Source: an uncultured Holophagales bacterium (GTDB taxonomy: Bacteria > Acidobacteriota > Thermoanaerobaculia > Multivoradales > UBA5704). Taken from it: a DNA stretch of 64,000 bases. Where the stretch lies: positions 1 to 64,000 of the forward strand of contig CAWJGT010000014.1 of assembly GCA_963842525.1 (NCBI GenBank). The letters run 5' to 3'. The first letter of the stretch is position 1, and each line of letters starts with the position of its first letter. This document shows, piece by piece, positions 1-64,000 of this stretch. The notes under the pieces were generated by a model. The model saw only the letters and a program-made list of their open reading frames with translations, was not told where the DNA came from and made no database searches. The position numbers were made by a program, and so were the translations under genes.

Positions 1-1151
1 CCCCGGCCGATGCCGAGGTGATCGACGCGCGCGGCAAGTGGGTGACTCCGGGCCTGATCGATGCGCACTCGCACATCGGGGTCTATGCCTCGCCGGAAGT
101 CGAGGCGCACGGGGACGGCAACGAGCTGACCGACCCGGTCAGCGCCGACGTCTGGGCCGAGCACTCGATCTGGCCGCAGGACCCGCAGATCCCCCTGGCC
201 CTGGCCGGCGGCATCACCAGCCAGCACATCCTCCCCGGCTCGGGCGACCTGATCGGCGGCCGGTCCGTGACCATCAAGAACGTGCCGGGCCGCGCGGCGT
301 CGGACATGCGGTTCCCGGGCGCTCCGTACGGCCTCAAGATGGCCTGCGGCGAGAACCCGAAGCGGGTCTTCGGCGAGAAGGGGCGCGCCCCCTCGACGCG
401 CATGGGCAATATCGCCGGCACCCGCAAGGCCTGGGCCGATGCCGCCGAATACCGCCAGAAGTGGGACGAGTACCGCGGCAAGAAGGAGGCCAGCAAGGAG
501 GCCACGGAGCCGGCTCGCGACATCGAGAAGGAGACCCTGGCGGGCGTGCTCACCGGCGAGATCCTGGTCCAGAACCATTGCTACCGCGCCGACGAGATGC
601 TGACCATGATCCAGGTGGCGCACGAGTTCGGCTACAAGATCGCCGCCTTTCACCATGCCGTCGAGGCATACAAGATTGCCGACGTCCTTGCCGCCAACGG
701 CATCTGTGCTGCCATGTGGGGCGACGGCTGGGGCTTCAAGATGGAAGCTTTCGACGGCATCCGCGAAAACATTCCGCTGGTGGACCACCCCCAAGGGGGA
801 TGCGCCATCGTGCATTCCGATTCGGCCGAGCAGATCCAGCGGCTCAACCAGGAAGCCGGCAAGGCCATGGCCGCCGGCCGGCGCATGGGCTTCCCCCTGC
901 GCGAGGAGGACGCCATCCGCTGGCTGACGATCAACCCCGCGCGCGCCGTGGGGGTCGACAAGATGACAGGCTCCCTGGAGGAGGGGAAGATGGCCGACGT
1001 GGTGATCTGGAGCGGCAATCCGTTCAGCGTCTACAGCCGGGCGGAGAGGGTGTTCATCGACGGCGCCCTGATCTACGACCGCAACGATCCGGCGCGGCAG
1101 CCGGTGATGGACTTCGACCTCGGCATCCCGGGCATGGGAGGTGTGAAATGA
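1..1151 (+). CDS. Metal-dependent amidohydrolase (5' end outside window)
   Basis: IDARGKWVTPGLIDAHSH metal-binding HxH motif, HSD, and GSLEEGKMADVVIW C-terminal motif; the frame is open to the window edge. Confidence 0.9.
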   Translation, partial: PADAEVIDARGKWVTPGLIDAHSHIGVYASPEVEAHGDGNELTDPVSADVWAEHSIWPQDPQIPLALAGGITSQHILPGSGDLIGGRSVTIKNVPGRAASDMRFPGAPYGLKMACGENPKRVFGEKGRAPSTRMGNIAGTRKAWADAAEYRQKWDEYRGKKEASKEATEPARDIEKETLAGVLTGEILVQNHCYRADEMLTMIQVAHEFGYKIAAFHHAVEAYKIADVLAANGICAAMWGDGWGFKMEAFDGIRENIPLVDHPQGGCAIVHSDSAEQIQRLNQEAGKAMAAGRRMGFPLREEDAIRWLTINPARAVGVDKMTGSLEEGKMADVVIWSGNPFSVYSRAERVFIDGALIYDRNDPARQPVMDFDLGIPGMGGVK

Positions 1152-2593
1152 AACCTCACCCCCTGTCCCCCTCTCCCATCTCCCACCCGCCCTATCCCCG
1201 GGAGAGGGGGAACGTAGTTGAGGCGATTTGGCGAGGTCGGGCACAGCCGCTCCGCATGCGTCCCCCCTCTCCCGGCGGGGGGTGGAAGGGAGATGGGAGA
1301 GGGGGACAGGGGGTGAGGACCCTCAGCCTAGCCCTTCTCCTAAGCCTGCTATTCCTCCCCGTCTTCGCCCATGCCGAGACCGTCGCTCTCACCGGAGCCA
1401 CCGTCCACACGATGGGGCCTGCCGGGAAGATCGAAGGCGGCACGGTGGTGATCGAGAACGGTCGCGTCCGCGCGGTCGGCAAGGACGTGGCGGTGCCGGC
1501 TGGGGCGCGGCGGATCGATGTCCGCGGCAAGGTGGTGACTCCGGGCCTGTTCGACTCCATCAGCCGCATCGGCCTCGTCGAGGTGGGCGCCGTCGAGGGC
1601 TCGAACGACGCCGGCGTCGACGGCGACCGCTACACCGCAGCCTTCAGCGTGGCGGACGGGATCAACCCCCGCTCGACGCTGATCCCGATCAACCGCGTCA
1701 TGGGAGGCCTGACCCGCACGCTGGTGATGCCGAGCAACGGCGACACGCTGATCGGTGGCCAGGGCGCCCTCATCCACCTGGGCACAGAGCAGGGCGACTA
1801 CCTGCTGCGCTCCCCCGCCGCCATGCTCGCCGTGCTGGGCGAGGGTGGCGCGCAGCGAGTGGGCGGCGCGCGCGGGGCCGCCATGCTCCGCCTGCGTGAG
1901 GTCTTCCAGGACGCCCTCGACTTCGCCAGGAACCGGACCGCTTTCGAGAGCGGCGACCGGCGCGACTACTCCCTGTCGCGGCTCGACCTGGAGGCGTTGC
2001 AGCCGGTCGTCCGCGGCGAGATGCCGCTGGTGGTGGGCGTCGAGCGCGCGAGTGACATCGAAGCCCTGCTGCGACTGGCAAAGGAATACCGGCTGAAGCT
2101 GGTGCTGGCGGACGCCGTGGAGGCCTGGATGGTGGCCGACCAGCTCGCGGCGGCAAAGGTGCCGGTGCTGGTCAACGCCCTGAACAACCTGCCCGGCAGC
2201 TTCGAACGGCTCGGCGCGACCCTGGAGAACGCCGCCCGGCTGCACAAGGCCGGCGTGACGGTCGCCTTTATGACGGGCGACGCGCACACCGCCTTCAACC
2301 TCCGCCAGGCCGCCGGCAACGCCGTGACCTACGGCATGCCCTGGGACGCGGCCCTCGCCGCCATGACCACCGTTCCCGCCCGCATCTGGGGGATCGACGA
2401 CAGCTACGGCACCCTGGAGCCCGGCAAGGACGCCGACGTCGTGGTCTGGGACGGCGACCCGCTGGACGTCACCTCCACCGCCGAGCACGTCTTCATCCGC
2501 GGCGTCGAAGTCCCGATGGAATCCCGGCAGACCAAGCTGAGGGACCGCTACAAGGACCTCGGCAGCGGCCCGCCGGCGTACAGCAAGCCGTAG
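1148..2593 (+). CDS. Amidohydrolase-family protein, probable non-catalytic partner, secreted; start either ATG 1148 (coupled) or GTG 1313
   Basis: VTPGLFDSISRIG (HxH lost) and GTLEPGKDADVVVWDGDP; signal peptide MRTLSLALLLSLLFLPVFAHA from 1313; ATGA overlap with upstream stop. Confidence 0.85.
   Translation: MKPHPLSPSPISHPPYPRERGNVVEAIWRGRAQPLRMRPPSPGGGWKGDGRGGQGVRTLSLALLLSLLFLPVFAHAETVALTGATVHTMGPAGKIEGGTVVIENGRVRAVGKDVAVPAGARRIDVRGKVVTPGLFDSISRIGLVEVGAVEGSNDAGVDGDRYTAAFSVADGINPRSTLIPINRVMGGLTRTLVMPSNGDTLIGGQGALIHLGTEQGDYLLRSPAAMLAVLGEGGAQRVGGARGAAMLRLREVFQDALDFARNRTAFESGDRRDYSLSRLDLEALQPVVRGEMPLVVGVERASDIEALLRLAKEYRLKLVLADAVEAWMVADQLAAAKVPVLVNALNNLPGSFERLGATLENAARLHKAGVTVAFMTGDAHTAFNLRQAAGNAVTYGMPWDAALAAMTTVPARIWGIDDSYGTLEPGKDADVVVWDGDPLDVTSTAEHVFIRGVEVPMESRQTKLRDRYKDLGSGPPAYSKP
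1154..1318. repeat. Palindromic REP/MITE-like element, family A (CCTCACCCCC..CCCTCTCCC / GGGAGAGGG..GGGGGTGAGG)
   Basis: Long terminal inverted repeats plus inner hairpins; closely related copy at 28634-28797. Confidence 0.9.
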
Positions 2594-2594
2594 C

Positions 2595-2731
2595 GCCCCT
2601 CACCCCCCTGGCCCCCCTCTCCCATCCGCCCTCCCGGTCCCCCGGGAGAGGGGGAAGGGATGGTCTTGGGCTAATCTCCCCTCTCCCGAGGGATGGGAGG
2701 GCGGATGGGAGAGGGGCCGGGGGTGAGGGGC
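2595..2731. repeat. Family A palindromic element between convergent genes
   Basis: GCCCCTCACCCCC...GGGGGTGAGGGGC terminal inverted repeats. Confidence 0.9.
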
Positions 2732-2735
2732 CTCT

Positions 2736-4568
2736 TTACCTCATCCCGAGCAGCCGCAGGACGCCGAGGCTCAGCGCCGGGACATAGGTGATCAGAAGCA
2801 CGCCAATTCCCAGGATCGCGAGGAACGGGAGGACGTGCCGATAGAGCTCCGGCAGGCGCTTGCCGAACCGCGACGAGGAGAGGAAGAGGTTCAAGCCCAC
2901 CGGCGGGAACAGGAAGCCCAGCTCCAGGTTGGCCAGGAAGATGATCCCGAGGTGGATCGGGTCGACGCCGAAGGCGAGCCCCAGGGGCACGACGAGCGGC
3001 GCCAGGATGATGATCGCCGAGTAGATCTCGAGCACGCTCCCCAGGACGAGCAGGATCAGGTTGAGCGCGAGCAGGAACAGGAGCTGCGACTCGATGTGGG
3101 TCGTGACCCAGGAGAGGAGCTGGTCCGGAATCTGGGCGTCGACGAGATAGCTGGTCAGGCCCAGCGCCGAGGCGAGGAGGATGAGGACCGCGCCGGTCAG
3201 GATGGAGGACTTGACGAGCGCCTGCGGGATGCCCCGGACGGGGTGGAGGTCGCGGGTCAGAGCGCACTCGACGAGAGATGGCGTACAGGAGCGCCGCGGC
3301 GGCGGTCTCGACCAGGCTCGTGATCCCGGAGAGGAACAGCGCCACCACGACCACCGGCAGGAGGAGCTCCCACTTCGCCTCCCAGGCCGAGCGGCCAAGC
3401 TCCCGCCAGGCGAAGCGCTGGCGCGTAGCGCATCGCTCTTGGCCCCCACCCAGACGCCGTAGAGGGCGACGAGGACGACGAGCAGCAGTCCGGGCAGCAG
3501 GCCGGCCAGGTAGAGCTGGTCGGCGGGCGCGCTCATCTCGCGGCTGCCGGCGACGACACTGTAGAGGATCACCGGCAGGCTGGGCGGAAACAGCAGGCCC
3601 AGGCTCCCGGCGGCGGTGACGAGACCGAGGGAGAAACCCTCGCTGTATCCCTCCTCGCGCAGCATGGGATAGACCAGGCCGCCCAGGGCGATGATCGTCA
3701 CGCCCGACCCGCCGGTGAAGGTCGTGAAGAGCGCGCACACCGCGGCGACCATGACCGCGACGCCGCCCGGCATCCAGCCGAAGAGGGCGCGGAAGAAACG
3801 CACCAGGCGTGACGAGGCCCGGCTCTCCGCCAGGATGTAGCCGCACGCGGTCAGCAGCGGGATCGCCGGCAGGGTCGGCGAAGCGATCAGGCGGTAGATC
3901 TCGGCCGGGACCGCCGAGACCGGCACGCCATCCTTATAGAAGAGGACCAGCGCCAGGCCTCCCATGGCGGTGAACACCGGCGCGCCCAGCAGCGCAGCAG
4001 CCAGGATCAGCAGTGCCAGCGGCCAGGCGAGCGCCGCCGCGAAGCTGCCGAGGGCGCCCAGGCCGAAAGCGCCGCCCGCCGCGGCCAGGGCCACAGGCCG
4101 GGTCCGCCAGCTCTCGGAGGCCCGCCAGGCGAAGCGGAGGGCGATCAGACCGAGCGCGACCGGCATCACGCACTCGGACACCCATTCCGGGAGGCCGCCC
4201 GGCAGGATCTTGCCCTGCTCGCGGTCGGCGAGGACCACCTGCCAGGCGCCATACGCCAGCACCGCCGCCACCGCCGCGGCCACGCTTCCCGCGACCAAGG
4301 CGGCCGCGCGGCGCCAACGTCCCTCTTCGAACAGCTCGGCCGTGGACAGCGTCAGATGCTGGCCCTCGCGCGTGGCAAGGAGCCCGCCCAGAAAGGCCAG
4401 CCAGAGGGTGATCTGCTGGAGGTAGGGCGCACCCCCCGGGATGTGGAAGCCGCCGAGGGGCCTGCCCACGACGTCGATCAGGGGTAGGGCCATCGCGGCG
4501 AGCAGCGCCGCCACGAGGAGCGCCTCTTCGACGCGGTGCAGGAGGCGCGCAGGCGCTGCGGGGCTCAC
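2736..4568 (-). CDS. dctM: TRAP transporter fused small/large permease (DctQM), with two compensating frameshifts at ~3280 and ~3430
   Basis: AGSLGLLFPPSLPVILY, DPIHLGIIFLANLELGFLFPPVGLNLF; the segment WEAKWELLLPVVVVALFLSG lies in another frame; GTG start overlaps the dctP stop. Confidence 0.85.
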   Translation of the reverse strand: MSPAAPARLLHRVEEALLVAALLAAMALPLIDVVGRPLGGFHIPGGAPYLQQITLWLAFLGGLLATREGQHLTLSTAELFEEGRWRRAAALVAGSVAAAVAAVLAYGAWQVVLADREQGKILPGGLPEWVSECVMPVALGLIALRFAWRASESWRTRPVALAAAGGAFGLGALGSFAAALAWPLALLILAAALLGAPVFTAMGGLALVLFYKDGVPVSAVPAEIYRLIASPTLPAIPLLTACGYILAESRASSRLVRFFRALFGWMPGGVAVMVAAVCALFTTFTGGSGVTIIALGGLVYPMLREEGYSEGFSLGLVTAAGSLGLLFPPSLPVILYSVVAGSREMSAPADQLYLAGLLPGLLLVVLVALYGVWVGAKSDALRASASPGGSLAARPGRRSGSSSCRWSWWRCSSPGSRAWSRPPPRRSCTPSLVECALTRDLHPVRGIPQALVKSSILTGAVLILLASALGLTSYLVDAQIPDQLLSWVTTHIESQLLFLLALNLILLVLGSVLEIYSAIIILAPLVVPLGLAFGVDPIHLGIIFLANLELGFLFPPVGLNLFLSSSRFGKRLPELYRHVLPFLAILGIGVLLITYVPALSLGVLRLLGMR

Positions 4569-5602
4569 CGTGGATTCGCAGCCTTGTGCGCGGCGCGCCA
4601 GGCATCGCGGGCGCGCAACGCCTGGTCGAAGGCATCGGCGGGCACGATGGTTCCGCGAACCCTGGGATACAGCCCCTCGGCCAGCTTGCGCCATTCCTGG
4701 CGCGCCGCAACGGGCACCGGCACCACCACCAGACCTCGTTTCTTCATGGCCTCGATGTCGCGGGCCGCCCCGGCCTTCATCTCCTCGCGCAGGCGCCGGC
4801 CCGCCTTCTCGGCCGTGGCCCGCAGCTTGCCCTGCACATCGGCGGGGATCTTGTCCCAGGTGCCCTTGTTGATCACCACAGCCCCGAGGAGCATCTGCCA
4901 CTCGAGATCGGTCATGTACTTGGCCTGGTTGTAGTACTGCGCGATGAGCGCCACCCCCGGTGGAGCGCCGAAGGCCTGCACCAGGCCGGTCTGGAGCGCC
5001 GTGGAGAGCTCGGTCGACGGCAGCGGCACCGGGTTGAAGCGCGCCGCCTTGAGCAGCTCGACCGCCTCGGTGTCGCCCGCCCAACTGAAGAGCTTGAGCG
5101 CACGCAGGTCATCGGGCTTCGCCACCGGCTTCTGGCTGAAAAACCGTACCCAGCCGCCGTCCGCCCAGGCCAGGACGACGAATCCCTTGGCCGCGAGCTT
5201 CGCCTCCAGCCCGGGACGCAGCCGCTCCAGCACACCATAGACCTCGTCGTAGGAGTCGTACATCATCGGCACGCCCAGGGCATAGACCGACTTGTCGACC
5301 TCCGCGAGGCCGGCCACGGTCAGCACGCCGGCGTTGAGGGTGCCGAGCCGCATCTTGCGCACCACGTCCGGATCGTCGCCGGCGACTCCGCCGGGATAGA
5401 GGCGGACGGTGACCTTCCCGCCGGAAGCGGTCTTCCACTCCTCCGCCATCTGCTGCAGGATGAGATGCCACGACGACCCCTGGGGGACGAGCGTGGCCAT
5501 CTTCACCGTCGTCTGCGCTGCCGCGGGCGGAGCCGATGCCGTGAGAAGAGCGACGAGCGCTATGAAGAAGAGGCCGGATCGTTTCGCAGGTTGTCCAAAC
5601 AT
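4565..5602 (-). CDS. dctP: TRAP substrate-binding protein DctP (TatP-like)
   Basis: Signal peptide, then VKMATLVPQGSSW...LYPGGVAGDDPDVVRKMRLG; adjacent to the permease. Confidence 0.9.
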   Translation of the reverse strand: MFGQPAKRSGLFFIALVALLTASAPPAAAQTTVKMATLVPQGSSWHLILQQMAEEWKTASGGKVTVRLYPGGVAGDDPDVVRKMRLGTLNAGVLTVAGLAEVDKSVYALGVPMMYDSYDEVYGVLERLRPGLEAKLAAKGFVVLAWADGGWVRFFSQKPVAKPDDLRALKLFSWAGDTEAVELLKAARFNPVPLPSTELSTALQTGLVQAFGAPPGVALIAQYYNQAKYMTDLEWQMLLGAVVINKGTWDKIPADVQGKLRATAEKAGRRLREEMKAGAARDIEAMKKRGLVVVPVPVAARQEWRKLAEGLYPRVRGTIVPADAFDQALRARDAWRAAHKAANPR

Positions 5603-5633
5603 GGCTTGAGCCACCTCTCTCGACGCGTTGCAG

Positions 5634-6569
5634 TCATTCGATGAACAGCTCGTCCATGCGCCCGAGGAGCCAACGCGCCCGGCGCTGAGCAATCAGGTTT
5701 GCCAGCCGCTGCTCTGGAGCGGCGTCGGGATCGAGCGCCAAGGCCTGTTGGAGCAGGCGCTCGAAATCGGCGCGGTCCTGCGTGGCCACGCTCACGGTCT
5801 CGGCGAAGCTCACGAGCGGCCCGGCCCGCTTTCCCCGCGCGAGCGCCATGGCGCGGTCGAGGTGCTCCCGCGCCTTGGCCGCCGAGCCGCCTACCGAAGC
5901 CCGGGAGCCCTCGTAGACGAGGAAGAAATCGTGCAGGGCCCCCAGCGCGTAGCCCTCGTCGAGCGCCAGCGCGCGGCGCATCATCCCTTCGACGGCGCCG
6001 AGGTCGGCGGCCAGCTCCGCGTCGGCCTTGTCGAGCGCGATGGCCGCCGCCCAGGCGTTGCCGGTCCAGTAGAGCAGCGGCACGTGCTCCTTCCTCAGCC
6101 CGGCCAGCGCCTGCTCCGCCGCGCCCGGATCGGCCTGGAGCCGCGCCCGCAGGCCGGGAAAGTCGACCTCGAGGCCGCGCCAGCCATACCCCAGGGCCCG
6201 CAGGTAGAGGCGTCGCGCCCGGGCGCGCAACTCGGTCGCACGCCCGAGGTCGGCCGCCTCCACGAAGTCGGCCTCCTGCTGCACGAAGGCATACGCGTAT
6301 TGGGTGAAGCCGCTGGCTGCGGCAAGAAGGAGATTCCGGTTCCCCGGGTCCTGGGCGAGGAGCGCCTCGATCGTCTTGAGGCCGAAGGGCAGCGCCGCAG
6401 CCACCAGCTCGGGATCGTCGTCGGACGCGTAGACGTCGGAGCCGCTCGCCAGGGCATTCCCCAACGATCGGATCGCCACGCGCCGCACCGAGCAGCCGGC
6501 CAGCGCCAGAGCGACCACGCCCACGAGCACCCCACGCGACACCCTCGACCAGACCCCGGCGCTCACCAT
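5634..6569 (-). CDS. tatT: TRAP transporter TatT component (TPR lipoprotein)
   Basis: Lipobox LAGC; DDDPELVAAALPFGLKTIEALL..GFTQYAYAFV; position upstream of dctP. Confidence 0.85.
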   Translation of the reverse strand: MVSAGVWSRVSRGVLVGVVALALAGCSVRRVAIRSLGNALASGSDVYASDDDPELVAAALPFGLKTIEALLAQDPGNRNLLLAAASGFTQYAYAFVQQEADFVEAADLGRATELRARARRLYLRALGYGWRGLEVDFPGLRARLQADPGAAEQALAGLRKEHVPLLYWTGNAWAAAIALDKADAELAADLGAVEGMMRRALALDEGYALGALHDFFLVYEGSRASVGGSAAKAREHLDRAMALARGKRAGPLVSFAETVSVATQDRADFERLLQQALALDPDAAPEQRLANLIAQRRARWLLGRMDELFIE

Positions 6570-6653
6570 GGTTTGATTATCTCAGAAAGCGGTCTGTGTG
6601 CTCGTGACAGATCGGGTCCCTCGTTCCCGACTGGAGTCTGGTAGAGTCGAACC

Positions 6654-6839
6654 ATGGACGAGCCGCGGCTCCCCATCGAGCCCGATCCGGTCATCGAAGC
6701 CTATAAGAAGGACGTAGACCGGACCCTCCTCCGGGAGAACCTCAAGCTGAGCGTCGAGGAGCGGTTGCGTAACCTGATGCGGCACCAGCGCTTTGCCGAG
6801 GAGATGAGGCGGGCCGGGCGGCAGGCCTTCCGTGGTTGA
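6654..6839 (+). CDS. Small protein (DVDRTLLRENLKLSVEERLR), probable partner of the nucleotidyltransferase
   Basis: 61 aa, overlaps the next gene; TAGAGT -10 element 6 nt before ATG. Confidence 0.7.
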   Translation: MDEPRLPIEPDPVIEAYKKDVDRTLLRENLKLSVEERLRNLMRHQRFAEEMRRAGRQAFRG

Positions 6840-7302
6840 TCTCGAGCAAATCCTCCCGGCTCTGAGCAGAGCCGGAGTCGAGCTCATCATCGTGGGCGGG
6901 GTGGCCGCGATCATTCATGGTTCGGCCCGCCTCACCCAGGATCTCGACATCGTCTATCGCCGGACTCCGGACAACATCGTCCGCCTTGCGACGGCGCTGA
7001 AGCCCTTCTCCCCGTACCTCCGTGGCGCGCCGCCGGGGCTGCCCTTCCGGTGGGACCCCGAGACGATCCAGAGAGGGCTCAATTTCACCCTCGTCACCAG
7101 CGCCGGCCCGCTGGACGTTCTGGGAGAGATCGCGGGCGGGGGCACCTACGAGACTCTGATCCCCCACAGCCGGAAACTGTCCGTCTTTGGCATCGAGTGT
7201 TACTGCCTGGGACTGGATCGCCTGATCCAGGCGAAACGAGACGCCGGCCGCCCCAAGGACCTCGAAGCCATCGCAGAGCTGGAAGCGCTACGCGAGGAAT
7301 GA
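6832..7302 (+). CDS. Nucleotidyltransferase-fold protein
   Basis: IIVGGVAAIIHGSARLTQDLDI (GG..T.DxD motif) and C-terminal KRDAGRPKD. Confidence 0.8.
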   Translation: MVDLEQILPALSRAGVELIIVGGVAAIIHGSARLTQDLDIVYRRTPDNIVRLATALKPFSPYLRGAPPGLPFRWDPETIQRGLNFTLVTSAGPLDVLGEIAGGGTYETLIPHSRKLSVFGIECYCLGLDRLIQAKRDAGRPKDLEAIAELEALREE

Positions 7303-7439
7303 GATTCTTCGATCGTTTGATCGGCTCTTCGCCCCACTAGGTCACCGGGCCGACTTGGAGGTGCTCGCCGACGGCACCTTCCCAGCCTTCAGGGACGCTC
7401 GGCGGATTCGAGCTCATCGGGCTCTCCTCAACCGTCGCA

Positions 7440-8090
7440 CAGCTTGCGCAAGGCGGCGCAAAGGGACCGAACGGCGTCGCGAAGGGTGCGAAGTTCGGCG
7501 CAAAGGCTGGCTTGACAGCGGGCGATAGCGGAAGACCGGAGGCATGTCCAGGCTGCGAGTCGCAAAGAACGCGTACAGTGCGCCGTTGTCCGCGATCACC
7601 ACGGCGCTTCCATCGCAACTGGACCGGCTCAACGGATCGACAGCGGCGCAAACCAGATCCTTTGCGCCGAAAAGAGGATTCCTTGCGACATAAGAGGAAT
7701 CATTGCGACGAACTGCGCGCGCAACGCATCGAAAAAGACATCCTTTGCGCCGAGTGACTGACCCGTTGCGCCGCACCCTGCGCCAATGGTCGCAAAAGAT
7801 GCCTGTTTTGAGACGCTCCATGGGCCCAGCGGCGCAAAAGATTCGACCAGCACGACGGCGCGGAGGCTCTCCGGAGCCCGTGCAGTTGACAGCTTCACGA
7901 AAGAAGCCCGCCACGGCGCACAGGATGGATTCATTGCGACGCTGAATCGATTTTTTGCGGCGCCGAACGCATACAGAGTCGCAATAAATCGATGCAGTGC
8001 GACTCTGTATCGATTCTTCGCGACGTGAGATCGATGTCGTGCGACGCTCAACGGCTTCGGCGGCGCAAAGGAGTCCCCGTTTGCACCGCT
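7440..8090. repeat. Degenerate 21-bp periodic tract
   Basis: TGCG at 7663, 7684, 7704, 7746, 7767, 7935, 7956, 7998, 8040 (21-bp phase with one 1-bp slip); hairpin 7971-8010. Confidence 0.7.
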
Positions 8091-8102
8091 CTGGGGATGC
8101 TG

Positions 8103-8708
8103 TCAAGCCCTCAGCAGGGCTTCCAGCGTCGTGAACAGCCTGTCGCAGTGCCGGGCACGCTGACGGACGACTTCTGGACGAATGCTCTTCAGCAGATCCG
8201 GACAATGGTGGGTCTTGTGAACCGCCTTTTCTGCGTCCCCATGGTGGCTCGCTCCAGGGCCGTCATGAGGTCCCGTTTCTCGATCGCCTCAACATCCTTC
8301 CGAGGTGGAATGGCGTTGGCGTGGAAGTTGGCTCCGTAGTACTCGGCGAGAACCTGAGGATCGGCCAGAAGCCACGCCTCGACGGCATGGACCATCAGGT
8401 GGCAATGCTCCTCTTGAAGCCCGGCACAGCTCCAGCCATCCTGCTGCTGAAGGTGCTCCAAGGGGGGGCGGGTAACGTGAGATTCGGAATCGAGCAGCAG
8501 GATGCAGAGCATCCGGATGGGTCAAAGCCGTCCGAACTTCGTGAAAGTGGCATCGCGAGAACCGCAAGCCATGAGGCACCAGCGGATCCCTTTCTCGTGC
8601 GAGACCAGCGAAGTCGAGCCGAGGAATGGACTAAAGCCCGCCCGCCGCCTCTCGTCATCGCTTTGCCGTCCCGCCACCCTCCACATAGATCCGGATCTCG
8701 CTCACCAT
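8103..8708 (-). CDS. DUF4276-family (TOPRIM-like) protein, several frameshifts
   Basis: Pieces in different frames: MVSEIRIYVEGGG, MACGSRDATF, LLLDSE, CHLMVHAVEAWLLADP, HCDRLFTTL*; coupled to the AAA ATPase. Confidence 0.75.
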
Positions 8709-9871
8709 CGGTTTCCACCGATCTCCCCCGCTCTCCAGACCTCGCCCAGCTTATATTCGTCGAGCCAGTGCCTCAGCTTGTCTGCCTCGAGCCGTCGAAG
8801 CCGGGTGCCATCCTTGCTTCGCTCGCAGACGACGACGGATTCCGGAATCTCCGTCAGAGCGGAGACCAGGGTTTCCGAATGCGTTGTGACGATGAGCTGT
8901 GTCCGCTGCGCTGCCTCGACCAGCAGTTCGGCAACTGTGGGCAGTATGTCCGGGTGGAGCCCAAGCTCCGGCTCCTCGATGCAGATCAGGGGAGGTGGCT
9001 CAGGGTGGCAGAGGATCGCCAGCAGGCACAGGTACTGAAGGGTACCATCCGAAAGACGCGACGAGGAAATCGTCCTGTCGCCTTTCTCATGAAGAACGAC
9101 CTGAATCGTTCCGCCCAGAACAGCGGTTTCGATATCCTCGACGTCATCATACAGAAGCTTGAGCTTTTCCAGGATCAATCTCTTGACAGGTGGCCGGTTC
9201 TTGAGCAGGTTGATGACGAGCGCCAGGTTGCCTGCGTCATCTGCCAGGAAGTCGTCGAGCAGCTCGGCTCGTTGGGGCATACGGAGGACGCTCTTCCTGC
9301 CGAAGCTTCTTTCGCGGAAAAACCGGATCTTCTCGAGCATGCCGCTCAGGAATGTCAGCTCCGGATAGACAAAGGGATCCCTGATTTGAGAGAGAATTGA
9401 CTCCTCGATGTTCACCTCGGCGACTCGAGTGTCGGAGAGTGTCTGAGCCGTCCTCAGAAGCACCTGCGACAGCGTCCGATCGAAGAAGAAAGAATCCTCT
9501 TCGTCACTCTTGAACAGATCTTCCTCGACCACTCGCAGCCGATACCGAGCTTCCGAAAACGAGAGCCTGTAGGTCAGCGGGACCGCACCCGCCTCAGAAA
9601 CGAAATCAAAAGAGGTATCAATTCCAGCCAGCGCTCCCTCCCCAGCCCCCTTCCACAACCAATCCTTCACTCCCTCGCCCTGGCGCATGGGCCTGGCCAG
9701 GTCTTTGGGCGCCGCCGCCAGCAGGCTGATCGCCTCGATCAGGTTCGATTTTCCCGAAGCATTGGGGCCGATGAGGACGTTCAGAGGCTCCAAGGCCAGA
9801 CTCTCTCCTGCGCTCCCGTACGAGAGCAGGTTGGTCAGTCGCAGAGAGTGAAGGAATCTCTTGCCCTGCAT
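8702..9871 (-). CDS. AAA_21-type (AbiEii-like) ATPase
   Basis: Walker A GPNASGKS, signature LSDGT, Walker B ICIEEPELGLHP, VTTHS; lower GC. Confidence 0.9.
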   Translation of the reverse strand: MQGKRFLHSLRLTNLLSYGSAGESLALEPLNVLIGPNASGKSNLIEAISLLAAAPKDLARPMRQGEGVKDWLWKGAGEGALAGIDTSFDFVSEAGAVPLTYRLSFSEARYRLRVVEEDLFKSDEEDSFFFDRTLSQVLLRTAQTLSDTRVAEVNIEESILSQIRDPFVYPELTFLSGMLEKIRFFRERSFGRKSVLRMPQRAELLDDFLADDAGNLALVINLLKNRPPVKRLILEKLKLLYDDVEDIETAVLGGTIQVVLHEKGDRTISSSRLSDGTLQYLCLLAILCHPEPPPLICIEEPELGLHPDILPTVAELLVEAAQRTQLIVTTHSETLVSALTEIPESVVVCERSKDGTRLRRLEADKLRHWLDEYKLGEVWRAGEIGGNRW

Positions 9872-9896
9872 TCCGCCCTCCTCCTCGCCGGCAATC

Positions 9897-10559
9897 CTAT
9901 CTCATACCTCTCTCCTTCCCCTGCCACCACCGCTCCCCCACCACATACAGGCTGTAGGTGATCGCCCAGGCTCCCACCACGTCGATCGTGTAGTGGAGAT
10001 GCGAGAGGAGCACGACGGCGACGATGACCCAGTGCCCGATGGCAGCCACGGTACCCAGCCTCTCCTTCTTGCGGCAGTAGAGCCAGAGGAGGAAGGTCGA
10101 GGAGACGTGGCCGGAGAAGAAGAGGTCCTTGGTCAGATAGATCTCCGGAGCGTTGCCGAAGAGGGCTGAGACGGGGTTGATCAACTGGAGCCAGGCGCGG
10201 AAGAGCGTCTCTCCATCCAGGCTGGCGTTGACGTCAGGTCCCCAGGCTGGGCCGAGGCCGGTCAGGGGGATGCAGAGGCCGCGGGCGAGGCTCACGATGC
10301 CTCCCAGCCAAAGGAAACGGAGAAAGGCCTGCCGGTCCCGGCGCCAGAGCCAGAGCGCCGCCGGGATGTAGCAGAGGACCCAGATCCAGTAGTTCCAGTC
10401 GGCGATCCAGGCCACGCGCGGGATGCTGTCGAGGATCAGGTCCGGCAGGGACGGCGCAGGCCTCCCCTCCGTCAGGAGCGAGAGGCCCAGCATCGCCGCG
10501 TGGCAGACGTAACGCCAGGCGACCGCCAGCGCGACCGAGTCCCAGGGTTTCCGGATCAC
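9897..10559 (-). CDS. PAP2-superfamily membrane protein (PAP2_C / sphingomyelin-synthase-like)
   Basis: DLFFSGH and HLHYTIDV motifs; multiple TM segments. Confidence 0.75.
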   Translation of the reverse strand: MIRKPWDSVALAVAWRYVCHAAMLGLSLLTEGRPAPSLPDLILDSIPRVAWIADWNYWIWVLCYIPAALWLWRRDRQAFLRFLWLGGIVSLARGLCIPLTGLGPAWGPDVNASLDGETLFRAWLQLINPVSALFGNAPEIYLTKDLFFSGHVSSTFLLWLYCRKKERLGTVAAIGHWVIVAVVLLSHLHYTIDVVGAWAITYSLYVVGERWWQGKERGMR

Positions 10560-11538
10560 TCGCGCAGCCGCTCCAGGACGGCGGTGAATTCGGCGGGCGG
10601 CGGATCCTCCAGCCTCAGGTTCTTGCCGGTGCGGGGATGCACGAACCCCAGCACCGCGGCGTGCAGCATCAGGCGCGGCGCCTCGATCCAGGGTCCGCGC
10701 CGGTCGCGGACGTAGACCATCTCGCCCACCAGGGGATGGCCTGCCTCGGCGAGGTGGATGCGGATCTGATGCGTGCGGCCGGTCTCGAGCTCGCAGGCGA
10801 CCAGGGTGGCTCCGCGGAGCCGCTCCTGGACGGCGACCCGCGTCACCGCGCGGCGGGCCTCCGGGGGCGGGTTGCCGCGGGCAGGACGGAAGACGCCCCA
10901 GGAGCCGCGCAGGCCATCTCCCCGGTCGGGGACCAGCAGGGTGTCGTGGACGGCGGGACCGGCGGGATTGGCCGCGCCGTGCACGACGGCCAGATAGCGC
11001 CGGAGCACGGAATGCTCGGTGAATTGCCGCTGCAGGTGCCGCTGGGCGTGGACGTTGCGGGCGAAGACCACCAGGCCGGAGGTCTCCTTGTCGAGCCGCT
11101 GCACCGTCCGCAGGCTGGGGTTCGGGTCGAGCCCCCGCTTCGCCTCCAGCCGGCGGATGGCTACCCGGGTGAGCGAAAGCAGCGTCTCGCGGCGCTGGTT
11201 TGGATCACCGTCCTCGAAGGGGACGGTGAGCAGGCCGGCCGGCTTGCGGACCACGACCAGATCGGCGTCGAGGTGGACGACCGCCTCGGCCGGCACCGGC
11301 TCGCGCCGCACGGGAGGGGCCTCAAGCCGCAGCTCCACCTGCTCGCCTCCGGACAGCCGGCGGGCCGGATCGGCGGCGACCGCGCCGTCGAGCCAGACCC
11401 GGCCGCTCCGGCAGGCTCCCGCGCCTTGCTCCACGAGGTGCCGGGGGCCAGGTCCCGGACCCGCGCGGCGAGCGTCTGGCCCGTCCGCTCCCCGGCCGCC
11501 GGGAGGCCGTCGTCGTCCGGTGTGCCAGGTCCGCTCAA
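10556..11538 (-). CDS. RluA-family pseudouridine synthase (frameshift ~11415)
   Basis: VVRKPAGLL, QRLDKETSG, ETGRTHQIR, LMLHA; N-terminal part in another frame. Confidence 0.9.
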
Positions 11539-11562
11539 TGGACAGCTATACTACCCGACCCC

Positions 11563-12913
11563 ATGAGCCGGACTGAACGCATGAGGCGGGAGCTGGCGGC
11601 GGCGGTGCGCCTGGCGGCGCCGGTGGTGGTCGTGCAGCTCGGGCTGATGCTGATGGGTGTCGTCGACACCATGATGCTCGGCCGTGTCTCGGCCGAGGCC
11701 CTGGCGGCGGGCGCTCTCGGTCACATCTGCACGATCTTCCTCCTCATCCTGGGGCTTGGGATCCTGGCGGCCCTCGATCCGCTGGTCGCCCAGGCCTATG
11801 GGGCCCAGGACCGCACGGCCGTGGGGGCCCACCTTCAGCGGGGGATCGTGCTGGCGGCCGGCATGTCCCTCCCGTTCGGGCTCCTCGTCTGGAACGTTGC
11901 CCCTGCCTTGCGCCTCATCGGCCAGCCCGCAGCAGTGGTCGGCGATGCCGCGGCCTATGCGCGAGGCATCCTCTGGGGAAGCTCCGGCCTACTTCCTCTT
12001 CGTGGCCTTTCGCCAGACGCTCCAGGCCATGAGCGTGGTCCGCCCGGCGGCCGCGGCCATCGTGCTCGGCAACGTCCTCAATGTGCTCGGTAATTACGTC
12101 CTGATCTTCGGCCACTTCGGCGCCCCCGCCCTGGGGGTGGCCGGCTCGGCCTACTCGACCTCGCTCGCTCGCTGGGCCATGTTCCTCGTCCTGCTCGCTG
12201 CCGGACGCCGTCAGCTCGCGCCGTACTGGCGGGGCTTCCACGCAGCCGAGGCCCTGGACCTCCGGCGCCATCTCGGGCTGCTGCGCCTCGGCCTGCCGAT
12301 CGGCGTCCACCAGTCGATCGAGGTCCTCTATTTCTCGACCCTGGCTCTGCTCGTGGGACGGATGGGGGTCGTGCAGCTCGCCGGTCACCAGATCGCGATC
12401 AACCTCGCGAGCCTGTCTTTCATGGTGCCGATGGGGATCGCCGGGGCCGCGGCCACCCGGGTGGGCAACGCCATCGGCCGGCAGGACATGCCGGGCGCGC
12501 GCCGCGCCGCCGCCGCCTGCCTTCTCCTCGGGGCCGGGGTGATGCTCGTCTTCGCCGTCCTCTATGCCTTGCTTCCGGAGCCTCTCGCCCGTCTCTACAC
12601 CCCGGACCCCGCCGTGATCGCGATGACCGCGCTCCTCCTGCCGATCGCCGCTGTCTTTCAGATCTGCGACGGCCTTCAGGTGGTGGCGGCAGGGATCCTC
12701 CGCGGCGCGGCGGACACGACCCTCCCCGCCGTGCTCGCCGTCGTGGGCTTCTGGGGCGTCGGCCTCCCCGCGGGCTGGTGGCTCGCCTACCAGGCCGGCC
12801 TGGGTGCCCAGGGCCTTTGGTGGGGGATGAACGTGGCCATTTTCGCCGTCGCGGCGTTCCTCCTGTTGCGGATCGCCAATAGGTTCCGCAACACGATCGC
12901 GCGCGTTACCTGA
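11563..12913 (+). CDS. MATE efflux transporter (frameshift ~11980)
   Basis: MGVVDTMMLGR, AGHQIAINLASLSFMVPMG, FQICDGLQVV. Confidence 0.9.
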
Positions 12914-13904
12914 ACAGGGGGTGCAGAACCAGGTAAGCCACGGCCGCCACGGCGGCGGAGATCGGGATGGTGATGATCCAGGCCCAGATGATGCGGCCGG
13001 CGACCCCCCACTTGACGGCCGAGAGGCGCTTCGTCGCTCCCACGCCGATGATGGCGCCGGTGATCGTGTGGGTCGTCGACACCGGAATGCCGCCCAGGGT
13101 CGCGCCGACCAGGGTGATGGCACCGGCGGTCTCGGCGCAGAAACCGCCGAAGGGCTGGAGCTTGGTGATGCGGGTGCCCATGGTCTTGACGATCCGCCAG
13201 CCGCCGAACATCGTCCCCAGCGCGATGGCCGCGTGGCTGATGAGCACCACCCAGAGCGGGACCCGGAACTCCTTGAGGTACCCCGAGGCGACCAGCAGGC
13301 CGGTGATGATGCCCATGGTCTTCTGCGCGTCGTTGCCGCCATGGCCCAGGCTGTAGAGGCCGGCCGAGACGAGCTGCAGCCGGCGGAACAGGCGGTCGAG
13401 CCGCGACGGGCGCCAGCGGCGGAAGATCCAGGTGACGGAGACCATCAGCAGGAATCCGAGGAAGGCGCCGATGAGCGGTGCGAGGACGATGAACAGCAGC
13501 GTCTTGATCCAGCCGGAGAAGATGATCGCACCCATCCCCGACTTGGCGACCGCCGCGCCGGCATAGCCGCCGATCAGCGCGTGCGAGGAGGAGACCGGCA
13601 GGCCGTAGTACCAGGTGACCAGGTTCCAGGTGATGGCGCCGAGCAGACCGGCGAGCACGACCTCCTGGGTGACCACCGAGAGGTCGATCATCCCCTTGCC
13701 GATGGTCTTCGCCACCGCGGTGCCGAGCACGAAAGCCGCGACGAAGTTGAAGAAGGCCGCCCACAGCACCGCCTTCTGCGGCGCCAGCACGCGGGTCGAG
13801 ACCACGGTCGCGATCGAGTTGGCCGCGTCGTGGAAGCCGTTGAGGAAATCGAAGATCAGCGCGACGAGGATGATGAGGATCAGGACGCCGGAACCGGGAG
13901 GCAT
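12906..13904 (-). CDS. PiT-family inorganic phosphate transporter
   Basis: NGFHDAANSIAT, GLPVSSSHALIGG, GHGGNDAQK, PVSTTH. Confidence 0.95.
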   Translation of the reverse strand: MPPGSGVLILIILVALIFDFLNGFHDAANSIATVVSTRVLAPQKAVLWAAFFNFVAAFVLGTAVAKTIGKGMIDLSVVTQEVVLAGLLGAITWNLVTWYYGLPVSSSHALIGGYAGAAVAKSGMGAIIFSGWIKTLLFIVLAPLIGAFLGFLLMVSVTWIFRRWRPSRLDRLFRRLQLVSAGLYSLGHGGNDAQKTMGIITGLLVASGYLKEFRVPLWVVLISHAAIALGTMFGGWRIVKTMGTRITKLQPFGGFCAETAGAITLVGATLGGIPVSTTHTITGAIIGVGATKRLSAVKWGVAGRIIWAWIITIPISAAVAAVAYLVLHPLFR

Positions 13905-13940
13905 GATCTGTCGGGATCTCTCGTGCCGTTCAGGAGCTTG

Positions 13941-14592
13941 TCAGGAATTCTTCACGAGCACGTTGCCGATAATGTGCGTGTAGTCCCGGCAGTGGTCGCA
14001 GGCCTCTTCCAGACCTTCATAGACCTCCTTCCACTTCAGGATCTCCAGCGGATCGCGGCCGTTGCCGCGGAACAGGTCGGCAATGACGGTGTTGTAGAGC
14101 GAGTCGGCCTGGTTCTCGAGGTCGGAGATCCGTACGATCCATTCGAGGATCTTCTTCTCGTTCGAACAGGTCCCAGACCAGACGCGTAAGCTGGTCGGTC
14201 CCCTCGGCCATCTCGGTGAGGATGCGGGCGAACTGCCGCAGGCCGTCGGGTGACTCGGAGAGCTCGAAGAGGACCAGGTTCTGGCCCGCGCTCTCGACCG
14301 CGTCGAGGATGTCGTCGAGGTCGGTCGCGATGGAGCGGATGTCCTCGCGGTCGAAGGGGGTGATGAAGGTGGAGTTGAGAGCGTCGAAGATCTGGCGGGT
14401 GATCTGGTCGCCCTCGTGCTCGAGCCCCTTGAGCTCCACGACCAGGACCCGGCGCTGCTCGAAGCTCTCCGTATGGGCGATCTTGGCGAACAGCCGTGTG
14501 GCCTCGACCAGGTTCTCGGTATCGTTGGCCAGGAGGTCGTGGAAACGCTCCTCCTTGGGCATGAACCACTTGATGATGGCGTCCGCTTTCAT
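13941..14592 (-). CDS. DUF47 / PhoU-like phosphate transport regulator (frameshift ~14165)
   Basis: LEHEGDQIT..LNSTFITPFDREDI; C-terminal VKNS*; upstream of PiT. Confidence 0.9.
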
Positions 14593-14733
14593 TGGGGTCC
14601 TCACCAGCGCGGCCGTCATCCGGATGTGACTCCAGGTGACGTTCCGGTGACGGCGCGGATCGTAGCACAGGCCATGGAGACGCAAGCCCCTTTCCTCCCC
14701 CATGCTAGGCTCTGCCCGGCCGCACATCTGCCG

Positions 14734-15117
14734 ATGAAAAAGAGCCTCTCCCTCCATCTCCTGCCAGGCCGCTTCGCGGTCTGCCGTCTGCCGCCGGACG
14801 CGCCGCTGCCCGAGGCCGGCTCGCCGGGCCTGTGGTCGGCGACCCGCACCGCGGACGAGCTTTCGCTCGTGGTGCCTGAAGAGGAGCGGCGGCCGGAGTG
14901 GCAGGCGGAGACGGGCTGGCGGTGCCTCCAGGTGGCCGGACCCCTCGACTTCGGGCTGACCGGCATCCTGGCCTCGCTCGCAACGCCCCTGGCGGAGGCA
15001 GGAGTGAGCCTCTTCGCGGTCTCGACCTATGACACGGACTACCTCCTCGTCCGCGGCGACCGGCTCGACCAGGCCCGGAAGGCGCTGGAGGGGGCCGGGC
15101 ACCGGGTAGACGCATGA
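14734..15117 (+). CDS. ACT-domain protein (CASTOR-like)
   Basis: TRTADELSLV, GWRCLQVAGPLDFGLTGILA, FAVSTYDTDYLLV. Confidence 0.85.
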   Translation: MKKSLSLHLLPGRFAVCRLPPDAPLPEAGSPGLWSATRTADELSLVVPEEERRPEWQAETGWRCLQVAGPLDFGLTGILASLATPLAEAGVSLFAVSTYDTDYLLVRGDRLDQARKALEGAGHRVDA

Positions 15118-15866
15118 GCTTCAAGGACCACTTCTCCGGCCACGCTGCCTCTTATGCCTCCTACCGGCCGGGCTATCCGCCCGAGCTTTTCAAGACCCTC
15201 GCCGGGCTCCCCCGGGAGCGGCGCCTCGCCTGGGATGCCGGCACGGGCAACGGCCAGGCGGCGGTCGGCCTGGCCGAGCATTTCGCGAAGGTGACCGCGA
15301 CCGACCCCAGCTCCCAGCAGCTCGAGCATGCGCTGCCCCACCCGCGGGTCGAGTACCGGATCGCCCCCGCGGAGGCCTCGGGCCTGGCCGACCGGTCGGT
15401 GGACCTGGTCGCGGCAGCCCAGGCCTTCCACTGGTTCGACTTCGACCGCTTCTTCGCCGAGGCTCGGCGGGTGCTGGCTCCCGGAGGGGCCGTCGCGCTC
15501 TGGACCTACAACCTCGCCCGGGTGGACCCCGAGATCGACCGCCAGACCGACCGGCTGGCGTATCAGGTCGTGACTTCGTACTGGCCCCCCGAGCGCAAGT
15601 GGGTGGACGAGGAGTACCAGACGATCCCGTTCCCCTTCGAGGAAGAAGAGATCCAGCCGATGCGGCATGAAGAGCGCTGGGACCTCGACCGGTTCCTCCG
15701 CTACGTGCGGACCTGGTCGGCCTACAAGCGCTTCGAGCGGGAGGCCGGGGCCGACCCGGCGGACGGGGCCCTCGACGGCCTCCGCGCTGCCTGGGGAGAA
15801 CCCTCGGAGGTGCGGGCGGTCACCTGGCCGATCTTCCTCCGGGCCGGCCGGCTGCAGGGTGGATGA
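15114..15866 (+). CDS. Class I SAM-dependent methyltransferase
   Basis: FKDHFS..YRPGYP, WDAGTGNGQ, AQAFHWFD. Confidence 0.9.
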   Translation: MSFKDHFSGHAASYASYRPGYPPELFKTLAGLPRERRLAWDAGTGNGQAAVGLAEHFAKVTATDPSSQQLEHALPHPRVEYRIAPAEASGLADRSVDLVAAAQAFHWFDFDRFFAEARRVLAPGGAVALWTYNLARVDPEIDRQTDRLAYQVVTSYWPPERKWVDEEYQTIPFPFEEEEIQPMRHEERWDLDRFLRYVRTWSAYKRFEREAGADPADGALDGLRAAWGEPSEVRAVTWPIFLRAGRLQGG

Positions 15867-15872
15867 CCTTAT

Positions 15873-16649
15873 ATGATCACCGCCCTGATCAGCCGCAAGG
15901 GCGGCGTGGGGAAGACCACCACGACCGTGAACCTGTCCGCGGCCCTCGCGGAGAAGGGTCACAGCGTCCTCCTGGTCGACCTGGACAGCCAGGCTTCGGC
16001 CTCCCTGTCGCTGGGTGTGAAGCGGGAGGATCTCGCGCCTTCCTCGGCCGACATCCTCCTCGGAGGCACGCCGGCCAAGCAGGTGATCCGTCCCACGGGC
16101 ATCGCCGGGCTGGACCTGATCACCGCCTCGGTCGATCTGATCGAAGCGGACGCCCACCTCGGCGTCTTCCGCGGCCGGGACCAGCGCCTGCGGTCCGCGC
16201 TGGAGCCGATCGTCCCGGCCTACGACTTCATCCTGCTCGACTGCCCTTCCTCCCTCTCGATCCTCCCGGCCAACGCCCTGGTGGCTGCCGACACCTTCAT
16301 CGTCCCCTCGACCCCGCACTACCTAGCCGTCGCGGGAGTCCGCAACCTGATCGCCGCCGCCGCGCGCCTGACCTGGGACGCCGGCTCGCGTCTCCGGCCG
16401 CTGGGCATCCTCCTGACCATGGTCGACTACCGCACCAAGGCCACCCGCCGCACCATCGACCAGATCCGCGCCGAGCACGGCCCCCTCGTCTTCGCCATCG
16501 AGGTGCGCATCAACACCCGCCTCGCCGAAGCCCCCGAAGCCGGCCAGACCATCTTCCAGTACGACCCTCGCGCCAAGGGCGCCGAGGCGTATCGGCTGCT
16601 GGCGGACGAGTACCTGCTGCGGTGCGCAGAGGCGGAGCGGCGGGGGTGA
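15873..16649 (+). CDS. ParA/Soj-family ATPase (orphan, no parB adjacent)
   Basis: KGGVGKTT, LVDLDSQ, DFILLDCP. Confidence 0.9.
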   Translation: MITALISRKGGVGKTTTTVNLSAALAEKGHSVLLVDLDSQASASLSLGVKREDLAPSSADILLGGTPAKQVIRPTGIAGLDLITASVDLIEADAHLGVFRGRDQRLRSALEPIVPAYDFILLDCPSSLSILPANALVAADTFIVPSTPHYLAVAGVRNLIAAAARLTWDAGSRLRPLGILLTMVDYRTKATRRTIDQIRAEHGPLVFAIEVRINTRLAEAPEAGQTIFQYDPRAKGAEAYRLLADEYLLRCAEAERRG

Positions 16650-16651
16650 GG

Positions 16652-16685
16652 AAGCCCCTCCCCCGCTCGCGCAAGGGAGGGGCTT
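16652..16685. terminator. Hairpin between convergent genes
   Basis: AAGCCCCTCCC / GGGAGGGGCTT 11-bp stem. Confidence 0.6.
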
Positions 16686-16698
16686 TGAGGCATCGGCG

Positions 16699-18528
16699 CT
16701 ACGTCCCCGTCGTGCCGAGGACGATCTCGACGCGGCGGTTCCTGGCGCGGCCGGCGTCGGTGGTGTTGGGGGCCATGGGGTTCTCCTGGCCGTGGGCGAA
16801 GACGCGGACGCGGCCTTCGGGGAAGTTGACTGAGGACTGGGCTTCGAGCCACTGCTTCACGGCGAAGGCGCGGGATTCCGAGAGATTCATGTTGCTCTGC
16901 GGGTTGCCCACGCTGTCCGTGTGGCCGTGCACCTCGACGACCGTGCCGCTCGCCACCAGGAGGTCCCGCAGGAGCTGGTCGAGCTCGCGCTGGGCCTCCG
17001 GTGTGAAATTCGCGCTGCCGCTCTCGAAGGTGATCTGCCAGGAACGGCGGCTGACCACGTTCCGCACCGGAGCGGATTGCGTGAAGGTCGGCTGCTCGGC
17101 CGCGGCCACGGTCGCGGACTGCGGCGCGGCGCGCTGGGCGATTCCCTGGACATAGGACGTGTCCAGGATCTGCGCCACCGACGGATAGCTCGGCACCAGG
17201 TCCGGATACTGGGCCTTCACGATGTCCCCGAACACCGTGTAGGTGGCGCCGAACAGGTTCGACGAGCCGGGCAGCAGGCCGTAGAGCATCATGTTGTCCG
17301 CCAGGTTGTTCACTGACGAGCCGCCGAGCTCCACCAGATTGCCCTCCTTGTCACGCTCCCGCACCACGTCGAAGTACTTCTGCCAGTAGTCGGCGTCGGC
17401 GCCCGACTCGTTGTAGACCTCGGCGCTGATCTGCGCCGCCTTGCGGAAGGCCTGCGGGTTGGTCTTGACCTGGTCGCTCCCCTCGAAGATCGCCTGGAGC
17501 ATCCCTTCGACGGTCTCGCGGTTGTCCTTCATCCACTTGTCGATGCCGATGATGGTGTTCGGCATCTGCGAGCTGTACTCCTTCGTGGAGACGATGGAGA
17601 CCAGGCCGCCCCGCTTCTGCGCGACAGTCACGTCGCCCGGCGTCCAGGTGACCACGCCGTTGACGCAGACCTTCTTGCGGTCGCCGGTGCGGCGGCCGTT
17701 CTCGACCACCGGCCGGGTTTCGCAATAGTTGGCGATGTACTTCTCGGCGGCGTCGATGTAGTCCGAGGCGGCCACCCAGTTCATGCAGTTGGGGTCCCAG
17801 GTGGTCTCGTCCGGGTTGTTGCACAGGCCGTTGTCGCCCAGCCACTTCTGGGCGATGTTCCAGTCGCCGTCGCGCAGCACGCCGGCCACCAGGCTGCCCT
17901 TGGAGGTGGCGGGGTTGGTCTTCCAATCGGGCAAGCCCATGAACTTGTCCTCGCCGCGCGAGTAGCCGGCCGAGCCGACGACCTTGGCCTGGTACTCCGG
18001 CCCCAGGCGCGCCAAGGTGTCGTTGAGCCCCTTCAGGAAGGTCGCCGCGCCGTCGCCCATGATGGCGACGTAGTGCGCCCCCTTGGAGGGGTTGGGGTCG
18101 CCGTTCTTGAGCGCGCTCGCGAAGGCGATCAGGTTCTCCTGCATCTTGCCGACGTCGTCCTGGCGGATGAGCTTGAGGTTGACGCCGTGCTCGCACATCA
18201 GGCTCCCTTCGGTCGCCTGCTTGCCGCCGGTGGCGAACATCATGCCCATCTGGGAGTTCCAGGCCCAGTGCAGGAAACGGACCTCGGGCTTGTCGGTGCA
18301 GCCCGCCCCCTCGCCCGGCATGTCCACCTTACGGACCGCGGCGTTCGAAACGCCCGACTGTTGCGGCATGTCGGGAAGGTCGGCGCTCTCCGGCACCACC
18401 GACTCCCGGCTCTTGGCCGCCGGCACGATCTTGTCCAGCAGGCCCGGCCAGAAGCGCCGGACGCTGAAGAAGGCGGCGACGAGCAACGCCAGAACGATGA
18501 TCAGCTTCCCAAACGGGGTGAGCTTCAT
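16699..18528 (-). CDS. Membrane-anchored substrate-binding-like protein fused to an OmpA C-terminal domain
   Basis: N-terminal TM; ITFESGSA, VHGHTDSVG, LSESRA, GRARNRRVEI; central GYSRGEDK region; in an ABC operon. Confidence 0.8.
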   Translation of the reverse strand: MKLTPFGKLIIVLALLVAAFFSVRRFWPGLLDKIVPAAKSRESVVPESADLPDMPQQSGVSNAAVRKVDMPGEGAGCTDKPEVRFLHWAWNSQMGMMFATGGKQATEGSLMCEHGVNLKLIRQDDVGKMQENLIAFASALKNGDPNPSKGAHYVAIMGDGAATFLKGLNDTLARLGPEYQAKVVGSAGYSRGEDKFMGLPDWKTNPATSKGSLVAGVLRDGDWNIAQKWLGDNGLCNNPDETTWDPNCMNWVAASDYIDAAEKYIANYCETRPVVENGRRTGDRKKVCVNGVVTWTPGDVTVAQKRGGLVSIVSTKEYSSQMPNTIIGIDKWMKDNRETVEGMLQAIFEGSDQVKTNPQAFRKAAQISAEVYNESGADADYWQKYFDVVRERDKEGNLVELGGSSVNNLADNMMLYGLLPGSSNLFGATYTVFGDIVKAQYPDLVPSYPSVAQILDTSYVQGIAQRAAPQSATVAAAEQPTFTQSAPVRNVVSRRSWQITFESGSANFTPEAQRELDQLLRDLLVASGTVVEVHGHTDSVGNPQSNMNLSESRAFAVKQWLEAQSSVNFPEGRVRVFAHGQENPMAPNTTDAGRARNRRVEIVLGTTGT

Positions 18529-18588
18529 TGCGGGATTCCTCCTGCGAAAATGTCTTGGGATGACGCTAGCAAGGTGGCTCGGCGCTCG

Positions 18589-19633
18589 TCAAGTCGAAGC
18601 CGGCCAGCGGTTTAGCTCGCCCATGTCGCCCATGAGCTGGTCCACCGAAGGCCGCAGGGACTCGACGAAGCGTTCCGTCTCCTCGATCTGTTCAACCACG
18701 CTGCCCATGTAGCTCGCGATCTCGGTCGCGCTGAACTGTGCCGCGCTGACCCGGCCGAGGATCACTTGAAATACGTCGGGGAAGGCACCGAGTTGCGCGA
18801 CTACGCACTGGTCGCGGTTCTGACAATCGACCAGCAGCTCACGCTGCTTCTCGAGGATGCCGATGTGCCACTCGCGGGTGCGCGCCGTGGCCGGCTCCTT
18901 TTCGGCCAGCTCGCGCAGCCGCTCGACCTTGGTCTCGATCTCGGCGAGCCGCTGGTCGACGTTCGGCGGCGGCGTTACCGGTCCTGGCTCCTGGGCCTCG
19001 GCAGTCCCGGGCTTCTTGACGTTCACCCGCTGCCAGCGGTTCGGCGCGAAGCCGGGCGGCGGCGGGGGAGGCGGCACCGCGGCCTGCTTGCCCGGGGCCG
19101 GGGCCGGCGCGTCCCCTCCTCCGGGGCGGATGTTCGAACAGGATCTGGAGATAGTTGATCCGGTCGCGCACGAACTGCAGGAAGGCGGACAGCATGTAGT
19201 CGAGCTGCTGCAGGATGCCGTCCTCGGTCATCGCCTCGACCTCGGAGCGCTCGCGGAGGATGCGGGCGACCCGCTCGCGGATCTCCACCAGCCGGCGGTA
19301 GACCTGCATGTAGTCCGGCACCTGGCCGCGGCGGACCCAGCCCGCGAGCGGCGGCTCCAGCAGCAGCGCCTCGACCTTCTGCACCATCGCCGCCCGCCCG
19401 GCCGCGGTCTGACGCTCCTTGGCCTGCTTCTCCTCGTCCAGGATCTGCTTGTGATAGCCCTTGTCGGTTGAGGCGAAGAGGACCCAGCCGGTCGAGCCGA
19501 GCCCCCAGAGGATCACCGGCAACGGGTTCCACAGCGCGGCCGAGGCGGCGAGCGCGACCGCCCCGGAGATCACGTTCCCCGGGGCCTTGGCCGCCCGCGC
19601 CATGCTCTTCTGCCAGAGGGTCTTAGGGTCCAA
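18589..19633 (-). CDS. Hypothetical membrane/coiled-coil protein (frameshift ~19135)
   Basis: N-terminal TM pair, Pro-rich linker, helical C-terminus; two ORFs join across one indel. Confidence 0.7.
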
Positions 19634-19645
19634 ATGCCTCTCTTG

Positions 19646-20476
<831 letters not shown>

Positions 20477-20478
20477 GG

Positions 20479-21264
20479 CTACCTCCGCTCCTTCACCAGC
20501 TCGGCCCAGGGGAAGAGCGTGCGGCCGAGGGCGCCGATGCCGTAATCCTGAAGCATCCCGACAAGCAGGATGGTGATCTGGATGGCGAACACCTCGGCGA
20601 GGCGGAAGTGCTTGTTCTGGTTGAGGAGCATGGCCCCGACGCCCCCTTCGGAGCGGGAGATGCCTTCCACCATGGTGAGCATCATCCAACCGATCGCGGC
20701 ATTCTGCCGCAGCAGCTCGACCGCCTTGTCCGCCGTCCCGAGGACGACGACCTCCCAGACCGCCTGCCACTCGTTCATGCGCAGGGTCCGGGCGTAGTCG
20801 AACCTCTCCCGGGGGATGGCCATCACCTCCGCCGCCATCGAGGTGACGAAGAAGACCGTCATGCCGAAGACCAGGAGCGACAGCTTGAGGGGCCGGCCGC
20901 CGCCGACCATCAGGGTGAAGGCGAAGGTCAGCCCGATCAGGCCAAGGAACCGCCCCTTGGAGACCGCGATGGCGATCGGCCGGAAGAACGGGAGCACGAC
21001 CAGGTAGGAGAGCACCAGCGAGATGAGCACCGTCAGGCCCAGGGCCTCGAGGTTGAGGGTGAAGCTCGTCCACAGCTCGCGCCCGAGCCCCTGGGTGAGC
21101 CAGAGGCCCTGGAAGGCGCGCAGCACTTCGTCCGGCCGCGGCAGGACAGGGAACGGCGAGCTGAACCAGATCGCCAGCACGACCGCCACCTGGAAGGCGA
21201 TCAGGATGCGCATCGTGGTGCGCGAGATCAGGCGGTTCGGCTGAAAGGCCGCAGTTACTTCCAA
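20479..21264 (-). CDS. ABC permease (NitT/TauT-like)
   Basis: TTG start after AAGGAGG; multiple TM segments; NAAIGWMMLTMVEG. Confidence 0.85.
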   Translation of the reverse strand: MEVTAAFQPNRLISRTTMRILIAFQVAVVLAIWFSSPFPVLPRPDEVLRAFQGLWLTQGLGRELWTSFTLNLEALGLTVLISLVLSYLVVLPFFRPIAIAVSKGRFLGLIGLTFAFTLMVGGGRPLKLSLLVFGMTVFFVTSMAAEVMAIPRERFDYARTLRMNEWQAVWEVVVLGTADKAVELLRQNAAIGWMMLTMVEGISRSEGGVGAMLLNQNKHFRLAEVFAIQITILLVGMLQDYGIGALGRTLFPWAELVKERR

Positions 21265-21372
21265 GATCGATCCTCCTTCGGGCCGAGAGCATATCCCAAG
21301 GCCCAAGGCCCACCGGAAGAGATACGGAGGAGGGCGCCTGGGGGTTGTGAGCTGCCGTATGCTCCCTCCGGG

Positions 21373-22392
21373 ATGAAACCCCTTTTCCACCCCCGGCTGG
21401 TCAACGATCCGTTCGGGGATCCGGGGCTGTACGTCGACTTCCTGTTCGAGAAGCGGGCGATCCTCTTCGACCTCGGCGACCTGTCCCCGCTGTCGTCGCG
21501 CCAGCTCCTGCGGGTCTCCCACGCCTTCGTCTCGCATGCCCACATGGACCACTTCTCGGGCTTCGACGCCCTGCTGCGGGTGCTGCTCGGCCGCGACAAG
21601 GTGCTCCATCTCTTCGGTCCGCCGGATCTCATCGACCGGGTGGAGCACAAGCTCGCGGCCTATACCTGGAACCTCGTGGAGAGCTACGAGAGCGAGCTCC
21701 TCGTGCGCGTCACCGAGGCCCGGCCGAACGGCACCGGGCTCACCGCCGACTTCCGCAGCCGCACGGGCTTCCGGCGCGGACCCTCCACGGCCCATCCCCT
21801 CCCTGACGGGGTGCTGCTCGACGAGGACCACTTCCGCGTGCGGGCCGCCTTCCTGGACCATCGCATCCCGTGCCTCGGCTTCGCCCTGGAGGAGAAGTTC
21901 CACGTCAACGTCTGGAAGAGCGGCCTCGAGAGCCTGGGGCTGCCGGTCGGACCCTGGCTGCGGGATCTCAAGTCGGCGGTCGCCCGCGGCGACACGGACG
22001 ACACTCCCATCCCGGTCCAATGGCGGGAGGACGGGACGACCCGCGAGCTCCGGATCTCCCTCGGCGAGCTGCGGTCGGCCGCCCTGCGGATCGTGCCGGG
22101 CCAGAAGATCGCCTATGTGACCGATGCGGTCTACCATCCCGCCAACGCAGCCGCCATCGTGGACCTTGCCCGCGACGCGGACCTCCTTTTCCTGGAGGCC
22201 ACATTCGCGGCCGACGAGACGGAGCGGGCGGCGGAGAAATACCACCTGACTAGCCGGCAGGCCGGGTTTCTGGCCCGCCAGGCCGGCGCGAAGCGGCTGA
22301 TCCCTTTCCACTATTCGCCCAAGTACACCGACGACGGGGACCGGCTCGCCCGCGAGGCCCAGGAAGCTTTCAGCGAGCGGAACGGCGCTTGA
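21373..22392 (+). CDS. Ribonuclease Z-like metallo-beta-lactamase
   Basis: SHAHMDHFSG, LDHRIPCLGF, YVTD, FLEATF, HLT, FHYSPKY. Confidence 0.88.
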   Translation: MKPLFHPRLVNDPFGDPGLYVDFLFEKRAILFDLGDLSPLSSRQLLRVSHAFVSHAHMDHFSGFDALLRVLLGRDKVLHLFGPPDLIDRVEHKLAAYTWNLVESYESELLVRVTEARPNGTGLTADFRSRTGFRRGPSTAHPLPDGVLLDEDHFRVRAAFLDHRIPCLGFALEEKFHVNVWKSGLESLGLPVGPWLRDLKSAVARGDTDDTPIPVQWREDGTTRELRISLGELRSAALRIVPGQKIAYVTDAVYHPANAAAIVDLARDADLLFLEATFAADETERAAEKYHLTSRQAGFLARQAGAKRLIPFHYSPKYTDDGDRLAREAQEAFSERNGA

Positions 22393-22526
22393 GCCGTCCC
22401 CTGAAGAGGACGTTTTTCGCGAGGGCCGGAGGGAACGGGACCTGGCGAGGACTTTGCAGTCTTGATCTGGTGTTCTTTGATTTGCGCGGGACAACGATCC
22501 CGCGCGAGATTCCGAAGGAGGAAGAT

Positions 22527-23486
22527 ATGAAGCGCAACGCTTTGACGATATTCACCTTGACAGCCTTGGCCCTGACGGCGTCCCTGCCCCTGGCGGCGCA
22601 GAGCGTCCAAGGTCAGCGGCCGATGGTCAAGGCGGACCAGCAGACGCCCACGATGATCGCTCTCCAGGCGCGCGTCGACGGCCACTCGCAGGTCTACGGC
22701 ATCAGCCCCAACTCCGAGGCGATCCCCATCCGTGAGGGCGAGCGCCTGCGCATCGACCTGGTCGGCACCGCGCTGGTCAACGGCAGCGGCGTCGAGCGGC
22801 CGGTCAACGCGCGGTTCGGCGTGGGCTCCGGCCGCGGCCGGCTCGAGATCGTCCAGACCGGCCCCCACTGGGTGGTGGTGCAGGCGAAGTCGCGGGGCGA
22901 CAACGGCCTGGCCCAGCTCACGTACGACGTCACCAGCAACTACGACATGAAGCGGGCGGACCTCCGCAGCGGCCGCATCACCTTCGAGATCGGCGAGGGC
23001 CCCGTCAGTGGCGCACAGCCACCGATCCAGGAAGGCGACCGCTGGAGCAAGGCGCGGGACCTCAACTGGCGGCTCTACACCTCGATCCTCAACCAGGAGC
23101 CGCGAGGGACGGCGGCCGAGGACGACCTGAATCACATCTACCGCCTCGGCTATGGGGGCGTGCGGGACGTGGCGATCGAGCTGGCGCGGAATGCGAACCT
23201 GGACACCCGCCGGCTGTCTGAGGACGACGCCGTGGCAATCCTGGGCGACCTCTACCGCGGCCTGCTGCGGCGCAATGCCAGCGACCGCGAGCTGTGGGAC
23301 ACCGACCGCGGCTTCCGCAACAACGTGCAGGCGCTACGCGACCGCGGGCTCGAGCGTGCCGTCCAGGGGATCGTGGACGCGGAGGAGTTCCGCTCAGTCA
23401 ACCAGATCAACCGGTTTGATCCGCTCTACGGGGACCAGCTCCCGCGCGGCTACAGCACCGAGTCCTGGCGCCGGGACCGCGGGTAG
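22527..23486 (+). CDS. Secreted hypothetical protein
   Basis: Strong RBS AAGGAGG; signal peptide MKRNALTIFTLTALALTASLPLAA. Confidence 0.8.
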   Translation: MKRNALTIFTLTALALTASLPLAAQSVQGQRPMVKADQQTPTMIALQARVDGHSQVYGISPNSEAIPIREGERLRIDLVGTALVNGSGVERPVNARFGVGSGRGRLEIVQTGPHWVVVQAKSRGDNGLAQLTYDVTSNYDMKRADLRSGRITFEIGEGPVSGAQPPIQEGDRWSKARDLNWRLYTSILNQEPRGTAAEDDLNHIYRLGYGGVRDVAIELARNANLDTRRLSEDDAVAILGDLYRGLLRRNASDRELWDTDRGFRNNVQALRDRGLERAVQGIVDAEEFRSVNQINRFDPLYGDQLPRGYSTESWRRDRG

Positions 23487-23487
23487 A

Positions 23488-23586
23488 CCCTCTCCCCCGA
23501 CCCCTCTCCCGCGCGACCATCACACACCCTCCCCTTTGGCTTTTTCCCCTCTCCCGTTCTCACGGGAGAGGGGCCAGGGGTGAGGG
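23488..23586. repeat. Family A palindromic element (degenerate)
   Basis: CCCTCTCCC...GGGAGAGGGGCCAGGGGTGAGGG. Confidence 0.75.
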
Positions 23587-23589
23587 CTT

Positions 23590-24513
23590 CTACCAGCTCC
23601 CCGACGCCCCTCCACCGCCGAAGCTCCCTCCGCCGCCCGAGAAGCCACCGCCGCCGCCGAAGCCGCCGCTGCGCCCTCCGAACCCTCCTCCGCCGAAGCC
23701 GCCGCCTCCCCACCAGCCGCCCCAGGGAGCGATCACCGCCCTCGGTCCGCGGCGGCGCGGACCGCCGCCGCGTCCACCTCGCGACATCAGCGCCTTGAGG
23801 ATCGGGAAGAGCACCGCCCAGCCGATCAGGAGCCCGATGCCGAGGCCCGGGACGATCATGCTGGAGAAGAAGTAGTAGAAGGGCATCAGCATGACGTAGA
23901 GGAACCAGCTCTGGCATCCGCTGGTGGTGACGGCGATCAGCGAGAAGGTCCCGATGACGAGCAGGAAGATGAGGATGAACCCAACGGGGACGCGGCCCCC
24001 TCTGCCGGCTCCCCCGCCCGTTCCGGCGGCCGTCTGGACCGGCACGTCCTCGCCGCTCAGAGCCGCCAGGGTAGCGTCCACACCCTGCTCGATGCCGCCG
24101 GCGAAGTCGCCGCCCCGGAACGCCGGACGGACGATGTTGTCGAGGATGCGCCCGCTCTCGGCGTCGGTCAGCACGGGCTCGAGGCCGTAGCCCACCTCGA
24201 TCCGCATCCGGCGGTCCTGCTCGGCCACGATGAAAATAACGCCGTTGTCCTTCCCCTTCTGTCCCAGCTTCCAGGTCTCGGCCACGCGGATCGAGAAGTC
24301 CTCGACCGGATCCCCTTGGAGGCTCTCGACCGTCAAGACCGCCACCTGGATGCCCGTGCGCTGCTCGAAGGCGGCGAGCTTCTGCTCGATCCGCTGCTTG
24401 GCGTCCGGCTGGAGCATCTGTGCTTCGTCGACCACGCGGCCGGAGAGGTATGGGACGTCCCGGGCGGCGGCGAGGGCGGGGAGGAGGAGAAGGAGGAGGA
24501 AGAAGGCCCTCAC
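23590..24513 (-). CDS. TPM-domain protein (YgcG-like) with Gly-rich tail; alternative in-frame start GTG 24678
   Basis: Signal peptide MRAFFLLLLLLPALAAA, WKLGQKGKDNGV, RIEVGYGLE, GGGGSFGGGGASGSW. Confidence 0.92.
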   Translation of the reverse strand: MRAFFLLLLLLPALAAARDVPYLSGRVVDEAQMLQPDAKQRIEQKLAAFEQRTGIQVAVLTVESLQGDPVEDFSIRVAETWKLGQKGKDNGVIFIVAEQDRRMRIEVGYGLEPVLTDAESGRILDNIVRPAFRGGDFAGGIEQGVDATLAALSGEDVPVQTAAGTGGGAGRGGRVPVGFILIFLLVIGTFSLIAVTTSGCQSWFLYVMLMPFYYFFSSMIVPGLGIGLLIGWAVLFPILKALMSRGGRGGGPRRRGPRAVIAPWGGWWGGGGFGGGGFGGRSGGFGGGGGFSGGGGSFGGGGASGSW

Positions 24514-24670
24514 CCCCCTGGCCCCCCTCTCCCATCCGCACTCCCAACCATCGGGAGAGGGGGGAAGAAAACCAAAAAGACCAAATCGACAGACATGTTG
24601 CCTTGAAGAGTTTTGCTCCCCTCTCCCGGGGGTTGGGGAGTGCGGATGGGAGAGGGGCCGGGGGTGAGGG
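24507..24670. repeat. Family A palindromic element between the two TPM genes
   Basis: CCCTCACCCCCC...GGGGGTGAGGG terminal inverted repeats. Confidence 0.9.
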
Positions 24671-24674
24671 GTCC

Positions 24675-25334
24675 TCACGGCGTGTCCCCCCGCCGCAGCT
24701 CGTCCGGCAGCTCGTTGAAGTCCTCGGGCTGAAGGGCCACGCCATGCCGTTCGAGCAGCTCGCCGCACTGGCGGATCGCCTCGGCCAGCGCGGCCCCCGG
24801 CCGGCCGGCACGAATGCCCGCCACCGCACCGGCGACGATGCCTTCCCACTGGCTTTGCTCGACCTGCTTGTTGATCCCGGCGTCCCCCAGGACGACGACC
24901 CGGTGCTCGAACAGGGAGAGGAAGAGAAGGATGCCGGTGCGGTCGCGGGTACGGAAGACTTCCTGCTCCAGGAAGGCCATGGAGGCGCGCTGGCCGGTCC
25001 GCAGGTCGAGCATCTCGTCCCCGGCCAGCCATCGCTTGACCGGGGTGACATAGGCGGCCAGCAGGAATCCGGCCGCGGCTCCGGCCGCCGCGGGCAGCGA
25101 GATCCAGAGGTTCAGATGAGTTCCCCACAGCCCTGCCGCGTAGTAGACGGCCAGGGCCGCCAGGGGACCGGTCACCGCTCCCAGTGCCGCCCCCTTCCAG
25201 AGGGCGTTCAGATAGGCGTCGCTCGCAGGCACGGCGTAGGGGACGATCTCGCCGGAGGTCCGGCGTTCCGCCTCCTCGACAGCGCTGCGTATGGCTTGCA
25301 GGTCCGCAGGGGTGAAAAATGTTTCGAGGTCCAT
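24675..25334 (-). CDS. TPM-domain membrane protein
   Basis: EAERRTSGEIV, TRDRTGILLFLSLFEH, DAGIN, NELPD. Confidence 0.9.
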   Translation of the reverse strand: MDLETFFTPADLQAIRSAVEEAERRTSGEIVPYAVPASDAYLNALWKGAALGAVTGPLAALAVYYAAGLWGTHLNLWISLPAAAGAAAGFLLAAYVTPVKRWLAGDEMLDLRTGQRASMAFLEQEVFRTRDRTGILLFLSLFEHRVVVLGDAGINKQVEQSQWEGIVAGAVAGIRAGRPGAALAEAIRQCGELLERHGVALQPEDFNELPDELRRGDTP

Positions 25335-25364
25335 CGCACGCGCTCCCTCAGGGGGGATGCTACA

Positions 25365-25787
25365 TCACGAATCCTCCACCCGCCCGGTCCGCTGGCGCTT
25401 CTTCTGCCCGTGCCGCTTCTTCTCATCCAACCGGCGCCGGCGCGCCGCTGCGGGGAGGCGGGTCTTCCTGCGTGGGGTTTCCTCGCGCAGGCCCTCCCGC
25501 AGCAGCTCGGCGAAGCGCTGCAGCGCGGCCTCGCGGTTGGCGGCCTGGGTGCGGTGCTTCTGGGCGGTGACGTGCAGCACTCCTGCGCGGGTGATGCGCG
25601 TGGCCAGGCGCTCCCGGAGCCGCTCCTTCTGCTCCGGGGTCAGGCTCAGCGAGCCGGTCAGGTCGAAGCGGAGCGTGACCCGGGTCTCCAGCTTGTTCAC
25701 GTTCTGCCCTCCCGGCCCTCCACTGCGCGAGGTGGCGAACGCGACCTCCTCCTCCGGAATGGCGATCCCGTCATCGATCTCGATCAT
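25365..25787 (-). CDS. arfB: Alternative ribosome rescue factor ArfB
   Basis: RSGGPGGQNVNK (GGQ), RTQAANRE, basic C-terminal tail. Confidence 0.95.
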   Translation of the reverse strand: MIEIDDGIAIPEEEVAFATSRSGGPGGQNVNKLETRVTLRFDLTGSLSLTPEQKERLRERLATRITRAGVLHVTAQKHRTQAANREAALQRFAELLREGLREETPRRKTRLPAAARRRRLDEKKRHGQKKRQRTGRVEDS

Positions 25788-25911
25788 GAAGATATTGTAG
25801 AGGCGCAGCACCCCGCGCTCGCGCTCCCCCGCGAGAACAGTTCTTGCGTGTAAAATTGACCGCCGTTTCCCTGCGCAGATGCCGTGCGCTGCCACGACAG
25901 GAGCACTCTGC

Positions 25912-27876
25912 ATGAAAGCGATGTCCGGCCATTCGGCCCGATGGCTGCTGGCTCTGTTCCCGCTCTCGCTGGCCTGGCTGGCGGCCTCCTCCTCGGGCCA
26001 ACCGTGGACCGGGCGGCCTGGCCTCCGCGCCCTGCCGGAGCCCCAGGTCTTCGCGATCTCCCCGCCTCCGCCGCCGCAGTCCGCGACGGTCCGCGAGGTG
26101 GTCACAGGGCTGTGGCGCCTCACATCCATCACCAGTCCCGGCGACGCCCGCCTGATCCTCACCCAACAGGACGGCCTCGCCTGGATCCTCGCGGACGGCG
26201 TCCTGCAAGCGGAGCCGTTCCTCGACCTCCGGGGTCAGACGAACCATGTCGAGGAGGACGAGGCCGGGCTGTTGAGCCTCGCCTTCCATCCACGCTTCGT
26301 CCAGAACAGGACCTTCTTCGCCTGTTACACCGACCAGGCGGGCGCCCTCACCGTGGCGCGCTACAAGATCTCGGCCGCCGATCCGGACCGGGCCGACCCG
26401 GCGAGTCGTAAAGTCCTGCTCAGAATCCCGAAGCGGGAGGCCAACCACAACGGCGGACAGCTCCAGTTCGGACCGGACGGCTATCTCTATCTGGGGACCG
26501 GCGACGGCGCCGAGGGGGGCGATCCCGGATGCCAGGCCCAGCAGGGAAGCACATTCTTCGGCAAGCTCCTGCGCCTCGACGTCGACGCCCACGCCGGCTC
26601 GCCCCCGTTCTACGCCGTCCCCAACGGCAATCCGTTCCGCAAGAGCCGGGCCATGCCCGGCGAGGTCTGGGCTTACGGATTGCGCAACCCTTGGCGCTTC
26701 TCGTTCGACCGGCTGACCGGGGACCTCTGGATCGGCGACGTCGGGCAGGGCGCGCGCGAGGAGATCGACCTCCAGCCCGCCGGGAGCCGCGGCGGCCAGA
26801 ACTACGGCTGGAAGGTCATGGAGGGGACCGCCTGCTATTCGAGCAGCGCCTGCCCCGGCAGTGCACCCGTCTGCGGGTCGTCCCGCCTGACGCCGCCCGT
26901 CCTCGAATACGAGCACGGGCAGGGCGACGAGTGCGCGGTGACCGGCGGCTACGTCTACCGCGGCACCGACCTCCCCCATCTTTACGGCCTCTATCTCTTC
27001 GGCGACCTGTGCAGCGGCCGGATCTGGACGGCGGCCCGCAAGGAGACCGCCTGGCAGATCCGCGAGCTCGACGGCCGGGTGAAATACCTCACCTCCTTCG
27101 GCGAGGACCGCCAGGGCGAGCTCTGGATGACCACCCTGGACGGCCGGGTCTTCCAACTGATTGCCAAGCATCCGATCGACACGCCGGGGCTCTACGATGC
27201 GGCAAGCGGCCGCTTCCTTCTCGACGACCTCTTCACCGGAGGCACCCCGGACCGTAACGTCCGCTTCGGTCCACGCAGCACCGCCTGGCTTCCGGTGGCC
27301 GGCGACTGGGACGGCGACGGGCGGACCGGCATCGGCCTCTGGGACCCGGAGACCGGCACCTTCCGGCTGCGCAACAAGCTCGTGCGCGGCCCCGCCGAAG
27401 CCACGGCCACTCTCTCTCCGCCCTCCCCCGACACCGTGCCCCTCGCCGGGGACTGGGACGGCGACGGTCGCGACACCCCCGGCCTCTACGACCCGCGGAC
27501 CTCGACCTTCACACTGGGGACGATCCCCTTCGTCTTCGGCGATCCCGGGGCAGGTCTTCTTCCGATTGCGGGTGACTGGGACGGCGACGGACGCGATTCG
27601 GTGGGCCTCTACGATCCGAAGACGGGAGCCTTCTTCCTGCGCAATGCCCTCGCCTCGGGTCCCGCGGACCTCGAAGTCCGCTTCGGACCGATCGGCAAAG
27701 CCTGGCTCCCCCTGGCCGGGGACTGGAACGGCGACGGACGCGACGACATCGGCCTCTTCGATCCGGCCACCTCCACCTTCCGCCTGCGCAACACCCTCCG
27801 CAGCGGCCCGGCGGACGTGACGGTGCGGCTCGGGAATGCGGGGGCAGGGTGGTTGCCGATCGCCGGGGAGTGGTAG
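25912..27876 (+). CDS. PQQ-dependent sugar dehydrogenase-like (GSDH) protein with C-terminal GDWDGDG repeats
   Basis: GLLSLAFHP, NHNGGQLQFGPDGYLY, GLRNPWRFSFD; four PxAGDW(D/N)GDG repeats. Confidence 0.88.
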   Translation: MKAMSGHSARWLLALFPLSLAWLAASSSGQPWTGRPGLRALPEPQVFAISPPPPPQSATVREVVTGLWRLTSITSPGDARLILTQQDGLAWILADGVLQAEPFLDLRGQTNHVEEDEAGLLSLAFHPRFVQNRTFFACYTDQAGALTVARYKISAADPDRADPASRKVLLRIPKREANHNGGQLQFGPDGYLYLGTGDGAEGGDPGCQAQQGSTFFGKLLRLDVDAHAGSPPFYAVPNGNPFRKSRAMPGEVWAYGLRNPWRFSFDRLTGDLWIGDVGQGAREEIDLQPAGSRGGQNYGWKVMEGTACYSSSACPGSAPVCGSSRLTPPVLEYEHGQGDECAVTGGYVYRGTDLPHLYGLYLFGDLCSGRIWTAARKETAWQIRELDGRVKYLTSFGEDRQGELWMTTLDGRVFQLIAKHPIDTPGLYDAASGRFLLDDLFTGGTPDRNVRFGPRSTAWLPVAGDWDGDGRTGIGLWDPETGTFRLRNKLVRGPAEATATLSPPSPDTVPLAGDWDGDGRDTPGLYDPRTSTFTLGTIPFVFGDPGAGLLPIAGDWDGDGRDSVGLYDPKTGAFFLRNALASGPADLEVRFGPIGKAWLPLAGDWNGDGRDDIGLFDPATSTFRLRNTLRSGPADVTVRLGNAGAGWLPIAGEW

Positions 27877-27911
27877 CCTCCGAGGGTCTTTTCCTCCAAG
27901 GAGGCCCGACG

Positions 27912-28619
27912 ATGGCGCACTGGAAGCCCGGTTTCGCCCTGCGGCTCCTGCTGGCCTGGACCGCTCTCACCACCCTGATCTTCTGGCTGCCGCTCGTCCG
28001 CAGCCTTTTCGACGGCCCGACCTACGAATGGGGGCTCGCCGGCCTCGGCGGCCGGGGGCTGGAAGGAGACCTGTGGTTCCCGGCCCTGGGCGTGGCCCTC
28101 GCCCTGGCCATCCGCTGGTTCGGCTGGCGCGGCGCGCGCCTGCCCTTCCACATCCTGCTCCTCCTCTGGGTCGTGCCGATCGGCGTCGGAGCCACCTGGG
28201 CCTCCCTGTCGAACCCCGACGACTTCCGCTTCCAGGGCGACACGCTGGGGGTCGACCTGCCGCTCGCCTGGGCCGGCCCGGTCATCTTCGGTGGCTTCGC
28301 GATCCTGGCAATCGTCTGGGTCGTGCGCGACCTGATGTCCGGCCGGCGGCGGGAGGCGCCACCCTGGACCCGCGCAAATCGCGCCTGGACAATCGGCCTC
28401 GCCGCCCTCCTGCCCCTGCAATTCCTGCTGCTGCGCTTCGGCGAGTCGCACGGCACCACGGATCAGGTCGGCGTGGTGGTCACCATTGTCCAGTGGTTCC
28501 TCGTCAGCTCTGCCTGGAAGCCGCGGGCGGGGACCCCGTCTGAAGATCCTGAAGATAAGGAGGCGGAAATACGGGCTGAGCGAATGACAGACAGGGCTCT
28601 CATCAAAAGTCGGCGGTAG
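27912..28619 (+). CDS. Hypothetical multi-pass membrane protein
   Basis: RBS AAGGAGG; about six hydrophobic segments. Confidence 0.75.
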   Translation: MAHWKPGFALRLLLAWTALTTLIFWLPLVRSLFDGPTYEWGLAGLGGRGLEGDLWFPALGVALALAIRWFGWRGARLPFHILLLLWVVPIGVGATWASLSNPDDFRFQGDTLGVDLPLAWAGPVIFGGFAILAIVWVVRDLMSGRRREAPPWTRANRAWTIGLAALLPLQFLLLRFGESHGTTDQVGVVVTIVQWFLVSSAWKPRAGTPSEDPEDKEAEIRAERMTDRALIKSRR

Positions 28620-28633
28620 AGGCGGCTTCGTTT

Positions 28634-28797
28634 CCTCACCCCCTGTCCCCCTCTCCCATCTCCCGCCCACCCTGTCCCCGGGAGAGGGGGGACGTCGTTG
28701 ATGCCTGTGTGGCGAGCTCGCGGAACAGCTCCGTATGCGTTCCCCCTCTCCCGGCGGGGGGTGGAAGGGAGATGGGAGAGGGGGACAGGGGGTGAGG
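28634..28797. repeat. Family A palindromic element (164 bp)
   Basis: Arms nearly identical to 1154-1318. Confidence 0.9.
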
Positions 28798-28834
28798 ATC
28801 TTCGGCGCCGAAAGTCTCTGGACGAAGAGTTTCT

Positions 28835-28950
28835 CCCTGGGACCGCGGGCGTCTCGCCCGCCCTCTCCTCACGCTCGGGCCGGCGTCGGGTTGGCGGCAA
28901 CGCCGCGGTCGATGAAAGTCTGTGCGGGCGAGACGCCCGCGGTCCCAGGG
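28835..28950. repeat. REP-like doublet, family B (CCTGGGACCGCGGGCGTCTCGCCCGC and its inverse)
   Basis: ~27-bp inverted arms around a unique spacer. Confidence 0.8.
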
Positions 28951-29132
28951 GGCCCCCACCACGCCCAACAGGAAACCCTCTGGCCTGACACGCTACGCCT
29001 GCGTCCCCCTTTCCCGCTCGGGGAGGGCTCGCGCAGGACTTTTGAAACACCCTCTCAGCCTCCTTAAGCCGGCCGCCCACGTCCCCGCTCCCGCAGGCTA
29101 CAATCCCTCCCGCCTGACGCGAAGGAGCCCCG

Positions 29133-30824
29133 ATGAAGAGATTCGCAGCCGTGCTCTGCCTGCTGGCCCTCCTGCCCACCACCCCCGCCCTTGCCGCCGA
29201 GGAGTACGACGTCATCCTGCGCGGCGGGACGATCTATGACGGCAGCGGCGGCAAGCCGTTCGTGGGCGACATCGCCCTCCGTGCCGACCGAATCGTCAAG
29301 GTCGGCGCGCTGGGGGATGCCAAGGGGAAGACCGAGGTCGACGTCCGCGGCCTCGCCGTGGCTCCCGGCTTCATCAACATGCTGAGCTGGGCTACCGAGT
29401 CGCTGATCGTGGACGGCCGCGGCATGGCCGACATCCTCCAGGGCGTGACCCTGGAGGTCATGGGCGAAGGCGCCTCCATGGGTCCCCTGAACGAGGCCAT
29501 GAAGAAGGAAGGCGTCGAGCAGCAGGGGGACATCAAGTTCGACATCACCTGGACCACCCTGGGCGGGTACCTCGACCACCTGGTGCAGCGCGGCATCTCG
29601 CCCAATGTGGCCTCCTTTCTCGGCGCCAGCACCGTGCGGGTCCACGAGCTCGGCTATGCGGACCGGCCACCCACGCCCGAGGAGCTGCAGCGGATGCGGG
29701 CACTGGTCCGCCAAGCCATGGAAGAGGGCGCGCTCGGCATCGGCTCCTCCCTCATCTACGCTCCGGCCTTCTACGCCAAGACCGACGAGCTGGTGGCCCT
29801 CTGCGAAGAGGCGGCCCCCTACGGCGGCATGTACATCTCGCACATGCGCAGCGAAGGCAACCGGCTTCTCGAAGCCGTAGACGAGCTGATCGAGATCTCC
29901 CGCCGCGCCAAGATCCCGGCCGAGATCTACCACCTGAAGGCCGCCGGCCGGCAGAACTGGGGCAAGCTCGACGACGTCCTCAAGAAGATCGACGCCGCCC
30001 GTGCCTCGGGCCTGCGCATCACGACCGACATGTACAACTACACCGCGGGAGCCACCGGCCTCGACGCCGCCATGCCGCCGTGGGTGCAGGAAGGCGGCCT
30101 CCAGGAGTGGAAGAAGCGCCTCCAGGATCCGGCGATCCGCGAGCGCGTCAAGAAGGAGATGTCCACCCCCACGGACCAGTGGGAGAACCTCTACCTCGCG
30201 GCCGGTGCCGAGAACGTCCTCGTGGTGGCCTTCAAGAACGACAAGCTCAAGCCGCTGACCGGCAAGAGCCTTGCCGAGGTCGCCAGGATGCGCGGCAAGT
30301 CGCCCGAGGAGACCGCCATGGACCTGGTGATCGAGGACGACAGCCGGGTCGGCACCATCTACTTCCTGATGTCGGAGGACAACGTCCGCCGGCAGGTCGC
30401 TCTCCCCTATATGAGCTTCGGCTCGGACGCCGAGGCCCCGGCCACCGAGGGCGTCTTCCTGAAGTCCAACCCCCACCCCCGCTCCTACGGCAACTTCGCC
30501 CGCCTGCTCGGCAAGTACGTGCGGGACGAGAAGGTGGTCCCCCTCGAAGAGGCCATCCGCAAGCTCACCTCGCAGCCCGCCGAGAACCTCAAGATCCGTG
30601 AGCGTGGACGTCTGAAGGAAGGGTACTTTGCCGACATCGCCATCTTCGATCCGGCCAAGATCCAGGACCACGCCACCTTCGAAAAGCCGCACCAGTACTC
30701 CACCGGGATGCGGCACGTCTTCGTCAACGGCGTCCAGGTCCTGAAGGACGGCCAGCACACCGGCGCCAAGCCAGGGCGGGTGGTGCGGGGGCCGGGGTGG
30801 AAGGGGTGGAAGGAGGGGCAGTAG
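29133..30824 (+). CDS. N-acyl-D-amino-acid deacylase (D-aminoacylase)
   Basis: Signal peptide; APGFINMLSW, SHMRSEG, FGSD, HPRSYGNF, GRLKEGYFADIAIFD. Confidence 0.92.
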   Translation: MKRFAAVLCLLALLPTTPALAAEEYDVILRGGTIYDGSGGKPFVGDIALRADRIVKVGALGDAKGKTEVDVRGLAVAPGFINMLSWATESLIVDGRGMADILQGVTLEVMGEGASMGPLNEAMKKEGVEQQGDIKFDITWTTLGGYLDHLVQRGISPNVASFLGASTVRVHELGYADRPPTPEELQRMRALVRQAMEEGALGIGSSLIYAPAFYAKTDELVALCEEAAPYGGMYISHMRSEGNRLLEAVDELIEISRRAKIPAEIYHLKAAGRQNWGKLDDVLKKIDAARASGLRITTDMYNYTAGATGLDAAMPPWVQEGGLQEWKKRLQDPAIRERVKKEMSTPTDQWENLYLAAGAENVLVVAFKNDKLKPLTGKSLAEVARMRGKSPEETAMDLVIEDDSRVGTIYFLMSEDNVRRQVALPYMSFGSDAEAPATEGVFLKSNPHPRSYGNFARLLGKYVRDEKVVPLEEAIRKLTSQPAENLKIRERGRLKEGYFADIAIFDPAKIQDHATFEKPHQYSTGMRHVFVNGVQVLKDGQHTGAKPGRVVRGPGWKGWKEGQ

Positions 30825-30917
30825 GTCCCGCCGCGTCCCCGTCTCGCGAGTCGCGCCCGCTCCCGCCAGGTCGGGCCGCACGGACCTGGAATCACACCTC
30901 CGCGGACCGCGGTCCCT

Positions 30918-31150
30918 GTTGCTGGCTTCGTGATCGGAGTGACGCGGACCGCGAGGCCTGTTGCCGACTCGCGGTCCCTGTGACGGGCAGCGTGGAGCCT
31001 GTCAGGCGCACCATGGAGCCTGTCACGCGGATCGCGGAGCCAGTCACGCGGACCGTGAAGCCGGTCACAGGCACCGCGAGTCGGCAACGCGCTTCGCGGT
31101 GCGCGTCATGGGGACCGCGAAGCGTGAGACGCGCACCGCGCTCCGTGTGA
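30918..31150. repeat. Degenerate 21-bp tandem array (consensus ~GTCACGCGGACCGCGGAGCCT)
   Basis: Units start at 30918, 30939, 30960, 30980, 31001, 31022, 31043, 31064...; 25-bp inverted pair 30960-30984 / 31064-31088. Confidence 0.8.
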
Positions 31151-31180
31151 CCCGCCTCCCGGGGCGGCCTCGACCCGTTT

Positions 31181-32374
31181 TCAGGCCTCCCTGGCCCAGC
31201 GCCAGACCTCGCGCCAGGTGGGCTCTTTGCCGTACATCAGCATGGCGAGGCCGAAGACCTTGCCGGCGGCGCGGCGGAAGAGGGCCACGGCGGCGAGCAG
31301 GAGGAGGACTGCGACCGGGACTTCCCACCAGGCCACGTCGGTCAGCACCAGGCGCGCCGGCAGGACGGCCGAGGAGGTGCCCGGCAGGAGGCTCAGGACC
31401 TGGAGGAAGCGGGTGTCCGGGTCCTTGAGGGCGAGGAAGGCGCAGAGGACCGGGATCAGGGGCAGGAAGAGCATCGCGGTCCGGGACGAGGTGTTGGGAT
31501 CATTGATGGTCGCCGAGACGGCGGCGAAGAAGGCGTTCCAGAAGAGCAGCCCCAGCAGCGCCAGGACCACGAAGGCGACGACCAGCCCCGGGTCCGCCGC
31601 GGCGGCCGGCAGCTTCGGCAGGCCGAGCCCCAGCGCCTGGCCGGCGACCAGGAGGAGAACCGTCGAGAGACAGTAGTTCGCCAGGGTGGCAAGGGTCATG
31701 GCGGTGATGCCGAGGAGCTTGCCGTCCATCCAGGTCTGCGGCGAGATGGCAGCCACCACCTGCTCGGTGACGCGGAGCTGCTTCTCGCCGGTGACGCCGA
31801 CCAGGAAGAAGGAGAGCCCCAGAAAGACACCGAGCATCATCAGCCCGACCAGCACCGCGGCAAGGATCTTGTCTCCCAGGCTGGTCGGCGGCCTCCCCTT
31901 CTCGTGCACGCTCACCCGCACGGAGAAGGGCGCCAACGCACCGGCCAGGTCGCCGGGAGCGAGGTTGAGCGCGGCGAGTCGGGCCCGCTGCCGCGCCGCG
32001 GACAAGACGGGCTCGAGCTCATTCAGCCAGCGCGGCTCCTTGGCGACGACCAGCTCCGCTTCGTCCACGCTGCGCAGGATCAACAGGCCGCCGAGCTTGC
32101 CGGCGCCCACGAGGTCGCGCAGGGCCGTCTCGCTGCGGCCTCCGGCAGGCACGATCCGGACGCGGCTGTCCGGCGGCAGCTCGAAGGGCAGCAGCTCCGG
32201 GTGGAGGACTGCCACCTCCGGGGTGCCGCCGCGACGGGCGGCCAGCTCCCGCACTCCCCACCACCCGCCGCCCACGACCAAGAGCAGCAGGAGGGAGACG
32301 ACCTGGTCTTTCCACTTGAAGAAGCGGAAGAATTCCCAGCGGGCGACTTCCAACGTCATGCGGAGGCGGCTCAT
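31181..32374 (-). CDS. ABC-2 type permease (NatB-like)
   Basis: VARWEF, VTGEKQLRVTE, MDGKLLG, AMLMYGKEP. Confidence 0.88.
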   Translation of the reverse strand: MSRLRMTLEVARWEFFRFFKWKDQVVSLLLLLVVGGGWWGVRELAARRGGTPEVAVLHPELLPFELPPDSRVRIVPAGGRSETALRDLVGAGKLGGLLILRSVDEAELVVAKEPRWLNELEPVLSAARQRARLAALNLAPGDLAGALAPFSVRVSVHEKGRPPTSLGDKILAAVLVGLMMLGVFLGLSFFLVGVTGEKQLRVTEQVVAAISPQTWMDGKLLGITAMTLATLANYCLSTVLLLVAGQALGLGLPKLPAAAADPGLVVAFVVLALLGLLFWNAFFAAVSATINDPNTSSRTAMLFLPLIPVLCAFLALKDPDTRFLQVLSLLPGTSSAVLPARLVLTDVAWWEVPVAVLLLLAAVALFRRAAGKVFGLAMLMYGKEPTWREVWRWAREA

Positions 32375-33273
32375 GCGGGCTCCTCGGTCTCCTGCGCGGC
32401 GGGCTCGGCCGGCGCAGAGCCGCCGAGCGCGCGGACGTAGACGTCGTGCAGGCTCTGCCGCTCGGTCCGGATCTCGACGATCTCGTGCTCCCGCTCGATG
32501 GCGGCGATGAGGTCGGCCAGCCGGTCGCCGTCGCGCGGCTCAATGGCAATGGCGTCCGCCTCGCCCCGGACGGTGACCCAGATCCTGCGGCTGGATGGCG
32601 CCGCACCGAGGATCTCCCGGATGGTCCCCGAGAGCACCTCGCGGCCCTGGCCCATGAGCAGGACGCGGTCGGCCACCCGCTCGATCAGCTCCATCTGGTG
32701 GGCGGACAGCAGCACGGTCATCCCCCCGGCGCGCAGCTCGCGCAGGAGCCCGAGGAGGACCTCCTGGTTCAGGGGATCGAGGCCGGAGAACGGCTCGTCC
32801 AGGAGGGCGAAGCGGGGACGGTGGAGGATCGCGGAAGCGAGCTGGACCTTCTGCTGGTTGCCCTTGGAGAGGGTCTCCAGCCGGTCGCCGGCGCGCTCGG
32901 CGAGCCCGAGCCGGTCGAGCCAGACACGCGCCTCCCGCTCGGCGCTCCGCCGGTCCATGCCGCGCAGGACACCGAAGTAGGCCAGGGTGCGGAGGACCGG
33001 GATGTCCTTGTAGAGACCCCGGTCCTCGGGCAGATAGCCGAGGTCGGGCGGACTCGGAGCCCGCCCCGGACCGCCGATCCCGTAGATGATCTCTCCGGCG
33101 TCCGGCCGGAGGATGCCCACCAGCATGCGGACCAGAGTCGACTTGCCGGCGCCGTTCGGACCGAGGAGGGCGAAGATCTCTCCAGGGCGGACCGCGAAGG
33201 AGATTCCGTCGACTGCCTTGACCTGCTCGAAGCTCTTCTCGACCTTTTCGACCCGCACGACCGGCTGGCTCAT
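32371..33273 (-). CDS. ABC ATP-binding protein (NatA-like)
   Basis: GPNGAGKST, GYLPEDRGLY, LSKGNQQK, LLDEPFSGLD. Confidence 0.92.
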   Translation of the reverse strand: MSQPVVRVEKVEKSFEQVKAVDGISFAVRPGEIFALLGPNGAGKSTLVRMLVGILRPDAGEIIYGIGGPGRAPSPPDLGYLPEDRGLYKDIPVLRTLAYFGVLRGMDRRSAEREARVWLDRLGLAERAGDRLETLSKGNQQKVQLASAILHRPRFALLDEPFSGLDPLNQEVLLGLLRELRAGGMTVLLSAHQMELIERVADRVLLMGQGREVLSGTIREILGAAPSSRRIWVTVRGEADAIAIEPRDGDRLADLIAAIEREHEIVEIRTERQSLHDVYVRALGGSAPAEPAAQETEEPA

Positions 33274-33424
33274 GATCCTCCCGTCGAGGAAGCTTCCCGG
33301 AAAGCTAGCACGAAGCCGAGCGCGTCCGGCGCTCGCTTCCCGCATGCTAGACTCGTTGCCGAAAGCCATGCCCCGGCGCCGCCCGCATTCCGGGCTGGCC
33401 TTTTCCGGGCGAGGTGAGTATCGT

Positions 33425-34261
33425 ATGGCTGCAATTCCCCTATCCCTCGATGTCGAATATCCGGAATCCGACGGGAGGCCCTTGGGAGAGTCTGACCTTC
33501 ACCGCGACGAGATCGTCGATCTCATCGCAGCCCTGCAGGACCGGTATCAGGAAGCCGCCGAGGTCTACGTGGCCGGCAACCTGTTCCTCTACTATCAGAA
33601 GGGCGATCCGAGGGCGGTCGTCTGTCCGGATGTGTTCCTCGTCCGGGGCGTGGAGAAGAGGAAGCGGCGGACCTACAAGCTCTGGGAAGAGGGTCGGGTG
33701 CCGTCGCTGGTCGTCGAGGTCACCTCCCTGAGCACGAGCGACGAGGACCTCCAGGACAAGAAAAGAACCTACGAGCGGCTCGGGGTCGAGGAGTACTTTC
33801 TGTTCGATCCCGAAGGGGAGTACCTGACTCCCTGCTTCCAGGGCTTCCGGCTCGTGAAGGGCCGGTACCGCCCCCTGTCTCCTGGGGTTGACGGCTCGCT
33901 GCCGAGCCGCGTCACGGGCCTGGCACTGCGGCCCGAGGGGGACAAGCTGCGCCTCGTGGATCCTGTGACAGGCGAGCAGTTATCCTGGGTGGCAGAGCTC
34001 GCGCCGGCCCGAAGAGCCGCCGAGGCCCGGGCGGCCCAGGAGGAAGCGATGCGCCGGGACGCCGAGGTCCGGGCCACCGAGGAGGCGGCAAGACGCCGGG
34101 ATGCCGAAGCCCGGGCCGCCGAGGAAGAGGCAAGGCGCCACGATGCCGAGGCTCGGGCCTCTGGGGAAGAAGCCCGGCGCCGGGACGCCGAAGCCCGGGC
34201 GGCGCAGGCCGAAGAGGAGCTCGCCCGCCTGCGGCGCGAGCTCGAGCTCCGCAGCACCTGA
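33425..34261 (+). CDS. Uma2-family (PD-(D/E)xK) endonuclease with a 14-aa repeat coiled-coil tail
   Basis: YPESDGRPLGESDLH, CPDVFLV, VVEVTS, GVEEYFLFDP; EEARRRDAEARAA-like repeats. Confidence 0.9.
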   Translation: MAAIPLSLDVEYPESDGRPLGESDLHRDEIVDLIAALQDRYQEAAEVYVAGNLFLYYQKGDPRAVVCPDVFLVRGVEKRKRRTYKLWEEGRVPSLVVEVTSLSTSDEDLQDKKRTYERLGVEEYFLFDPEGEYLTPCFQGFRLVKGRYRPLSPGVDGSLPSRVTGLALRPEGDKLRLVDPVTGEQLSWVAELAPARRAAEARAAQEEAMRRDAEVRATEEAARRRDAEARAAEEEARRHDAEARASGEEARRRDAEARAAQAEEELARLRRELELRST

Positions 34262-34346
34262 TCCCCACTGCTTCCAACGCGCTGAAGTCGTCCCGCCCCT
34301 CCGGCCGGGTACAATGCCTCCTCCATTCGGAGCGGGATCGAAAGCT

Positions 34347-34948
34347 ATGAGAGTCATGAAGCTCGGCGGGACGTCGGTAGGCAGCGCGGAGCGCATGCGG
34401 GGCGCGATGCGCCTGGTGGGCGCGGCGGTCACGGAGAGCCGGGTCCTAGTCGTGGCTTCGGCGGTGGCGGGGGTCACCAACCTGCTGATCGAGGGAGCGC
34501 GGACCGCCGCCGAGGGAGGCGACGCCGGAGCGGGCGAGAGGTTCCGGGCGGTCCATCGTGGGATCCTGGACGAGCTCGCCGCGGCCGGCACGCTCGTCCC
34601 CGAGGTCCGGGACCAGGTCCTCCGGGCGCTCGACGAGCTTTCGGCCGAGCGGCGCGGCACCGGCGCCGCTTCCGCTACGAGACCAACGTCGGGGCCGGGC
34701 TGCCGGTGATCGACACGGTGCGCTTCGTTGGCACCATCGACGAGGCGGGCTGCCGCGTTGGTCTGCGGGTGGTCGGGCCGGATCATCCCCTGCGCCATAT
34801 CCGGGGCGGCGAGAACGCCTACAGCTTCCTGACCGAGCACTACCGTCCTCGCCCTCTGGTCGTCCAGGGGTACGGAGCGGGACCGGAGGTCACCGCGGCC
34901 GGGCTCCTGGCCGACATCCTCAAGGTGGCCACGAAGGCGGTGCTGTGA
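34347..34948 (+). pseudogene. thrA: Collapsed bifunctional aspartokinase/homoserine dehydrogenase
   Basis: MRVMKLGGTSVGSAERM (AK N-terminus), RFRYETNVGAGLPVIDT (HSDH) and GYGAGPEVTAAGLLADIL (C-terminus), all within ~600 bp. Confidence 0.8.
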
Positions 34949-35035
34949 GGCTGCGTGCTAGACTCGTTGCCGAAAGCCATGCCTCGGTGCCGCATGCATC
35001 CTGGGCTGGCCTTTCCCAGGCGAGGTGAGTATCGT

Positions 35036-35727
35036 ATGGCCGCTATACCACTGTCCCTCGATGTCGAGTATCCGGAATCCGACGGGAGGCCCTTGGGAGA
35101 GTCCGACCTTCACCGCGACGAGATCGTCGATCTCATCGCAGCGCTGCGGCACAGGTACCAGGAAACTGCCGATGTCTATGTCGCCGGCAACCTCTTCCTG
35201 TATTACCAGAAGGGCGATCCGCGAGCGGTCGTCTGTCCGGATGTATTCCTTGTCCGGGGTGTGGAAAAGAGAAAGCGGCGGACCTACAGGCTCTGGGAAG
35301 AGGGCCGGGTACCGTCGCTGGTCGTCGAGGTGACCTCCCTGAGCACGAGCGAAGAAGACCTCTGGGGCAAGAAAAGCACCTACGAGCGGCTCGGAGTCGA
35401 GGAGTACTTCCTGTTCGATCCCGAGGGGGAGTACCTGACCCCCCGCTTCCAGGGCTTCCGGCTGGTGAAGGGCCGGTACGTCCCGCTGTCCCCAGGGGCC
35501 GACGGCTCACTGCCGAGCCGGGTCACGGGCCTGGCCTTGCGGCCCGAGGAGGACAAGCTGCGCCTCGTGGATCCCGGGACGGGCGAGCGGCTGCTCTGGA
35601 TCGACGAGCTCGCCGACGCCCGGGACGCCGCGGAAGCCCGGGCTCGGGACGCTGAGGCCCGGGCGGCCCATGCCGAGGAAGAGCTCGCCCGTCTGCGGCG
35701 CGAGGCTCCGAACGCCGCAGCTCCTGA
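35036..35727 (+). CDS. Uma2-family endonuclease, second copy (true stop probably TGA 35725-35727)
   Basis: Highly similar to 33425-34261, including ~80 bp of upstream sequence. Confidence 0.85.
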
Positions 35728-35737
35728 GGGCCAGGGG

Positions 35738-36662
35738 GTGAGGCTCCGCGCCTTCGCTCCGGCCGGCGTGGGCAACTTCGCCGCGGGGTTCGACGTCCTG
35801 GGGGCGGCGGTCGCTCCGGTGGACGGGAGCCTCTGGGGGGATTGGGTCGAGGTCGAAGAATCGGATGCTCCGCGCCTGGTCTGCACGGGTCCCTTCGCTC
35901 ACCTCCTGCCTCCTGATCCCGCCGACAACCTGGTGAGCCTCACGCGCGACCTGTTCGCCGAACGCGTTCCCCTGCCGCCGCTCTCCCTCACGCTGTACAA
36001 GGGGCTGCCGGTGGGGAGCGGCCTCGCCTCCAGCGCGACGAGCGTGGCGGCCACGGCGGTGGCTCTCAACGCCTGGTGCGGCAGCCCCCTCGGCCCCGCC
36101 GAGCTGCTGGCCCTGGCGGGCAAGGCCGAGAGCCACGCCTCGGGCGCGTTCCACCTCGACAACGTGGCTCCGGCCCTGCTGGGCGGGCTCCTCCTCGTGC
36201 CGCCCTCGGGCCTGCCGCGCTCCCTCCCCTTGCCCCCCGATCTGCGGATCGTGATGGCCAGCCCGGCCCTGGAGCTCGCCACCCGCGAAGCCCGGCGCGT
36301 GCTGCCTCGCGAGGTGCCGCTCGCCCTCGCCGTAGACCACGCGCAGAACCTTGCCGGTCTGGTGCATGCTCTGTCACACAGACGACCGGGCGCTCTTGCG
36401 GGTGACCCTGAGGGATCTGCTCGCCGAGCCCTGGCGCGCTGACCTCGTCCCCGGCTTCCGCGAAGCGCAAAGGGCAGCTCTGGAGGCCGGCGCTCTGGGA
36501 GCCAGCCTCTCCGGCGCCGGCCCGGCAGTCTTCGCCGTGGCCGAAGAGCAGGACGCTCCCGCGGTGGCCGCAGGCCTGGTTGGCGGTTTCCAGAGCCGGG
36601 GAGTCGCCGCCGAGGCACGGATCTGCGTCCTCGATCTTCAGGGAGCCCGGATCCTCTCGTGA
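35738..36662 (+). CDS. thrB: Homoserine kinase (frameshift ~36373)
   Basis: FAPAGVGNFAAGFDVLG, KGLPVGSGLASSA, HLDNVAP, LSGAGP. Confidence 0.9.
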
Positions 36663-37936
36663 TCCTCCAAAGCACCCGCGATCCGCAGGCCACCGCCACC
36701 TTTGGCGAGGCCATGACCCGCAACCTCGCTCCCGACGGCGGGCTCTACGTACCGATCTCCCTCCCCTCCTTTGCGGACGTGGACGACCTGCTCGGGCTTT
36801 CCTGGGAAGAACGGTCGGTCGAGATCCTGGTCCGTCTGCTGGGAGACGAATACGCGGAGGAAGACCTCGTCGGGATCGCCCGGGACGCCTTCGACTTCCC
36901 CGTCCCCCTCGTACCGGTCGAAGACGGCGTCTTCGCCCTGGAGCTGTTCCACGGTCCGTCGCTGGCCTTCAAGGACTTCGGCGCCCGCTTCCTCGCCCGC
37001 ATGCTGCGGCTCGAACAGGAGCGTCCGCTCACGATCCTGACCGCAACGAGCGGCGACACCGGAGCGGCCGTGGCCCTCGCCTTCTGGCACCTGCCCGGCA
37101 TCCGCGTTGTCGTGCTCTATCCGAAAGGCCGCGTCTCTCCTCTCCAGGAGCGGCAATTCGCAAGCCTCGGAGACAACGTCCTCGCTCTCGCGGTCGATGG
37201 CGCCTTCGACGACTGCCAGGCTCTGGCCAAGGCATGCTTTGCGGACCCGGAGCTCTCGCGCGACCTCGGGCTCACCTCGGCGAACTCGATCAACGTCGCC
37301 CGGCTCCTCGCCCAGACCCTCTACTATTTCGAAGGGGTGGCGGCCCTGCGCCGTCAGGGGATCGACGCGCCGCCCGTGATCGCGGTGCCGAGCGGCAACT
37401 TCGGAAACCTCTGCGCCGGCCTCTGGGCTTGGCGGATGGGCCTCCCGGTCCGCGCCTTCGTGGCCGCCACCAACGCCAACACCACCGTCCCCGATTATCT
37501 GGAGACCGGCGCCTATCGGCCCCGCCCAAGCGTCGCCACCCTCTCGAACGCCATGGACGTGGGCGCCCCGAGCAACTGGGAGCGCATCGCTCATCTTTTC
37601 CAAGGAGATTGGCGGTCGCTTCGCGAGGCTCTGCGCTGGGGCAGCCTGGACGACGACGGCACCCGCGCCGCCATCCGCCACCTCGACGCCCAGGGCTATC
37701 TCGCCGATCCCCACAGCGCCGTGGCCTGCACGATCCTTAAAAGCAAGCTTCACCCTGATGAGACCGGCCTCTTCCTGGCATCCGCCCATCCTGCCAAGTT
37801 CAAGGAATCGCTGGAGCCCGTGCTCGGCCGGGAAATTCCGCTGCCGCCCGCCCTGGCCGACCTGATCGACCGGCCGTTGCTGGCGGAGCTGATGCCGAAC
37901 GATCCGGAGGCCCTGAAACGGCGCCTGCGTAGATAA
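36659..37936 (+). CDS. thrC: Threonine synthase
   Basis: LAPDGGLYVP, ELFHGPSLAFKDFG, ATSGDTG, SANSIN, VPSGNFGN, AHPAKF. Confidence 0.96.
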   Translation: MILQSTRDPQATATFGEAMTRNLAPDGGLYVPISLPSFADVDDLLGLSWEERSVEILVRLLGDEYAEEDLVGIARDAFDFPVPLVPVEDGVFALELFHGPSLAFKDFGARFLARMLRLEQERPLTILTATSGDTGAAVALAFWHLPGIRVVVLYPKGRVSPLQERQFASLGDNVLALAVDGAFDDCQALAKACFADPELSRDLGLTSANSINVARLLAQTLYYFEGVAALRRQGIDAPPVIAVPSGNFGNLCAGLWAWRMGLPVRAFVAATNANTTVPDYLETGAYRPRPSVATLSNAMDVGAPSNWERIAHLFQGDWRSLREALRWGSLDDDGTRAAIRHLDAQGYLADPHSAVACTILKSKLHPDETGLFLASAHPAKFKESLEPVLGREIPLPPALADLIDRPLLAELMPNDPEALKRRLRR

Positions 37937-37971
37937 AGAGGGTGTCTGGAAATTCCTGCGCGAGCCCTGGT

Positions 37972-38112
37972 CCCTCACCCCCGGCCCCTCTCCCATCCGC
38001 ACTCACACCCGCCCGGGAGAGGGGAGCCCCCACCCAGGAGCTTCCTGATCATGCTTTTCTCCCCTCTCCCGGGGGAAGGGAGTGCGGCTGGGAGAGGGGC
38101 CGGGGGTGAGGG
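37972..38112. repeat. Family A palindromic element between convergent genes
   Basis: CCCTCACCCCCGGCCCCTCTCCCA / TGGGAGAGGGGCCGGGGGTGAGGG. Confidence 0.9.
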
Positions 38113-38114
38113 GA

Positions 38115-39017
38115 TCACACCGCCTTGAGGCGACGGTTCTCCCTCACCAGCAGGGTGAGCCAGATCCCGGCTGCCACGACGAGGACCCCCACGCCGAGGG
38201 AGAGCAGCAGGAACCAGCGCTTCCAGCGGGCCTCATGAGCCTTCACTCCTTTCTCGAGCTCGTCGAGCCAGGCCCTGCGCTCCGCCGCCGCCACGGCCTG
38301 GAGCTGCTGCAGGAAGGCCTGGCGGTCCTGCCGCAGCACCGCGCCGAGCTCGCCCTGGAGGGCGTCGGCGGCGCCGAGGAGCGCGCCCTCGGTGCCCGCC
38401 CGCAGGGTGTTGGCAAAGACTGCCGATTTGCCGTCGAGCGCCTGGACCGCCGGGCCAAGCTGGGTCTCCACAGTCCGTTGCACCCCACGATCAATCCCGG
38501 TGGCCACGCCGGCCGCGATGGCCCGCGAAATGTCCTCCTGGGTCGACCTGAGCACCGCCTGTGCGATGCCGGTCGTGAAGTCCTCGGCTTTGCGGCGGTT
38601 CTCTGCGGTGAGCACCTTCTCGAAGACGGCCTCGACGCTTCCAGCAAGCTCTTCCCGCACCTTGGGCAGGACGTCGCGCTCGAGGGTCCGGGCGAGGGCC
38701 GGCCCGGCCGCCTCCACCAGCTCGGCCGTCAGCTCCCGCGCCCGTGCCCGCCGCTCGTCCCGCGACAGGTCTTCCCAGGCCGCGTCGAGCACGGCCTTTG
38801 TCACGACCTTGGTCGAAGCCTCGATCTCGGGCGAGGTGAGCAGAGCTTGCAGTGCCTCGCGGTTTTCCGGCTTCTTCAGGGCCCCCAGGCTGCCCGTCAA
38901 CACCGAGCCCGCCTTGCCCTCGAGGTCGAGATAGCGGGAGCAGCCGCCGACGAGGAGACCGCACGCGAGGGCCGCGACGACGATTGCTGTGCTGCCTGAC
39001 CGGACTCGCTGCCACAT
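38115..39017 (-). CDS. Hypothetical helical lipoprotein with C-terminal TM
   Basis: Lipobox-like LVGGC, Ala/Leu helical body, C-terminal hydrophobic segment. Confidence 0.7.
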   Translation of the reverse strand: MWQRVRSGSTAIVVAALACGLLVGGCSRYLDLEGKAGSVLTGSLGALKKPENREALQALLTSPEIEASTKVVTKAVLDAAWEDLSRDERRARARELTAELVEAAGPALARTLERDVLPKVREELAGSVEAVFEKVLTAENRRKAEDFTTGIAQAVLRSTQEDISRAIAAGVATGIDRGVQRTVETQLGPAVQALDGKSAVFANTLRAGTEGALLGAADALQGELGAVLRQDRQAFLQQLQAVAAAERRAWLDELEKGVKAHEARWKRWFLLLSLGVGVLVVAAGIWLTLLVRENRRLKAV

Positions 39018-39072
39018 AGAAAGCCTCCTGGGTTCAGAAGTATCCGGAAGTAAGGGCCGGCGGGCGGACGGT

Positions 39073-39101
39073 TTCGTTACATCCGCGATCCCTGTAACGA
39101 A
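39073..39101. promoter_or_regulatory. Candidate operator TTCGTTACA-N11-TGTAACGAA
   Basis: Perfect 9-bp inverted repeat in the divergent intergenic region. Confidence 0.5.
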
Positions 39102-39156
39102 GCCTGCCCCGGCCACGCCCAACGGTTACGAAGGACCTACGTCTTGTTAGAAGCTC

Positions 39157-39185
39157 TTGAAACTTTAGCACGGCGCGCCTAGAAT
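39157..39185 (+). promoter_or_regulatory. Sigma70-type promoter of the cytochrome operon
   Basis: TTGAAA-N17-TAGAAT. Confidence 0.6.
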
Positions 39186-39251
39186 CGACACAAGCACGCG
39201 CCATTCTGAAAACGCCGAAAACGCCCCCGCCGGGCGAGAAGGGATCTCCGA

Positions 39252-40850
39252 ATGGCCCCGACGGACCAGGGTGCCGTTGCCCCCGAGGAGCTGTCCCGCA
39301 GGCGCAGAAAGGCCCTGCTCTTGGGCTTCCTCTTTCTCGGCCTGCCGGCGCTCGTCGTTCTCTGGGCGCTCTTCCGCTTCACCGGCGACCGTCCGGTCGA
39401 GTATGCGGACGACGTCGCGCACTTCAAGTACGGCTCGACCGGCGGCGAGCGCCTGACGGGTATCCCCTACTGGATCTGGGTGGCCCTCCCTGAGGTCTTC
39501 CCCGAGTACCTGCCGGACAAGACCCCCGGCCGCGGCTACAGCTCGTTCGGGATGATCTACGAGAAGGGGAAGGATCCGCGATACGCCCTGCCGGTGGGCG
39601 TGTCGAGGCGCACGGTGCAAGGCATCGAGAGGGTCTACCTGAACTGCGCCGTCTGCCACACCGGCACGGTGCGGGACGCACGCGGCGCCGAGCCGCGGGT
39701 GATCGCCGGCATGCCCGCCAACACCTTCGACATCGGCGCCTGGGGCCAATTCCTCACCGCGATCGCCCGCGATCAGAAGTTCACGCCGCAGCGGCTGCTC
39801 GATCAGGTCCGGGTGATGGAAGACGATCCCGACCGCCTCGTCGGCGAGCCCGATCTGGTCAATCGGCTGATCTTCCGCTACGTCGCCGTCTATCGGATGC
39901 GCGACCAGCTCCTGATGCTGCGCCAGCGGACGAGCTTCATCGATTTCGCGAGTTGGGGCCCGGGCCGGGACGATACCTTCGGCCCCAACAAGGCCTTCTT
40001 CAACTTCCCCATGGACCACGCCGACCCCGCCGAGCTCAACGGCTTCGCCGACTTCCCGTCGATCTGGAACCAGGGGCCACGCCAGGAGAGGAAGATGCAG
40101 CTCCACTGGGACGGCAACAACGACCAGGTCACCGAGCGCAACCTGAACGCCGCCTTCGGCACCGGCGCCTACCCGCCGACGATCGACGCCGAGAGCGTCC
40201 AGCGCACCGCAAGATGGCTCGAAAGGACCGCCCAGCCGCCACCCTATCCCTACGCCCTCGACAAGATGCTCGCGGCCAAGGGCAAGCCGATCTACCAGCA
40301 CTACTGCGCCGGCTGCCACGGCACCCGCGAGCCGCCGTTCAGTCACAACCCACCGCTGCCGAACGAGCACGTGGGAAAGGTAATTCCGATCGCCGCGATC
40401 GGCACCGACCGCCACCGCCTCGATTCCTTCACCTGGCTGCTCGCGGTCAATCTAGGCACCAACTACGCCGGCTACGGGAGAGAGGCGGGGCGAGCCGATT
40501 ACCCGGCGCGCTTCACCCACTACCGCAAGACCTACGGCTACGCCAATACGCCGCTCGACGGCCTCTGGCTGCGCGCCCCCTATCTGCACAACGGCTCGGT
40601 CCCCACGCTGGCGGACCTGCTCGAGCCGCCGGAGAACCGCCCCAAAGACTTCTACCGTGGCGACGACGTCTACGACCCGGTCCGCGTCGGCTTCGTGTCG
40701 AACGTCGCGCGTGAGGGAAAACGCAAATACTTTGCGTTCCATACCCGGAAGCCGGGCAATTCCAATGCGGGTCACACGGGGCCGGCCTATGGGACGGACC
40801 TGCCGGCCGAGCAAAAACGGGCGCTTCTCGAGTACCTGAAGACCTTTTGA
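39252..40850 (+). CDS. Di-heme c-type cytochrome, RoxA/CCP-MauG-like
   Basis: N-terminal TM; CAVCH and CAGCH; LDGLWLRAPYLHNGSVPTL; ALLEYLKTF. Confidence 0.85.
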   Translation: MAPTDQGAVAPEELSRRRRKALLLGFLFLGLPALVVLWALFRFTGDRPVEYADDVAHFKYGSTGGERLTGIPYWIWVALPEVFPEYLPDKTPGRGYSSFGMIYEKGKDPRYALPVGVSRRTVQGIERVYLNCAVCHTGTVRDARGAEPRVIAGMPANTFDIGAWGQFLTAIARDQKFTPQRLLDQVRVMEDDPDRLVGEPDLVNRLIFRYVAVYRMRDQLLMLRQRTSFIDFASWGPGRDDTFGPNKAFFNFPMDHADPAELNGFADFPSIWNQGPRQERKMQLHWDGNNDQVTERNLNAAFGTGAYPPTIDAESVQRTARWLERTAQPPPYPYALDKMLAAKGKPIYQHYCAGCHGTREPPFSHNPPLPNEHVGKVIPIAAIGTDRHRLDSFTWLLAVNLGTNYAGYGREAGRADYPARFTHYRKTYGYANTPLDGLWLRAPYLHNGSVPTLADLLEPPENRPKDFYRGDDVYDPVRVGFVSNVAREGKRKYFAFHTRKPGNSNAGHTGPAYGTDLPAEQKRALLEYLKTF

Positions 40851-40864
40851 AGGGAGCGCGAGCC

Positions 40865-42343
40865 ATGCTCTGGAAGCGAATCGATTGGCGCAAGGTCGTG
40901 ACCGGGATCGTCGTCCTGGCCATCCTCGCGGTGCCCCTGGCCCTGATCGCCTGGTACAAGATCTTCCGCGAGGTACCGCAGGACGCGTGGATCACCTCCA
41001 ATGACCGGAACAACTTCCTCTACGGCTCGATCGGCGGGGAGGAAGAGCTCGGCATGCCGTACTGGATCTGGCTGGTGCTGCCGCGCATGTTCCCCGAGTA
41101 CCTGCCGGGGCCTGGCGGATATGCCTCGGTGGGCATCCCCTGGGAGGAAGGCAAGGAGATGCCGGCAGGCTTCACCAAGCGGACGATCGGCTTCCCGCGG
41201 GTCGGCAACAACTGCGCGCTCTGCCACGCCACGTCCTACCGCACGAAGGAGGAGGAGACCCCGATCGTCGTGCCGGCGGGCCCCGGCAATACGCAGCACG
41301 TCCAGGCCCTCATCGCGTTCTTCATGCGGGCCGCCCAGGACCCGCGGTTCAACGCCGACAACATCCTGGCCGAGATCGATCAGGTCTACAAACTGTCGTT
41401 TGTCGACAGGCTGCTCTACCGCTATGCCTTCATCCCCCGCACCCGCGACGCTCTGATCGAACAGGGCAAGCAGTTCGGCTGGGCGGCGGAGCGCCCGCCT
41501 TGGGGTCCGGGCCGCGACGCGCCGATGAACCTGACGAAGTTCAACTTCCTCAAGATGCACGTCGACAACAGCGTCGACACCACGGACTTCCCGGCGATCT
41601 GGCACCTTGCGGCCCGCGAGCAGAAGGGGCGCACCTACGAGGAGGGCAAGCCTGTCACCGCCCGGACCATGCTGATGAACCTGGACGGAGCCACGACCTC
41701 CTTCCGCTCGGTGGTCATCGACTCGGCCCTGGGCCTGGGGGCCAGGAACACTCCGTTTTTCAACCACCGCATCCCCGAGATGCTGGAATGGCTGAAGGTC
41801 TTCAAGCCGCCCGCCTACCCGCTGCCCGTCGACCGGCCGAAGGCGGCGCGCGGCCAGCTCGTATTCGAGGCCCAATGCGGCTCCTGCCACACCCCCGGCC
41901 GCGACAACCGCATGGGTACGGTCATCCCCATTGCGGAGGTCGGCACCGACGTCGAGCGCCTCGACACCTGGCGAGGGACTGGCGCGGCGAAGCGCGCCAA
42001 CGAGAGGGTCGCGTCGATGGGGATCACACGGACTCCGATGATCGAGACCGACGGCTATATCGCCGTGCATCTCGACGGCCTCTGGCTGCGCGCGCCGTAC
42101 CTGCACAACGGCTCGGTGCCCACGCTGCGGGCGCTGCTCGACTCGCCGGACCAGCGGCCCAACACCTTCTACCGTGGCTACAACGTGCTGGACCCGGTCG
42201 ACGTCGGCTACGTCAGCACCGGACCCGAGGGCTGGCGCTTCGACACTGCCCAACGAGGCAACGGCAACGGCGGCCATCTCTGGGGAACGGCGTTGGCGCC
42301 GGCCGAAAAGGACGACCTGCTCGAGTATCTGAAGACGCTGTGA
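40865..42343 (+). CDS. Di-heme c-type cytochrome, paralog of the preceding gene
   Basis: CALCH and CGSCH; PYWIW, WGPGRD, LDGLWLRAPYLHNGSVPTL shared. Confidence 0.85.
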   Translation: MLWKRIDWRKVVTGIVVLAILAVPLALIAWYKIFREVPQDAWITSNDRNNFLYGSIGGEEELGMPYWIWLVLPRMFPEYLPGPGGYASVGIPWEEGKEMPAGFTKRTIGFPRVGNNCALCHATSYRTKEEETPIVVPAGPGNTQHVQALIAFFMRAAQDPRFNADNILAEIDQVYKLSFVDRLLYRYAFIPRTRDALIEQGKQFGWAAERPPWGPGRDAPMNLTKFNFLKMHVDNSVDTTDFPAIWHLAAREQKGRTYEEGKPVTARTMLMNLDGATTSFRSVVIDSALGLGARNTPFFNHRIPEMLEWLKVFKPPAYPLPVDRPKAARGQLVFEAQCGSCHTPGRDNRMGTVIPIAEVGTDVERLDTWRGTGAAKRANERVASMGITRTPMIETDGYIAVHLDGLWLRAPYLHNGSVPTLRALLDSPDQRPNTFYRGYNVLDPVDVGYVSTGPEGWRFDTAQRGNGNGGHLWGTALAPAEKDDLLEYLKTL

Positions 42344-42386
42344 AACAGAAGGCCGAAAGAGGCATATACCGCAGGAGGGTTCAAAC

Positions 42387-44801
42387 ATGAGGACGACGAT
42401 CAGGATCGCCGGTGCGGTGCTGCTCCTGGCGCTCGCCATGGCCGGCAGCCCCGCGCACACCGAGCGTCTCTATAGCGACGAGGACCAGGGGTTCCGCCTC
42501 TCCGAGAAGGGCCTGAGCGACAAGGAGATGGCGGGAGCCGAGCTCTGGTACAAGGCGACGGCCGGCACCTCGCGCTTCACCACCTACGTGTTCCAGCAGC
42601 GCATGGGAGTGCTCATCGACTGGTACCGCGTGCTGCGCGCCGACCAGCGCGGCGAGCGCTTCAAGATCTGGGGCCTGATGCACGATCCCGGCTGCTGCGT
42701 GCCCGGCTCGCCCGGCTGTCCGGCGAAGAGCCTGGATGAGACCTACGGCTTCGAGTGGTGCCCCGGGGACAAGGAGCTGCTGCAGCACGTAGGCAGGACC
42801 GGTTACCGCGATCCGGGCTGCGACTTCAAGGACCCGGACGGCCCGGGCGACAAGCAGAACCCGTGCGACCTCGAGTTCGGCACCTCGACCGGCGCCCTGG
42901 GGTTCCGCAAGTTCCCCAACCCGCGTTTCGACGCCGAGAAGTGGCGCAAGGTCAACGGCGGCCAGCTCGGCACCTGGGAGGGTTACGCCCGCCGCTTCCC
43001 CTCCGGCGACGGCTCGACCGCGATGGTCAGCCATCTCGCCGATCCGTCGATCGAGCCGCCGTTCCTCATCGGCATGGCGTGCAGCGCCTGCCACGTCTCG
43101 TTCAACCCGGCGAACCCGCCGAAGGACCCGGCGAGCCCCGAGTGGGAGAACCTGAAGCTCCTGGTCGGCAACCAGTACATCCGCTCCTCCGAGATCATGG
43201 CCTCGGGCATGCCCACCGACAGCCCGGAGTGGCAGCTCTTCTCCCATGAGCGGCCGGGCACGGTGGACACCTCGGCCATCCCCAACGACATCGTGCACAA
43301 CCCGGGAACGATGAACGCCATCATCAACTTCACCCAGCGCCCCACGTTCGCCAACGAAAAGGTGATGAAGTGGCGCAAGACCCAGAGCTGCCCCGCCGGG
43401 GCCGCCGACACCTCCTGCTGGTGCGAGCCGGGCAAGCCCGGCAAGTGCTGGGAGCGCAGCCTCAAGGAGGAGACCGTGCCCCACGTGCTCAAGGGGGGCG
43501 AGGACTCGGTCGGCCTGAACGAGGCCATCCAGCGCGTCTACTTCAACATCGGCTCCTGCTCCGAGGAGTGCTGGCTCAACCACCTGACCGACCTGCGGCA
43601 GCTCGACCCGCAGGCCCGCAACTTCGGCCAGACCCCGTTCGACATCGGCCAGTGCCGCCGCGACTGCGCGGGCTTCCGCGCCATCGAGGACCGCCTCGAC
43701 TTCATCGCCTCGTTCCTCCTGTCGGCGCAGCCCACGGACCTCTACCAGGCCCGCAAGCTCGACGACCGTGGCGACCTGGTCGAGCAGCTCGACGCGGAAT
43801 TCGGCCAGGGTGCCGTGGCCCGCGGCCAGAAGGTGTTCGCGGCCAACTGCGCCCGCTGCCATTCGAGCCAGCCCGAGCCCTTCGAAGGGCGCGACTTCCT
43901 GGCCGAGAAGAGCGGCCACCGCATCGACTGGCTGGGCAACGACAAGGCGACCCCCGTCTCCGAGGTGGGGACGTATCGCTGCCGCTCCCTCCACTCGAAC
44001 CACATGAAAGGGCATGTCTGGGACGAGTACGGCTCCGAGACCTACCGCGAGCGGGCGGGTGACCCGAATATTCCTGACGTATCGGGAGGCGGCCGGGGCT
44101 ACTACCGCAACATCTCCTTGATCAACGCCTGGGCTTATGCCCCCTTCCTGCACAACAACTCCATCGGCCCCGAGGTGTGCGGCAAGCCGTCGATCCCCGG
44201 CACCGACCTCTATCGCTCTCCCTATGTCGAGCCGGGCTCCTACAAGCGGGTTGCGAACGCGCCCGACTGTTGGGAGTACGACCCCAGCGTGGAGGGGCGC
44301 TACAAGCTCTTCAAGGCCTCGATGGAGGACCTGCTCAAGCCCCCCGCGGAGCGGGCTCCGAAAGCCAGCCTCCTCGACGACGACATCCGCATCGAGCTCG
44401 GGCCGCGGACGTTCCGCCATCGCAAGGCCCGGACCTTCAAGATCAGCGTTCCCGAAGGGCTACCCGCGGGCCGGCTCGTCAGCCTGGACTTCAAGCCCTT
44501 CGTCGCGGACATGGTGCGCGCCAGGACCGACCGCGCAAATCTCAAGAAAGAGCTCACCACGCGCCTCGGCTCGGGGCAGGAAGCGAACAAGCGGATGCGC
44601 TGGCTCAACCAGATGCGCCGCCGCATCCTGAAGAACGCGGTATTCACCCAGAGCCTGCGGCTCAGCCCCGAGGATGCCACGGCCCTCTTCAAGATGTACG
44701 ACACCTGTACCGCTGATGTCGAGAACGCGGGGCACCCGTTCGGCACGAGCCTTTCCGCCGAAGACAAGAAGGCGCTGACCGCCTTCCTGGCGACTCTGTG
44801 A
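42387..44801 (+). CDS. Secreted Cys-rich di-heme cytochrome c (distant CCP/RoxA-like)
   Basis: Signal peptide; CSACH and CARCH; WAYAPFLHNNS; ENAGHPFG..ALTAFLATL. Confidence 0.8.
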   Translation: MRTTIRIAGAVLLLALAMAGSPAHTERLYSDEDQGFRLSEKGLSDKEMAGAELWYKATAGTSRFTTYVFQQRMGVLIDWYRVLRADQRGERFKIWGLMHDPGCCVPGSPGCPAKSLDETYGFEWCPGDKELLQHVGRTGYRDPGCDFKDPDGPGDKQNPCDLEFGTSTGALGFRKFPNPRFDAEKWRKVNGGQLGTWEGYARRFPSGDGSTAMVSHLADPSIEPPFLIGMACSACHVSFNPANPPKDPASPEWENLKLLVGNQYIRSSEIMASGMPTDSPEWQLFSHERPGTVDTSAIPNDIVHNPGTMNAIINFTQRPTFANEKVMKWRKTQSCPAGAADTSCWCEPGKPGKCWERSLKEETVPHVLKGGEDSVGLNEAIQRVYFNIGSCSEECWLNHLTDLRQLDPQARNFGQTPFDIGQCRRDCAGFRAIEDRLDFIASFLLSAQPTDLYQARKLDDRGDLVEQLDAEFGQGAVARGQKVFAANCARCHSSQPEPFEGRDFLAEKSGHRIDWLGNDKATPVSEVGTYRCRSLHSNHMKGHVWDEYGSETYRERAGDPNIPDVSGGGRGYYRNISLINAWAYAPFLHNNSIGPEVCGKPSIPGTDLYRSPYVEPGSYKRVANAPDCWEYDPSVEGRYKLFKASMEDLLKPPAERAPKASLLDDDIRIELGPRTFRHRKARTFKISVPEGLPAGRLVSLDFKPFVADMVRARTDRANLKKELTTRLGSGQEANKRMRWLNQMRRRILKNAVFTQSLRLSPEDATALFKMYDTCTADVENAGHPFGTSLSAEDKKALTAFLATL

Positions 44802-44818
44802 TGCGGAGGAGAACGACG

Positions 44819-45727
44819 ATGCGAACCCACCTGAGATTGGCAATCCTCGCCGCCGCTCTGCCGCTCCTCGCCAACTGCGCAAGCGGCGGTGGCACGACGA
44901 CGACCCCCGCGGTGACCGCCGCGCGGCCGAACATCCCCTTTGCCGCCGTGGACGGCAAGGGCTACGCCGGCAAGCCGGATTTCGCCCGCGTCGAGCGCCT
45001 GCACCCCCTGACCCCGGAGCAGCGCGCGGCGCTGACTCCCGAGAGCCTCGCGACGCTCACCCACGAGGAGCTCGACCAGCTCTATGCCCGCCTCACCGCC
45101 GGTCCGATCCCGGAGGGTCCCTACCAGGGGACGGTAATCTTCGGTGCCGGCGGCGGCCTGCGGCGCCTCAAGGAGATCCTGGGCGGAGGCGTCAAGGGGT
45201 TCCTCGCCGACCGCGCGGTCGACGACCTCCAAGAGGCCGCCGAGGCGCTGTGGAAAGGGAAGGTCTTCTACCGCGACCAGATGGAGCTGCGCAACCAGAT
45301 CACCAACCGCAAGAGGCTGGCGCGCCTGCTCAAGGCCGACCTCTCGAAAATACGTACGGCGACGATCGAAGGCCGCGAGGTGGGCCTGCTCTTCCCGGCC
45401 AAGCTCTATTGCGGCCAGAGCCTGCTCGACAGCCGGCGCGAGTCGGTGATCATCGACTACTTCTTCGGCGACGAGATCGACGGCTACATCCCCGAGATCG
45501 ACGAGCTCGCCGGACGCAACGGCCTCCAGATCCGCGACGAAATCCGCATGGTCCGTCCCGGCTTCTATCTCGGCCGCGCCTACGTGGGGAAGATCTTCCT
45601 CCTCAACTTCACGCTCTACAAGAAGGACGTGGCCGAGGGCGGCAAGGCCGAGTTCGCGAGCACGGGTAAGGTCCACGAAGACTGCCGGCCGGGCGCCCAG
45701 CAGGTCACCCGGACCGCGGGCCGTTGA
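44819..45727 (+). CDS. Hypothetical lipoprotein
   Basis: Lipobox LANC; LWKGKVF, IRDEIRMVRPGFYLGRAY. Confidence 0.8.
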   Translation: MRTHLRLAILAAALPLLANCASGGGTTTTPAVTAARPNIPFAAVDGKGYAGKPDFARVERLHPLTPEQRAALTPESLATLTHEELDQLYARLTAGPIPEGPYQGTVIFGAGGGLRRLKEILGGGVKGFLADRAVDDLQEAAEALWKGKVFYRDQMELRNQITNRKRLARLLKADLSKIRTATIEGREVGLLFPAKLYCGQSLLDSRRESVIIDYFFGDEIDGYIPEIDELAGRNGLQIRDEIRMVRPGFYLGRAYVGKIFLLNFTLYKKDVAEGGKAEFASTGKVHEDCRPGAQQVTRTAGR

Positions 45728-45766
45728 TGGAGATGTGGACCCTTGGCGCCGGCAGTCCGCAACCGC

Positions 45767-48031
45767 ATGGCCCGGATCATCCTCGGCGCCGGGGTCCTCG
45801 CTACAGCCGGCCTCCTCTGGTTGCAGACGGCCCGGGGTGACGTGCCACCCCGGGGTCCGGTCTTCGAACAGGCTGCCCTCCCGGCCGGAGCGGCCTGGGC
45901 CGTGGATCCTCAGGACCCCGGCCCCAACCTTCCGCCCGCCGGCCGCTCCCTCTTCGACCTCCTGACCACCCATCTGGAGACACCGGAAGGGACGGCCCGG
46001 GTCCAGCGGGTGCCCTTCCCCTTCTCCGACCTCCTCGCCGCGATCGAGGCGCGGCTCGGGCGGCGGCCCGGCGAGCCCTCGCCCCTCAAGGGCGTCTTGA
46101 TCCCGCTCGGCCGCTCCCTCCAGCGCAACGCCGCCGGCACCGAGCTCTTCCGCTACCCCCGCGCGGTCGTGGCCGTGGATACCGAGGCCGCGGAGGGCGG
46201 GCTGTTCCTCAAAGACCGTCTCTACCTCGGCTATCACGAGAAGGCCGAGATCCTCGAGGTCCTCAGCTACAACGAGACGGCCGGCAGGTTCGAGTTCCAG
46301 ATCGTCCGCGACTACCGTCCGGGCGGCGAGGCCCGAGTGGTCTATGCCAACCGCGCGGTCTGCACCGCCTGCCACCAAGGAGGCGGACCGATCTTCGCCC
46401 GCCAGCTCTGGGACGAGACCAACGCCAACAAAGAGGTGGCACAGCTCCTCGCCGCCGAGAGGCGCGACTTCTACGGCCTGCCGGTCGGCCAGGGAGTCGA
46501 CATCCCCTACGCGATCGACGTCGCCACCGACCGGGCCAACCGCCTGGCCGTCTACCAGCTCCTCTGGCGCGAGGGGTGCGGCAACGGCGAGAAGGCGATC
46601 CGCTGCCGGGAGGCTGCATTCATCGCGGCTCTCCAACGCCGGCTCTCCGGCGGGGTCCTGCACGATACGGAGACGGAGAGCTTCCGCGAAGGCTTCGTCC
46701 GCACCGCCCGGAGCGCCTGGGAGGCACGCTGGCCCCAGGGGCTCGCCATTCCCGACCCGGACCTCCTCAACCGCGATCCCCTGACGACGAAAGGATCGGG
46801 CCCCGTGGCCGTGAGCGTGCCGGCGACCCTCCGCCCGGACGAGGCACAGCGGCTGGGCGGCCTCGTGCAGCGCTCCCACGTGCCGGCCATCTTCGAGCCG
46901 CTCAATCCCCGGCCGCCGCTGGAGGTCTGGACGGCCGCGGGCGCGGACGACAAGGGGCCAGGCCGCCTGATCTCCGGGCTGGGCGAATTCCTCACCTCCG
47001 AGGAGGTCCGGAGGCTCGACCAGCACCTCTTCGCTGCCGGGAGCCGGCCGGCGAGCCCGCGGGAGAGCATCACCGCTCCCTGCGAGGTGGCGGTGCAGAG
47101 GCGGGAGGGGGCCGCGGAGAGGGTCAAGATCAAGTGCTCTGCCGCAGGACGCCTCGCCCTGGAGGGACGATTCTTCCTGGACGGGGGCCGGGTGACGGGC
47201 GGGACGATCGAGCGCCTGGAGACCACCGGAGGCGTCCTGCGCGACCTCGACGTGACCGGAGGGACGGTCACGGCAGCGGACGGGCGCCGCGAGGTCGAGG
47301 CCGCGGTGGCCCAGAAGCTCTCGGGCCTCCACGCCCGCAGGGCCGACGGCAACGCCCTGGAGCGACTGCGGCTCACCTGGCGGGACGGCGAGGCGGCCGG
47401 CGAGGTCACGGCAGGCTTCCTCGCCGACTTCGACGCCGCCGAGGCCGTGATCGGGAAGCTCGCGGACCGCACGGAGAGCGGCGCAAGCGACGCCTTCTCG
47501 TCCCTGCCCTTCCGCCGCGCCGCCACCCTGGGCCCCCTGTTCGCCGGGCTCGGAATGGAGCCCGGCTCCTGCTGCCTCGACGAGTCCGGGCTGCCACCCC
47601 CCGTCCTGGAGCCGGACGGCGCGGCCGGGCCCGACGACTTCCCCGAGCCGGCGGTCAAGGCGCTCTACAGCTATTGCGCCCGCTGCCACGCCACGCCCGA
47701 GGTCTCGCCGCCCAACTTCCTCTACGGCGACGCTGCGAGCGTCCGTTCGAACCTCGCCCACTGCGCGGAGCGGATCTTCTTCCGCCTCGATGTCTGGCGC
47801 CTGCCTGCGGCAGAGCGGCCCAAGACCCCGATGCCGCCGATCCACTCCCTCGCCGGCCTCGGCCTGGCCACCGAGAGCTGGCCCGACGATCCCGTTCTGG
47901 ACCTCCTGCGGCAACACGCCGCCGGCCTCCTGCGTACACAGATAGGGGCCGCCCCACGCCTGGAAGCTCTGGAGGCGCGGGGCTACGAGAACCTGCAGAG
48001 CTGTTTGCCGCCGGCGCTTGCGGCGCGGTGA
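45767..48031 (+). CDS. Exported c-type cytochrome (two CxxCH), unknown function
   Basis: N-terminal hydrophobic segment; CTACH and CARCH; exact start uncertain. Confidence 0.75.
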   Translation: MARIILGAGVLATAGLLWLQTARGDVPPRGPVFEQAALPAGAAWAVDPQDPGPNLPPAGRSLFDLLTTHLETPEGTARVQRVPFPFSDLLAAIEARLGRRPGEPSPLKGVLIPLGRSLQRNAAGTELFRYPRAVVAVDTEAAEGGLFLKDRLYLGYHEKAEILEVLSYNETAGRFEFQIVRDYRPGGEARVVYANRAVCTACHQGGGPIFARQLWDETNANKEVAQLLAAERRDFYGLPVGQGVDIPYAIDVATDRANRLAVYQLLWREGCGNGEKAIRCREAAFIAALQRRLSGGVLHDTETESFREGFVRTARSAWEARWPQGLAIPDPDLLNRDPLTTKGSGPVAVSVPATLRPDEAQRLGGLVQRSHVPAIFEPLNPRPPLEVWTAAGADDKGPGRLISGLGEFLTSEEVRRLDQHLFAAGSRPASPRESITAPCEVAVQRREGAAERVKIKCSAAGRLALEGRFFLDGGRVTGGTIERLETTGGVLRDLDVTGGTVTAADGRREVEAAVAQKLSGLHARRADGNALERLRLTWRDGEAAGEVTAGFLADFDAAEAVIGKLADRTESGASDAFSSLPFRRAATLGPLFAGLGMEPGSCCLDESGLPPPVLEPDGAAGPDDFPEPAVKALYSYCARCHATPEVSPPNFLYGDAASVRSNLAHCAERIFFRLDVWRLPAAERPKTPMPPIHSLAGLGLATESWPDDPVLDLLRQHAAGLLRTQIGAAPRLEALEARGYENLQSCLPPALAAR

Positions 48032-48087
48032 GGCCTGCCCTCATCAGGGCTCCGTCAAAATCATCGTAGCGGGGGCCTCCCTCCGCA

Positions 48088-48240
48088 CCCTCACCCCCCG
48101 TCCCCCTCTCCCATCCGCACTCACGCCCACCCGGGAGAGGGGGCGCCACCGCCCAAAGCCTTGAAAAAACGAGCGTTGGGGGTTCCCCCTCTCCCGGGAG
48201 GATGGGCGTGCGGATGGGAGAGGGGGTCAGGGGGTGAGGG
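48088..48240. repeat. Family A palindromic element
   Basis: CCCTCACCCCC..CTCTCCCATCCGCAC / GTGCGGATGGGAGAG..GGGGTGAGGG. Confidence 0.9.
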
Positions 48241-48365
48241 TCTTGGGGCGGGGGAAACTCCGTCTCCCCCCGACTTTGACCGAGCCCCGGCCCCCGCCCG
48301 TCTGGGCTTGACGTGCGGCCTGGCGTCTCCGAAGATGAGGCATCACGATCCTGCGGAGGTCTCAC

Positions 48366-48821
48366 ATGCGGCTCCATCGAATGGCTCTCCTCGTCTTCCT
48401 GACCTCCGTCCTGGCGTGCGGCGGCTCCGGCGGCTCCTCCCCCACCGAGCCGCCACCGTCGTCGAATCCAGTCGCCCTGGAGGGATCGTGGAGCGGGAAC
48501 ATCACGGTCACGACTCCCGGCAATGCCGCGACCACCTGCACAACCCGCCTGACACTCTTTCTCGACCAGCAGGTCTACCTGGGGAACTGGGAAGCCCAGT
48601 GCGCGAACGGCACCGAAGGGCGGGGGGTCGCAAACGCCATCCTCGGCCCCTTCGACCTGGCGATCGTCAGCGGCCTCCTGGGCCAGACGGTCTTCGGCGG
48701 CTGTGGCTGGGGGTCCACCGCGATCCGCGAGGGCAACCGTCTCCGGGGGGAATGGAGCACGCCGGAGAACTGCCCGACCGGGCCCGTCCTGCGTGGCCGG
48801 ATCGAGCTGACGAAGCAGTAG
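48366..48821 (+). CDS. Hypothetical lipoprotein
   Basis: RBS GGAGG; lipobox VLAC followed by a GGSGGSSPT linker. Confidence 0.8.
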   Translation: MRLHRMALLVFLTSVLACGGSGGSSPTEPPPSSNPVALEGSWSGNITVTTPGNAATTCTTRLTLFLDQQVYLGNWEAQCANGTEGRGVANAILGPFDLAIVSGLLGQTVFGGCGWGSTAIREGNRLRGEWSTPENCPTGPVLRGRIELTKQ

Positions 48822-49054
48822 GATTCTGGCTCTGAAGCGACAGAGCCGCCGGCAGCGTCGCGCGGGTGGCGGGTGTCCATGAGAAAAGATTGGGCTCTCG
48901 CCGGGGCTCTGGCGACCTCCCCACGGCCTGAACTTTCACGCGCCGGCTGAATTCTCCCACGCGCTAAGTTATCTGGAGGTGTGGCCACGGCCGGGCCGAG
49001 CCTCCTCTGACGCATAAGAACTTCCCGTGTGCCTGAGAGGTTTTTGGGAAGTTG

Positions 49055-49253
49055 AGCCCCGCAGGGGCGGACGGAATTAGCCCGGGCATTCATGCCCGGG
49101 AAGGGAAGGCCAAATCCTCCATCCAGCCCCGTCAGGGGCGGCAGGAGGCCTGTCAGCCGGATTCCTGTCGCCCCTGGCGGGGCTCCGGGAATTTTGGATG
49201 CCTGATTCCCGGGCATGAATGCCCGGGCTAATCCCGGCCGCCCCTGCGGGGCT
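49055..49253. repeat. Nested palindromic element, family C (AGCCCCG..AGGGGCG), REPIN-like
   Basis: Outer arms AGCCCCGCAGGGGCGG..TTAGCCCGGGCATTCATGCCCGGGA and their inverse; inner related hairpin. Confidence 0.8.
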
Positions 49254-49572
49254 GATTTCCAGACACCCCTGAAACGCCAAGCGCACGTAAGGTTGGATGC
49301 GATCTGCCCAACCTCCTTCGCTTGTCGAGCATGACGTAGTTGCGACTTTCGCGGCACAGGGCTCCAGAATGCTTCTCCAAGTGCCTCGCCGGCCTTGACG
49401 CAGGTTAGAAAGAGGTGTAGAGTGCCGCTAAGTCGAAGAGGATAAGCACCTTGCACGCTCGACACCCTGGGACCGGCCGTGGAGTCAACCCGCAGGTTTT
49501 GTCGTATTGGCCTGCGAGCGGGGTGACGGCGAATATGTGAGGCAGGGGTTCGCCGCAAGCTAGGTACGAGCG

Positions 49573-50304
49573 ATGCTAACTGATGGGGGAATGATGAACC
49601 GGCGACCACGTGAAGTCATACTCGCTGCTCGGATCTCCTTCTACCGTTTTGAAGAGAACCAGAGCGGTTACCGCGACAAGGTCGAGTTTAAGAACCTTGA
49701 GGCTCCAAGAGACCACTTAGAGCGAGAGGTGCGACGGACAATCGAATCAGATTTGCCGGCTGAGCTCGAGGCTATTTATGGGCTCCGAGTAAGAACGCGG
49801 TTCATTACCACTCGGCCAGGGAGCGTTATTGCCTTTTTCGCGGTGGTGGTTGAGGCGCTGGGTATTTTTTCAAGCTACTCGGACTTTTTCGAGAGTATAT
49901 CTCTTGTGCGTAAACATTCGGCCGCTCTCCTAGAGCGCCTAATGGAGGAGCGGTACACGCCAGGTCCGAGCCTAACCTCAGATGTTTCGGTGACTGTCGA
50001 ATACCCACGCGTGCCTGATCCTGATGATCTTCATCCGGGTAGGCGGTTTTGGAAGAGATTCGGTCCTGAAGCTGACATGATGTTCGCCGCCGGTTGGAGT
50101 GGCTCACAGCCCCGAGTTCGGCGTGATGGCCTATTCTGGTGGTTGGTGATATGTAACCTCCTTTTTGCCGTTGCTCTAGGGGCCCTTGTCGCGGCAGCAG
50201 TCGTGAGGACATACTTCACTGTTGAACGTGGCCTCCCAGGAGGCTTTCACAAAAGCTCAGGAGCTGCCGAACCGGCAGCCGCATCGGAGAGGATCCAGAA
50301 CTAG
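49573..50304 (+). CDS. Low-GC hypothetical membrane protein, probable integron gene cassette
   Basis: Atypical composition, C-terminal TM, attC-like site 17 bp downstream. Confidence 0.65.
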   Translation: MLTDGGMMNRRPREVILAARISFYRFEENQSGYRDKVEFKNLEAPRDHLEREVRRTIESDLPAELEAIYGLRVRTRFITTRPGSVIAFFAVVVEALGIFSSYSDFFESISLVRKHSAALLERLMEERYTPGPSLTSDVSVTVEYPRVPDPDDLHPGRRFWKRFGPEADMMFAAGWSGSQPRVRRDGLFWWLVICNLLFAVALGALVAAAVVRTYFTVERGLPGGFHKSSGAAEPAAASERIQN

Positions 50305-50321
50305 TCAGTATGCGAGTCGGC

Positions 50322-50389
50322 GGCGAACCCCCGCTTCCACCGGACGGCCGGCTTCGCCGTCCGCACGGTGAAGCGTCAAGGCGTTGGCC
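50322..50389 (+). mobile_element. attC-like recombination site
   Basis: R'' GGCGAAC ... R' GTTGGCC; CGCTTCCACCG / CGGTGAAGCG with an unpaired C; central GC hairpin. Confidence 0.7.
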
Positions 50390-50428
50390 GTCTGCCTGCC
50401 GCCGGCGCTGAATGCCGCGCTGAGGGGC

Positions 50429-50806
50429 AGTGGTCCCGCGGTAGTGCCAAGGTTCCCCGCGGGACTATGGACGTTCACCGCAGCGCCGCGCAGTGGTCCC
50501 GCGGCACCGGCAAGGCTCACCGCGGGACCATGGACGTTCACCGCGGCGACTCGAAGTGGTCCCGCGGCAGCGGCAAGGCTCACCGCGGGAGCATGTAGCT
50601 TCCCCGCAGTGGGGTGAAGTGGTCCCGCAGCACCGCCGGAGCACACCGCGGGACCATGCAAGGTCACCGCGGCGCGGTCCAATGGTCCCGCAGGACCGCC
50701 AGTTCACACAGCGGGACCGTGCACGTGCACCGCGGGGAGGTCAAGTGGTCCCGCGGGACCGCCAGGCGGCACCCCGGGACCATACGCGTCCACCGCAGGA
50801 CCGTCA
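50429..50806. repeat. 18 x 21-bp array organised as 6 x 63-bp higher-order units
   Basis: A(G/A)TGGTCCCGC at 50429, 50492, 50555, 50618, 50681, 50744; phase kept with no indels. Confidence 0.92.
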
Positions 50807-50877
50807 CTCCCATTCGCGGTGGCCGTCTCGACCACCTGGAGCTCGATGGCCGCCACGGCTGCCGTGCTCACAGCCAC

Positions 50878-51201
50878 CTAGGCCTCAGGACGATAGCTTT
50901 CAGGCTCGCAGCGGCTCTCGACTGCCAGCAGGTCCTCCACTTCCCGAGCGGGGCCCGCCTGCTCGGGATCCGGGAAGACGCCGCGAAAAAAGTTCGCGGG
51001 GGGAATACCTGCGGCCTCCAGAACCTCCAGAACCTGGGTCATCTTAAGATGCCGGGTGCCAGCGAAGAGCCGGCTGAGATAGCCACTATGCTCGCTGAAC
51101 CCCATGCGGCGCTCGATCTCGCGGTTTGACAGACCGCTCAGGTGGAGGGCGACCTGAAGCAGACGACGCACTCTTGCCTCGTGCTCCTCGGCGGAAGTCA
51201 T
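50878..51201 (-). CDS. XRE-type HTH regulator
   Basis: LSNREIERRMG..GYLSRLFAG..LK..QVLEVLEAAGIPPANFF; RBS GAAGGGG. Confidence 0.8.
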   Translation of the reverse strand: MTSAEEHEARVRRLLQVALHLSGLSNREIERRMGFSEHSGYLSRLFAGTRHLKMTQVLEVLEAAGIPPANFFRGVFPDPEQAGPAREVEDLLAVESRCEPESYRPEA

Positions 51202-51398
51202 CAGTTTGTCCCCTTCAGGAAAGTCACAAAAAACTGGCCGGGCCGGACTACTCTCGACAATCCCCGTGGGCAGGCCCCAGGAGGGTCAGCTCCAGAGGGA
51301 CCCGGGGAGATGCCGACCACCGCACGGGAGAGGCTGCCCGCCTTGATCTCCCCCAAACCTCGCCCGACCCGACCAGACTCAAAACCGGTCCTCATCGC

Positions 51399-51695
51399 TC
51401 AAGATGGGAAAGCAGTCTTCATCTCGAGCCTGTATGCGACTGCTGGTGTGAAGCCTATAAGTCCGGCAAATTCCACGGGATCGTTGCGTGCAATTTCCGC
51501 CATCGCTTCTCGCGCACGTAACCCTGCCTCAGCGGGTGACTGGAAGACCAGCCAATCCACATCGGTCGCGTGAAGCACAGCTCCATGCTCACCCTCGTCA
51601 AGCTCGACTTCAACGATCTCGCCCTCGATTTGAATCCATCCTTGAGACTCCTGCGGGAGCAACTCTTCGTTGCCTACTTGGGGCGGCGCGATCAT
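51399..51695 (-). CDS. Possible small hypothetical protein
   Basis: Acidic, protein-like composition; purine-rich upstream sequence; no recognisable family. Confidence 0.35.
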   Translation of the reverse strand: MIAPPQVGNEELLPQESQGWIQIEGEIVEVELDEGEHGAVLHATDVDWLVFQSPAEAGLRAREAMAEIARNDPVEFAGLIGFTPAVAYRLEMKTAFPS

Positions 51696-51863
51696 CTCCT
51701 TTTGATGCTCCTCTCTACCGTGGCGAGGCCGCTACGACCCACGCAGGCGAGAGCAGCGACTGTTCCTCCGGGAGGCTCAGCATCCGAATTGGATGTTTTG
51801 GCCTTCTGTCCCGAAAACGTGCCCTGCGGCTACTTACTTGATGGATGGAGGGTCCTTTCGATC

Positions 51864-53351
51864 ATGGAGAATCGGCTTGCGGCTAGGGAAGAGACCACTC
51901 GGCAGAATTCTTCACAGATTGGCTTTGCCCTGGATCTCCTGATGCGCGGGCACGGCTGGACCGGGAAGAAGCTCGCTGAGGCCGCGGGCATCGCCCCCAC
52001 CACGATTTCCGCTTTTGTCAACGATGGCTTGAGCCGGGAGCGCCTGGAGGAGCTGGCCGAGCTCATGGGCCTGAGCCCGCAAGAGGTCGAGCGCGCCGTC
52101 CTCGCCGCCCGGCTTGTCCTGCCTCCCCAACCTTCTCCCCGCACACCGGTGGACCCCACACCCGAGGAGCGCCGCATCGCCGAGAAGGCCGCGGCCCTGG
52201 CTGCCTGCGAGGTGGCGGACCTCGTCCTGGACCTGCGCCTCCGGGAGATCCGGCAGGAAAACACTCGCCGTGATCTTGAAGAAGGAAGGAGGCTCGCCCA
52301 GGAGCTGAAGACCTACACGTCCGCCGACCAGCGCGTCCTGATCGAAGGAGCGCCGGACTACCAGCACTGGGGATTGGCCGTCGCCCTGTGCGAGGACAGC
52401 GAGAAAGCGACGCCGCGAAACCCAGATCACGCGCTGGCGCTGGCCGAGCTGGCCCTCTTCGTTGCCGAGCACGTGGAGGACAGCGCCTTCAAGCCCCGCC
52501 TCCAGGGCTGGTGCACCGGGGTTGGCGCGAACGCTCAACGAGTGCTCGGCCGCGACCTTCCCGGCGCTGCCACAACCTTTGCCCGCGCCTGGCGGCTCTG
52601 GCAAGAAGGTGAGGACTCGGCGGGCCTTCTCTCCAAAGCGCACCTACTCCATTTGGAGGCCTCACTACGCAGGGCTCAGCGGCTCTTTCCCAAGGCGCTG
52701 AAGCTGCACGACGACGCCCTGATGCTGGCCCGGCCCGAAGAGGAAGGCTCCATCCTGCTCAATAAAGCTGTCACTCTCAAGGAAAACGGCGATCCTGAGG
52801 ACGCCCTCCAGATTTTGGCACGGGCGGCCCGGCTCATCGACGCCGAACGGCAGCCACGGCAGAGATGTGTCCTGCGATTCAACCAGGCATCGAACCTGCT
52901 CCTGCTGGGTCGAGCCGCGGAGGCGGCACCGATCGTGGCCGAGGTCCGGGAGTTGGCCGGGCGGTTGCGCAACGCCGAGGACCTGGTGAGAACTCTATGG
53001 CTGGAAGGGAACTGCGCTGCCGGCCTGGGACAGAGTGAGGAGGCTCTCACCAGGTTGGAGCAGGTGCGGCACGAGTTCCAGGTGCGGGACAACCCCTTCG
53101 ACTACGCATTGGCGAGCCTGGACGTGGCGCTGCTCCACCGGCAGGAAGGCCGTTTTGTGGAAGTCAAGGTTCTGGCCGACCAGATGCTTGAGGTCTTCAA
53201 GGCTCAGAAGGTGGACCGGGAAGCCATTGCTGCCGTGATCCTGTTCCGCGAAGCCGCCCAAAAGGAGCAGGTCACCGTGGGGCTGGTCCGGCGTCTCCAG
53301 GACTACCTCTCCAAGGCGAGGAGCGATCCACAGATCCGCTTCGAGGGATAG
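51864..53351 (+). CDS. XRE-HTH + TPR-like repeat protein (candidate receptor 1)
   Basis: GWTGKKLAEAAGIAPTTISAF HTH, followed by Ala/Leu TPR-like helical repeats. Confidence 0.8.
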   Translation: MENRLAAREETTRQNSSQIGFALDLLMRGHGWTGKKLAEAAGIAPTTISAFVNDGLSRERLEELAELMGLSPQEVERAVLAARLVLPPQPSPRTPVDPTPEERRIAEKAAALAACEVADLVLDLRLREIRQENTRRDLEEGRRLAQELKTYTSADQRVLIEGAPDYQHWGLAVALCEDSEKATPRNPDHALALAELALFVAEHVEDSAFKPRLQGWCTGVGANAQRVLGRDLPGAATTFARAWRLWQEGEDSAGLLSKAHLLHLEASLRRAQRLFPKALKLHDDALMLARPEEEGSILLNKAVTLKENGDPEDALQILARAARLIDAERQPRQRCVLRFNQASNLLLLGRAAEAAPIVAEVRELAGRLRNAEDLVRTLWLEGNCAAGLGQSEEALTRLEQVRHEFQVRDNPFDYALASLDVALLHRQEGRFVEVKVLADQMLEVFKAQKVDREAIAAVILFREAAQKEQVTVGLVRRLQDYLSKARSDPQIRFEG

Positions 53352-53379
53352 TTGTTCGGCTGCTGACTTGCGAAGAGGA

Positions 53380-53402
53380 GGGAGGGGTTCGTTACCCCTC
53401 CC
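53380..53402. terminator. Hairpin between convergent TPR gene and peptide gene
   Basis: GGGAGGGGT-TCGTT-ACCCCTCCC. Confidence 0.55.
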
Positions 53403-53417
53403 AAGAAAGTTGTGGCC

Positions 53418-53744
53418 TCAACTTCCGGGCAAACAGCCGCCGTGGGGATCAATCCCGCAGCCTTCACCCGTTGTGGGCTGCGAGACCGCGGCGCAGCCGC
53501 CGTTGGGGTCGAGATTGCAGCCCTCATCCGTTGTGGGCTGCGCGACTGCCGCGCAGCCGCCATAGGGGTCGATCATGCAACCATGCTCCGTCCAGACGGC
53601 CGTGAGGGTGCCCCAAAGGCGTGCGAGGATGTCTAACATGTGCGCCTCGGAAGAGGACCGGCTTGGCGTTGCCCAGGCGGGTGCGCACAACAGGGTGGTG
53701 ACCAGGAAGACGAGGAGGATACGGGCAAGTCGGCGATGGGACAT
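53418..53744 (-). CDS. Secreted 108-aa propeptide with three GCxxDPxGGC cores
   Basis: RBS AAAGGAG; signal peptide ending APAWA; 20-aa repeats CMIDPYGGC, CNLDPNGGC, CGIDPHGGC. Confidence 0.85.
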   Translation of the reverse strand: MSHRRLARILLVFLVTTLLCAPAWATPSRSSSEAHMLDILARLWGTLTAVWTEHGCMIDPYGGCAAVAQPTTDEGCNLDPNGGCAAVSQPTTGEGCGIDPHGGCLPGS

Positions 53745-53886
53745 ACCGGCTCCTTTGGCGGAGGCGGCCTTCAGGACGGCCGCCATGGCCGCGAAGACGC
53801 CCCCGATCCCTCCATGGTGCCCGGACCCGGTGAATTTATCCAACTCGGGCCCACAGCGGTGTGGGCCAAGGCGGTAAGAGAAAGCC

Positions 53887-55386
53887 ATGGCGCGCGACGA
53901 GAGCGAGCACGACGATCAGCACGAGAAGATCCTTTTCGGCGACTTCATCTCCTTTCTTCGCTGGCTGCCGGGGAATTGGTCCCAGGCCCACTTCGCCAGG
54001 AAGGCCGGGATCGACCGCAGCGACCTCTACTCCTATGAAAAAGGAAAAAAACGGCCGCGGGAAGCGACGTTCCAGTTGATCCGGTCGGCAGCCGGCGTGC
54101 CCCAGCGGCTCATTGGTTTTCTCCGCTGGTGCCACTGGCTGGTCCGCAGGGCGCTCGCCCTGGGCCAAGTGGACACCGCTCCGGCCACGGCGCCCCTGCG
54201 TGAAGCGACCCGGGCGGCCGTGTGGGACATCGTCGAGCGGGCGCTGGCCCTGGCCCGCGCGGAGCAAGCGCTGTTGCGGAACGCTCCGCGCCGGCTCGGC
54301 CCTCCGACACAGGAAGACCAACAGCGGGTTTCCGCGCTGTTCGAGAAGCTGAAGAGCTATCCACGGCAGAAGCGGCAGCTTCTCGTTCAGGGCGCGCAGG
54401 CGTACCGTGATCCTTTGCTCTGCCTACATATTTGCCAGAAAAGCGAGGACGCCGCAGCAAACGATCCGGGTGAGGCCCTGGTGCTGGCCGAGTTGGCCCT
54501 GTTCGTTGCCGATCATGTGGAGGAGGGCGTCTTCAAGCCCAGCCTCCAAGCCTGGTGCACCGGGGTCCTCGCAAACGCTCAACGAGTGATTGGCCGGGAC
54601 CTTCCTGGCGCTGCCACAACCTTTGCCCGCGCCTGGCGGCTCTGGCAAGAAGGTAAGGACTCGGCGGGCCTTCTCTCCAAAGCGCACCTACTCCATTTGG
54701 AGGCCTCACTACGCAGGGCTCAGCGGCTCTTTCCCAAGGCGCTGAAGCTGCACGACGACGCCCTGATGCTGGCCCGGCCCGAAGAGGAAGGCTCCATCCT
54801 GCTCAATAAAGCTGTCACTCTCAAGGAAAACGGCGATCCTGAGGACGCCCTCCAGACTTTGGCACGGGCGGCCCGGCTCATCGACGCCGAACGGCAGCCA
54901 CGGCAGAGATGTGTCCTGCGGTTCAACCAGGCGGCGAACCTGCTCTTGCTGGGCCGGGCCGGGGAGGCGGCGCCGATCGTGGCCGAGGTGCGGGAGCTTG
55001 TCGAGCGGCTGCGCAACGAGGTGGACCTCGTCAGAACTATATGGCTGGAAGGGAACTGCGCCGCCGGGCTGGGCCGGCGTGAGGAGGCGCTCACCAAGCT
55101 GGAGCAGGTGCGGCACGAGTTCGAGGTGCGCGAGAACCCCTTCGACTATGCACTGGCAAGTCTGGACCTGGCGATGATCTACCGCGAGGAGGGCCGCTTC
55201 GCGGAAATCAAGGCTCTGGCCGACCAGATGCTGGAGATCTTCAAGGCCCAGAAAGTACACCGGGAAGCCATTGCTGCGGTGATCCTGTTCAAGGAAGCCG
55301 CCGAGAAGCAGCAGGTCACCGCGGAGATGGTCCAGCGGCTCCAGAAGCAGCTCTCCAAGGTGAGGTGCGAAGTAGTGCCACCATAG
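53887..55386 (+). CDS. XRE-HTH + TPR-like repeat protein (candidate receptor 2)
   Basis: WSQAHFARKAGIDRSDLYSYEKGKKRP HTH; C-terminal two-thirds paralogous to 51864-53351. Confidence 0.85.
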   Translation: MARDESEHDDQHEKILFGDFISFLRWLPGNWSQAHFARKAGIDRSDLYSYEKGKKRPREATFQLIRSAAGVPQRLIGFLRWCHWLVRRALALGQVDTAPATAPLREATRAAVWDIVERALALARAEQALLRNAPRRLGPPTQEDQQRVSALFEKLKSYPRQKRQLLVQGAQAYRDPLLCLHICQKSEDAAANDPGEALVLAELALFVADHVEEGVFKPSLQAWCTGVLANAQRVIGRDLPGAATTFARAWRLWQEGKDSAGLLSKAHLLHLEASLRRAQRLFPKALKLHDDALMLARPEEEGSILLNKAVTLKENGDPEDALQTLARAARLIDAERQPRQRCVLRFNQAANLLLLGRAGEAAPIVAEVRELVERLRNEVDLVRTIWLEGNCAAGLGRREEALTKLEQVRHEFEVRENPFDYALASLDLAMIYREEGRFAEIKALADQMLEIFKAQKVHREAIAAVILFKEAAEKQQVTAEMVQRLQKQLSKVRCEVVPP

Positions 55387-55442
55387 ATCCGAGGGCGGGG
55401 CTGCGACCCGAACGGCTAGTTCTACTTTGGCTTTGTAGATTT

Positions 55443-55518
55443 GCTGGGAGCGCCGGCATCCCTGCCGGCCGGCTAACCAAAGACGAAGAAGGCCGGCAAG
55501 GATGCCGGCGCTCCCAGC
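55443..55518. repeat. REP-like doublet, family B-like (GCTGGGAGCGCCGGCATCC..)
   Basis: ~28-bp near-perfect inverted arms. Confidence 0.8.
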
Positions 55519-55540
55519 GGGGTCTGCAGGAAAGTCGCTG

Positions 55541-55866
55541 TCAACTTCCAGGCACGCAGCCGCCGTTGGGATCGATTTTGCAGCCCTCATCCGTTGTGGG
55601 TGCCGAGACTGCCTCACAGCCGCCATGCGGGTCGAGCATGCAGCCATGATCCGTCGTGGGCTGCGATGCCGCGCAACCGCCGTGTGGGTCGATGTGGCAG
55701 CCTTCCTCCGACCAGACGGCCGTGAGCGAACCCCAGAGGCGTGCGAAGATGTCGAGCAAATGCGCCTTGGAGGAAGACCGGCCTGGCATTGCCCAGGAGG
55801 GTGCGCACAACAACAGGGTGGCGACCAGGAAGACGAGGAGGATACGGGCAAGTCGCGATGGGACAT
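55541..55866 (-). CDS. Secreted propeptide 2 with three GCxxDPxGGC cores (1-bp deletion near codon 4)
   Basis: Paralog of 53418-53744; cores CHIDPHGGC, CMLDPHGGC, CKIDPNGGC; RBS AAAGGAG. Confidence 0.8.
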
Positions 55867-56118
55867 GCTGGCTCCTTTGGACGTGGCCGTCGAAGGAATA
55901 GCATAACCCCAGGAGGGTCCTATGTATTGTTCCCGGATACCACCACCAGAGCAGTGGGACAAAGTCGAGAAAGGTCACCGCAGGACGTTCCGCTGTACCC
56001 ACCACGGTCTACCCTTCCGAGTGTTCTGCGGGAAGCCAGCAGTGGCGCTGGTGGGTGCCGATCCGCGCTGCGCGGAGCACTTCATCCAAAGTAGGCGCTA
56101 ACTTTCGCCGGAGGGAAA

Positions 56119-56259
56119 CCTGGGAGCGCCGGCGTCCCGCCGGCCCGGAGCTTCGCCGGCCGCTTGGGCACCGTCAGACACCACCACCGCTCCAGCTCTA
56201 GGCGGCCCCATCTCCTCCACGGCCTCGTGGAGAGCCGGCGGGACGCCGGCGCTCCCAGG
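56119..56259. repeat. REP-like doublet, family B-like
   Basis: CCTGGGAGCGCCGGCGTCCCGCCGGC and its exact inverse. Confidence 0.8.
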
Positions 56260-56429
56260 GCCACCCTCCCCGACCCGGCTGTCACACAGGTGGACGAGGC
56301 AAAGTGAGCGCCTATGCCCGCCAGCTCCCCGGGAGAGGGGCTCGACCGCGTTGTACGCGGTCCCCGGTTGCCGTAAAATGTCTTCCGGGTTCGCGATAAA
56401 TACGAATCCCGTCGAAAGGGAGGTGTCCA

Positions 56430-56693
56430 ATGACCATGTTCCGCAAGGTCCTGACTGCGAGCGCTGTCGCCATTGTGCTTGCCTCCGTGCCCTCGCATCT
56501 AGCGGCACAGGATGGGCCAGCCGCGACCGAGGTACGCGCCTCGATGCTCGGGTGGTTTACCAGTATCTGGGGTGATCTCACCGCCTGGCTCGCTGGCGAA
56601 GTGGCGCCGGCTCCGCCTCAGCCCGAATGGCTTTCTCAGAGCCAAGCCGACAACGGGTGCATTGTCGACCCGCACGGCGGTTGCGGCGGTTAA
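56430..56693 (+). CDS. Secreted propeptide 3 with one C-terminal core, DNGCIVDPHGGCGG
   Basis: RBS GGAGG; signal peptide; shared WGxLTA motif; same core consensus. Confidence 0.85.
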   Translation: MTMFRKVLTASAVAIVLASVPSHLAAQDGPAATEVRASMLGWFTSIWGDLTAWLAGEVAPAPPQPEWLSQSQADNGCIVDPHGGCGG

Positions 56694-56742
56694 AGCAAGG
56701 GCTTCTCTCGGTAGAAGCTTTTGGGCTATCATCCACGGGCTT

Positions 56743-57768
56743 ATGGCCCAACACCCGGGAGTGGGCGTGTGCTTGCCACCCTTCAGCAGCCCGGCGGCTG
56801 CGCGCCTCAGCTTGACCAACCAGCCGAACCCGAGTCGGATTCTTGCCGTCGCCGAGTACGGTTACAGCCTGAGGTTCGTGGATCCTCCTGCCGGGGTTGA
56901 GTGGTGCCGGGTCGCCGCAGACGTGTTCACCGACACCCTGGACCCGAGCCTACGGGGGCGGGTGGTTGGCTACTTCGGCAACAGTCTTCGCGTGGTGGGC
57001 AACTACGATGAAGCCAGGGAGGTTCTCCGTCTCGCGCTCGAGGTCCTTCCTGGCGACCCGCTCCTCCTCGAATTCAAGGCGTCCCTGCACCGAGACGTCC
57101 GTCAATTTGAAGTAGCTACCGAATGCCTGCGCGACGCCGCCGGGATCCAGCGGGCTTGTGGTGACGTGGCAGGGTTCGCCCGTACGCTGCTCATTACGGC
57201 CCAGGTGATGGACCTCGCTGGAAAATCGCAGGGAGCGGCCGGGCTTTGCCTCGAAGCCTTGGACCTTTTGGACAGCGCTGTTGACCCAAGCCGCAATCTC
57301 CTGCGGACTGCCGTCCAGAATTATGCGGGATACATGTGCCATGCTGGAAAGCCGCTGGCGGCACTGCGGGCTCTGCGAACGGCGGAGCCTTTGCTCGCTA
57401 GCGAGGAGCCGTACTTTAAACTTCGTCTCGAGTGGTTGTTCGGCCAGATCGCTGCCGCACTCGGCGACGAATCGGCTGAGCGTCGATTGGAGTGCGTCCG
57501 GCAAGAGTTCGCGAAAGGTGGCCTTTACCATGAGGCAGCTATCGCTACGCTCGACCTGGCCAGGTACTTCGTGCTCCGCCGGGACCCCCGCGCTGCACCC
57601 GTGGCGCTGTCAGTTGCCCCACTTCTCGAGTCTTTGGGGATCGATCGCGATGCTCGGGAAGCGAAGCTTCTCGGTGAGCTCGCGATGGCTGATTCGAACG
57701 TCGAGCACCTTATCGCCGAGCTCTATGAGGCGATCGTGTGGCGCCCCGCGGCGCGGCAGGTCGCCTAA
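56743..57768 (+). CDS. TPR-like protein without HTH (candidate receptor 3); start uncertain
   Basis: LRLEWLFGQIAAALG..LECVRQEF..AAIATLDLA aligns by eye with VRTLWLEGNCAAGLG..LEQVRHEF..YALASLDVA. Confidence 0.75.
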   Translation: MAQHPGVGVCLPPFSSPAAARLSLTNQPNPSRILAVAEYGYSLRFVDPPAGVEWCRVAADVFTDTLDPSLRGRVVGYFGNSLRVVGNYDEAREVLRLALEVLPGDPLLLEFKASLHRDVRQFEVATECLRDAAGIQRACGDVAGFARTLLITAQVMDLAGKSQGAAGLCLEALDLLDSAVDPSRNLLRTAVQNYAGYMCHAGKPLAALRALRTAEPLLASEEPYFKLRLEWLFGQIAAALGDESAERRLECVRQEFAKGGLYHEAAIATLDLARYFVLRRDPRAAPVALSVAPLLESLGIDRDAREAKLLGELAMADSNVEHLIAELYEAIVWRPAARQVA

Positions 57769-58133
57769 CGACCGGCAGCGCCACCGCTTTCGTCTTCGTC
57801 GTTCAGCCGCGGCCGAAGCCCGTAGCGTTCCATTGCGCGAAGGAAGCGCGTATCAAAGTCGTCGTCCGCGTCGCGGAATCCCTCTTTCCCATAGATGCTG
57901 GCGAAGAAATCGGCTGGCTTCAGGCCAAGCGCCAGGAGCACGGTAAAGATGTGCTCGGCGGTCACGGCGATGCGCCCCTTGAAGAGGTGGGTGAAATAGC
58001 CGTCGGCCCTGCCGGTCCTGGCCGCAAGCTCCTTGAGGTCAACTCCGCTCCGGTCCACCGCCTGCTGCAGGGCCTCGCGGAGCACTTTCGTCATCTCCTT
58101 TGCCTCGCGCTGAACTCGGGCTGGGCTGCGCAT
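57765..58133 (-). CDS. XRE-type HTH regulator, probably leaderless
   Basis: DLKELAARTGRADGYFTHLFKG..LGLKPADFF; similar to 50878-51201. Confidence 0.8.
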   Translation of the reverse strand: MRSPARVQREAKEMTKVLREALQQAVDRSGVDLKELAARTGRADGYFTHLFKGRIAVTAEHIFTVLLALGLKPADFFASIYGKEGFRDADDDFDTRFLRAMERYGLRPRLNDEDESGGAAGR

Positions 58134-58139
58134 GTGCCT

Positions 58140-58222
58140 AGGATACGCCCCCCGCGCGGGGACCGTCAACTGAAGCGACTTCAATTTGGGGTGTTGACAA
58201 TCTCAGTTTGCTGTCTTATCCT
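58140..58222. promoter_or_regulatory. Back-to-back divergent sigma70 promoters
   Basis: Plus: TTGACA(58194)-N17-TATCCT(58217). Minus: TTGACG(58169)-N18-TATCCT(58145), 6 nt before ATG 58133. Confidence 0.7.
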
Positions 58223-58374
58223 TCAGTCATGGACATCAAGAGGCTCTTCCAGATGCCCGATCCGAGCCTCATGGATCGACTGAGGATTCTGAAGAAGCTG
58301 ACGTAGGAACAGCGCGCATTGAGTCACCCTTCCGGAGCCGATCGAGGCCCGGAATTTCCGAAAGGAGAAGCAGT

Positions 58375-58689
58375 ATGGTTACTCAGCAAGCAGTCGAGAC
58401 GAGTCTGAAGCCGGAGCGGGTGCAGGAGCCGTTCGCGACCGGAGCGGCGGCGCTCACTGCCGGAGGGCTGGTCATCCAGCTCAAGGCGGAGCGGGTGCAG
58501 GAGCCCACTCTGGCCGCGGCGGGAGCCACCGTCACCTACACCTACGAGCTCGCGGTCAATCAGCCCCAGGTTGTGGAGATCGAGCTTCCCATGGCGATCG
58601 TCACCCTTCTGGGTAGTCCCGCCTGGGGGGCTCCCGAGGTCGTGCCCGCTGCGGGCTGTCCCGCAGGAAAGGAGGAAAACAATGCCTAG
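58375..58689 (+). CDS. Hypothetical protein with duplicated LKxERVQEP motif
   Basis: RBS AAAGGAG; two motif copies 75 bp apart. Confidence 0.65.
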   Translation: MVTQQAVETSLKPERVQEPFATGAAALTAGGLVIQLKAERVQEPTLAAAGATVTYTYELAVNQPQVVEIELPMAIVTLLGSPAWGAPEVVPAAGCPAGKEENNA

Positions 58690-59098
58690 AGCCAGTTCGT
58701 TTGCCCACGTCATACGGGACTGGGAGAGTCTGCTCGCTGCCCTCAACCAGCATGCAGAGCTCCAGGTCACTCTCGAAACCGAACGTCTGGCCCTGGAGAC
58801 CGACTTGACCGAGGCGCGGGCTCTCAAGACGCAGCAGGAGACACAGAATGCTGGCCGGCAGGAGCTGACGCAGCGGATCAAGACGGTGGTGGCCCACGGC
58901 AAGGACGTGGCCATTGCGATCCGGGCCGTGACCAGGGGCAAGATCGGTTTCCGCAACGAGCGGCTGGTCCACTTCGGAATGACTCCGTTCCGCAAGCGGG
59001 TGCGCAAGCTGGCGGTCAAGCCGGAGGGCGAGGAACCGGGCGACGAGCCCACCGGGCCGGAAGCTTCGGCGGGTGGAGCCAAGACGCTCGACTCCTGA
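58682..59098 (+). CDS. Small helical hypothetical protein (paralog A)
   Basis: RBS AAGGAGG; SFAHVIRDWESLL...GKIGFRNERLVHFGMTPFRKR. Confidence 0.8.
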   Translation: MPRASSFAHVIRDWESLLAALNQHAELQVTLETERLALETDLTEARALKTQQETQNAGRQELTQRIKTVVAHGKDVAIAIRAVTRGKIGFRNERLVHFGMTPFRKRVRKLAVKPEGEEPGDEPTGPEASAGGAKTLDS

Positions 59099-59114
59099 AC
59101 AACTCAACACACCC

Positions 59115-59145
59115 TGGGGGCGTGCTCCGGCACGCCCCCTTTTTT
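59115..59145 (+). terminator. Rho-independent terminator
   Basis: GGGGGCGTGC-TCCG-GCACGCCCCC followed by a T run. Confidence 0.75.
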
Positions 59146-59181
59146 GGAAGCCAACGCCGTTTCTATAGAAAGGAGAGGATC

Positions 59182-59550
59182 GTGTCGAAGCCGAATTCAT
59201 TCCGGGCTGTGCTCGCAGACTGGGAAAACCTGCTCAGCGCCGTCGGAGCTACGTCGTACGACATTCCTGACATCGCTTCCATCCGGAACGAGCTGGAGGA
59301 TGCTGTCCAGAAGGCCCGGGCGCACAAGATCCAGCAGGTTGCGCTCCAGATCGCCAGCCAACAATCGACGCGCCAGGTGAACGAGGCCTTGGCGCACGGC
59401 CGGGAGGTGGTCTTGCGAATGCGCAGCTTTCTGAAGGGTCGTCTCGGTCCCCACAACGAGGAGCTGCTCCGCTTCGGGGTCGCCCCAATCCGCAAGCGCG
59501 GGTCGCGCCACACGCTTCTGCCGCGGGCCGTGGAATCCCAGGTCAACTGA
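59182..59550 (+). CDS. Small helical hypothetical protein (paralog B)
   Basis: GTG after AAGGAGAGG; SFRAVLADWENLL...GRLGPHNEELLRFGVAPIRKR. Confidence 0.8.
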   Translation: MSKPNSFRAVLADWENLLSAVGATSYDIPDIASIRNELEDAVQKARAHKIQQVALQIASQQSTRQVNEALAHGREVVLRMRSFLKGRLGPHNEELLRFGVAPIRKRGSRHTLLPRAVESQVN

Positions 59551-59619
59551 AGCTCTCACAACTCCCTTGGGGGCGTGCTGCGGCACGGCCGGCCTGCGCG
59601 TCCCCGAGCTTCTGCACGA

Positions 59620-59815
59620 TCTGACGGGCGGCACCGACACCAAGCACTACCAGCACCTGACCCGCAACGTCTATCGCTTCATGCCGATCCCTGTCACCAG
59701 CGAGGATCTGCCCCGCCTCCATGGCACGAACGAGCGGGCGGGTGTCCAGGACTATGGCGGAGCTGTCCGTTTCTACGCGCAGCTCCTGCGCAACGCGGCG
59801 GGCCAGCCTATTTGA
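59620..59815 (+). pseudogene. Orphan C-terminal fragment of an M20-family peptidase
   Basis: GGTDTKHY..VYRFMP..RLHGTNER; no N-terminal part in the window. Confidence 0.7.
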
Positions 59816-60245
59816 ACAGCGCGTCGAAGGCGGCGCGGGCGTCTCCCGGGGCTGGCTTGTCGGAGTCCTTGGCGAACTCCTGCGCCACCTTGGGGGTGAA
59901 AAGCGTGCACTCGTTGCGGGTGCTCTTCTTGAGGATCTTCGCCGGGATCGCCTCGAACTGGCGGCACTCCCAGCGGGCCGAGGTGTCGAAGTGGATGCAG
60001 TTCGAGCAGGTGTGGAGGTCCATGCCGCATTTGGCGCAGGTGGCGTCGACGGGGACCTCCTCGGTGAGGACCCGTTTCTCGCCGCACCTGGCGCAACGGA
60101 AGACGCTCTCGGTGGGGGCTCCCATCCCCCGGCCCCGCGGCGGCCCGTCTTTCTTCTCCCGAGGCGGCGGCGGACCGGGACGCGGGCTGCCGCGGTCGCC
60201 CGAGTCCTGGTAACCGCGCTGGCGGTATTTGCGCTCATCGGACAT
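59808..60245 (-). CDS. Cys-rich (zinc-ribbon-like) hypothetical protein
   Basis: CARC, CAKC, HTCSNC, two further Cys; ends ARAAFDALFK. Confidence 0.8.
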   Translation of the reverse strand: MSDERKYRQRGYQDSGDRGSPRPGPPPPREKKDGPPRGRGMGAPTESVFRCARCGEKRVLTEEVPVDATCAKCGMDLHTCSNCIHFDTSARWECRQFEAIPAKILKKSTRNECTLFTPKVAQEFAKDSDKPAPGDARAAFDALFK

Positions 60246-60317
60246 GGAGAGGTCCTCCAGCACGCAGTGTAGCCGAAACCGGCCCACGCCTGGGATGGCC
60301 GGGTTAGGATGGCGGGC

Positions 60318-60623
60318 ATGGAGAAGCTCACGGGATCGCAGCGAAAATGGCTCCGGGGGCAGGCGCACAGCCTGCGGCCCCTCGTGCAGATCGGCCAGAA
60401 GGGGTTGACCGAGGCCGCTCTCCGGGAGGTCGCCGCCGCCCTGGACATCCACGAGCTCATCAAGGTCCAGGCGCCCGGCCCCAAGGAGGACAAGCAGGAG
60501 ATCGCGCGCCGGATCGAGGAGGAGCTGGGCGCCGAGGCGGTGGGCCTGATCGGCCACAGGATCATCCTCTACCGCCAGAGCCCCGATCCGGAGCAGCGCA
60601 AGATCGAGCTGCCCGGTGACTGA
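60318..60623 (+). CDS. yhbY: RNA-binding protein YhbY (CRM domain)
   Basis: LTGSQRKWLRGQAHSLRPLVQIGQKGLT..HELIKV. Confidence 0.93.
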   Translation: MEKLTGSQRKWLRGQAHSLRPLVQIGQKGLTEAALREVAAALDIHELIKVQAPGPKEDKQEIARRIEEELGAEAVGLIGHRIILYRQSPDPEQRKIELPGD

Positions 60624-60674
60624 CCGCAAACCTCCGGCCCTCCGTTGCGTATTTCGTACCGGAGAGCCGAGCCG

Positions 60675-63137
60675 GTGACGAATCGCTGGAAGGACGAGCT
60701 ACGGCAGGACGTGCGGTTCGGGATCCGCATCCTCCGCAAAAGCCCGACCTTCGCCCTGATGGCGACCCTCTCCGTGGCCCTGGGCGTCGCCGCCAACGTC
60801 ATCGTCTTCGGCCTCCTCTACGCGGCCCTGCTCCGGCCGCTCCCCTTCAAGGACTCTGGCCGGGTCGTCGCCGTGCAATCCAAGGGGCCCGAGGACACTC
60901 CCGGGGAAGGAATGCTCTTCTCCTTCCCCGACTATCAGGACCTCCGCCAATCGAACAGGGCGAACAGGGCCTTCGAGGAGACCGGCGCCTACCTGCTCGG
61001 ATATGGCCTCACGCTGAGCGGCAGCGAAGGGCCGGAGCGCGTGGAGGCGGGCCTGGTCTCGGCGGAGCTGTTTCCCCTGCTCGGCGTCGACCCGATCCTC
61101 GGCCGGCACTTCCACAAGGACGAAGACCGTTGGGAAGAGCCGCCGACGCTCCTGCTGAGCCATGAGCTGTGGCAAACGCGCTTCGGAGGCGATCCGCAGA
61201 TCGTCGGGCGGCAGGTCCTGGCCAACTCGATTCCCCACACCGTCGTCGGCGTGATGCCGCCAGGGTTTCGCTTACCGTACAACCGCTACATGGCATGGGT
61301 CCCGCTGAGGACCCGGATGGAGCCGACGGCCCAACGGGCTCTGCGCAACCTGACCGTGCTGGCCCGTCTACGGCCGGGCGTCACCCTGGAGGAGGCGCAG
61401 AAGGAGGTCTCGTCCCTCGCGGGAGACCTCGCTCGCAAGTACCCTGACTCGAACGCTGGCTGGAGCGCGACCGTCGTACCGGCGCGCAAGGCGATGCTCG
61501 TGCCGCAGCTTCAGGTCATCCTCCTGTCCCTGATGGGGGTGGTCTCCTTCGTCCTCCTCATTGCGTGCGCGAACGTGGCCCACCTGGTCCTGGAGCTGGT
61601 CATCGAGCGAAAGCGGGAGATCTCGATCCGGGCAGCCTTCGGAGCCGGGCGCCGGCGGCTCGTCCGCCAACTCCTCACGGAGAGCATCCTGATCGCCCTG
61701 GCCGGTGGTCTCCTGGGAACTCTCGCCGCAGCCTGGGGGCTCCGGGGCGTCGCGAGGCTGCTCCCCGAGGGAATCGCCCCCTATTGGCTGTGCATCCGGC
61801 TGGATACGCCGGTCCTGGCCTGCGCGGCCGGAGCCACGGCTGCGGCCTGGCTCCTCTTCGGGATGGCGCCAGCGCTTCAGGCCTCGCGGCCCGATCTCCA
61901 TACGGCGCTCAAGGACGGCGGGCGCAGCGCCGGGAGCACCCGGGCGCGGCGAGCCCGCGCCTCCCTGATCGTCGCCGAGGTGGCGGTCTCGACGGTGCTC
62001 CTCGTCGGCTCCGCGCTGCTGCTGCGCAGCTTCCTGGCCCTTCGCGCCGCCGATCTGGGGATCCAGACGAAAGGGCTCGTGTCCCTGTGGATCTACCTGC
62101 CCGGGGACACCTACAAGGATCAAGCAGTGCTGAAAGCGGAGCGTGTCGCCGAGGTCGTCAGCCGGCTCCGGGACATCCCCGGCGTGGATTCGGCAGCCGC
62201 TTCGAATAACGTGCCTGTCTACGGTGGCTCGAGCACCAAGCTCGACGAAGTCGAAAGCGAGGGATGGCCGGCCGGCAAGCCCCGGGACGCCGCGACCTCG
62301 ATCTTCGTGACTTCGGGGTTTTTCCAGGCGGCGGGAGCTCGCCTGCTCCAGGGCCGTGATCTCACGCCGGAGGAGGCCGTGGATGTCTCGGGCGTGGCAG
62401 TGGTGAACGAGACCTTCGCCCGGCGCTTCTGGCCGGACAGAGACGCGGTGGGCCGGCGCTTCCAGTTCCACGGTGGCTCGACCAGTGACTGGCTCACGGT
62501 GGTCGGCGTCGTGCGCGATCTGCGCGACCAGAGCGATCTCCGCAACGCCATCATGCCCTGCGCCTATGTCCCCTTCGCCTACAACCGCGGCCGCCCCGCC
62601 GCGATCCTGCTGCGCACGCAAAGAGACCTCAAGGTGCTACTTCCCAAGGTGAGGGAGGCGGTCCGCGCCGTCGATCCCAGCTTCCCGGTTTTCCGGGTCG
62701 CCACCATGGAGGAGAACCTGTCGGAGGCCCTCCACCTCGACCGGCTGTTCAGCAGCGGATTCGCTCTCTTCGGTGCCCTGGGATTGCTGCTCGCCGCGGT
62801 GGGCGTCTATGGGGTCCTGTCCTATGCTGTGAGCCGGCGGCTGCGGGAGATCGGGATCCGGCTGGCCCTGGGAGCGCGGCGCTGGGACGTGCTGCGCCTC
62901 GTCGTCGGCCATGGCATTCTGCTGACCATCGCAGGCATCGTCCTCGGGTTGGCGGGAGCCGCCGCCGTCTCCGGCAACATCACCGAGGCCCTCACCCTCT
63001 ATCAGGTGACTTCCACCGATCCGGTGAGCTTCGCCGGCGTCTCGATCCTTCTCATCGAGGTCGCCTTCTTCGCCAGCTACCTGCCCGCCCGCCGCGCCAC
63101 GGAGGTCGATCCCATCACGGTGCTGCGCGGCGAGTAG
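60675..63137 (+). CDS. ABC permease, duplicated MacB/FtsX (ADOP-type)
   Basis: QDVRFGIRILRKSP, VLLIACANVA, RQLLTES, YLPARRATEVDP. Confidence 0.9.
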   Translation: MTNRWKDELRQDVRFGIRILRKSPTFALMATLSVALGVAANVIVFGLLYAALLRPLPFKDSGRVVAVQSKGPEDTPGEGMLFSFPDYQDLRQSNRANRAFEETGAYLLGYGLTLSGSEGPERVEAGLVSAELFPLLGVDPILGRHFHKDEDRWEEPPTLLLSHELWQTRFGGDPQIVGRQVLANSIPHTVVGVMPPGFRLPYNRYMAWVPLRTRMEPTAQRALRNLTVLARLRPGVTLEEAQKEVSSLAGDLARKYPDSNAGWSATVVPARKAMLVPQLQVILLSLMGVVSFVLLIACANVAHLVLELVIERKREISIRAAFGAGRRRLVRQLLTESILIALAGGLLGTLAAAWGLRGVARLLPEGIAPYWLCIRLDTPVLACAAGATAAAWLLFGMAPALQASRPDLHTALKDGGRSAGSTRARRARASLIVAEVAVSTVLLVGSALLLRSFLALRAADLGIQTKGLVSLWIYLPGDTYKDQAVLKAERVAEVVSRLRDIPGVDSAAASNNVPVYGGSSTKLDEVESEGWPAGKPRDAATSIFVTSGFFQAAGARLLQGRDLTPEEAVDVSGVAVVNETFARRFWPDRDAVGRRFQFHGGSTSDWLTVVGVVRDLRDQSDLRNAIMPCAYVPFAYNRGRPAAILLRTQRDLKVLLPKVREAVRAVDPSFPVFRVATMEENLSEALHLDRLFSSGFALFGALGLLLAAVGVYGVLSYAVSRRLREIGIRLALGARRWDVLRLVVGHGILLTIAGIVLGLAGAAAVSGNITEALTLYQVTSTDPVSFAGVSILLIEVAFFASYLPARRATEVDPITVLRGE

Positions 63138-63224
63138 GCAGGTGCCCGGAGTCAGCTCAGGCCCATCTCGTCGATGGACTGCACCATCATGATTTGTTGC
63201 CGGATCGAGCTAGCCCAACTTCGG

Positions 63225-63923
63225 CTAGAACCCAGGCACCGTGAGGCTCCTGCCGCTCTCGGCGGGACCGAGGGCGAGGAGGAAGGGGGCGGCGCGCTCG
63301 GCCCAGCGCTCGGGGCCGGGATAGCTCTTGGCGGACTGCCCATACCAGCTCTCCAGCAGGGTGGTATGGACCACCCCGGGGTTGAGCGCGACCGCGGCCA
63401 TGCTGCGGGGTAGCTCCTCGGCCAGGGCACGCATCATGCCCTCGATCGCCCACTTGGTCGCGCTGTAGGGGGCCACTTCCGTGGCGCCCGACCGGCCCCA
63501 GCCCGAGTTGAAGCTCACGACCACGCCCTGCCCGCGCTCGACCATCGCAGGCAGGAAGCTGTGGATCACGTGATAGGTCCCCTTGAGGTTGATGTCGACG
63601 ATGCGGGCAAACTCCGCGTCGGGGACCTCCCAGAGGGGTGCGTTGGCGTTGATCACGCCCGCGTTGTTGACCAGCAGGTCGATCGGTGGATGCCGCGCGA
63701 GGACGTGCTGGGCCCAGGCTTCCACCTCGGCGGCAGAAGATACGTCCACCACCGAGAAGCCGTGCGGCTCGCCGAGGGAGGCCTGGAGCGCCTCGATCTC
63801 CGCGCGGGTGCGCCCGCAGCCGATCACCACGTGCCCCAGGCCGGCCAGGCGCACGGCGAGCGCCCGGCCAAGGCCGCGGGTGACGCCGGTGAGGAGGACC
63901 GTGCGACTCTCGCTCACCGTCAC
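63225..63923 (-). CDS. SDR-family oxidoreductase
   Basis: TGVTRGLG, NNAG, YSATK. Confidence 0.92.
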   Translation of the reverse strand: MTVSESRTVLLTGVTRGLGRALAVRLAGLGHVVIGCGRTRAEIEALQASLGEPHGFSVVDVSSAAEVEAWAQHVLARHPPIDLLVNNAGVINANAPLWEVPDAEFARIVDINLKGTYHVIHSFLPAMVERGQGVVVSFNSGWGRSGATEVAPYSATKWAIEGMMRALAEELPRSMAAVALNPGVVHTTLLESWYGQSAKSYPGPERWAERAAPFLLALGPAESGRSLTVPGF

Positions 63924-64000
63924 GCGGTCTCGGACAACGGGGTCACCAGAGGCAGCTCGTCCTCCGTGGGTTGGAAGAAGGCGGCGCCGACCGTACCCGG

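What the first reader, a model, noticed from the sequence alone, without database searches (positions are those of the whole stretch)
50878..58133. Candidate RRNPP-like peptide-signalling system: three TPR receptors, each paired with a secreted Cys-loop propeptide
Seen in sequence: three homologous TPR-like proteins (51864-53351 and 53887-55386 with an N-terminal XRE HTH; 56743-57768 without one). Each lies directly next to a small gene encoding a signal peptide and the same core, G-C-x-[ILV]-D-P-[HNY]-G-G-C, so the pairing is 3 of 3 (two convergent, one co-directional). Two related stand-alone XRE genes bracket the locus. Established: an HTH+TPR or TPR-only receptor beside a small exported propeptide defines the RRNPP family (PlcR/PapR, NprR/NprX, Rap/Phr, AimR/AimP), characterised in Bacillota and their phages with short linear peptides. 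Inference: this is an analogous receptor-ligand system in a high-GC diderm using disulfide-closed peptides. I do not recognise it as a named system.
Basis: partly seen in the sequence, partly recalled or inferred. Interest (0 to 1): 0.92.

Follow-up and report, generated by a model that had tools for sequence, protein, structure and literature searches.

The report
Paired secreted peptides and TPR regulators
A soil Acidobacteria genome carries dozens of gene pairs, three of them here, each joining a small exported repeat peptide to a cytoplasmic TPR regulator, which looks like Gram-positive peptide signalling in a Gram-negative phylum but is untested.

Summary
The window holds two XRE-HTH+TPR proteins, one TPR-only protein, three adjacent signal-peptide propeptides with GCx[ILV]DPxGGC cores, and two flanking small XRE genes. 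Peptides 1 and 2 each carry three tandem cores. Peptide 2 has a 1-nt deletion that puts its ATG out of frame.

Genome-wide (9.95 Mb, Thermoanaerobaculia) there are 99 TPR-family loci and 64 peptide-family ORFs. 56 of 64 peptides lie within 600 bp of a TPR locus, against 2.6% for random segments. In another genus the figure is 14 of 14.

The shared core is G-x-x-[ILM]-D-P-[NDH]-G, and 22 of 64 ORFs stop right after it. The Cys bracket marks one sub-clade and goes with the HTH fusion. Most other paralogs carry a zinc-type anti-sigma N-domain instead.

The predicted receptor is a TPR superhelix. Rap and NprR are among its best structural matches, but so are unrelated TPRs. No sequence membership in RRNPP was found, no named family fits the peptides, and I found no paper describing this.

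My best reading, at about 50%, is an RRNPP-like peptide-receptor module. Binding, processing and re-import are all inferred.

The parts
50878..51201 (-). Small stand-alone XRE-like HTH gene (107 aa), divergent from receptor A
   Evidence: ORF. Weak HTH_3/HTH_31 hits, E 0.0075-0.014 and below cut-off. 33% identical to the other small XRE, E 8e-11. The genome has 22 paralogs, at least 12 of them directly beside TPR-family loci by coordinates.
51864..53351 (+). Receptor A (P0001, 495 aa): XRE HTH, long linker helix, and a TPR superhelix from about residue 153 to 485
53418..53744 (-). Propeptide A (P0004, 108 aa): signal peptide, LWxxLTxxW helix, and three cores CMIDPYGGC, CNLDPNGGC, CGIDPHGGC. 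Convergent with receptor A (66-bp gap).
   Evidence: AAAGGAG lies 6 nt before the ATG. Translation. Cores at 53553-53582, 53493-53522 and 53433-53462. 60-bp tandem repeat. No Pfam or NCBIfam family. A low-confidence model (pLDDT 58.8) predicts helices at 2-20 and 33-53 and short hairpins at the cores.
53887..55386 (+). Receptor B (P0002, 499 aa): XRE HTH + TPR. The TPR half is 76% identical to receptor A; the N-terminal ~133 residues show no similarity to it.
   Evidence: Pfam HTH_3 25.1 bits and TPR_12 36.2 bits. BLASTP aligns only residues 134-488 of A with 141-495 of B.
55541..55866 (-). Propeptide B: three cores CHIDPHGGC, CMLDPHGGC, CKIDPNGGC. A 1-nt deletion just after the ATG separates the start and ribosome-binding site from the coding frame, so it is a pseudogene, an assembly error or an unusual start.
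   Evidence: Sequence. DNA alignment to peptide A shows a single 1-nt gap after ATGTCCCATCG. The only in-frame start is GTG 56005, 50 codons upstream of the signal-peptide n-region. Terminator-like hairpin at 55509-55492.
56430..56693 (+). Propeptide C (87 aa): signal peptide, W-rich helix, and one core CIVDPHGGC followed by GG-stop. Upstream of and co-directional with receptor C.
   Evidence: GGGAGG lies before the ATG. Core at 56655-56684. Peptide-profile E 1.9e-20.
56743..57768 (+). Receptor C (P0003, 341 aa): TPR-only paralog without HTH or zinc motif
   Evidence: Only TPR hits in Pfam, best TPR_12 at 24.3 bits. 28% identity to P0001 residues 167-454, E 3e-9. 138.9 bits against the family profile. 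The start at 56743 is not verified; the upstream part of the open frame overlaps peptide C in another frame.
57765..58184 (-). Small stand-alone XRE-like HTH gene (139 aa), convergent with receptor C and overlapping its stop by 4 nt
   Evidence: ORF. HTH_31 E 0.0024, below cut-off. The same peptide / TPR-only / convergent small XRE layout recurs at C34:232441-234877, C1:559410-561264, C24:109119-111549, C4:251081-253419 and C9:210127-213048.

Best explanation
The locus holds three copies of a two-gene signalling module that is expanded to roughly 60-100 copies in this Thermoanaerobaculia genome.

Proposed mechanism, step by step:
1. The small gene encodes a Sec-exported propeptide. This is inferred from its n/h/c signal sequence.
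2. After signal-peptide cleavage, a conserved amphipathic LWxxLxxxW helix is followed by one to three copies of the unit G-C-x-[ILV]-D-P-x-G-G-C.
3. Periplasmic or extracellular proteases release these units as short peptides (inferred).
4. In this sub-clade the two cysteines are oxidised to a 9-residue loop (inferred).
5. The peptides re-enter cells (inferred) and bind the concave groove of the TPR superhelix of the neighbouring cytoplasmic protein (inferred).
6. Binding changes the activity of the N-terminal XRE helix-turn-helix. For the TPR-only form it would act on the separately encoded small XRE protein.

What is shown is the gene pairing, the domain architecture, the fold and the family-wide conservation of the peptide core. 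Everything from export onward is inference by analogy with RRNPP systems. In the wider family the same sensor is fused to a zinc-type anti-sigma domain, so the module appears to be a common peptide sensor with interchangeable outputs.
For: 1. Pairing in this genome. 56 of 64 peptide-profile ORFs (E <= 0.01) lie within 600 bp of one of 99 TPR-family loci, against 2.6% of 20,000 random 300-bp segments. 62 of 99 loci have such a peptide. Ten more weak peptide hits (E 0.03-3.5) sit beside loci listed as unpaired, by my reading of coordinates.

2. Pairing elsewhere. In G065 (same family, other genus) all 14 of 14 peptide matches lie next to one of 34 TPR matches. All 9 of 9 best loci from the three same-family genomes have a Cys-loop peptide gene.

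3. Peptide anatomy fits a processed C-terminal signal. 62 of 64 precursors carry 1-4 cores (121 in all) with consensus [NAE]-G-[CSG]-x-[ILM]-D-P-[NDH]-G, and 22 of 64 ORFs stop directly after the G. [ILM]DP[NDH]G followed by a stop occurs 24 times against 0.69 expected.

4. Tandem pheromone repeats are documented in Rap-Phr propeptides (PMC11343458, passages).

5. The receptor is soluble, with HTH_3 + TPR_12, and the model is confident (pLDDT 92.8). RapJ-PhrC is the Foldseek top hit. NprR, RapI, phage Rap, AimR and PlcR rank 7-30 of 48,161 chains.

6. N223 and R226 are each kept in 58 of 61 paralogs, N340 in 49 of 61 and R376 in 51 of 61. That fits a common ligand feature, though their place in the groove was not checked.

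7. Output-domain swapping with a constant sensor. Of 56 near-full-length paralogs, 15 have an HTH and 14 of those pair with Cys-loop peptides. 24 have H-x3-4-C-x2-C and 17 of those pair with linear peptides.

8. Opp-type binding proteins (3), Omp85 (6) and DsbA-like proteins (4) exist in the genome.
Against: - No binding, processing, disulfide or import data exist.
- No RRNPP-specific sequence family was hit.
- In a diderm, a Sec-exported peptide reaches only the periplasm. Crossing the outer membrane twice is an extra unproven step.
- The strongly conserved LWxxLxxxW helix has no counterpart that I know of in RRNPP propeptides (recalled) and is unexplained.
- 37 of 99 TPR loci have no peptide at E <= 0.01. 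8 of 64 peptide hits are not near a family locus at the 600-bp criterion, one of them 748 bp away.
- Peptide 2 of this very locus looks defective as assembled.
- No recurrent target operon was found next to the modules.
- Adjacent genes that duplicate together would show pairing whatever their functional link, so pairing alone does not say that the peptide is the ligand.
Confidence: 0.5

Rival explanations
1. The peptide is the output, not the input. The adjacent HTH/TPR protein is a local regulator that senses something else and controls expression of a secreted effector peptide, for example a small disulfide-looped antimicrobial, a protease inhibitor or a metal- or calcium-binding peptide.
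For: - Regulator genes commonly sit beside the genes they control (established knowledge).
- The peptides are exported, Asp-rich and Cys-bracketed.
- No import or binding evidence exists.
- No other conserved target genes were found near the modules, so the peptide gene itself is the only constant neighbour.
Against: - About 60-100 separately regulated near-identical effector peptides in one genome, each with its own regulator, is hard to rationalise.
- The conserved part is a very short C-terminal unit, and 22 of 64 ORFs stop right after it.
- There are no export, immunity or modification genes nearby.
- TPR-only and anti-sigma-fused paralogs are not DNA-binding regulators of a neighbouring gene.
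Confidence: 0.22
2. Export-coupled control. The TPR domain binds the unexported precursor in the cytoplasm, for example through its conserved LWxxLxxxW helix. Export of the precursor then frees the regulator. This would resemble TPR secretion chaperones that double as co-activators, or FlgM-type control (both recalled, not tested).
For: - The most conserved non-core element is an amphipathic helix just after the signal peptide (helix 33-53 in the low-confidence model), which a signalling model does not explain.
- Both partners are made in the same cell.
- This model needs no re-import across two membranes.
Against: - Sec substrates are normally exported quickly, and no precedent for a Sec-coupled switch of this kind is known to me (recalled).
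- It does not explain why the conserved unit is a repeated C-terminal DPxG motif, or why it is Cys-bracketed in one clade.
Confidence: 0.12
3. The small genes are RiPP precursors with multiple cores that are modified by enzymes encoded elsewhere. The TPR proteins would serve as recognition, chaperone or regulatory partners.
For: - Multi-core precursors with a conserved leader-like segment.
- Many paralogous precursors per genome, as in some RiPP families (recalled).
Against: - No modifying enzyme, protease or transporter family recurs within 4 kb of the 76 locus clusters.
- The precursors have Sec signal peptides, which is unusual for RiPP leaders (established knowledge).
- The cores are conserved rather than hypervariable.
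- No NCBIfam or Pfam RiPP precursor model was hit.
Confidence: 0.05

Closest known systems
RRNPP/RRNPPA peptide quorum-sensing systems of Bacillota (Rap-Phr, NprR-NprX, PlcR-PapR, PrgX, AimR-AimP, Rgg/ComR)
   Same: - Two adjacent genes: a cytoplasmic TPR receptor, often with an N-terminal XRE-type HTH, and a small exported propeptide whose conserved part is C-terminal.
- Output domains vary on a common TPR sensor (Rap has no HTH).
- Paralogs are expanded within genomes.
- Rap and NprR structures are among the best matches.
- The family definition is as quoted in PMC10075063 (abstract) and PMC12700828 (passages).
   Different: - A different phylum and cell envelope (Acidobacteriota, diderm).
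- No sequence-family hit.
- Cys-bracketed cores that could be cyclised, whereas RRNPPA pheromones are described as short unmodified peptides (PMC12998947, abstract).
- A conserved W-rich helix in the propeptide.
- An anti-sigma-type output domain in most paralogs.
- A far larger copy number (99 loci).
Tandemly duplicated Phr propeptides of phage phi3T and phi105 Rap-Phr systems
   Same: One propeptide carries internal and C-terminal copies or pseudo-repeats of the pheromone, released by extracellular proteases (PMC11343458, passages). Here there are 1-4 cores per precursor in this genome and up to 6 in a relative (L018).
   Different: Phr repeats are linear penta- to heptapeptides of Bacillus. 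Here the unit is G-x-x-[ILM]-DP-x-G, with Cys brackets in one clade, and processing is unknown.
Zinc-binding (ZAS) class I anti-sigma domains: ChrR, RslA, RsiW, DdvA
   Same: Paralogs outside the window have an invariant H-x24-27-H-x3-4-C-x2-C N-domain. Its profile hits RslA 3hug_B (E 1.6e-4), ChrR 2q1z_B (2.7e-3) and DdvA 8rlz_A (0.015). Pfam zf-HC2 is hit in 4 of 15.
   Different: - The domain is fused to a soluble TPR sensor instead of a membrane anchor or cupin domain.
- Only about 1-4 of 99 loci lie next to an ECF sigma gene.
- Most members have H-x4-C spacing.
- The three window receptors lack this domain.
Generic peptide-binding TPR superhelices (LGN/Pins, APPBP2 degron receptor, APC/C subunits, MalT domain III)
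   Different: These are eukaryotic scaffold proteins or a STAND sensor domain. None is paired with a secreted propeptide gene, and there is no NTPase domain here.

Membership tests
RRNPP/RRNPPA | Cytoplasmic receptor with a TPR-type ligand-binding domain | tested here: met
   TPR_12 above cut-off in P0001 and P0002, and TPR hits in P0003. Confident all-helical TPR superhelix model. No signal peptide or membrane segment by eye.
RRNPP/RRNPPA | N-terminal XRE-type HTH (PlcR, NprR, AimR, Rgg types) or another effector domain (Rap) | tested here: met
   HTH_3 above cut-off in P0001 (28.4 bits) and P0002 (25.1 bits). P0003 has none but has a small XRE gene next to it.
RRNPP/RRNPPA | Adjacent small gene for an exported propeptide | tested here: met
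   3 of 3 in the window (one with a frameshifted start). 56 of 64 genome-wide against 2.6% random. 14 of 14 in G065. The signal peptide was judged by eye, as no predictor was available.
RRNPP/RRNPPA | Homology to known RRNPP receptors (sequence or structure) | tested here: inconclusive
   No RRNPP-specific Pfam or NCBIfam model was hit at E <= 1. RapJ is the top Foldseek hit (E 4.8e-6) and NprR, Rap, AimR and PlcR rank 7-30, but unrelated TPR proteins score as high.
RRNPP/RRNPPA | Occurrence in Bacillota and their mobile elements | tested here: not met
   Named homologs are Thermoanaerobaculia or Acidobacteriota MAG proteins. Omp85 is present. The family is described as one of Bacillota in PMC12700828 (passages) and PMC10075063 (abstract).
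RRNPP/RRNPPA | Mature peptide binds the TPR groove and switches receptor activity | not testable with these tools
   This needs ITC or MST, EMSA, or a structure.
RRNPP/RRNPPA | Re-import of the peptide by an oligopeptide permease | tested here: inconclusive
   Three SBP_bac_5 (Opp/Dpp-type) binding proteins are in the genome. No link to the modules is shown.
ZAS-type anti-sigma factors (applies to paralogs outside the window) | H-x3-C-x2-C zinc motif with an upstream His or Cys ligand in an N-terminal anti-sigma domain | tested here: met
   Invariant H, H, C, C in 15 of 15 aligned paralogs. PDB anti-sigma hits at E 1.6e-4 to 0.015. zf-HC2 in 4 of 15. Most have H-x4-C spacing. The window proteins lack the motif.
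ZAS-type anti-sigma factors (applies to paralogs outside the window) | Co-encoded cognate ECF sigma factor | tested here: not met
   66 Sigma70_r4_2 matches in the genome. By coordinates only C34:46288 is directly beside a family locus, and 3 more lie within about 1-4 kb.
RiPP precursor | Co-located modifying enzyme, protease or exporter | tested here: not met
   No enzyme family recurs within 4 kb of the 76 locus clusters.

The most novel reading that the evidence does not exclude
Thermoanaerobaculia (Acidobacteriota, diderm) possess a very large peptide-signalling family that is either independent of RRNPP or only extremely distantly related to it.

- Sec-exported propeptides release tandem G-x-x-[ILM]-DP-x-G peptides, disulfide-cyclised in one clade.
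- These peptides are sensed by a common cytoplasmic TPR module.
- The module is wired to interchangeable outputs: an XRE HTH, a separate small XRE protein, or a zinc-type anti-sigma domain.

This would be the first cytoplasmic-receptor peptide quorum sensing in a Gram-negative phylum. It would also be the first peptide-gated soluble anti-sigma factor family, with 60-100 channels per genome.
Probability: 0.4. Interest if true: 0.92.

Novelty: new variant of a known kind. Interest (0 to 1): 0.8.

Why it matters
Peptide signalling through cytoplasmic TPR receptors is described as a trait of Bacillota and their mobile elements (PMC12700828 passages; PMC10075063 abstract). Proteobacteria and Actinobacteria are described as typically using enzyme-made small molecules (PMC10075063, Introduction passage).

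A conserved, massively expanded propeptide/TPR pairing in Acidobacteriota would extend that logic to a major, poorly understood soil phylum. It would offer dozens of orthogonal peptide-receptor pairs for specificity studies and synthetic biology. It would also link peptide sensing to anti-sigma control.

Even if the signalling reading is wrong, this is a well-defined pair of uncharacterised families. The peptide profile gave at least 326 metagenomic hits, all that are named being 'hypothetical protein'. The association signal is very strong and can be tested directly with synthetic peptides.

Tried and rejected
- **Complex prediction** (receptor A residues 150-495 with propeptide A residues 27-108, both as alignments). 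No verdict, score 0.00, controls not run. This counts neither for nor against binding.
- **The look-up of sequencing runs**. No RNA holder was listed, and one soil DNA run held 0.12 of the words. **Read laying** on it gave seven short contig pieces. None covers 55640-56224, so the peptide-2 frameshift could be neither confirmed nor refuted, and nothing can be said about expression.
- **Operator search**. Only short GC-rich inverted repeats were found, and no candidate is shared between modules.
- **Promoter and terminator scan**. Nothing decisive, apart from a hairpin after peptide 2.
- **Neighbourhood clustering**. No recurrent target operon, enzyme, transporter or protease was found.
- **PADLOC**. 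Only weak HTH hits for P0002, so there is no defence-system assignment.
- included a wrongly framed reference for peptide 2 (window:55541-55851:-), so those rows are void. Pfam and PADLOC were redone in the correct frame. NCBIfam was not redone for peptide 2.
- **ESM Atlas**. Only 'hypothetical protein' clusters, commonest phylum Acidobacteriota.
- **Twin-arginine export.** Considered and dropped, because RR occurs in some n-regions but not family-wide (by eye).
- **Lipoprotein signal.** Considered and dropped, because there is no lipobox and the Cys in the h-region is not conserved.
- **Literature**. I found no paper joining RRNPP with Acidobacteria or Thermoanaerobaculia, and none describing these peptides. 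Supplementary tables of the RRNPP_detector paper, which list detected systems by taxon, could not be seen and might bear on this.

Full report
**1. What is in the window**

ORF listing and translation confirm the gene order:
- small XRE gene, 50878-51201 (-)
- receptor A (P0001), 51864-53351 (+)
- propeptide A (P0004), 53418-53744 (-)
- receptor B (P0002), 53887-55386 (+)
- propeptide B, 55541-55866 (-)
- propeptide C, 56430-56693 (+)
- receptor C (P0003), 56743-57768 (+)
- small XRE gene, 57765-58184 (-)

Pfam gives HTH_3 and TPR_12 above the curated cut-offs for P0001 and P0002. P0003 gets only TPR hits, and the peptides hit no family. NCBIfam adds nothing.

P0001 and P0002 are 76% identical over their C-terminal 355 residues, with a long nearly identical block. 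Their N-terminal ~133 residues do not align at all, so the same sensor carries two different DNA-binding heads. P0003 is a distant paralog of the TPR part (28% identity, E 3e-9). The two small XRE proteins are related (E 8e-11).

Propeptides A and C have Shine-Dalgarno-like sites and a typical n/h/c signal sequence by eye. A and B each carry three tandem cores, and TRF finds 57-60-bp repeats there. C carries one core.

Propeptide B differs from A by a single 1-nt deletion right after the ATG. As assembled, its signal-peptide/core frame therefore has no start at the ribosome-binding site. I could not check this against reads.

**2. More than chance**

Counts in the six-frame translation of the 9.95-Mb genome, against expectation from residue frequencies:

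| Motif | Observed | Expected |
|---|---|---|
| GC.[ILVM]DP.GGC (strict) | 10 | 0.006 |
| C..DP.G.C | 49 | 4.0 |
| [ILM]DP[NDH]G followed by a stop | 24 | 0.69 |

**3. The locus is three copies of a very large paired family**

P0001 finds 119 places in its own genome. A profile of the TPR part defines 99 loci in 76 clusters. A profile built from the 23 Cys-loop precursors finds 64 ORFs at E <= 0.01.

Of these 64, 56 lie within 600 bp of a TPR locus, against 2.6% of 20,000 random 300-bp segments. 62 of 99 loci have such a peptide. Ten further weak peptide hits sit beside loci that one search listed as unpaired, by my reading of coordinates.

Two layouts dominate among the 56 pairs:
- peptide upstream and co-directional: 33
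- peptide convergent downstream: 14

Several family loci sit at contig ends, and identical copies occur on different contigs (C9/C18 and C8/C10). This points to recent duplication.

**4. The peptide family is wider than the Cys loop**

All members share a signal peptide and an amphipathic W-rich segment (LWxxLxxxW). They then carry 1-4 units with consensus [NAE]-G-[CSG]-x-[ILM]-D-P-[NDH]-G. There are 121 units in 62 of 64 precursors.

22 of 64 ORFs stop directly after the final G. 23 have Cys-bracketed units (C-x-x-DP-x-G-x-C). A third type, with a longer loop (C-I-D-P-x-G-x-P-x-x-C), sits in a six-locus cluster at C9:424-441 kb.

A low-confidence model of propeptide A (pLDDT 58.8) predicts the two helices and a small hairpin at each core, with floppy linkers.

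**5. The receptors have interchangeable N-terminal domains**

Ten co-directional paralogs showed no HTH in Pfam. Their N-termini share an invariant H-x24-27-H-x3-4-C-x2-C pattern.

A profile of this region hits solved anti-sigma factors: RslA (E 1.6e-4), ChrR (2.7e-3, including the upstream His) and DdvA (0.015). Pfam zf-HC2 is hit in 4 of 15, and two family loci pass its cut-off in the genome scan.

The 56 near-full-length paralogs divide as follows:

| N-terminal domain | Paralogs | Paired peptide |
|---|---|---|
| XRE HTH | 15 | 14 with Cys-loop peptides, none with linear |
| Zinc motif | 24 | 17 with linear peptides, none with Cys-loop |
| Neither, or truncated | 17 | mixed |

Small XRE paralogs number 22 in the genome. 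At least 12 lie directly beside family loci, mostly TPR-only or zinc-motif ones, which suggests a split version of the HTH fusion. Only about 1-4 loci are near an ECF sigma gene, out of 66 sigma matches.

**6. Taxon and spread**

Named homologs of both partners are 'hypothetical', 'TPR' or 'HTH' proteins of Thermoanaerobaculia or Acidobacteriota MAGs. The ESM Atlas agrees.

Among 151 genomes of the class, 16 have a TPR match at E <= 1e-10. These include all 3 other genomes of the same family, each with 72-98 first-look candidates.

In loci from those three genomes, 9 of 9 carry a Cys-loop peptide gene. Of 18 loci from other families, 1 had a profile hit (G125, six AGAGLDPNG units) and 2 more (G133) showed single DPxG peptides by eye.

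In G065, 14 of 14 peptide matches adjoin one of 34 TPR matches.

The Cys-loop profile was found in only 4 of 401 Acidobacteriota genomes sampled. Three belong to this family, counting the window's own genome, and one is a weak hit elsewhere. Only 12 candidates per genome were scored.

**7. Fold**

The AlphaFold2 model of P0001 is confident (pLDDT 92.8, pTM 0.80). It shows an HTH, a 49-residue helix, and then about eight helical hairpins.

- Foldseek's best hit is RapJ bound to PhrC (E 4.8e-6, TM 0.65 on the target), followed by LGN and other Raps.
- NprR-NprX (19.0), RapI (18.8), a phage Rap with peptide (18.2), AimR (16.2, 15.9), MalT domain III (16.2) and PlcR (15.8) all fall within the top 30 of 48,161 chains.

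The fold is therefore that of peptide-binding TPR superhelices. RRNPP proteins are as good a match as any, but not a better one.

Across 61 paralogs, N223 and R226 are each kept in 58, N340 in 49 and R376 in 51. I infer that these may contact the invariant part of the ligand, but I could not map them onto the groove.

**8. Mechanism**

The most economical reading is an RRNPP-like module. The steps would be export, proteolytic release of the repeated C-terminal units, oxidation in the Cys clade, re-entry, binding in the TPR groove, and a change in the output domain.

- Shown: pairing, architecture, fold and core conservation.
- Inferred: every biochemical step.
- Consistent background: the genome has Opp-type binding proteins, Omp85 and DsbA-like proteins. 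Tandem pheromone copies are known in Rap-Phr systems (PMC11343458, passages).
- Against: the non-specific fold match, the double-membrane problem, the unexplained conserved helix, unpaired loci, and the point that co-duplicated neighbours would pair whatever their function.

The rivals are the peptide as regulated output, export-coupled sensing of the precursor, and a RiPP. They are weighed in their own sections.

**9. Comparison and novelty**

The system works like RRNPP on paper, but I do not file it as a member. No sequence homology was detected, the taxon criterion is not met, and the ligand chemistry and the anti-sigma outputs differ.

Six literature searches found nothing that links RRNPP to Acidobacteria or describes these peptides. 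Passages were also read in five papers (and the abstracts listed). Supplementary tables were closed.

I rate it a new variant of a known kind, with a substantial chance of being a distinct and larger signalling family.

Noticed in passing
window 50422-50798: A 63-bp unit is repeated 6.0 times (77% matches), between the ORF 49573-50304 and the small XRE gene. It would encode a 21-residue repeat in any open frame. Its purpose is unknown.
   Followed up: no
window 58571-59098 (+) and 59122-59550 (+): Two paralogous small genes lie just downstream of the locus and hit no Pfam family. Relatives of the second recur near 6 of the 76 TPR-locus clusters in the genome, so this may be a further accessory family.
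   Followed up: partly
window 58375-58689 (+): This ORF carries a repeated 'K(A/P)ERVQE' motif. By eye it resembles a family (representative C34:231885-232394) found near 5 TPR clusters. It has no Pfam hit, and it may not be a real gene.
   Followed up: no
window 49000-50500: G+C drops to 0.58, against 0.65-0.72 around it. The ORF 49573-50304 there has no Pfam family.
   Followed up: no
window 53418-53744: The public gene call for propeptide A is a 73-residue form (P0216) that starts at an internal Met and lacks the signal peptide. The ribosome-binding site at the upstream ATG and the conserved signal peptide in relatives favour the 108-residue form.
   Followed up: partly
G000 C9:424157-441065: A cluster of six family loci has upstream peptides of a third type: a single C-I-D-P-x-G-x-P-x-x-C loop near the C-terminus. 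These fall below the E <= 0.01 threshold of the Cys-loop profile.
   Followed up: partly
G000 contig ends (C9:1-6000, C18:1-5700, C8:2-1215, C10:31745-33249, C7:319-1506, C1:2-4887): Family loci sit at several contig ends, and identical peptide genes occur on two contigs (C9/C18 and C8/C10). Recent duplicates apparently break the assembly. Several copies contain in-frame stops or frameshifts.
   Followed up: no
G000 C9:403765-404823 and C1:375359-376348: Two of the three Opp-type binding-protein genes lie within a few kb of family loci (C9:405445-409879 and C1:371807-373258). This may be coincidence.
   Followed up: no
L018 (G125:C433) 2065-2481 (-): A same-order relative has a propeptide with six near-identical AGAGLDPNG units, the last ending the ORF. 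It lies next to a TPR paralog at a contig end.
   Followed up: partly

Follow-up and report, generated by a model that had tools for sequence, protein, structure and literature searches.

The 64,000-nucleotide window analysed here contains three small ORFs, P1, P2 and P3, which carry seven 9-residue, Cys-closed cores in total and adjoin genes for TPR proteins, and we read these pairs, at even odds (a probability of about 0.5), as RRNPP-like secreted peptide/TPR-sensor cassettes in Acidobacteriota. In the relevant sections of PMC10075063, an RRNPP cassette consists of a small secreted pro-peptide gene and an adjacent gene for a cytoplasmic TPR sensor, and the corresponding sections of PMC10075063 and PMC7564271 describe these systems as Gram-positive or Firmicute. 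We hold more tentatively, at somewhat less than even odds, a fuller version of the reading: that one Gram-negative Acidobacteriota order (in class Thermoanaerobaculia by the titles of homolog records) has dozens of cognate pro-peptide/TPR-sensor cassettes per genome, of an origin independent of or very distant from that of Firmicute RRNPP, in which cocktails of non-identical, disulfide-stapled D-P-x-G hairpin pheromones, each cocktail from a single precursor, would act through XRE or anti-sigma outputs.

P1 (53418..53744, minus strand) encodes a 108-aa precursor with a signal peptide, a W-rich helix and the cores CMIDPYGGC (53553-53579), CNLDPNGGC (53493-53519) and CGIDPHGGC (53433-53459); an AAAGGAG (53750-53756) lies 5' of its ATG (53742-53744). 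Its paralog P2 (55541..55866, minus strand; core frame 55541-55858) carries CHIDPHGGC (55673-55699), CMLDPHGGC (55616-55642) and CKIDPNGGC (55556-55582), and P3 (56430..56693, plus strand), an 87-aa precursor directly upstream of the TPR gene TPR_C on the same strand, carries a W-rich segment and the single core CIVDPHGGC (56658-56684). These are exactly the seven sequences that the earlier note had listed, and the spacing it described in P1 and P2 (19-20 aa from core start to core start, with PTT(D/G) linkers between) is present, as is the W-rich segment it reported in all three precursors (LWGTLTAVW, LWGSLTAVW and IWGDLTAWL). Its statement that the signal peptides differ holds for P3, which is distinct, but not for P1 and P2, which are nearly identical. 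The ATG of P2 (55864-55866), which has the ribosome site AAAGGAG, does not share the reading frame of the P2 cores: compared with P1 and the C19 and C9 paralogs, one nucleotide is deleted. This makes P2 either a pseudogene or the site of an assembly indel; similarity further upstream is lost too, and several TPR paralogs in this assembly are frameshifted as well.

No family was assigned to P1 by Pfam or NCBIfam, and its AF2 model (mean pLDDT 55) contains helices at residues 2-18 and 30-52 and a weak hairpin at 55-65. P3 matches the profile of the precursor family with an E of 8.4e-19, and its layout is repeated in paralogs at C1:560974-561264 and C34:233930-234262, with TPR_C homologs after the P3-like precursors at both. 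A lipoprotein reading of the LLCAP signal peptide was set aside, its Cys, judged by eye, departing from the lipobox pattern. A defence-system or prophage reading likewise found no support, PADLOC and PHROGs giving nothing for the precursors and only generic HTH matches for the TPR proteins.

The core motif is far more abundant in this genome than chance predicts. A search with the strict form C.[ILVM]DP.GGC gave 10 six-frame matches in the 9.95-Mb genome against 0.06 expected, every one of them within a family precursor, and the looser C..DP.G.C gave 49 against 4.0 expected. A related-locus search with P1 alone as query returned one locus.

TPR_A (51864..53351, plus strand; start from gene call P0185) and TPR_B (53887..55386, plus strand) encode XRE-type HTH + TPR regulators of 495 and 499 aa, respectively, each matching Pfam HTH_3 and TPR_12. 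TPR_A is convergent with P1, with 66 bp between the stop codons, and TPR_B is divergent from P1 and convergent with P2; XRE-HTH+TPR genes flank both of these ring-type precursors. The gene that follows P3 encodes a TPR-only protein, TPR_C (56695..57768, plus strand; start provisional), which matches Pfam TPR only and in which neither an HTH nor a zinc motif is detectable. Convergent with TPR_C is the gene for a small XRE-like HTH protein of 139 aa (57765..58184, minus strand; Pfam HTH_31, E 0.0024, under the curated cut-off), an arrangement repeated at C34:232465-232815 by tblastn. The AF2 model of TPR_B (pLDDT 89.3) shows an N-terminal HTH followed by a TPR superhelix over residues 136-495, and peptide-bound Rap, NprR and AimR are among its best structural matches in VIA-align (Rap Z 21.7, rmsd 4.1 over 294 aligned residues; NprR Z 20.0; AimR Z 17.0). 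This predicted fold match is generic, as the eukaryotic LGN TPR (Z 22.9) and APC subunits (Z ~20) score as highly as Rap. At the sequence level, Pfam and NCBIfam gave only the generic HTH_3 and TPR families and no RRNPP-specific one, and phmmer of the receptor against the PDB returned one unrelated match (E 0.45) and no solved RRNPP receptor. A complex of the TPR_A domain and the secreted portion of P1, predicted without controls, scored 0.01.

The precursors of the window are best read as belonging to a family of secreted pro-peptides that is large, restricted to one lineage and unnamed. In this genome, 58 ORFs match the family profile, including 57 small precursor ORFs (54 of them distinct), and in public data the profile retrieves 2803 cluster representatives at E<=1e-3, none of them named, and 946 at the stricter E<=1e-10. 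The nearest protein-atlas clusters are all named 'hypothetical protein', with Acidobacteriota as the commonest taxon, and homolog records are titled Acidobacteriota and Thermoanaerobaculia, outside the Bacillota by which RRNPP systems are defined. The family was found in all 24 sampled genomes of one acidobacterial family, with up to 57 profile matches per genome. A literature search, whose scope stopped short of subscription journals and supplements, returned nothing on the precursor family or on RRNPP-like systems in Acidobacteria. A DUF6799 match on one homolog (P0015, 31.1 bits) is absent from the window proteins and was treated as compositional.

In common, the precursors have a signal peptide, a Trp-rich helix and, at the C-terminus, one to four units of the form G-x-x-[ILVM]-D-P-x-G, in which G(-1)-x-x-[ILVM]-D-P-x-G is the family-wide constant. 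Signal peptides, called by a crude heuristic, were assigned to 45 of the 54 distinct precursors, and the claim of multi-core secreted precursors is supported with secretion as a prediction from sequence. Any Cys ring occurs in only 24 of these 54, and over half of the precursors in this genome are Cys-free, often ending exactly at DPxG; the disulfide ring is an elaboration, not a defining feature of the family. The C, D, P, G, G, C scaffold that the earlier note took as invariant is a trait of the local subfamily, since both Cys and the Gly at position 8 vary across the family (of 426 rings, 210 have R and 103 have G at position 8). In the larger set, the scaffold is kept while positions 2, 6 and 8 vary, with 285 distinct sequences among the 426 rings, and the cores within a precursor are mostly non-identical, a repeated ring occurring in only 12 of 147 multi-ring precursors. 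The exact DPxG terminus is found in 20/54 precursors, and DPxG lies within 7 residues of the end in 47/54. A crude dN/dS estimate on four paralogs gave 0.28-0.56 for the core and linker part, with no sign of positive or diversifying selection there. The 783-aa protein P0045 carries about 40 xDPNG(K/R) units.

Throughout this genome the precursors are paired with TPR genes. A TPR ORF lies within 2.5 kb of 51 of the 57 precursors, and 68 of the 86 TPR ORFs of the genome lie near a precursor. In a survey of 1451 clustered ORFs around the 57 loci, TPR was the only recurrent neighbour family, present within 4 kb at 56 loci; by the coordinates of its longest member, a second cluster (37/57 loci) overlaps the TPR genes on the opposite strand, a third reached only 6/57 loci, and the longest ORFs of five minor clusters had no Pfam family. 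Radical-SAM, YcaO, ATP-grasp, lanthipeptide, peptidase and exporter families were not recurrent within 4 kb of the 57 loci. Flanking TPR homologs were also found at 10/10 loci drawn from nine other genomes, and homologs adjoin TPR genes, not RiPP enzymes, the reverse of the arrangement that the earlier note had named as refuting its reading. Its remark that no modifying enzyme is visible nearby also stands for the window, in which the neighbours are HTH proteins, TPR proteins and proteins of unknown function. In a sister family without a profile match, 4 of 12 TPR loci have an upstream same-strand signal-peptide ORF ending ...[IA][DE]PxG.

The precursor/TPR cassettes duplicate as units. The nearest paralogs of precursor and TPR partner agree for 9/29 same-strand pairs, a value reached by 0/5000 permutations, and for 6/16 convergent pairs (reached by 7/5000). 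By comparison, the global, Mantel-type correlation between precursor and partner distances is weak or absent (Spearman 0.22 for same-strand, ~0 for convergent and -0.14 for divergent pairs), and co-duplication of neighbours is in itself no proof of binding.

Downstream of the Cys-free precursors lie TPR proteins, many of them with a putative ChrR-like zinc anti-sigma domain. The profile of the N-terminal domains of same-strand partners matched anti-sigma ChrR (E 7.6e-4), in an alignment spanning both His and the CxxC, followed by 3hug_B (E 0.061) and RsiW (E 0.19); the second, entered in the PDB simply as 'probable conserved membrane protein', we take to be M. tuberculosis RslA. Pfam found nothing at E<=1 in four N-terminal pieces, zf-HC2 included. 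The motif H...[HQ]x3-4CxxC is present in 15/29 same-strand partner ORFs and in 0/23 convergent and 0/14 divergent ones, with H23, C53 and C56 invariant in the domain and H48 nearly so. The same-strand partners contain no hydrophobic segment (max KD19 <= 1.95). Few same-strand cassettes are near a sigma-factor gene (C24:113641 is ~2 kb from one), and the sigma-factor gene at C9:582190 adjoins a ring-type cassette. The anti-sigma-like domain belongs to paralogs outside the window and not to TPR_A, TPR_B or TPR_C.

On the signalling reading, the pre-pro-peptide would be exported by Sec and lose its signal peptide, as its n/h/c regions and A-x-A site suggest. In the ring subfamily of P1, P2 and P3, the two Cys flanking the x-[ILV]-D-P-x-G-x loop would then be oxidized in the periplasm, presumably giving a 9-residue disulfide-stapled hairpin. 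Since family precursors end at or just after their last unit, we infer that the linkers are cut, so that one precursor would release 1-4 related, non-identical peptides. The TPR domain of the adjacent protein may sense the peptide, probably after re-import and reduction; three OppA/DppA-type (SBP_bac_5) binding proteins are encoded in the genome, a generic feature. The output would be set by the N-terminal module of the sensor: TPR_A and TPR_B have an XRE HTH there, many sensors next to Cys-free precursors have a putative zinc anti-sigma domain resembling that of ChrR, and TPR_C has no such module but a separate small HTH gene alongside. Several points count against the signalling reading, among them that Acidobacteria are diderm, which would mean two passages of the outer membrane for any signal; that the cytoplasm would reduce a disulfide ring; and that D, P and G are invariant across dozens of supposedly specific signals.

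A dedicated regulator would account for the pairing and co-duplication no less well than a receptor. The TPR protein could control expression of the peptide without ever sensing it, and the peptide would then be an extracellular antimicrobial, adhesive, anti-predation or matrix factor; XRE regulators commonly lie divergent from their target, and disulfide-stapled hairpins are typical of stable extracellular peptides. We consider this account unlikely, given that the 57 loci showed no recurrent immunity gene, exporter or protease, that some 50 cassettes with one regulator per small peptide are hard to rationalise, and that many partners have an anti-sigma-like domain, not a DNA-binding one, and follow the peptide gene on its own strand.

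Multi-core RiPP precursors, in which the W-rich helix would be the leader for a modifying enzyme encoded elsewhere, also have repeated variable cores behind a conserved helical leader, and in the four paralogs the dS of the leader DNA (0.11-0.44) is below that of the cores (0.52-0.97). The lack of a recurrent modifying-enzyme or peptidase family within 4 kb of the 57 loci, or of any such enzyme among the window neighbours of P1-P3, together with the Sec-type signal peptides, which are unusual for RiPP leaders, makes this highly improbable. Least probable of all is that the proteins remain unprocessed as periplasmic or extracellular metal- or Ca-binding repeats, with D-x-G-x-x-I-D-P-N/D-G as an acidic loop. 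Each unit has acidic residues at -3, 4 and often 6 and resembles, by eye, part of an EF-hand or thrombospondin-type loop, the many units of P0045 would suit such a role, and the DPxGR hairpin is common to RHS-repeat proteins; yet no Ca-binding family was matched in Pfam or NCBIfam, 161 of the 426 rings have S, H, Y or F at position 6, and the 1:1 pairing with cytoplasmic TPR proteins is left unexplained.

The RRNPP-like reading is drawn from several likenesses to Rap-Phr, NprR-NprX, PlcR-PapR, Rgg-SHP and AimR-AimP. Both groups have a two-gene pro-peptide/TPR-sensor cassette, here a predicted one, and a genome holds many paralogous copies of it; the C-terminus of the pro-peptide contains the active part in RRNPP systems and the DPxG unit here; the output module of the sensor is an XRE HTH, which NprR, PlcR and AimR have, or one that does not bind DNA, which is the case of Rap; and Rap, NprR and AimR structures rank among the best fold matches of TPR_B. 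The present cassettes differ in their diderm acidobacterial host, in the invariant D-P-x-G common to all units, in pro-peptides with 2-4 non-identical units and, in one subfamily, Cys-closed rings, in a peptide gene that mostly precedes the sensor gene or converges on it, and in an anti-sigma-like domain as one output, and no sequence-level homology to Rap, Rgg, NprR, PlcR, PrgX or AimR was found. The lineage-specific expansion recalls the Aloha (Alo) peptide-receptor systems of Paenibacillus as outlined in the pertinent part of PMC7425212, a comparison by description only and with Gram-positive hosts.

In the zinc anti-sigma factors (ChrR, RslA, RsiW), a His...His-x3-Cys-x2-Cys zinc site lies in an N-terminal helical domain that binds an ECF sigma factor. 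Many same-strand TPR partners have an N-terminal domain that can be aligned with ChrR, but its spacing is H-x4-C-x2-C rather than the H-x3-C-x2-C of that class, and it is fused to a TPR domain, usually without an adjacent sigma gene. The family profile also picks up RHS/YD-repeat proteins through their xDPxGR turn, a likeness that supports a beta-hairpin turn in the core. By comparison, these are polymorphic proteins of 2005-3728 aa without the signal peptide/W-helix leader or Cys staples, and those examined have no TPR-gene pairing.

If the signalling reading is correct, these cassettes would be the first peptide-receptor signalling of an RRNPP-like kind outside Bacillota and the first with an anti-sigma factor as receptor, and kin recognition or density sensing in abundant, poorly cultured soil bacteria would become directly testable. 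Two design principles would follow: a single precursor as the source of several non-identical signal copies, and a single sensor fold that serves either HTH or anti-sigma outputs. Whether or not the model is right, this is a large and conserved family with a strict genomic partner and no name in Pfam or NCBIfam.

Among sequencing runs, none of RNA was found and a single one of soil DNA, whose share of words was 0.10, and a promoter scan gave no sigma-70-like site near the precursors. Two repeats lie between the P1, TPR_B and P2 genes. The divergent P1/TPR_B intergenic region contains an 8+8 palindrome, GGCCCACA-GCGG-TGTGGGCC (53848..53867), 20 nt before the TPR_B ATG, which is kept in the C19 copy and changed on both arms in the C9 copy (CCCTCA CCGG TGAGGG); it could be an operator or a hairpin. 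Between the TPR_B and P2 stops, an inverted repeat (55443..55518) with 28-nt arms, 96% complementary and 20 nt apart, looks like a bidirectional terminator; a terminator-like site was called at 55509-55492.

The genome harbouring the window, which corresponds to C14:1–64000, comprises 9.95 Mb in 34 contigs (other contigs are designated C1, C9 and so on) with 67.5% G+C. The three small genes for putative secreted-peptide precursors are present, and their sequences match the cores listed in the earlier note. P1 (53418–53744, minus strand) starts at an ATG preceded by AAAGGAG and carries three cores 20 aa apart; its N-terminus, MSHRRLARILLVFLVTTLLCAPAWA, is signal-peptide-like, and its W-rich segment reads LARLWGTLTAVW. 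The intergenic region beside P1 (53745–53886) contains a palindrome at 53848–53867. P2 (55541–55858, minus strand) shows 75% similarity to P1, and P3 (56430–56693, plus strand) has a single core and a signal peptide unlike the others. AF2 models P1 with low confidence (pLDDT 55) as two helices, one for the signal peptide and one for the W-rich segment, plus a weak hairpin across the first ring, the nine-residue core from Cys to Cys. The strict motif C.[ILVM]DP.GGC occurs 10 times in the six-frame genome translation versus 0.06 expected, and all 10 matches fall within precursors of the P1–P3 kind. No Pfam or NCBIfam model matches the window precursor proteins, and the nearest protein-atlas clusters are annotated 'hypothetical protein' in Acidobacteriota. 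The cassette region (window 48001–60000) has a G+C content of 0.63–0.655, as compared with 0.68–0.73 on both flanks.

The ATG of P2 (55864–55866), which together with its ribosome site spans 55864–55878, is out of frame with the P2 cores, whose frame is 55541–55858. Compared with P1 and the C19 and C9 paralogs, P2 has lost 1 nt, which causes the shift; upstream of this deletion, alignment to P1 and these paralogs is lost. TPR paralogs are split between frames at C9:4462–6001, C3:1044413–1045886, C1:43553–44961 and C5:32930–34482, and frameshifts distinguish the near-identical copies of two duplicated contig ends, C8/C10 and C9/C18. The out-of-frame P2 and the split paralogs reflect either cassette decay or assembly indel errors, and, given the split paralogs and the differing contig ends, the P2 frameshift may stem from the assembly and not from decay.

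A family profile built from 23 paralogs matched 58 ORFs of the genome, 57 of them small (54 distinct) and one long. Among the 54 distinct precursors, 45 pass a crude signal-peptide heuristic and 42 contain a Trp-containing amphipathic segment, and the C-terminal end is formed by 1–4 units of [DEK]-x-G-x-x-[ILVM]-D-P-x-G. The last DPxG closes the protein in 20/54 and lies within 7 residues of the end in 47/54. Cys-closed rings occur in only 24/54 and ring position 8 varies, so that the C-D-P-G-G-C scaffold, regarded as invariant in the earlier note, gives way to a larger and looser family. Ring statistics were taken from 159 homologs; these were the top matches of a profile to which mainly ring-type members contributed, and the sample is therefore biased to rings. 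Of their 426 nine-residue rings (285 distinct), 424 have G before the first Cys. The residues seen are I, L, A, V or M at position 3 and N, D, S, H, Y or F at position 6, and position 8 holds R 210 times and G 103 times. The 'GG' of the window cores, also found in close orthologs, is therefore a local trait. In four paralogs, dN/dS over cores and linkers is 0.28–0.56 and diversifying selection was not detected; the leader dS is lower than that of cores and linkers, which may result from gene conversion or nucleotide-level constraint. A search of 1.84 billion cluster representatives with the profile returned 2803 matches at E≤1e-3 and 946 at E≤1e-10. Long matches of the profile are RHS-repeat proteins, matched via an xDPxGR hairpin turn. 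The DPxG unit is found in long arrays as well: the metagenomic protein P0045 (783 aa; no Pfam family) has a signal peptide, about 40 tandem x[ILVM]DP[ND]G[KR] units and, at its C-terminus, a VDEWD..VVKR repeat.

Clustering of the 1451 ORFs within 4 kb of the 57 precursor loci reveals TPR proteins as the single recurrent neighbour family, present at 56/57 loci. A second cluster (37/57) lies opposite TPR genes and overlaps them, as judged from its longest member, and the next family reaches 6/57; in five minor clusters, the longest ORF matches no Pfam family. Among these neighbours, none of the radical-SAM, YcaO, ATP-grasp, peptidase and ABC exporter families is recurrent; the first three are the RiPP enzymes that the earlier note had set against TPR genes as possible neighbours. 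A TPR ORF lies within 2.5 kb of 51/57 precursors, and a precursor lies near 68/86 TPR ORFs.

Two layouts are observed. In the same-strand layout (28 loci, plus 2 with an additional upstream TPR gene), to which P3 and its TPR protein TPR_C belong, the precursors, mostly Cys-free, sit upstream of their TPR genes. In the ring-type layout, which includes P1 and P2, the precursor and one TPR gene converge (18 loci), often with a second TPR gene in divergent orientation (12 of these 18); this arrangement is preserved at 10/10 loci from 9 other genomes. The nearest paralogs of precursor and partner agree in 9/29 same-strand pairs (about 1 by chance; reached in 0/5000 permutations), 6/16 convergent pairs (about 1 by chance; 7/5000) and 3/13 divergent pairs (510/5000), and the global rank correlation of precursor and partner similarities is weak (0.22) or absent. 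Judging from the nearest-paralog agreement, the cassettes, each a precursor and a TPR gene, duplicate as units. A small XRE-like HTH ORF (window 50878–51201, minus strand, 107 aa; Pfam E 0.0075, under the cut-off) lies upstream of TPR_A, and its paralogs adjoin other cassettes at C7:90480–90728 and C9:406297–406509.

TPR_A and TPR_B, the regulators beside P1 and P2, contain Pfam HTH_3 and TPR_12, and their homologs are annotated alike. The TPR_B model (pLDDT 89.3) has an HTH at its N-terminus, followed by two long linker helices and then the TPR superhelix. In Foldseek and VIA-align comparisons its top ranks are peptide-binding TPR superhelices, namely LGN (Z 22.9), RapJ–PhrC (21.7), phage Phi3T Rap with pheromone (21.1–21.6), NprR (20.0) and AimR (17.0), along with APC subunits (about 20); these tied matches indicate a peptide-binding type of fold, not membership of RRNPP, the peptide/TPR-receptor quorum sensing of Bacillota. 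No sequence-level link of the TPR proteins to solved RRNPP receptors was found. HTH is absent from the 5 same-strand partners tested. Twelve same-strand partners align with invariant H, C and C and a nearly invariant second H (H-x24-H-x4-C-x2-C), and their N-terminal-domain profile matches the anti-sigma factors ChrR (E 7.6e-4), 3hug_B, which we take to be RslA (E 0.061), and RsiW (E 0.19). This putative zinc motif occurs in 15/29 same-strand partner ORFs and in 0/37 convergent or divergent ones. TPR_C carries neither a detectable HTH nor an anti-sigma-like module; a small XRE-like gene (57765–58184) is convergent with it, and the same arrangement is found at the C34 paralog. One sensor family thus appears with three alternative outputs: HTH, anti-sigma-like or no module. 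The genome has 47 Sigma70_r2 matches. At C34:43598–47855, two Sigma70_r2 genes (43598–43783 and 46015–46203) are each followed by a TPR-family paralog (44391–45416 and 47259–47855); no small ORF ending in [DE]PxG was found there, and the two are possible sigma/anti-sigma(TPR) pairs that lack a peptide.

The precursor profile matches 31/41 related genomes, including 24/24 of the same family (2 to 57 matches each) and 6/16 from other families of the order; in an even phylum sample it matches 2/301 genomes at E≤1e-5 (only 16 candidates scored per genome). The TPR family is present in 38/41 relatives. In two genomes with 13–14 TPR homologs and zero profile matches, a same-strand signal-peptide ORF lies upstream at 4/12 TPR loci, ending in ...YIDPIGNS, ...ATDPDG, ...GIDPIGGG and ...AEPDGG, so that the pairing predates the recognisable precursor family.

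The cassette may be a signal/sensor pair (probability about 0.5), in which a secreted peptide with a repeated C-terminal motif would be read by a cytoplasmic sensor of peptide-binding type with interchangeable outputs. For a two-gene unit that is conserved, co-duplicated and enzyme-free this is the simplest account, and we infer every step from peptide export to TPR binding. The main difficulties for it are the diderm cell envelope, the reduction that the rings would undergo in the cytoplasm, the unexplained role of the invariant D-P-x-G and the dN/dS of the four paralogs, which gave no sign of diversifying selection. That the TPR protein is instead a regulator dedicated to an effector peptide acting outside the cell seems unlikely. 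RiPP precursors with enzymes encoded at a distance and metal-binding repeats are both highly improbable.

As a signal/sensor pair, the cassettes would work like RRNPP systems, and the three outputs on one sensor family parallel the contrast of Rap with NprR and PlcR; by sequence homology and taxon they fall outside RRNPP. Unlike RRNPP, they have a D-P-x-G motif that stays constant, precursors with several units that are not identical, a subfamily with Cys staples, a different gene order and an anti-sigma-type output. A full-text literature search found neither this peptide family nor RRNPP-like systems described in Acidobacteria.

Elsewhere in the window, Rfam Acido-Lenti-1 (RF01687) occurs as two inverted copies (49055–49100, minus; 49208–49253, plus). 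Genome-wide it has 122 matches (98 above the gathering score), many being minus/plus pairs with starts about 154 bp apart (e.g., C24:30149/30338 and C9:1320815/1320970); this pattern suggests a dispersed element whose ends are inverted, not a single-copy sRNA, and its copies are not co-located with the peptide cassettes. Two adjacent small paralogous ORFs (58571–59098, 175 aa; 59122–59550, 142 aa; both plus strand) share ...NE.L..FG..P.RKR... and match no Pfam, PADLOC or PHROG family. Large c-type cytochrome genes form a row at 39252–48031, with two RoxA-like cytochrome c domain genes followed by genes for proteins of 804 and 762 aa that carry cbb3-type haem motifs, and an 830-aa MacB_PCD/FtsX permease is encoded at 60645–63137.
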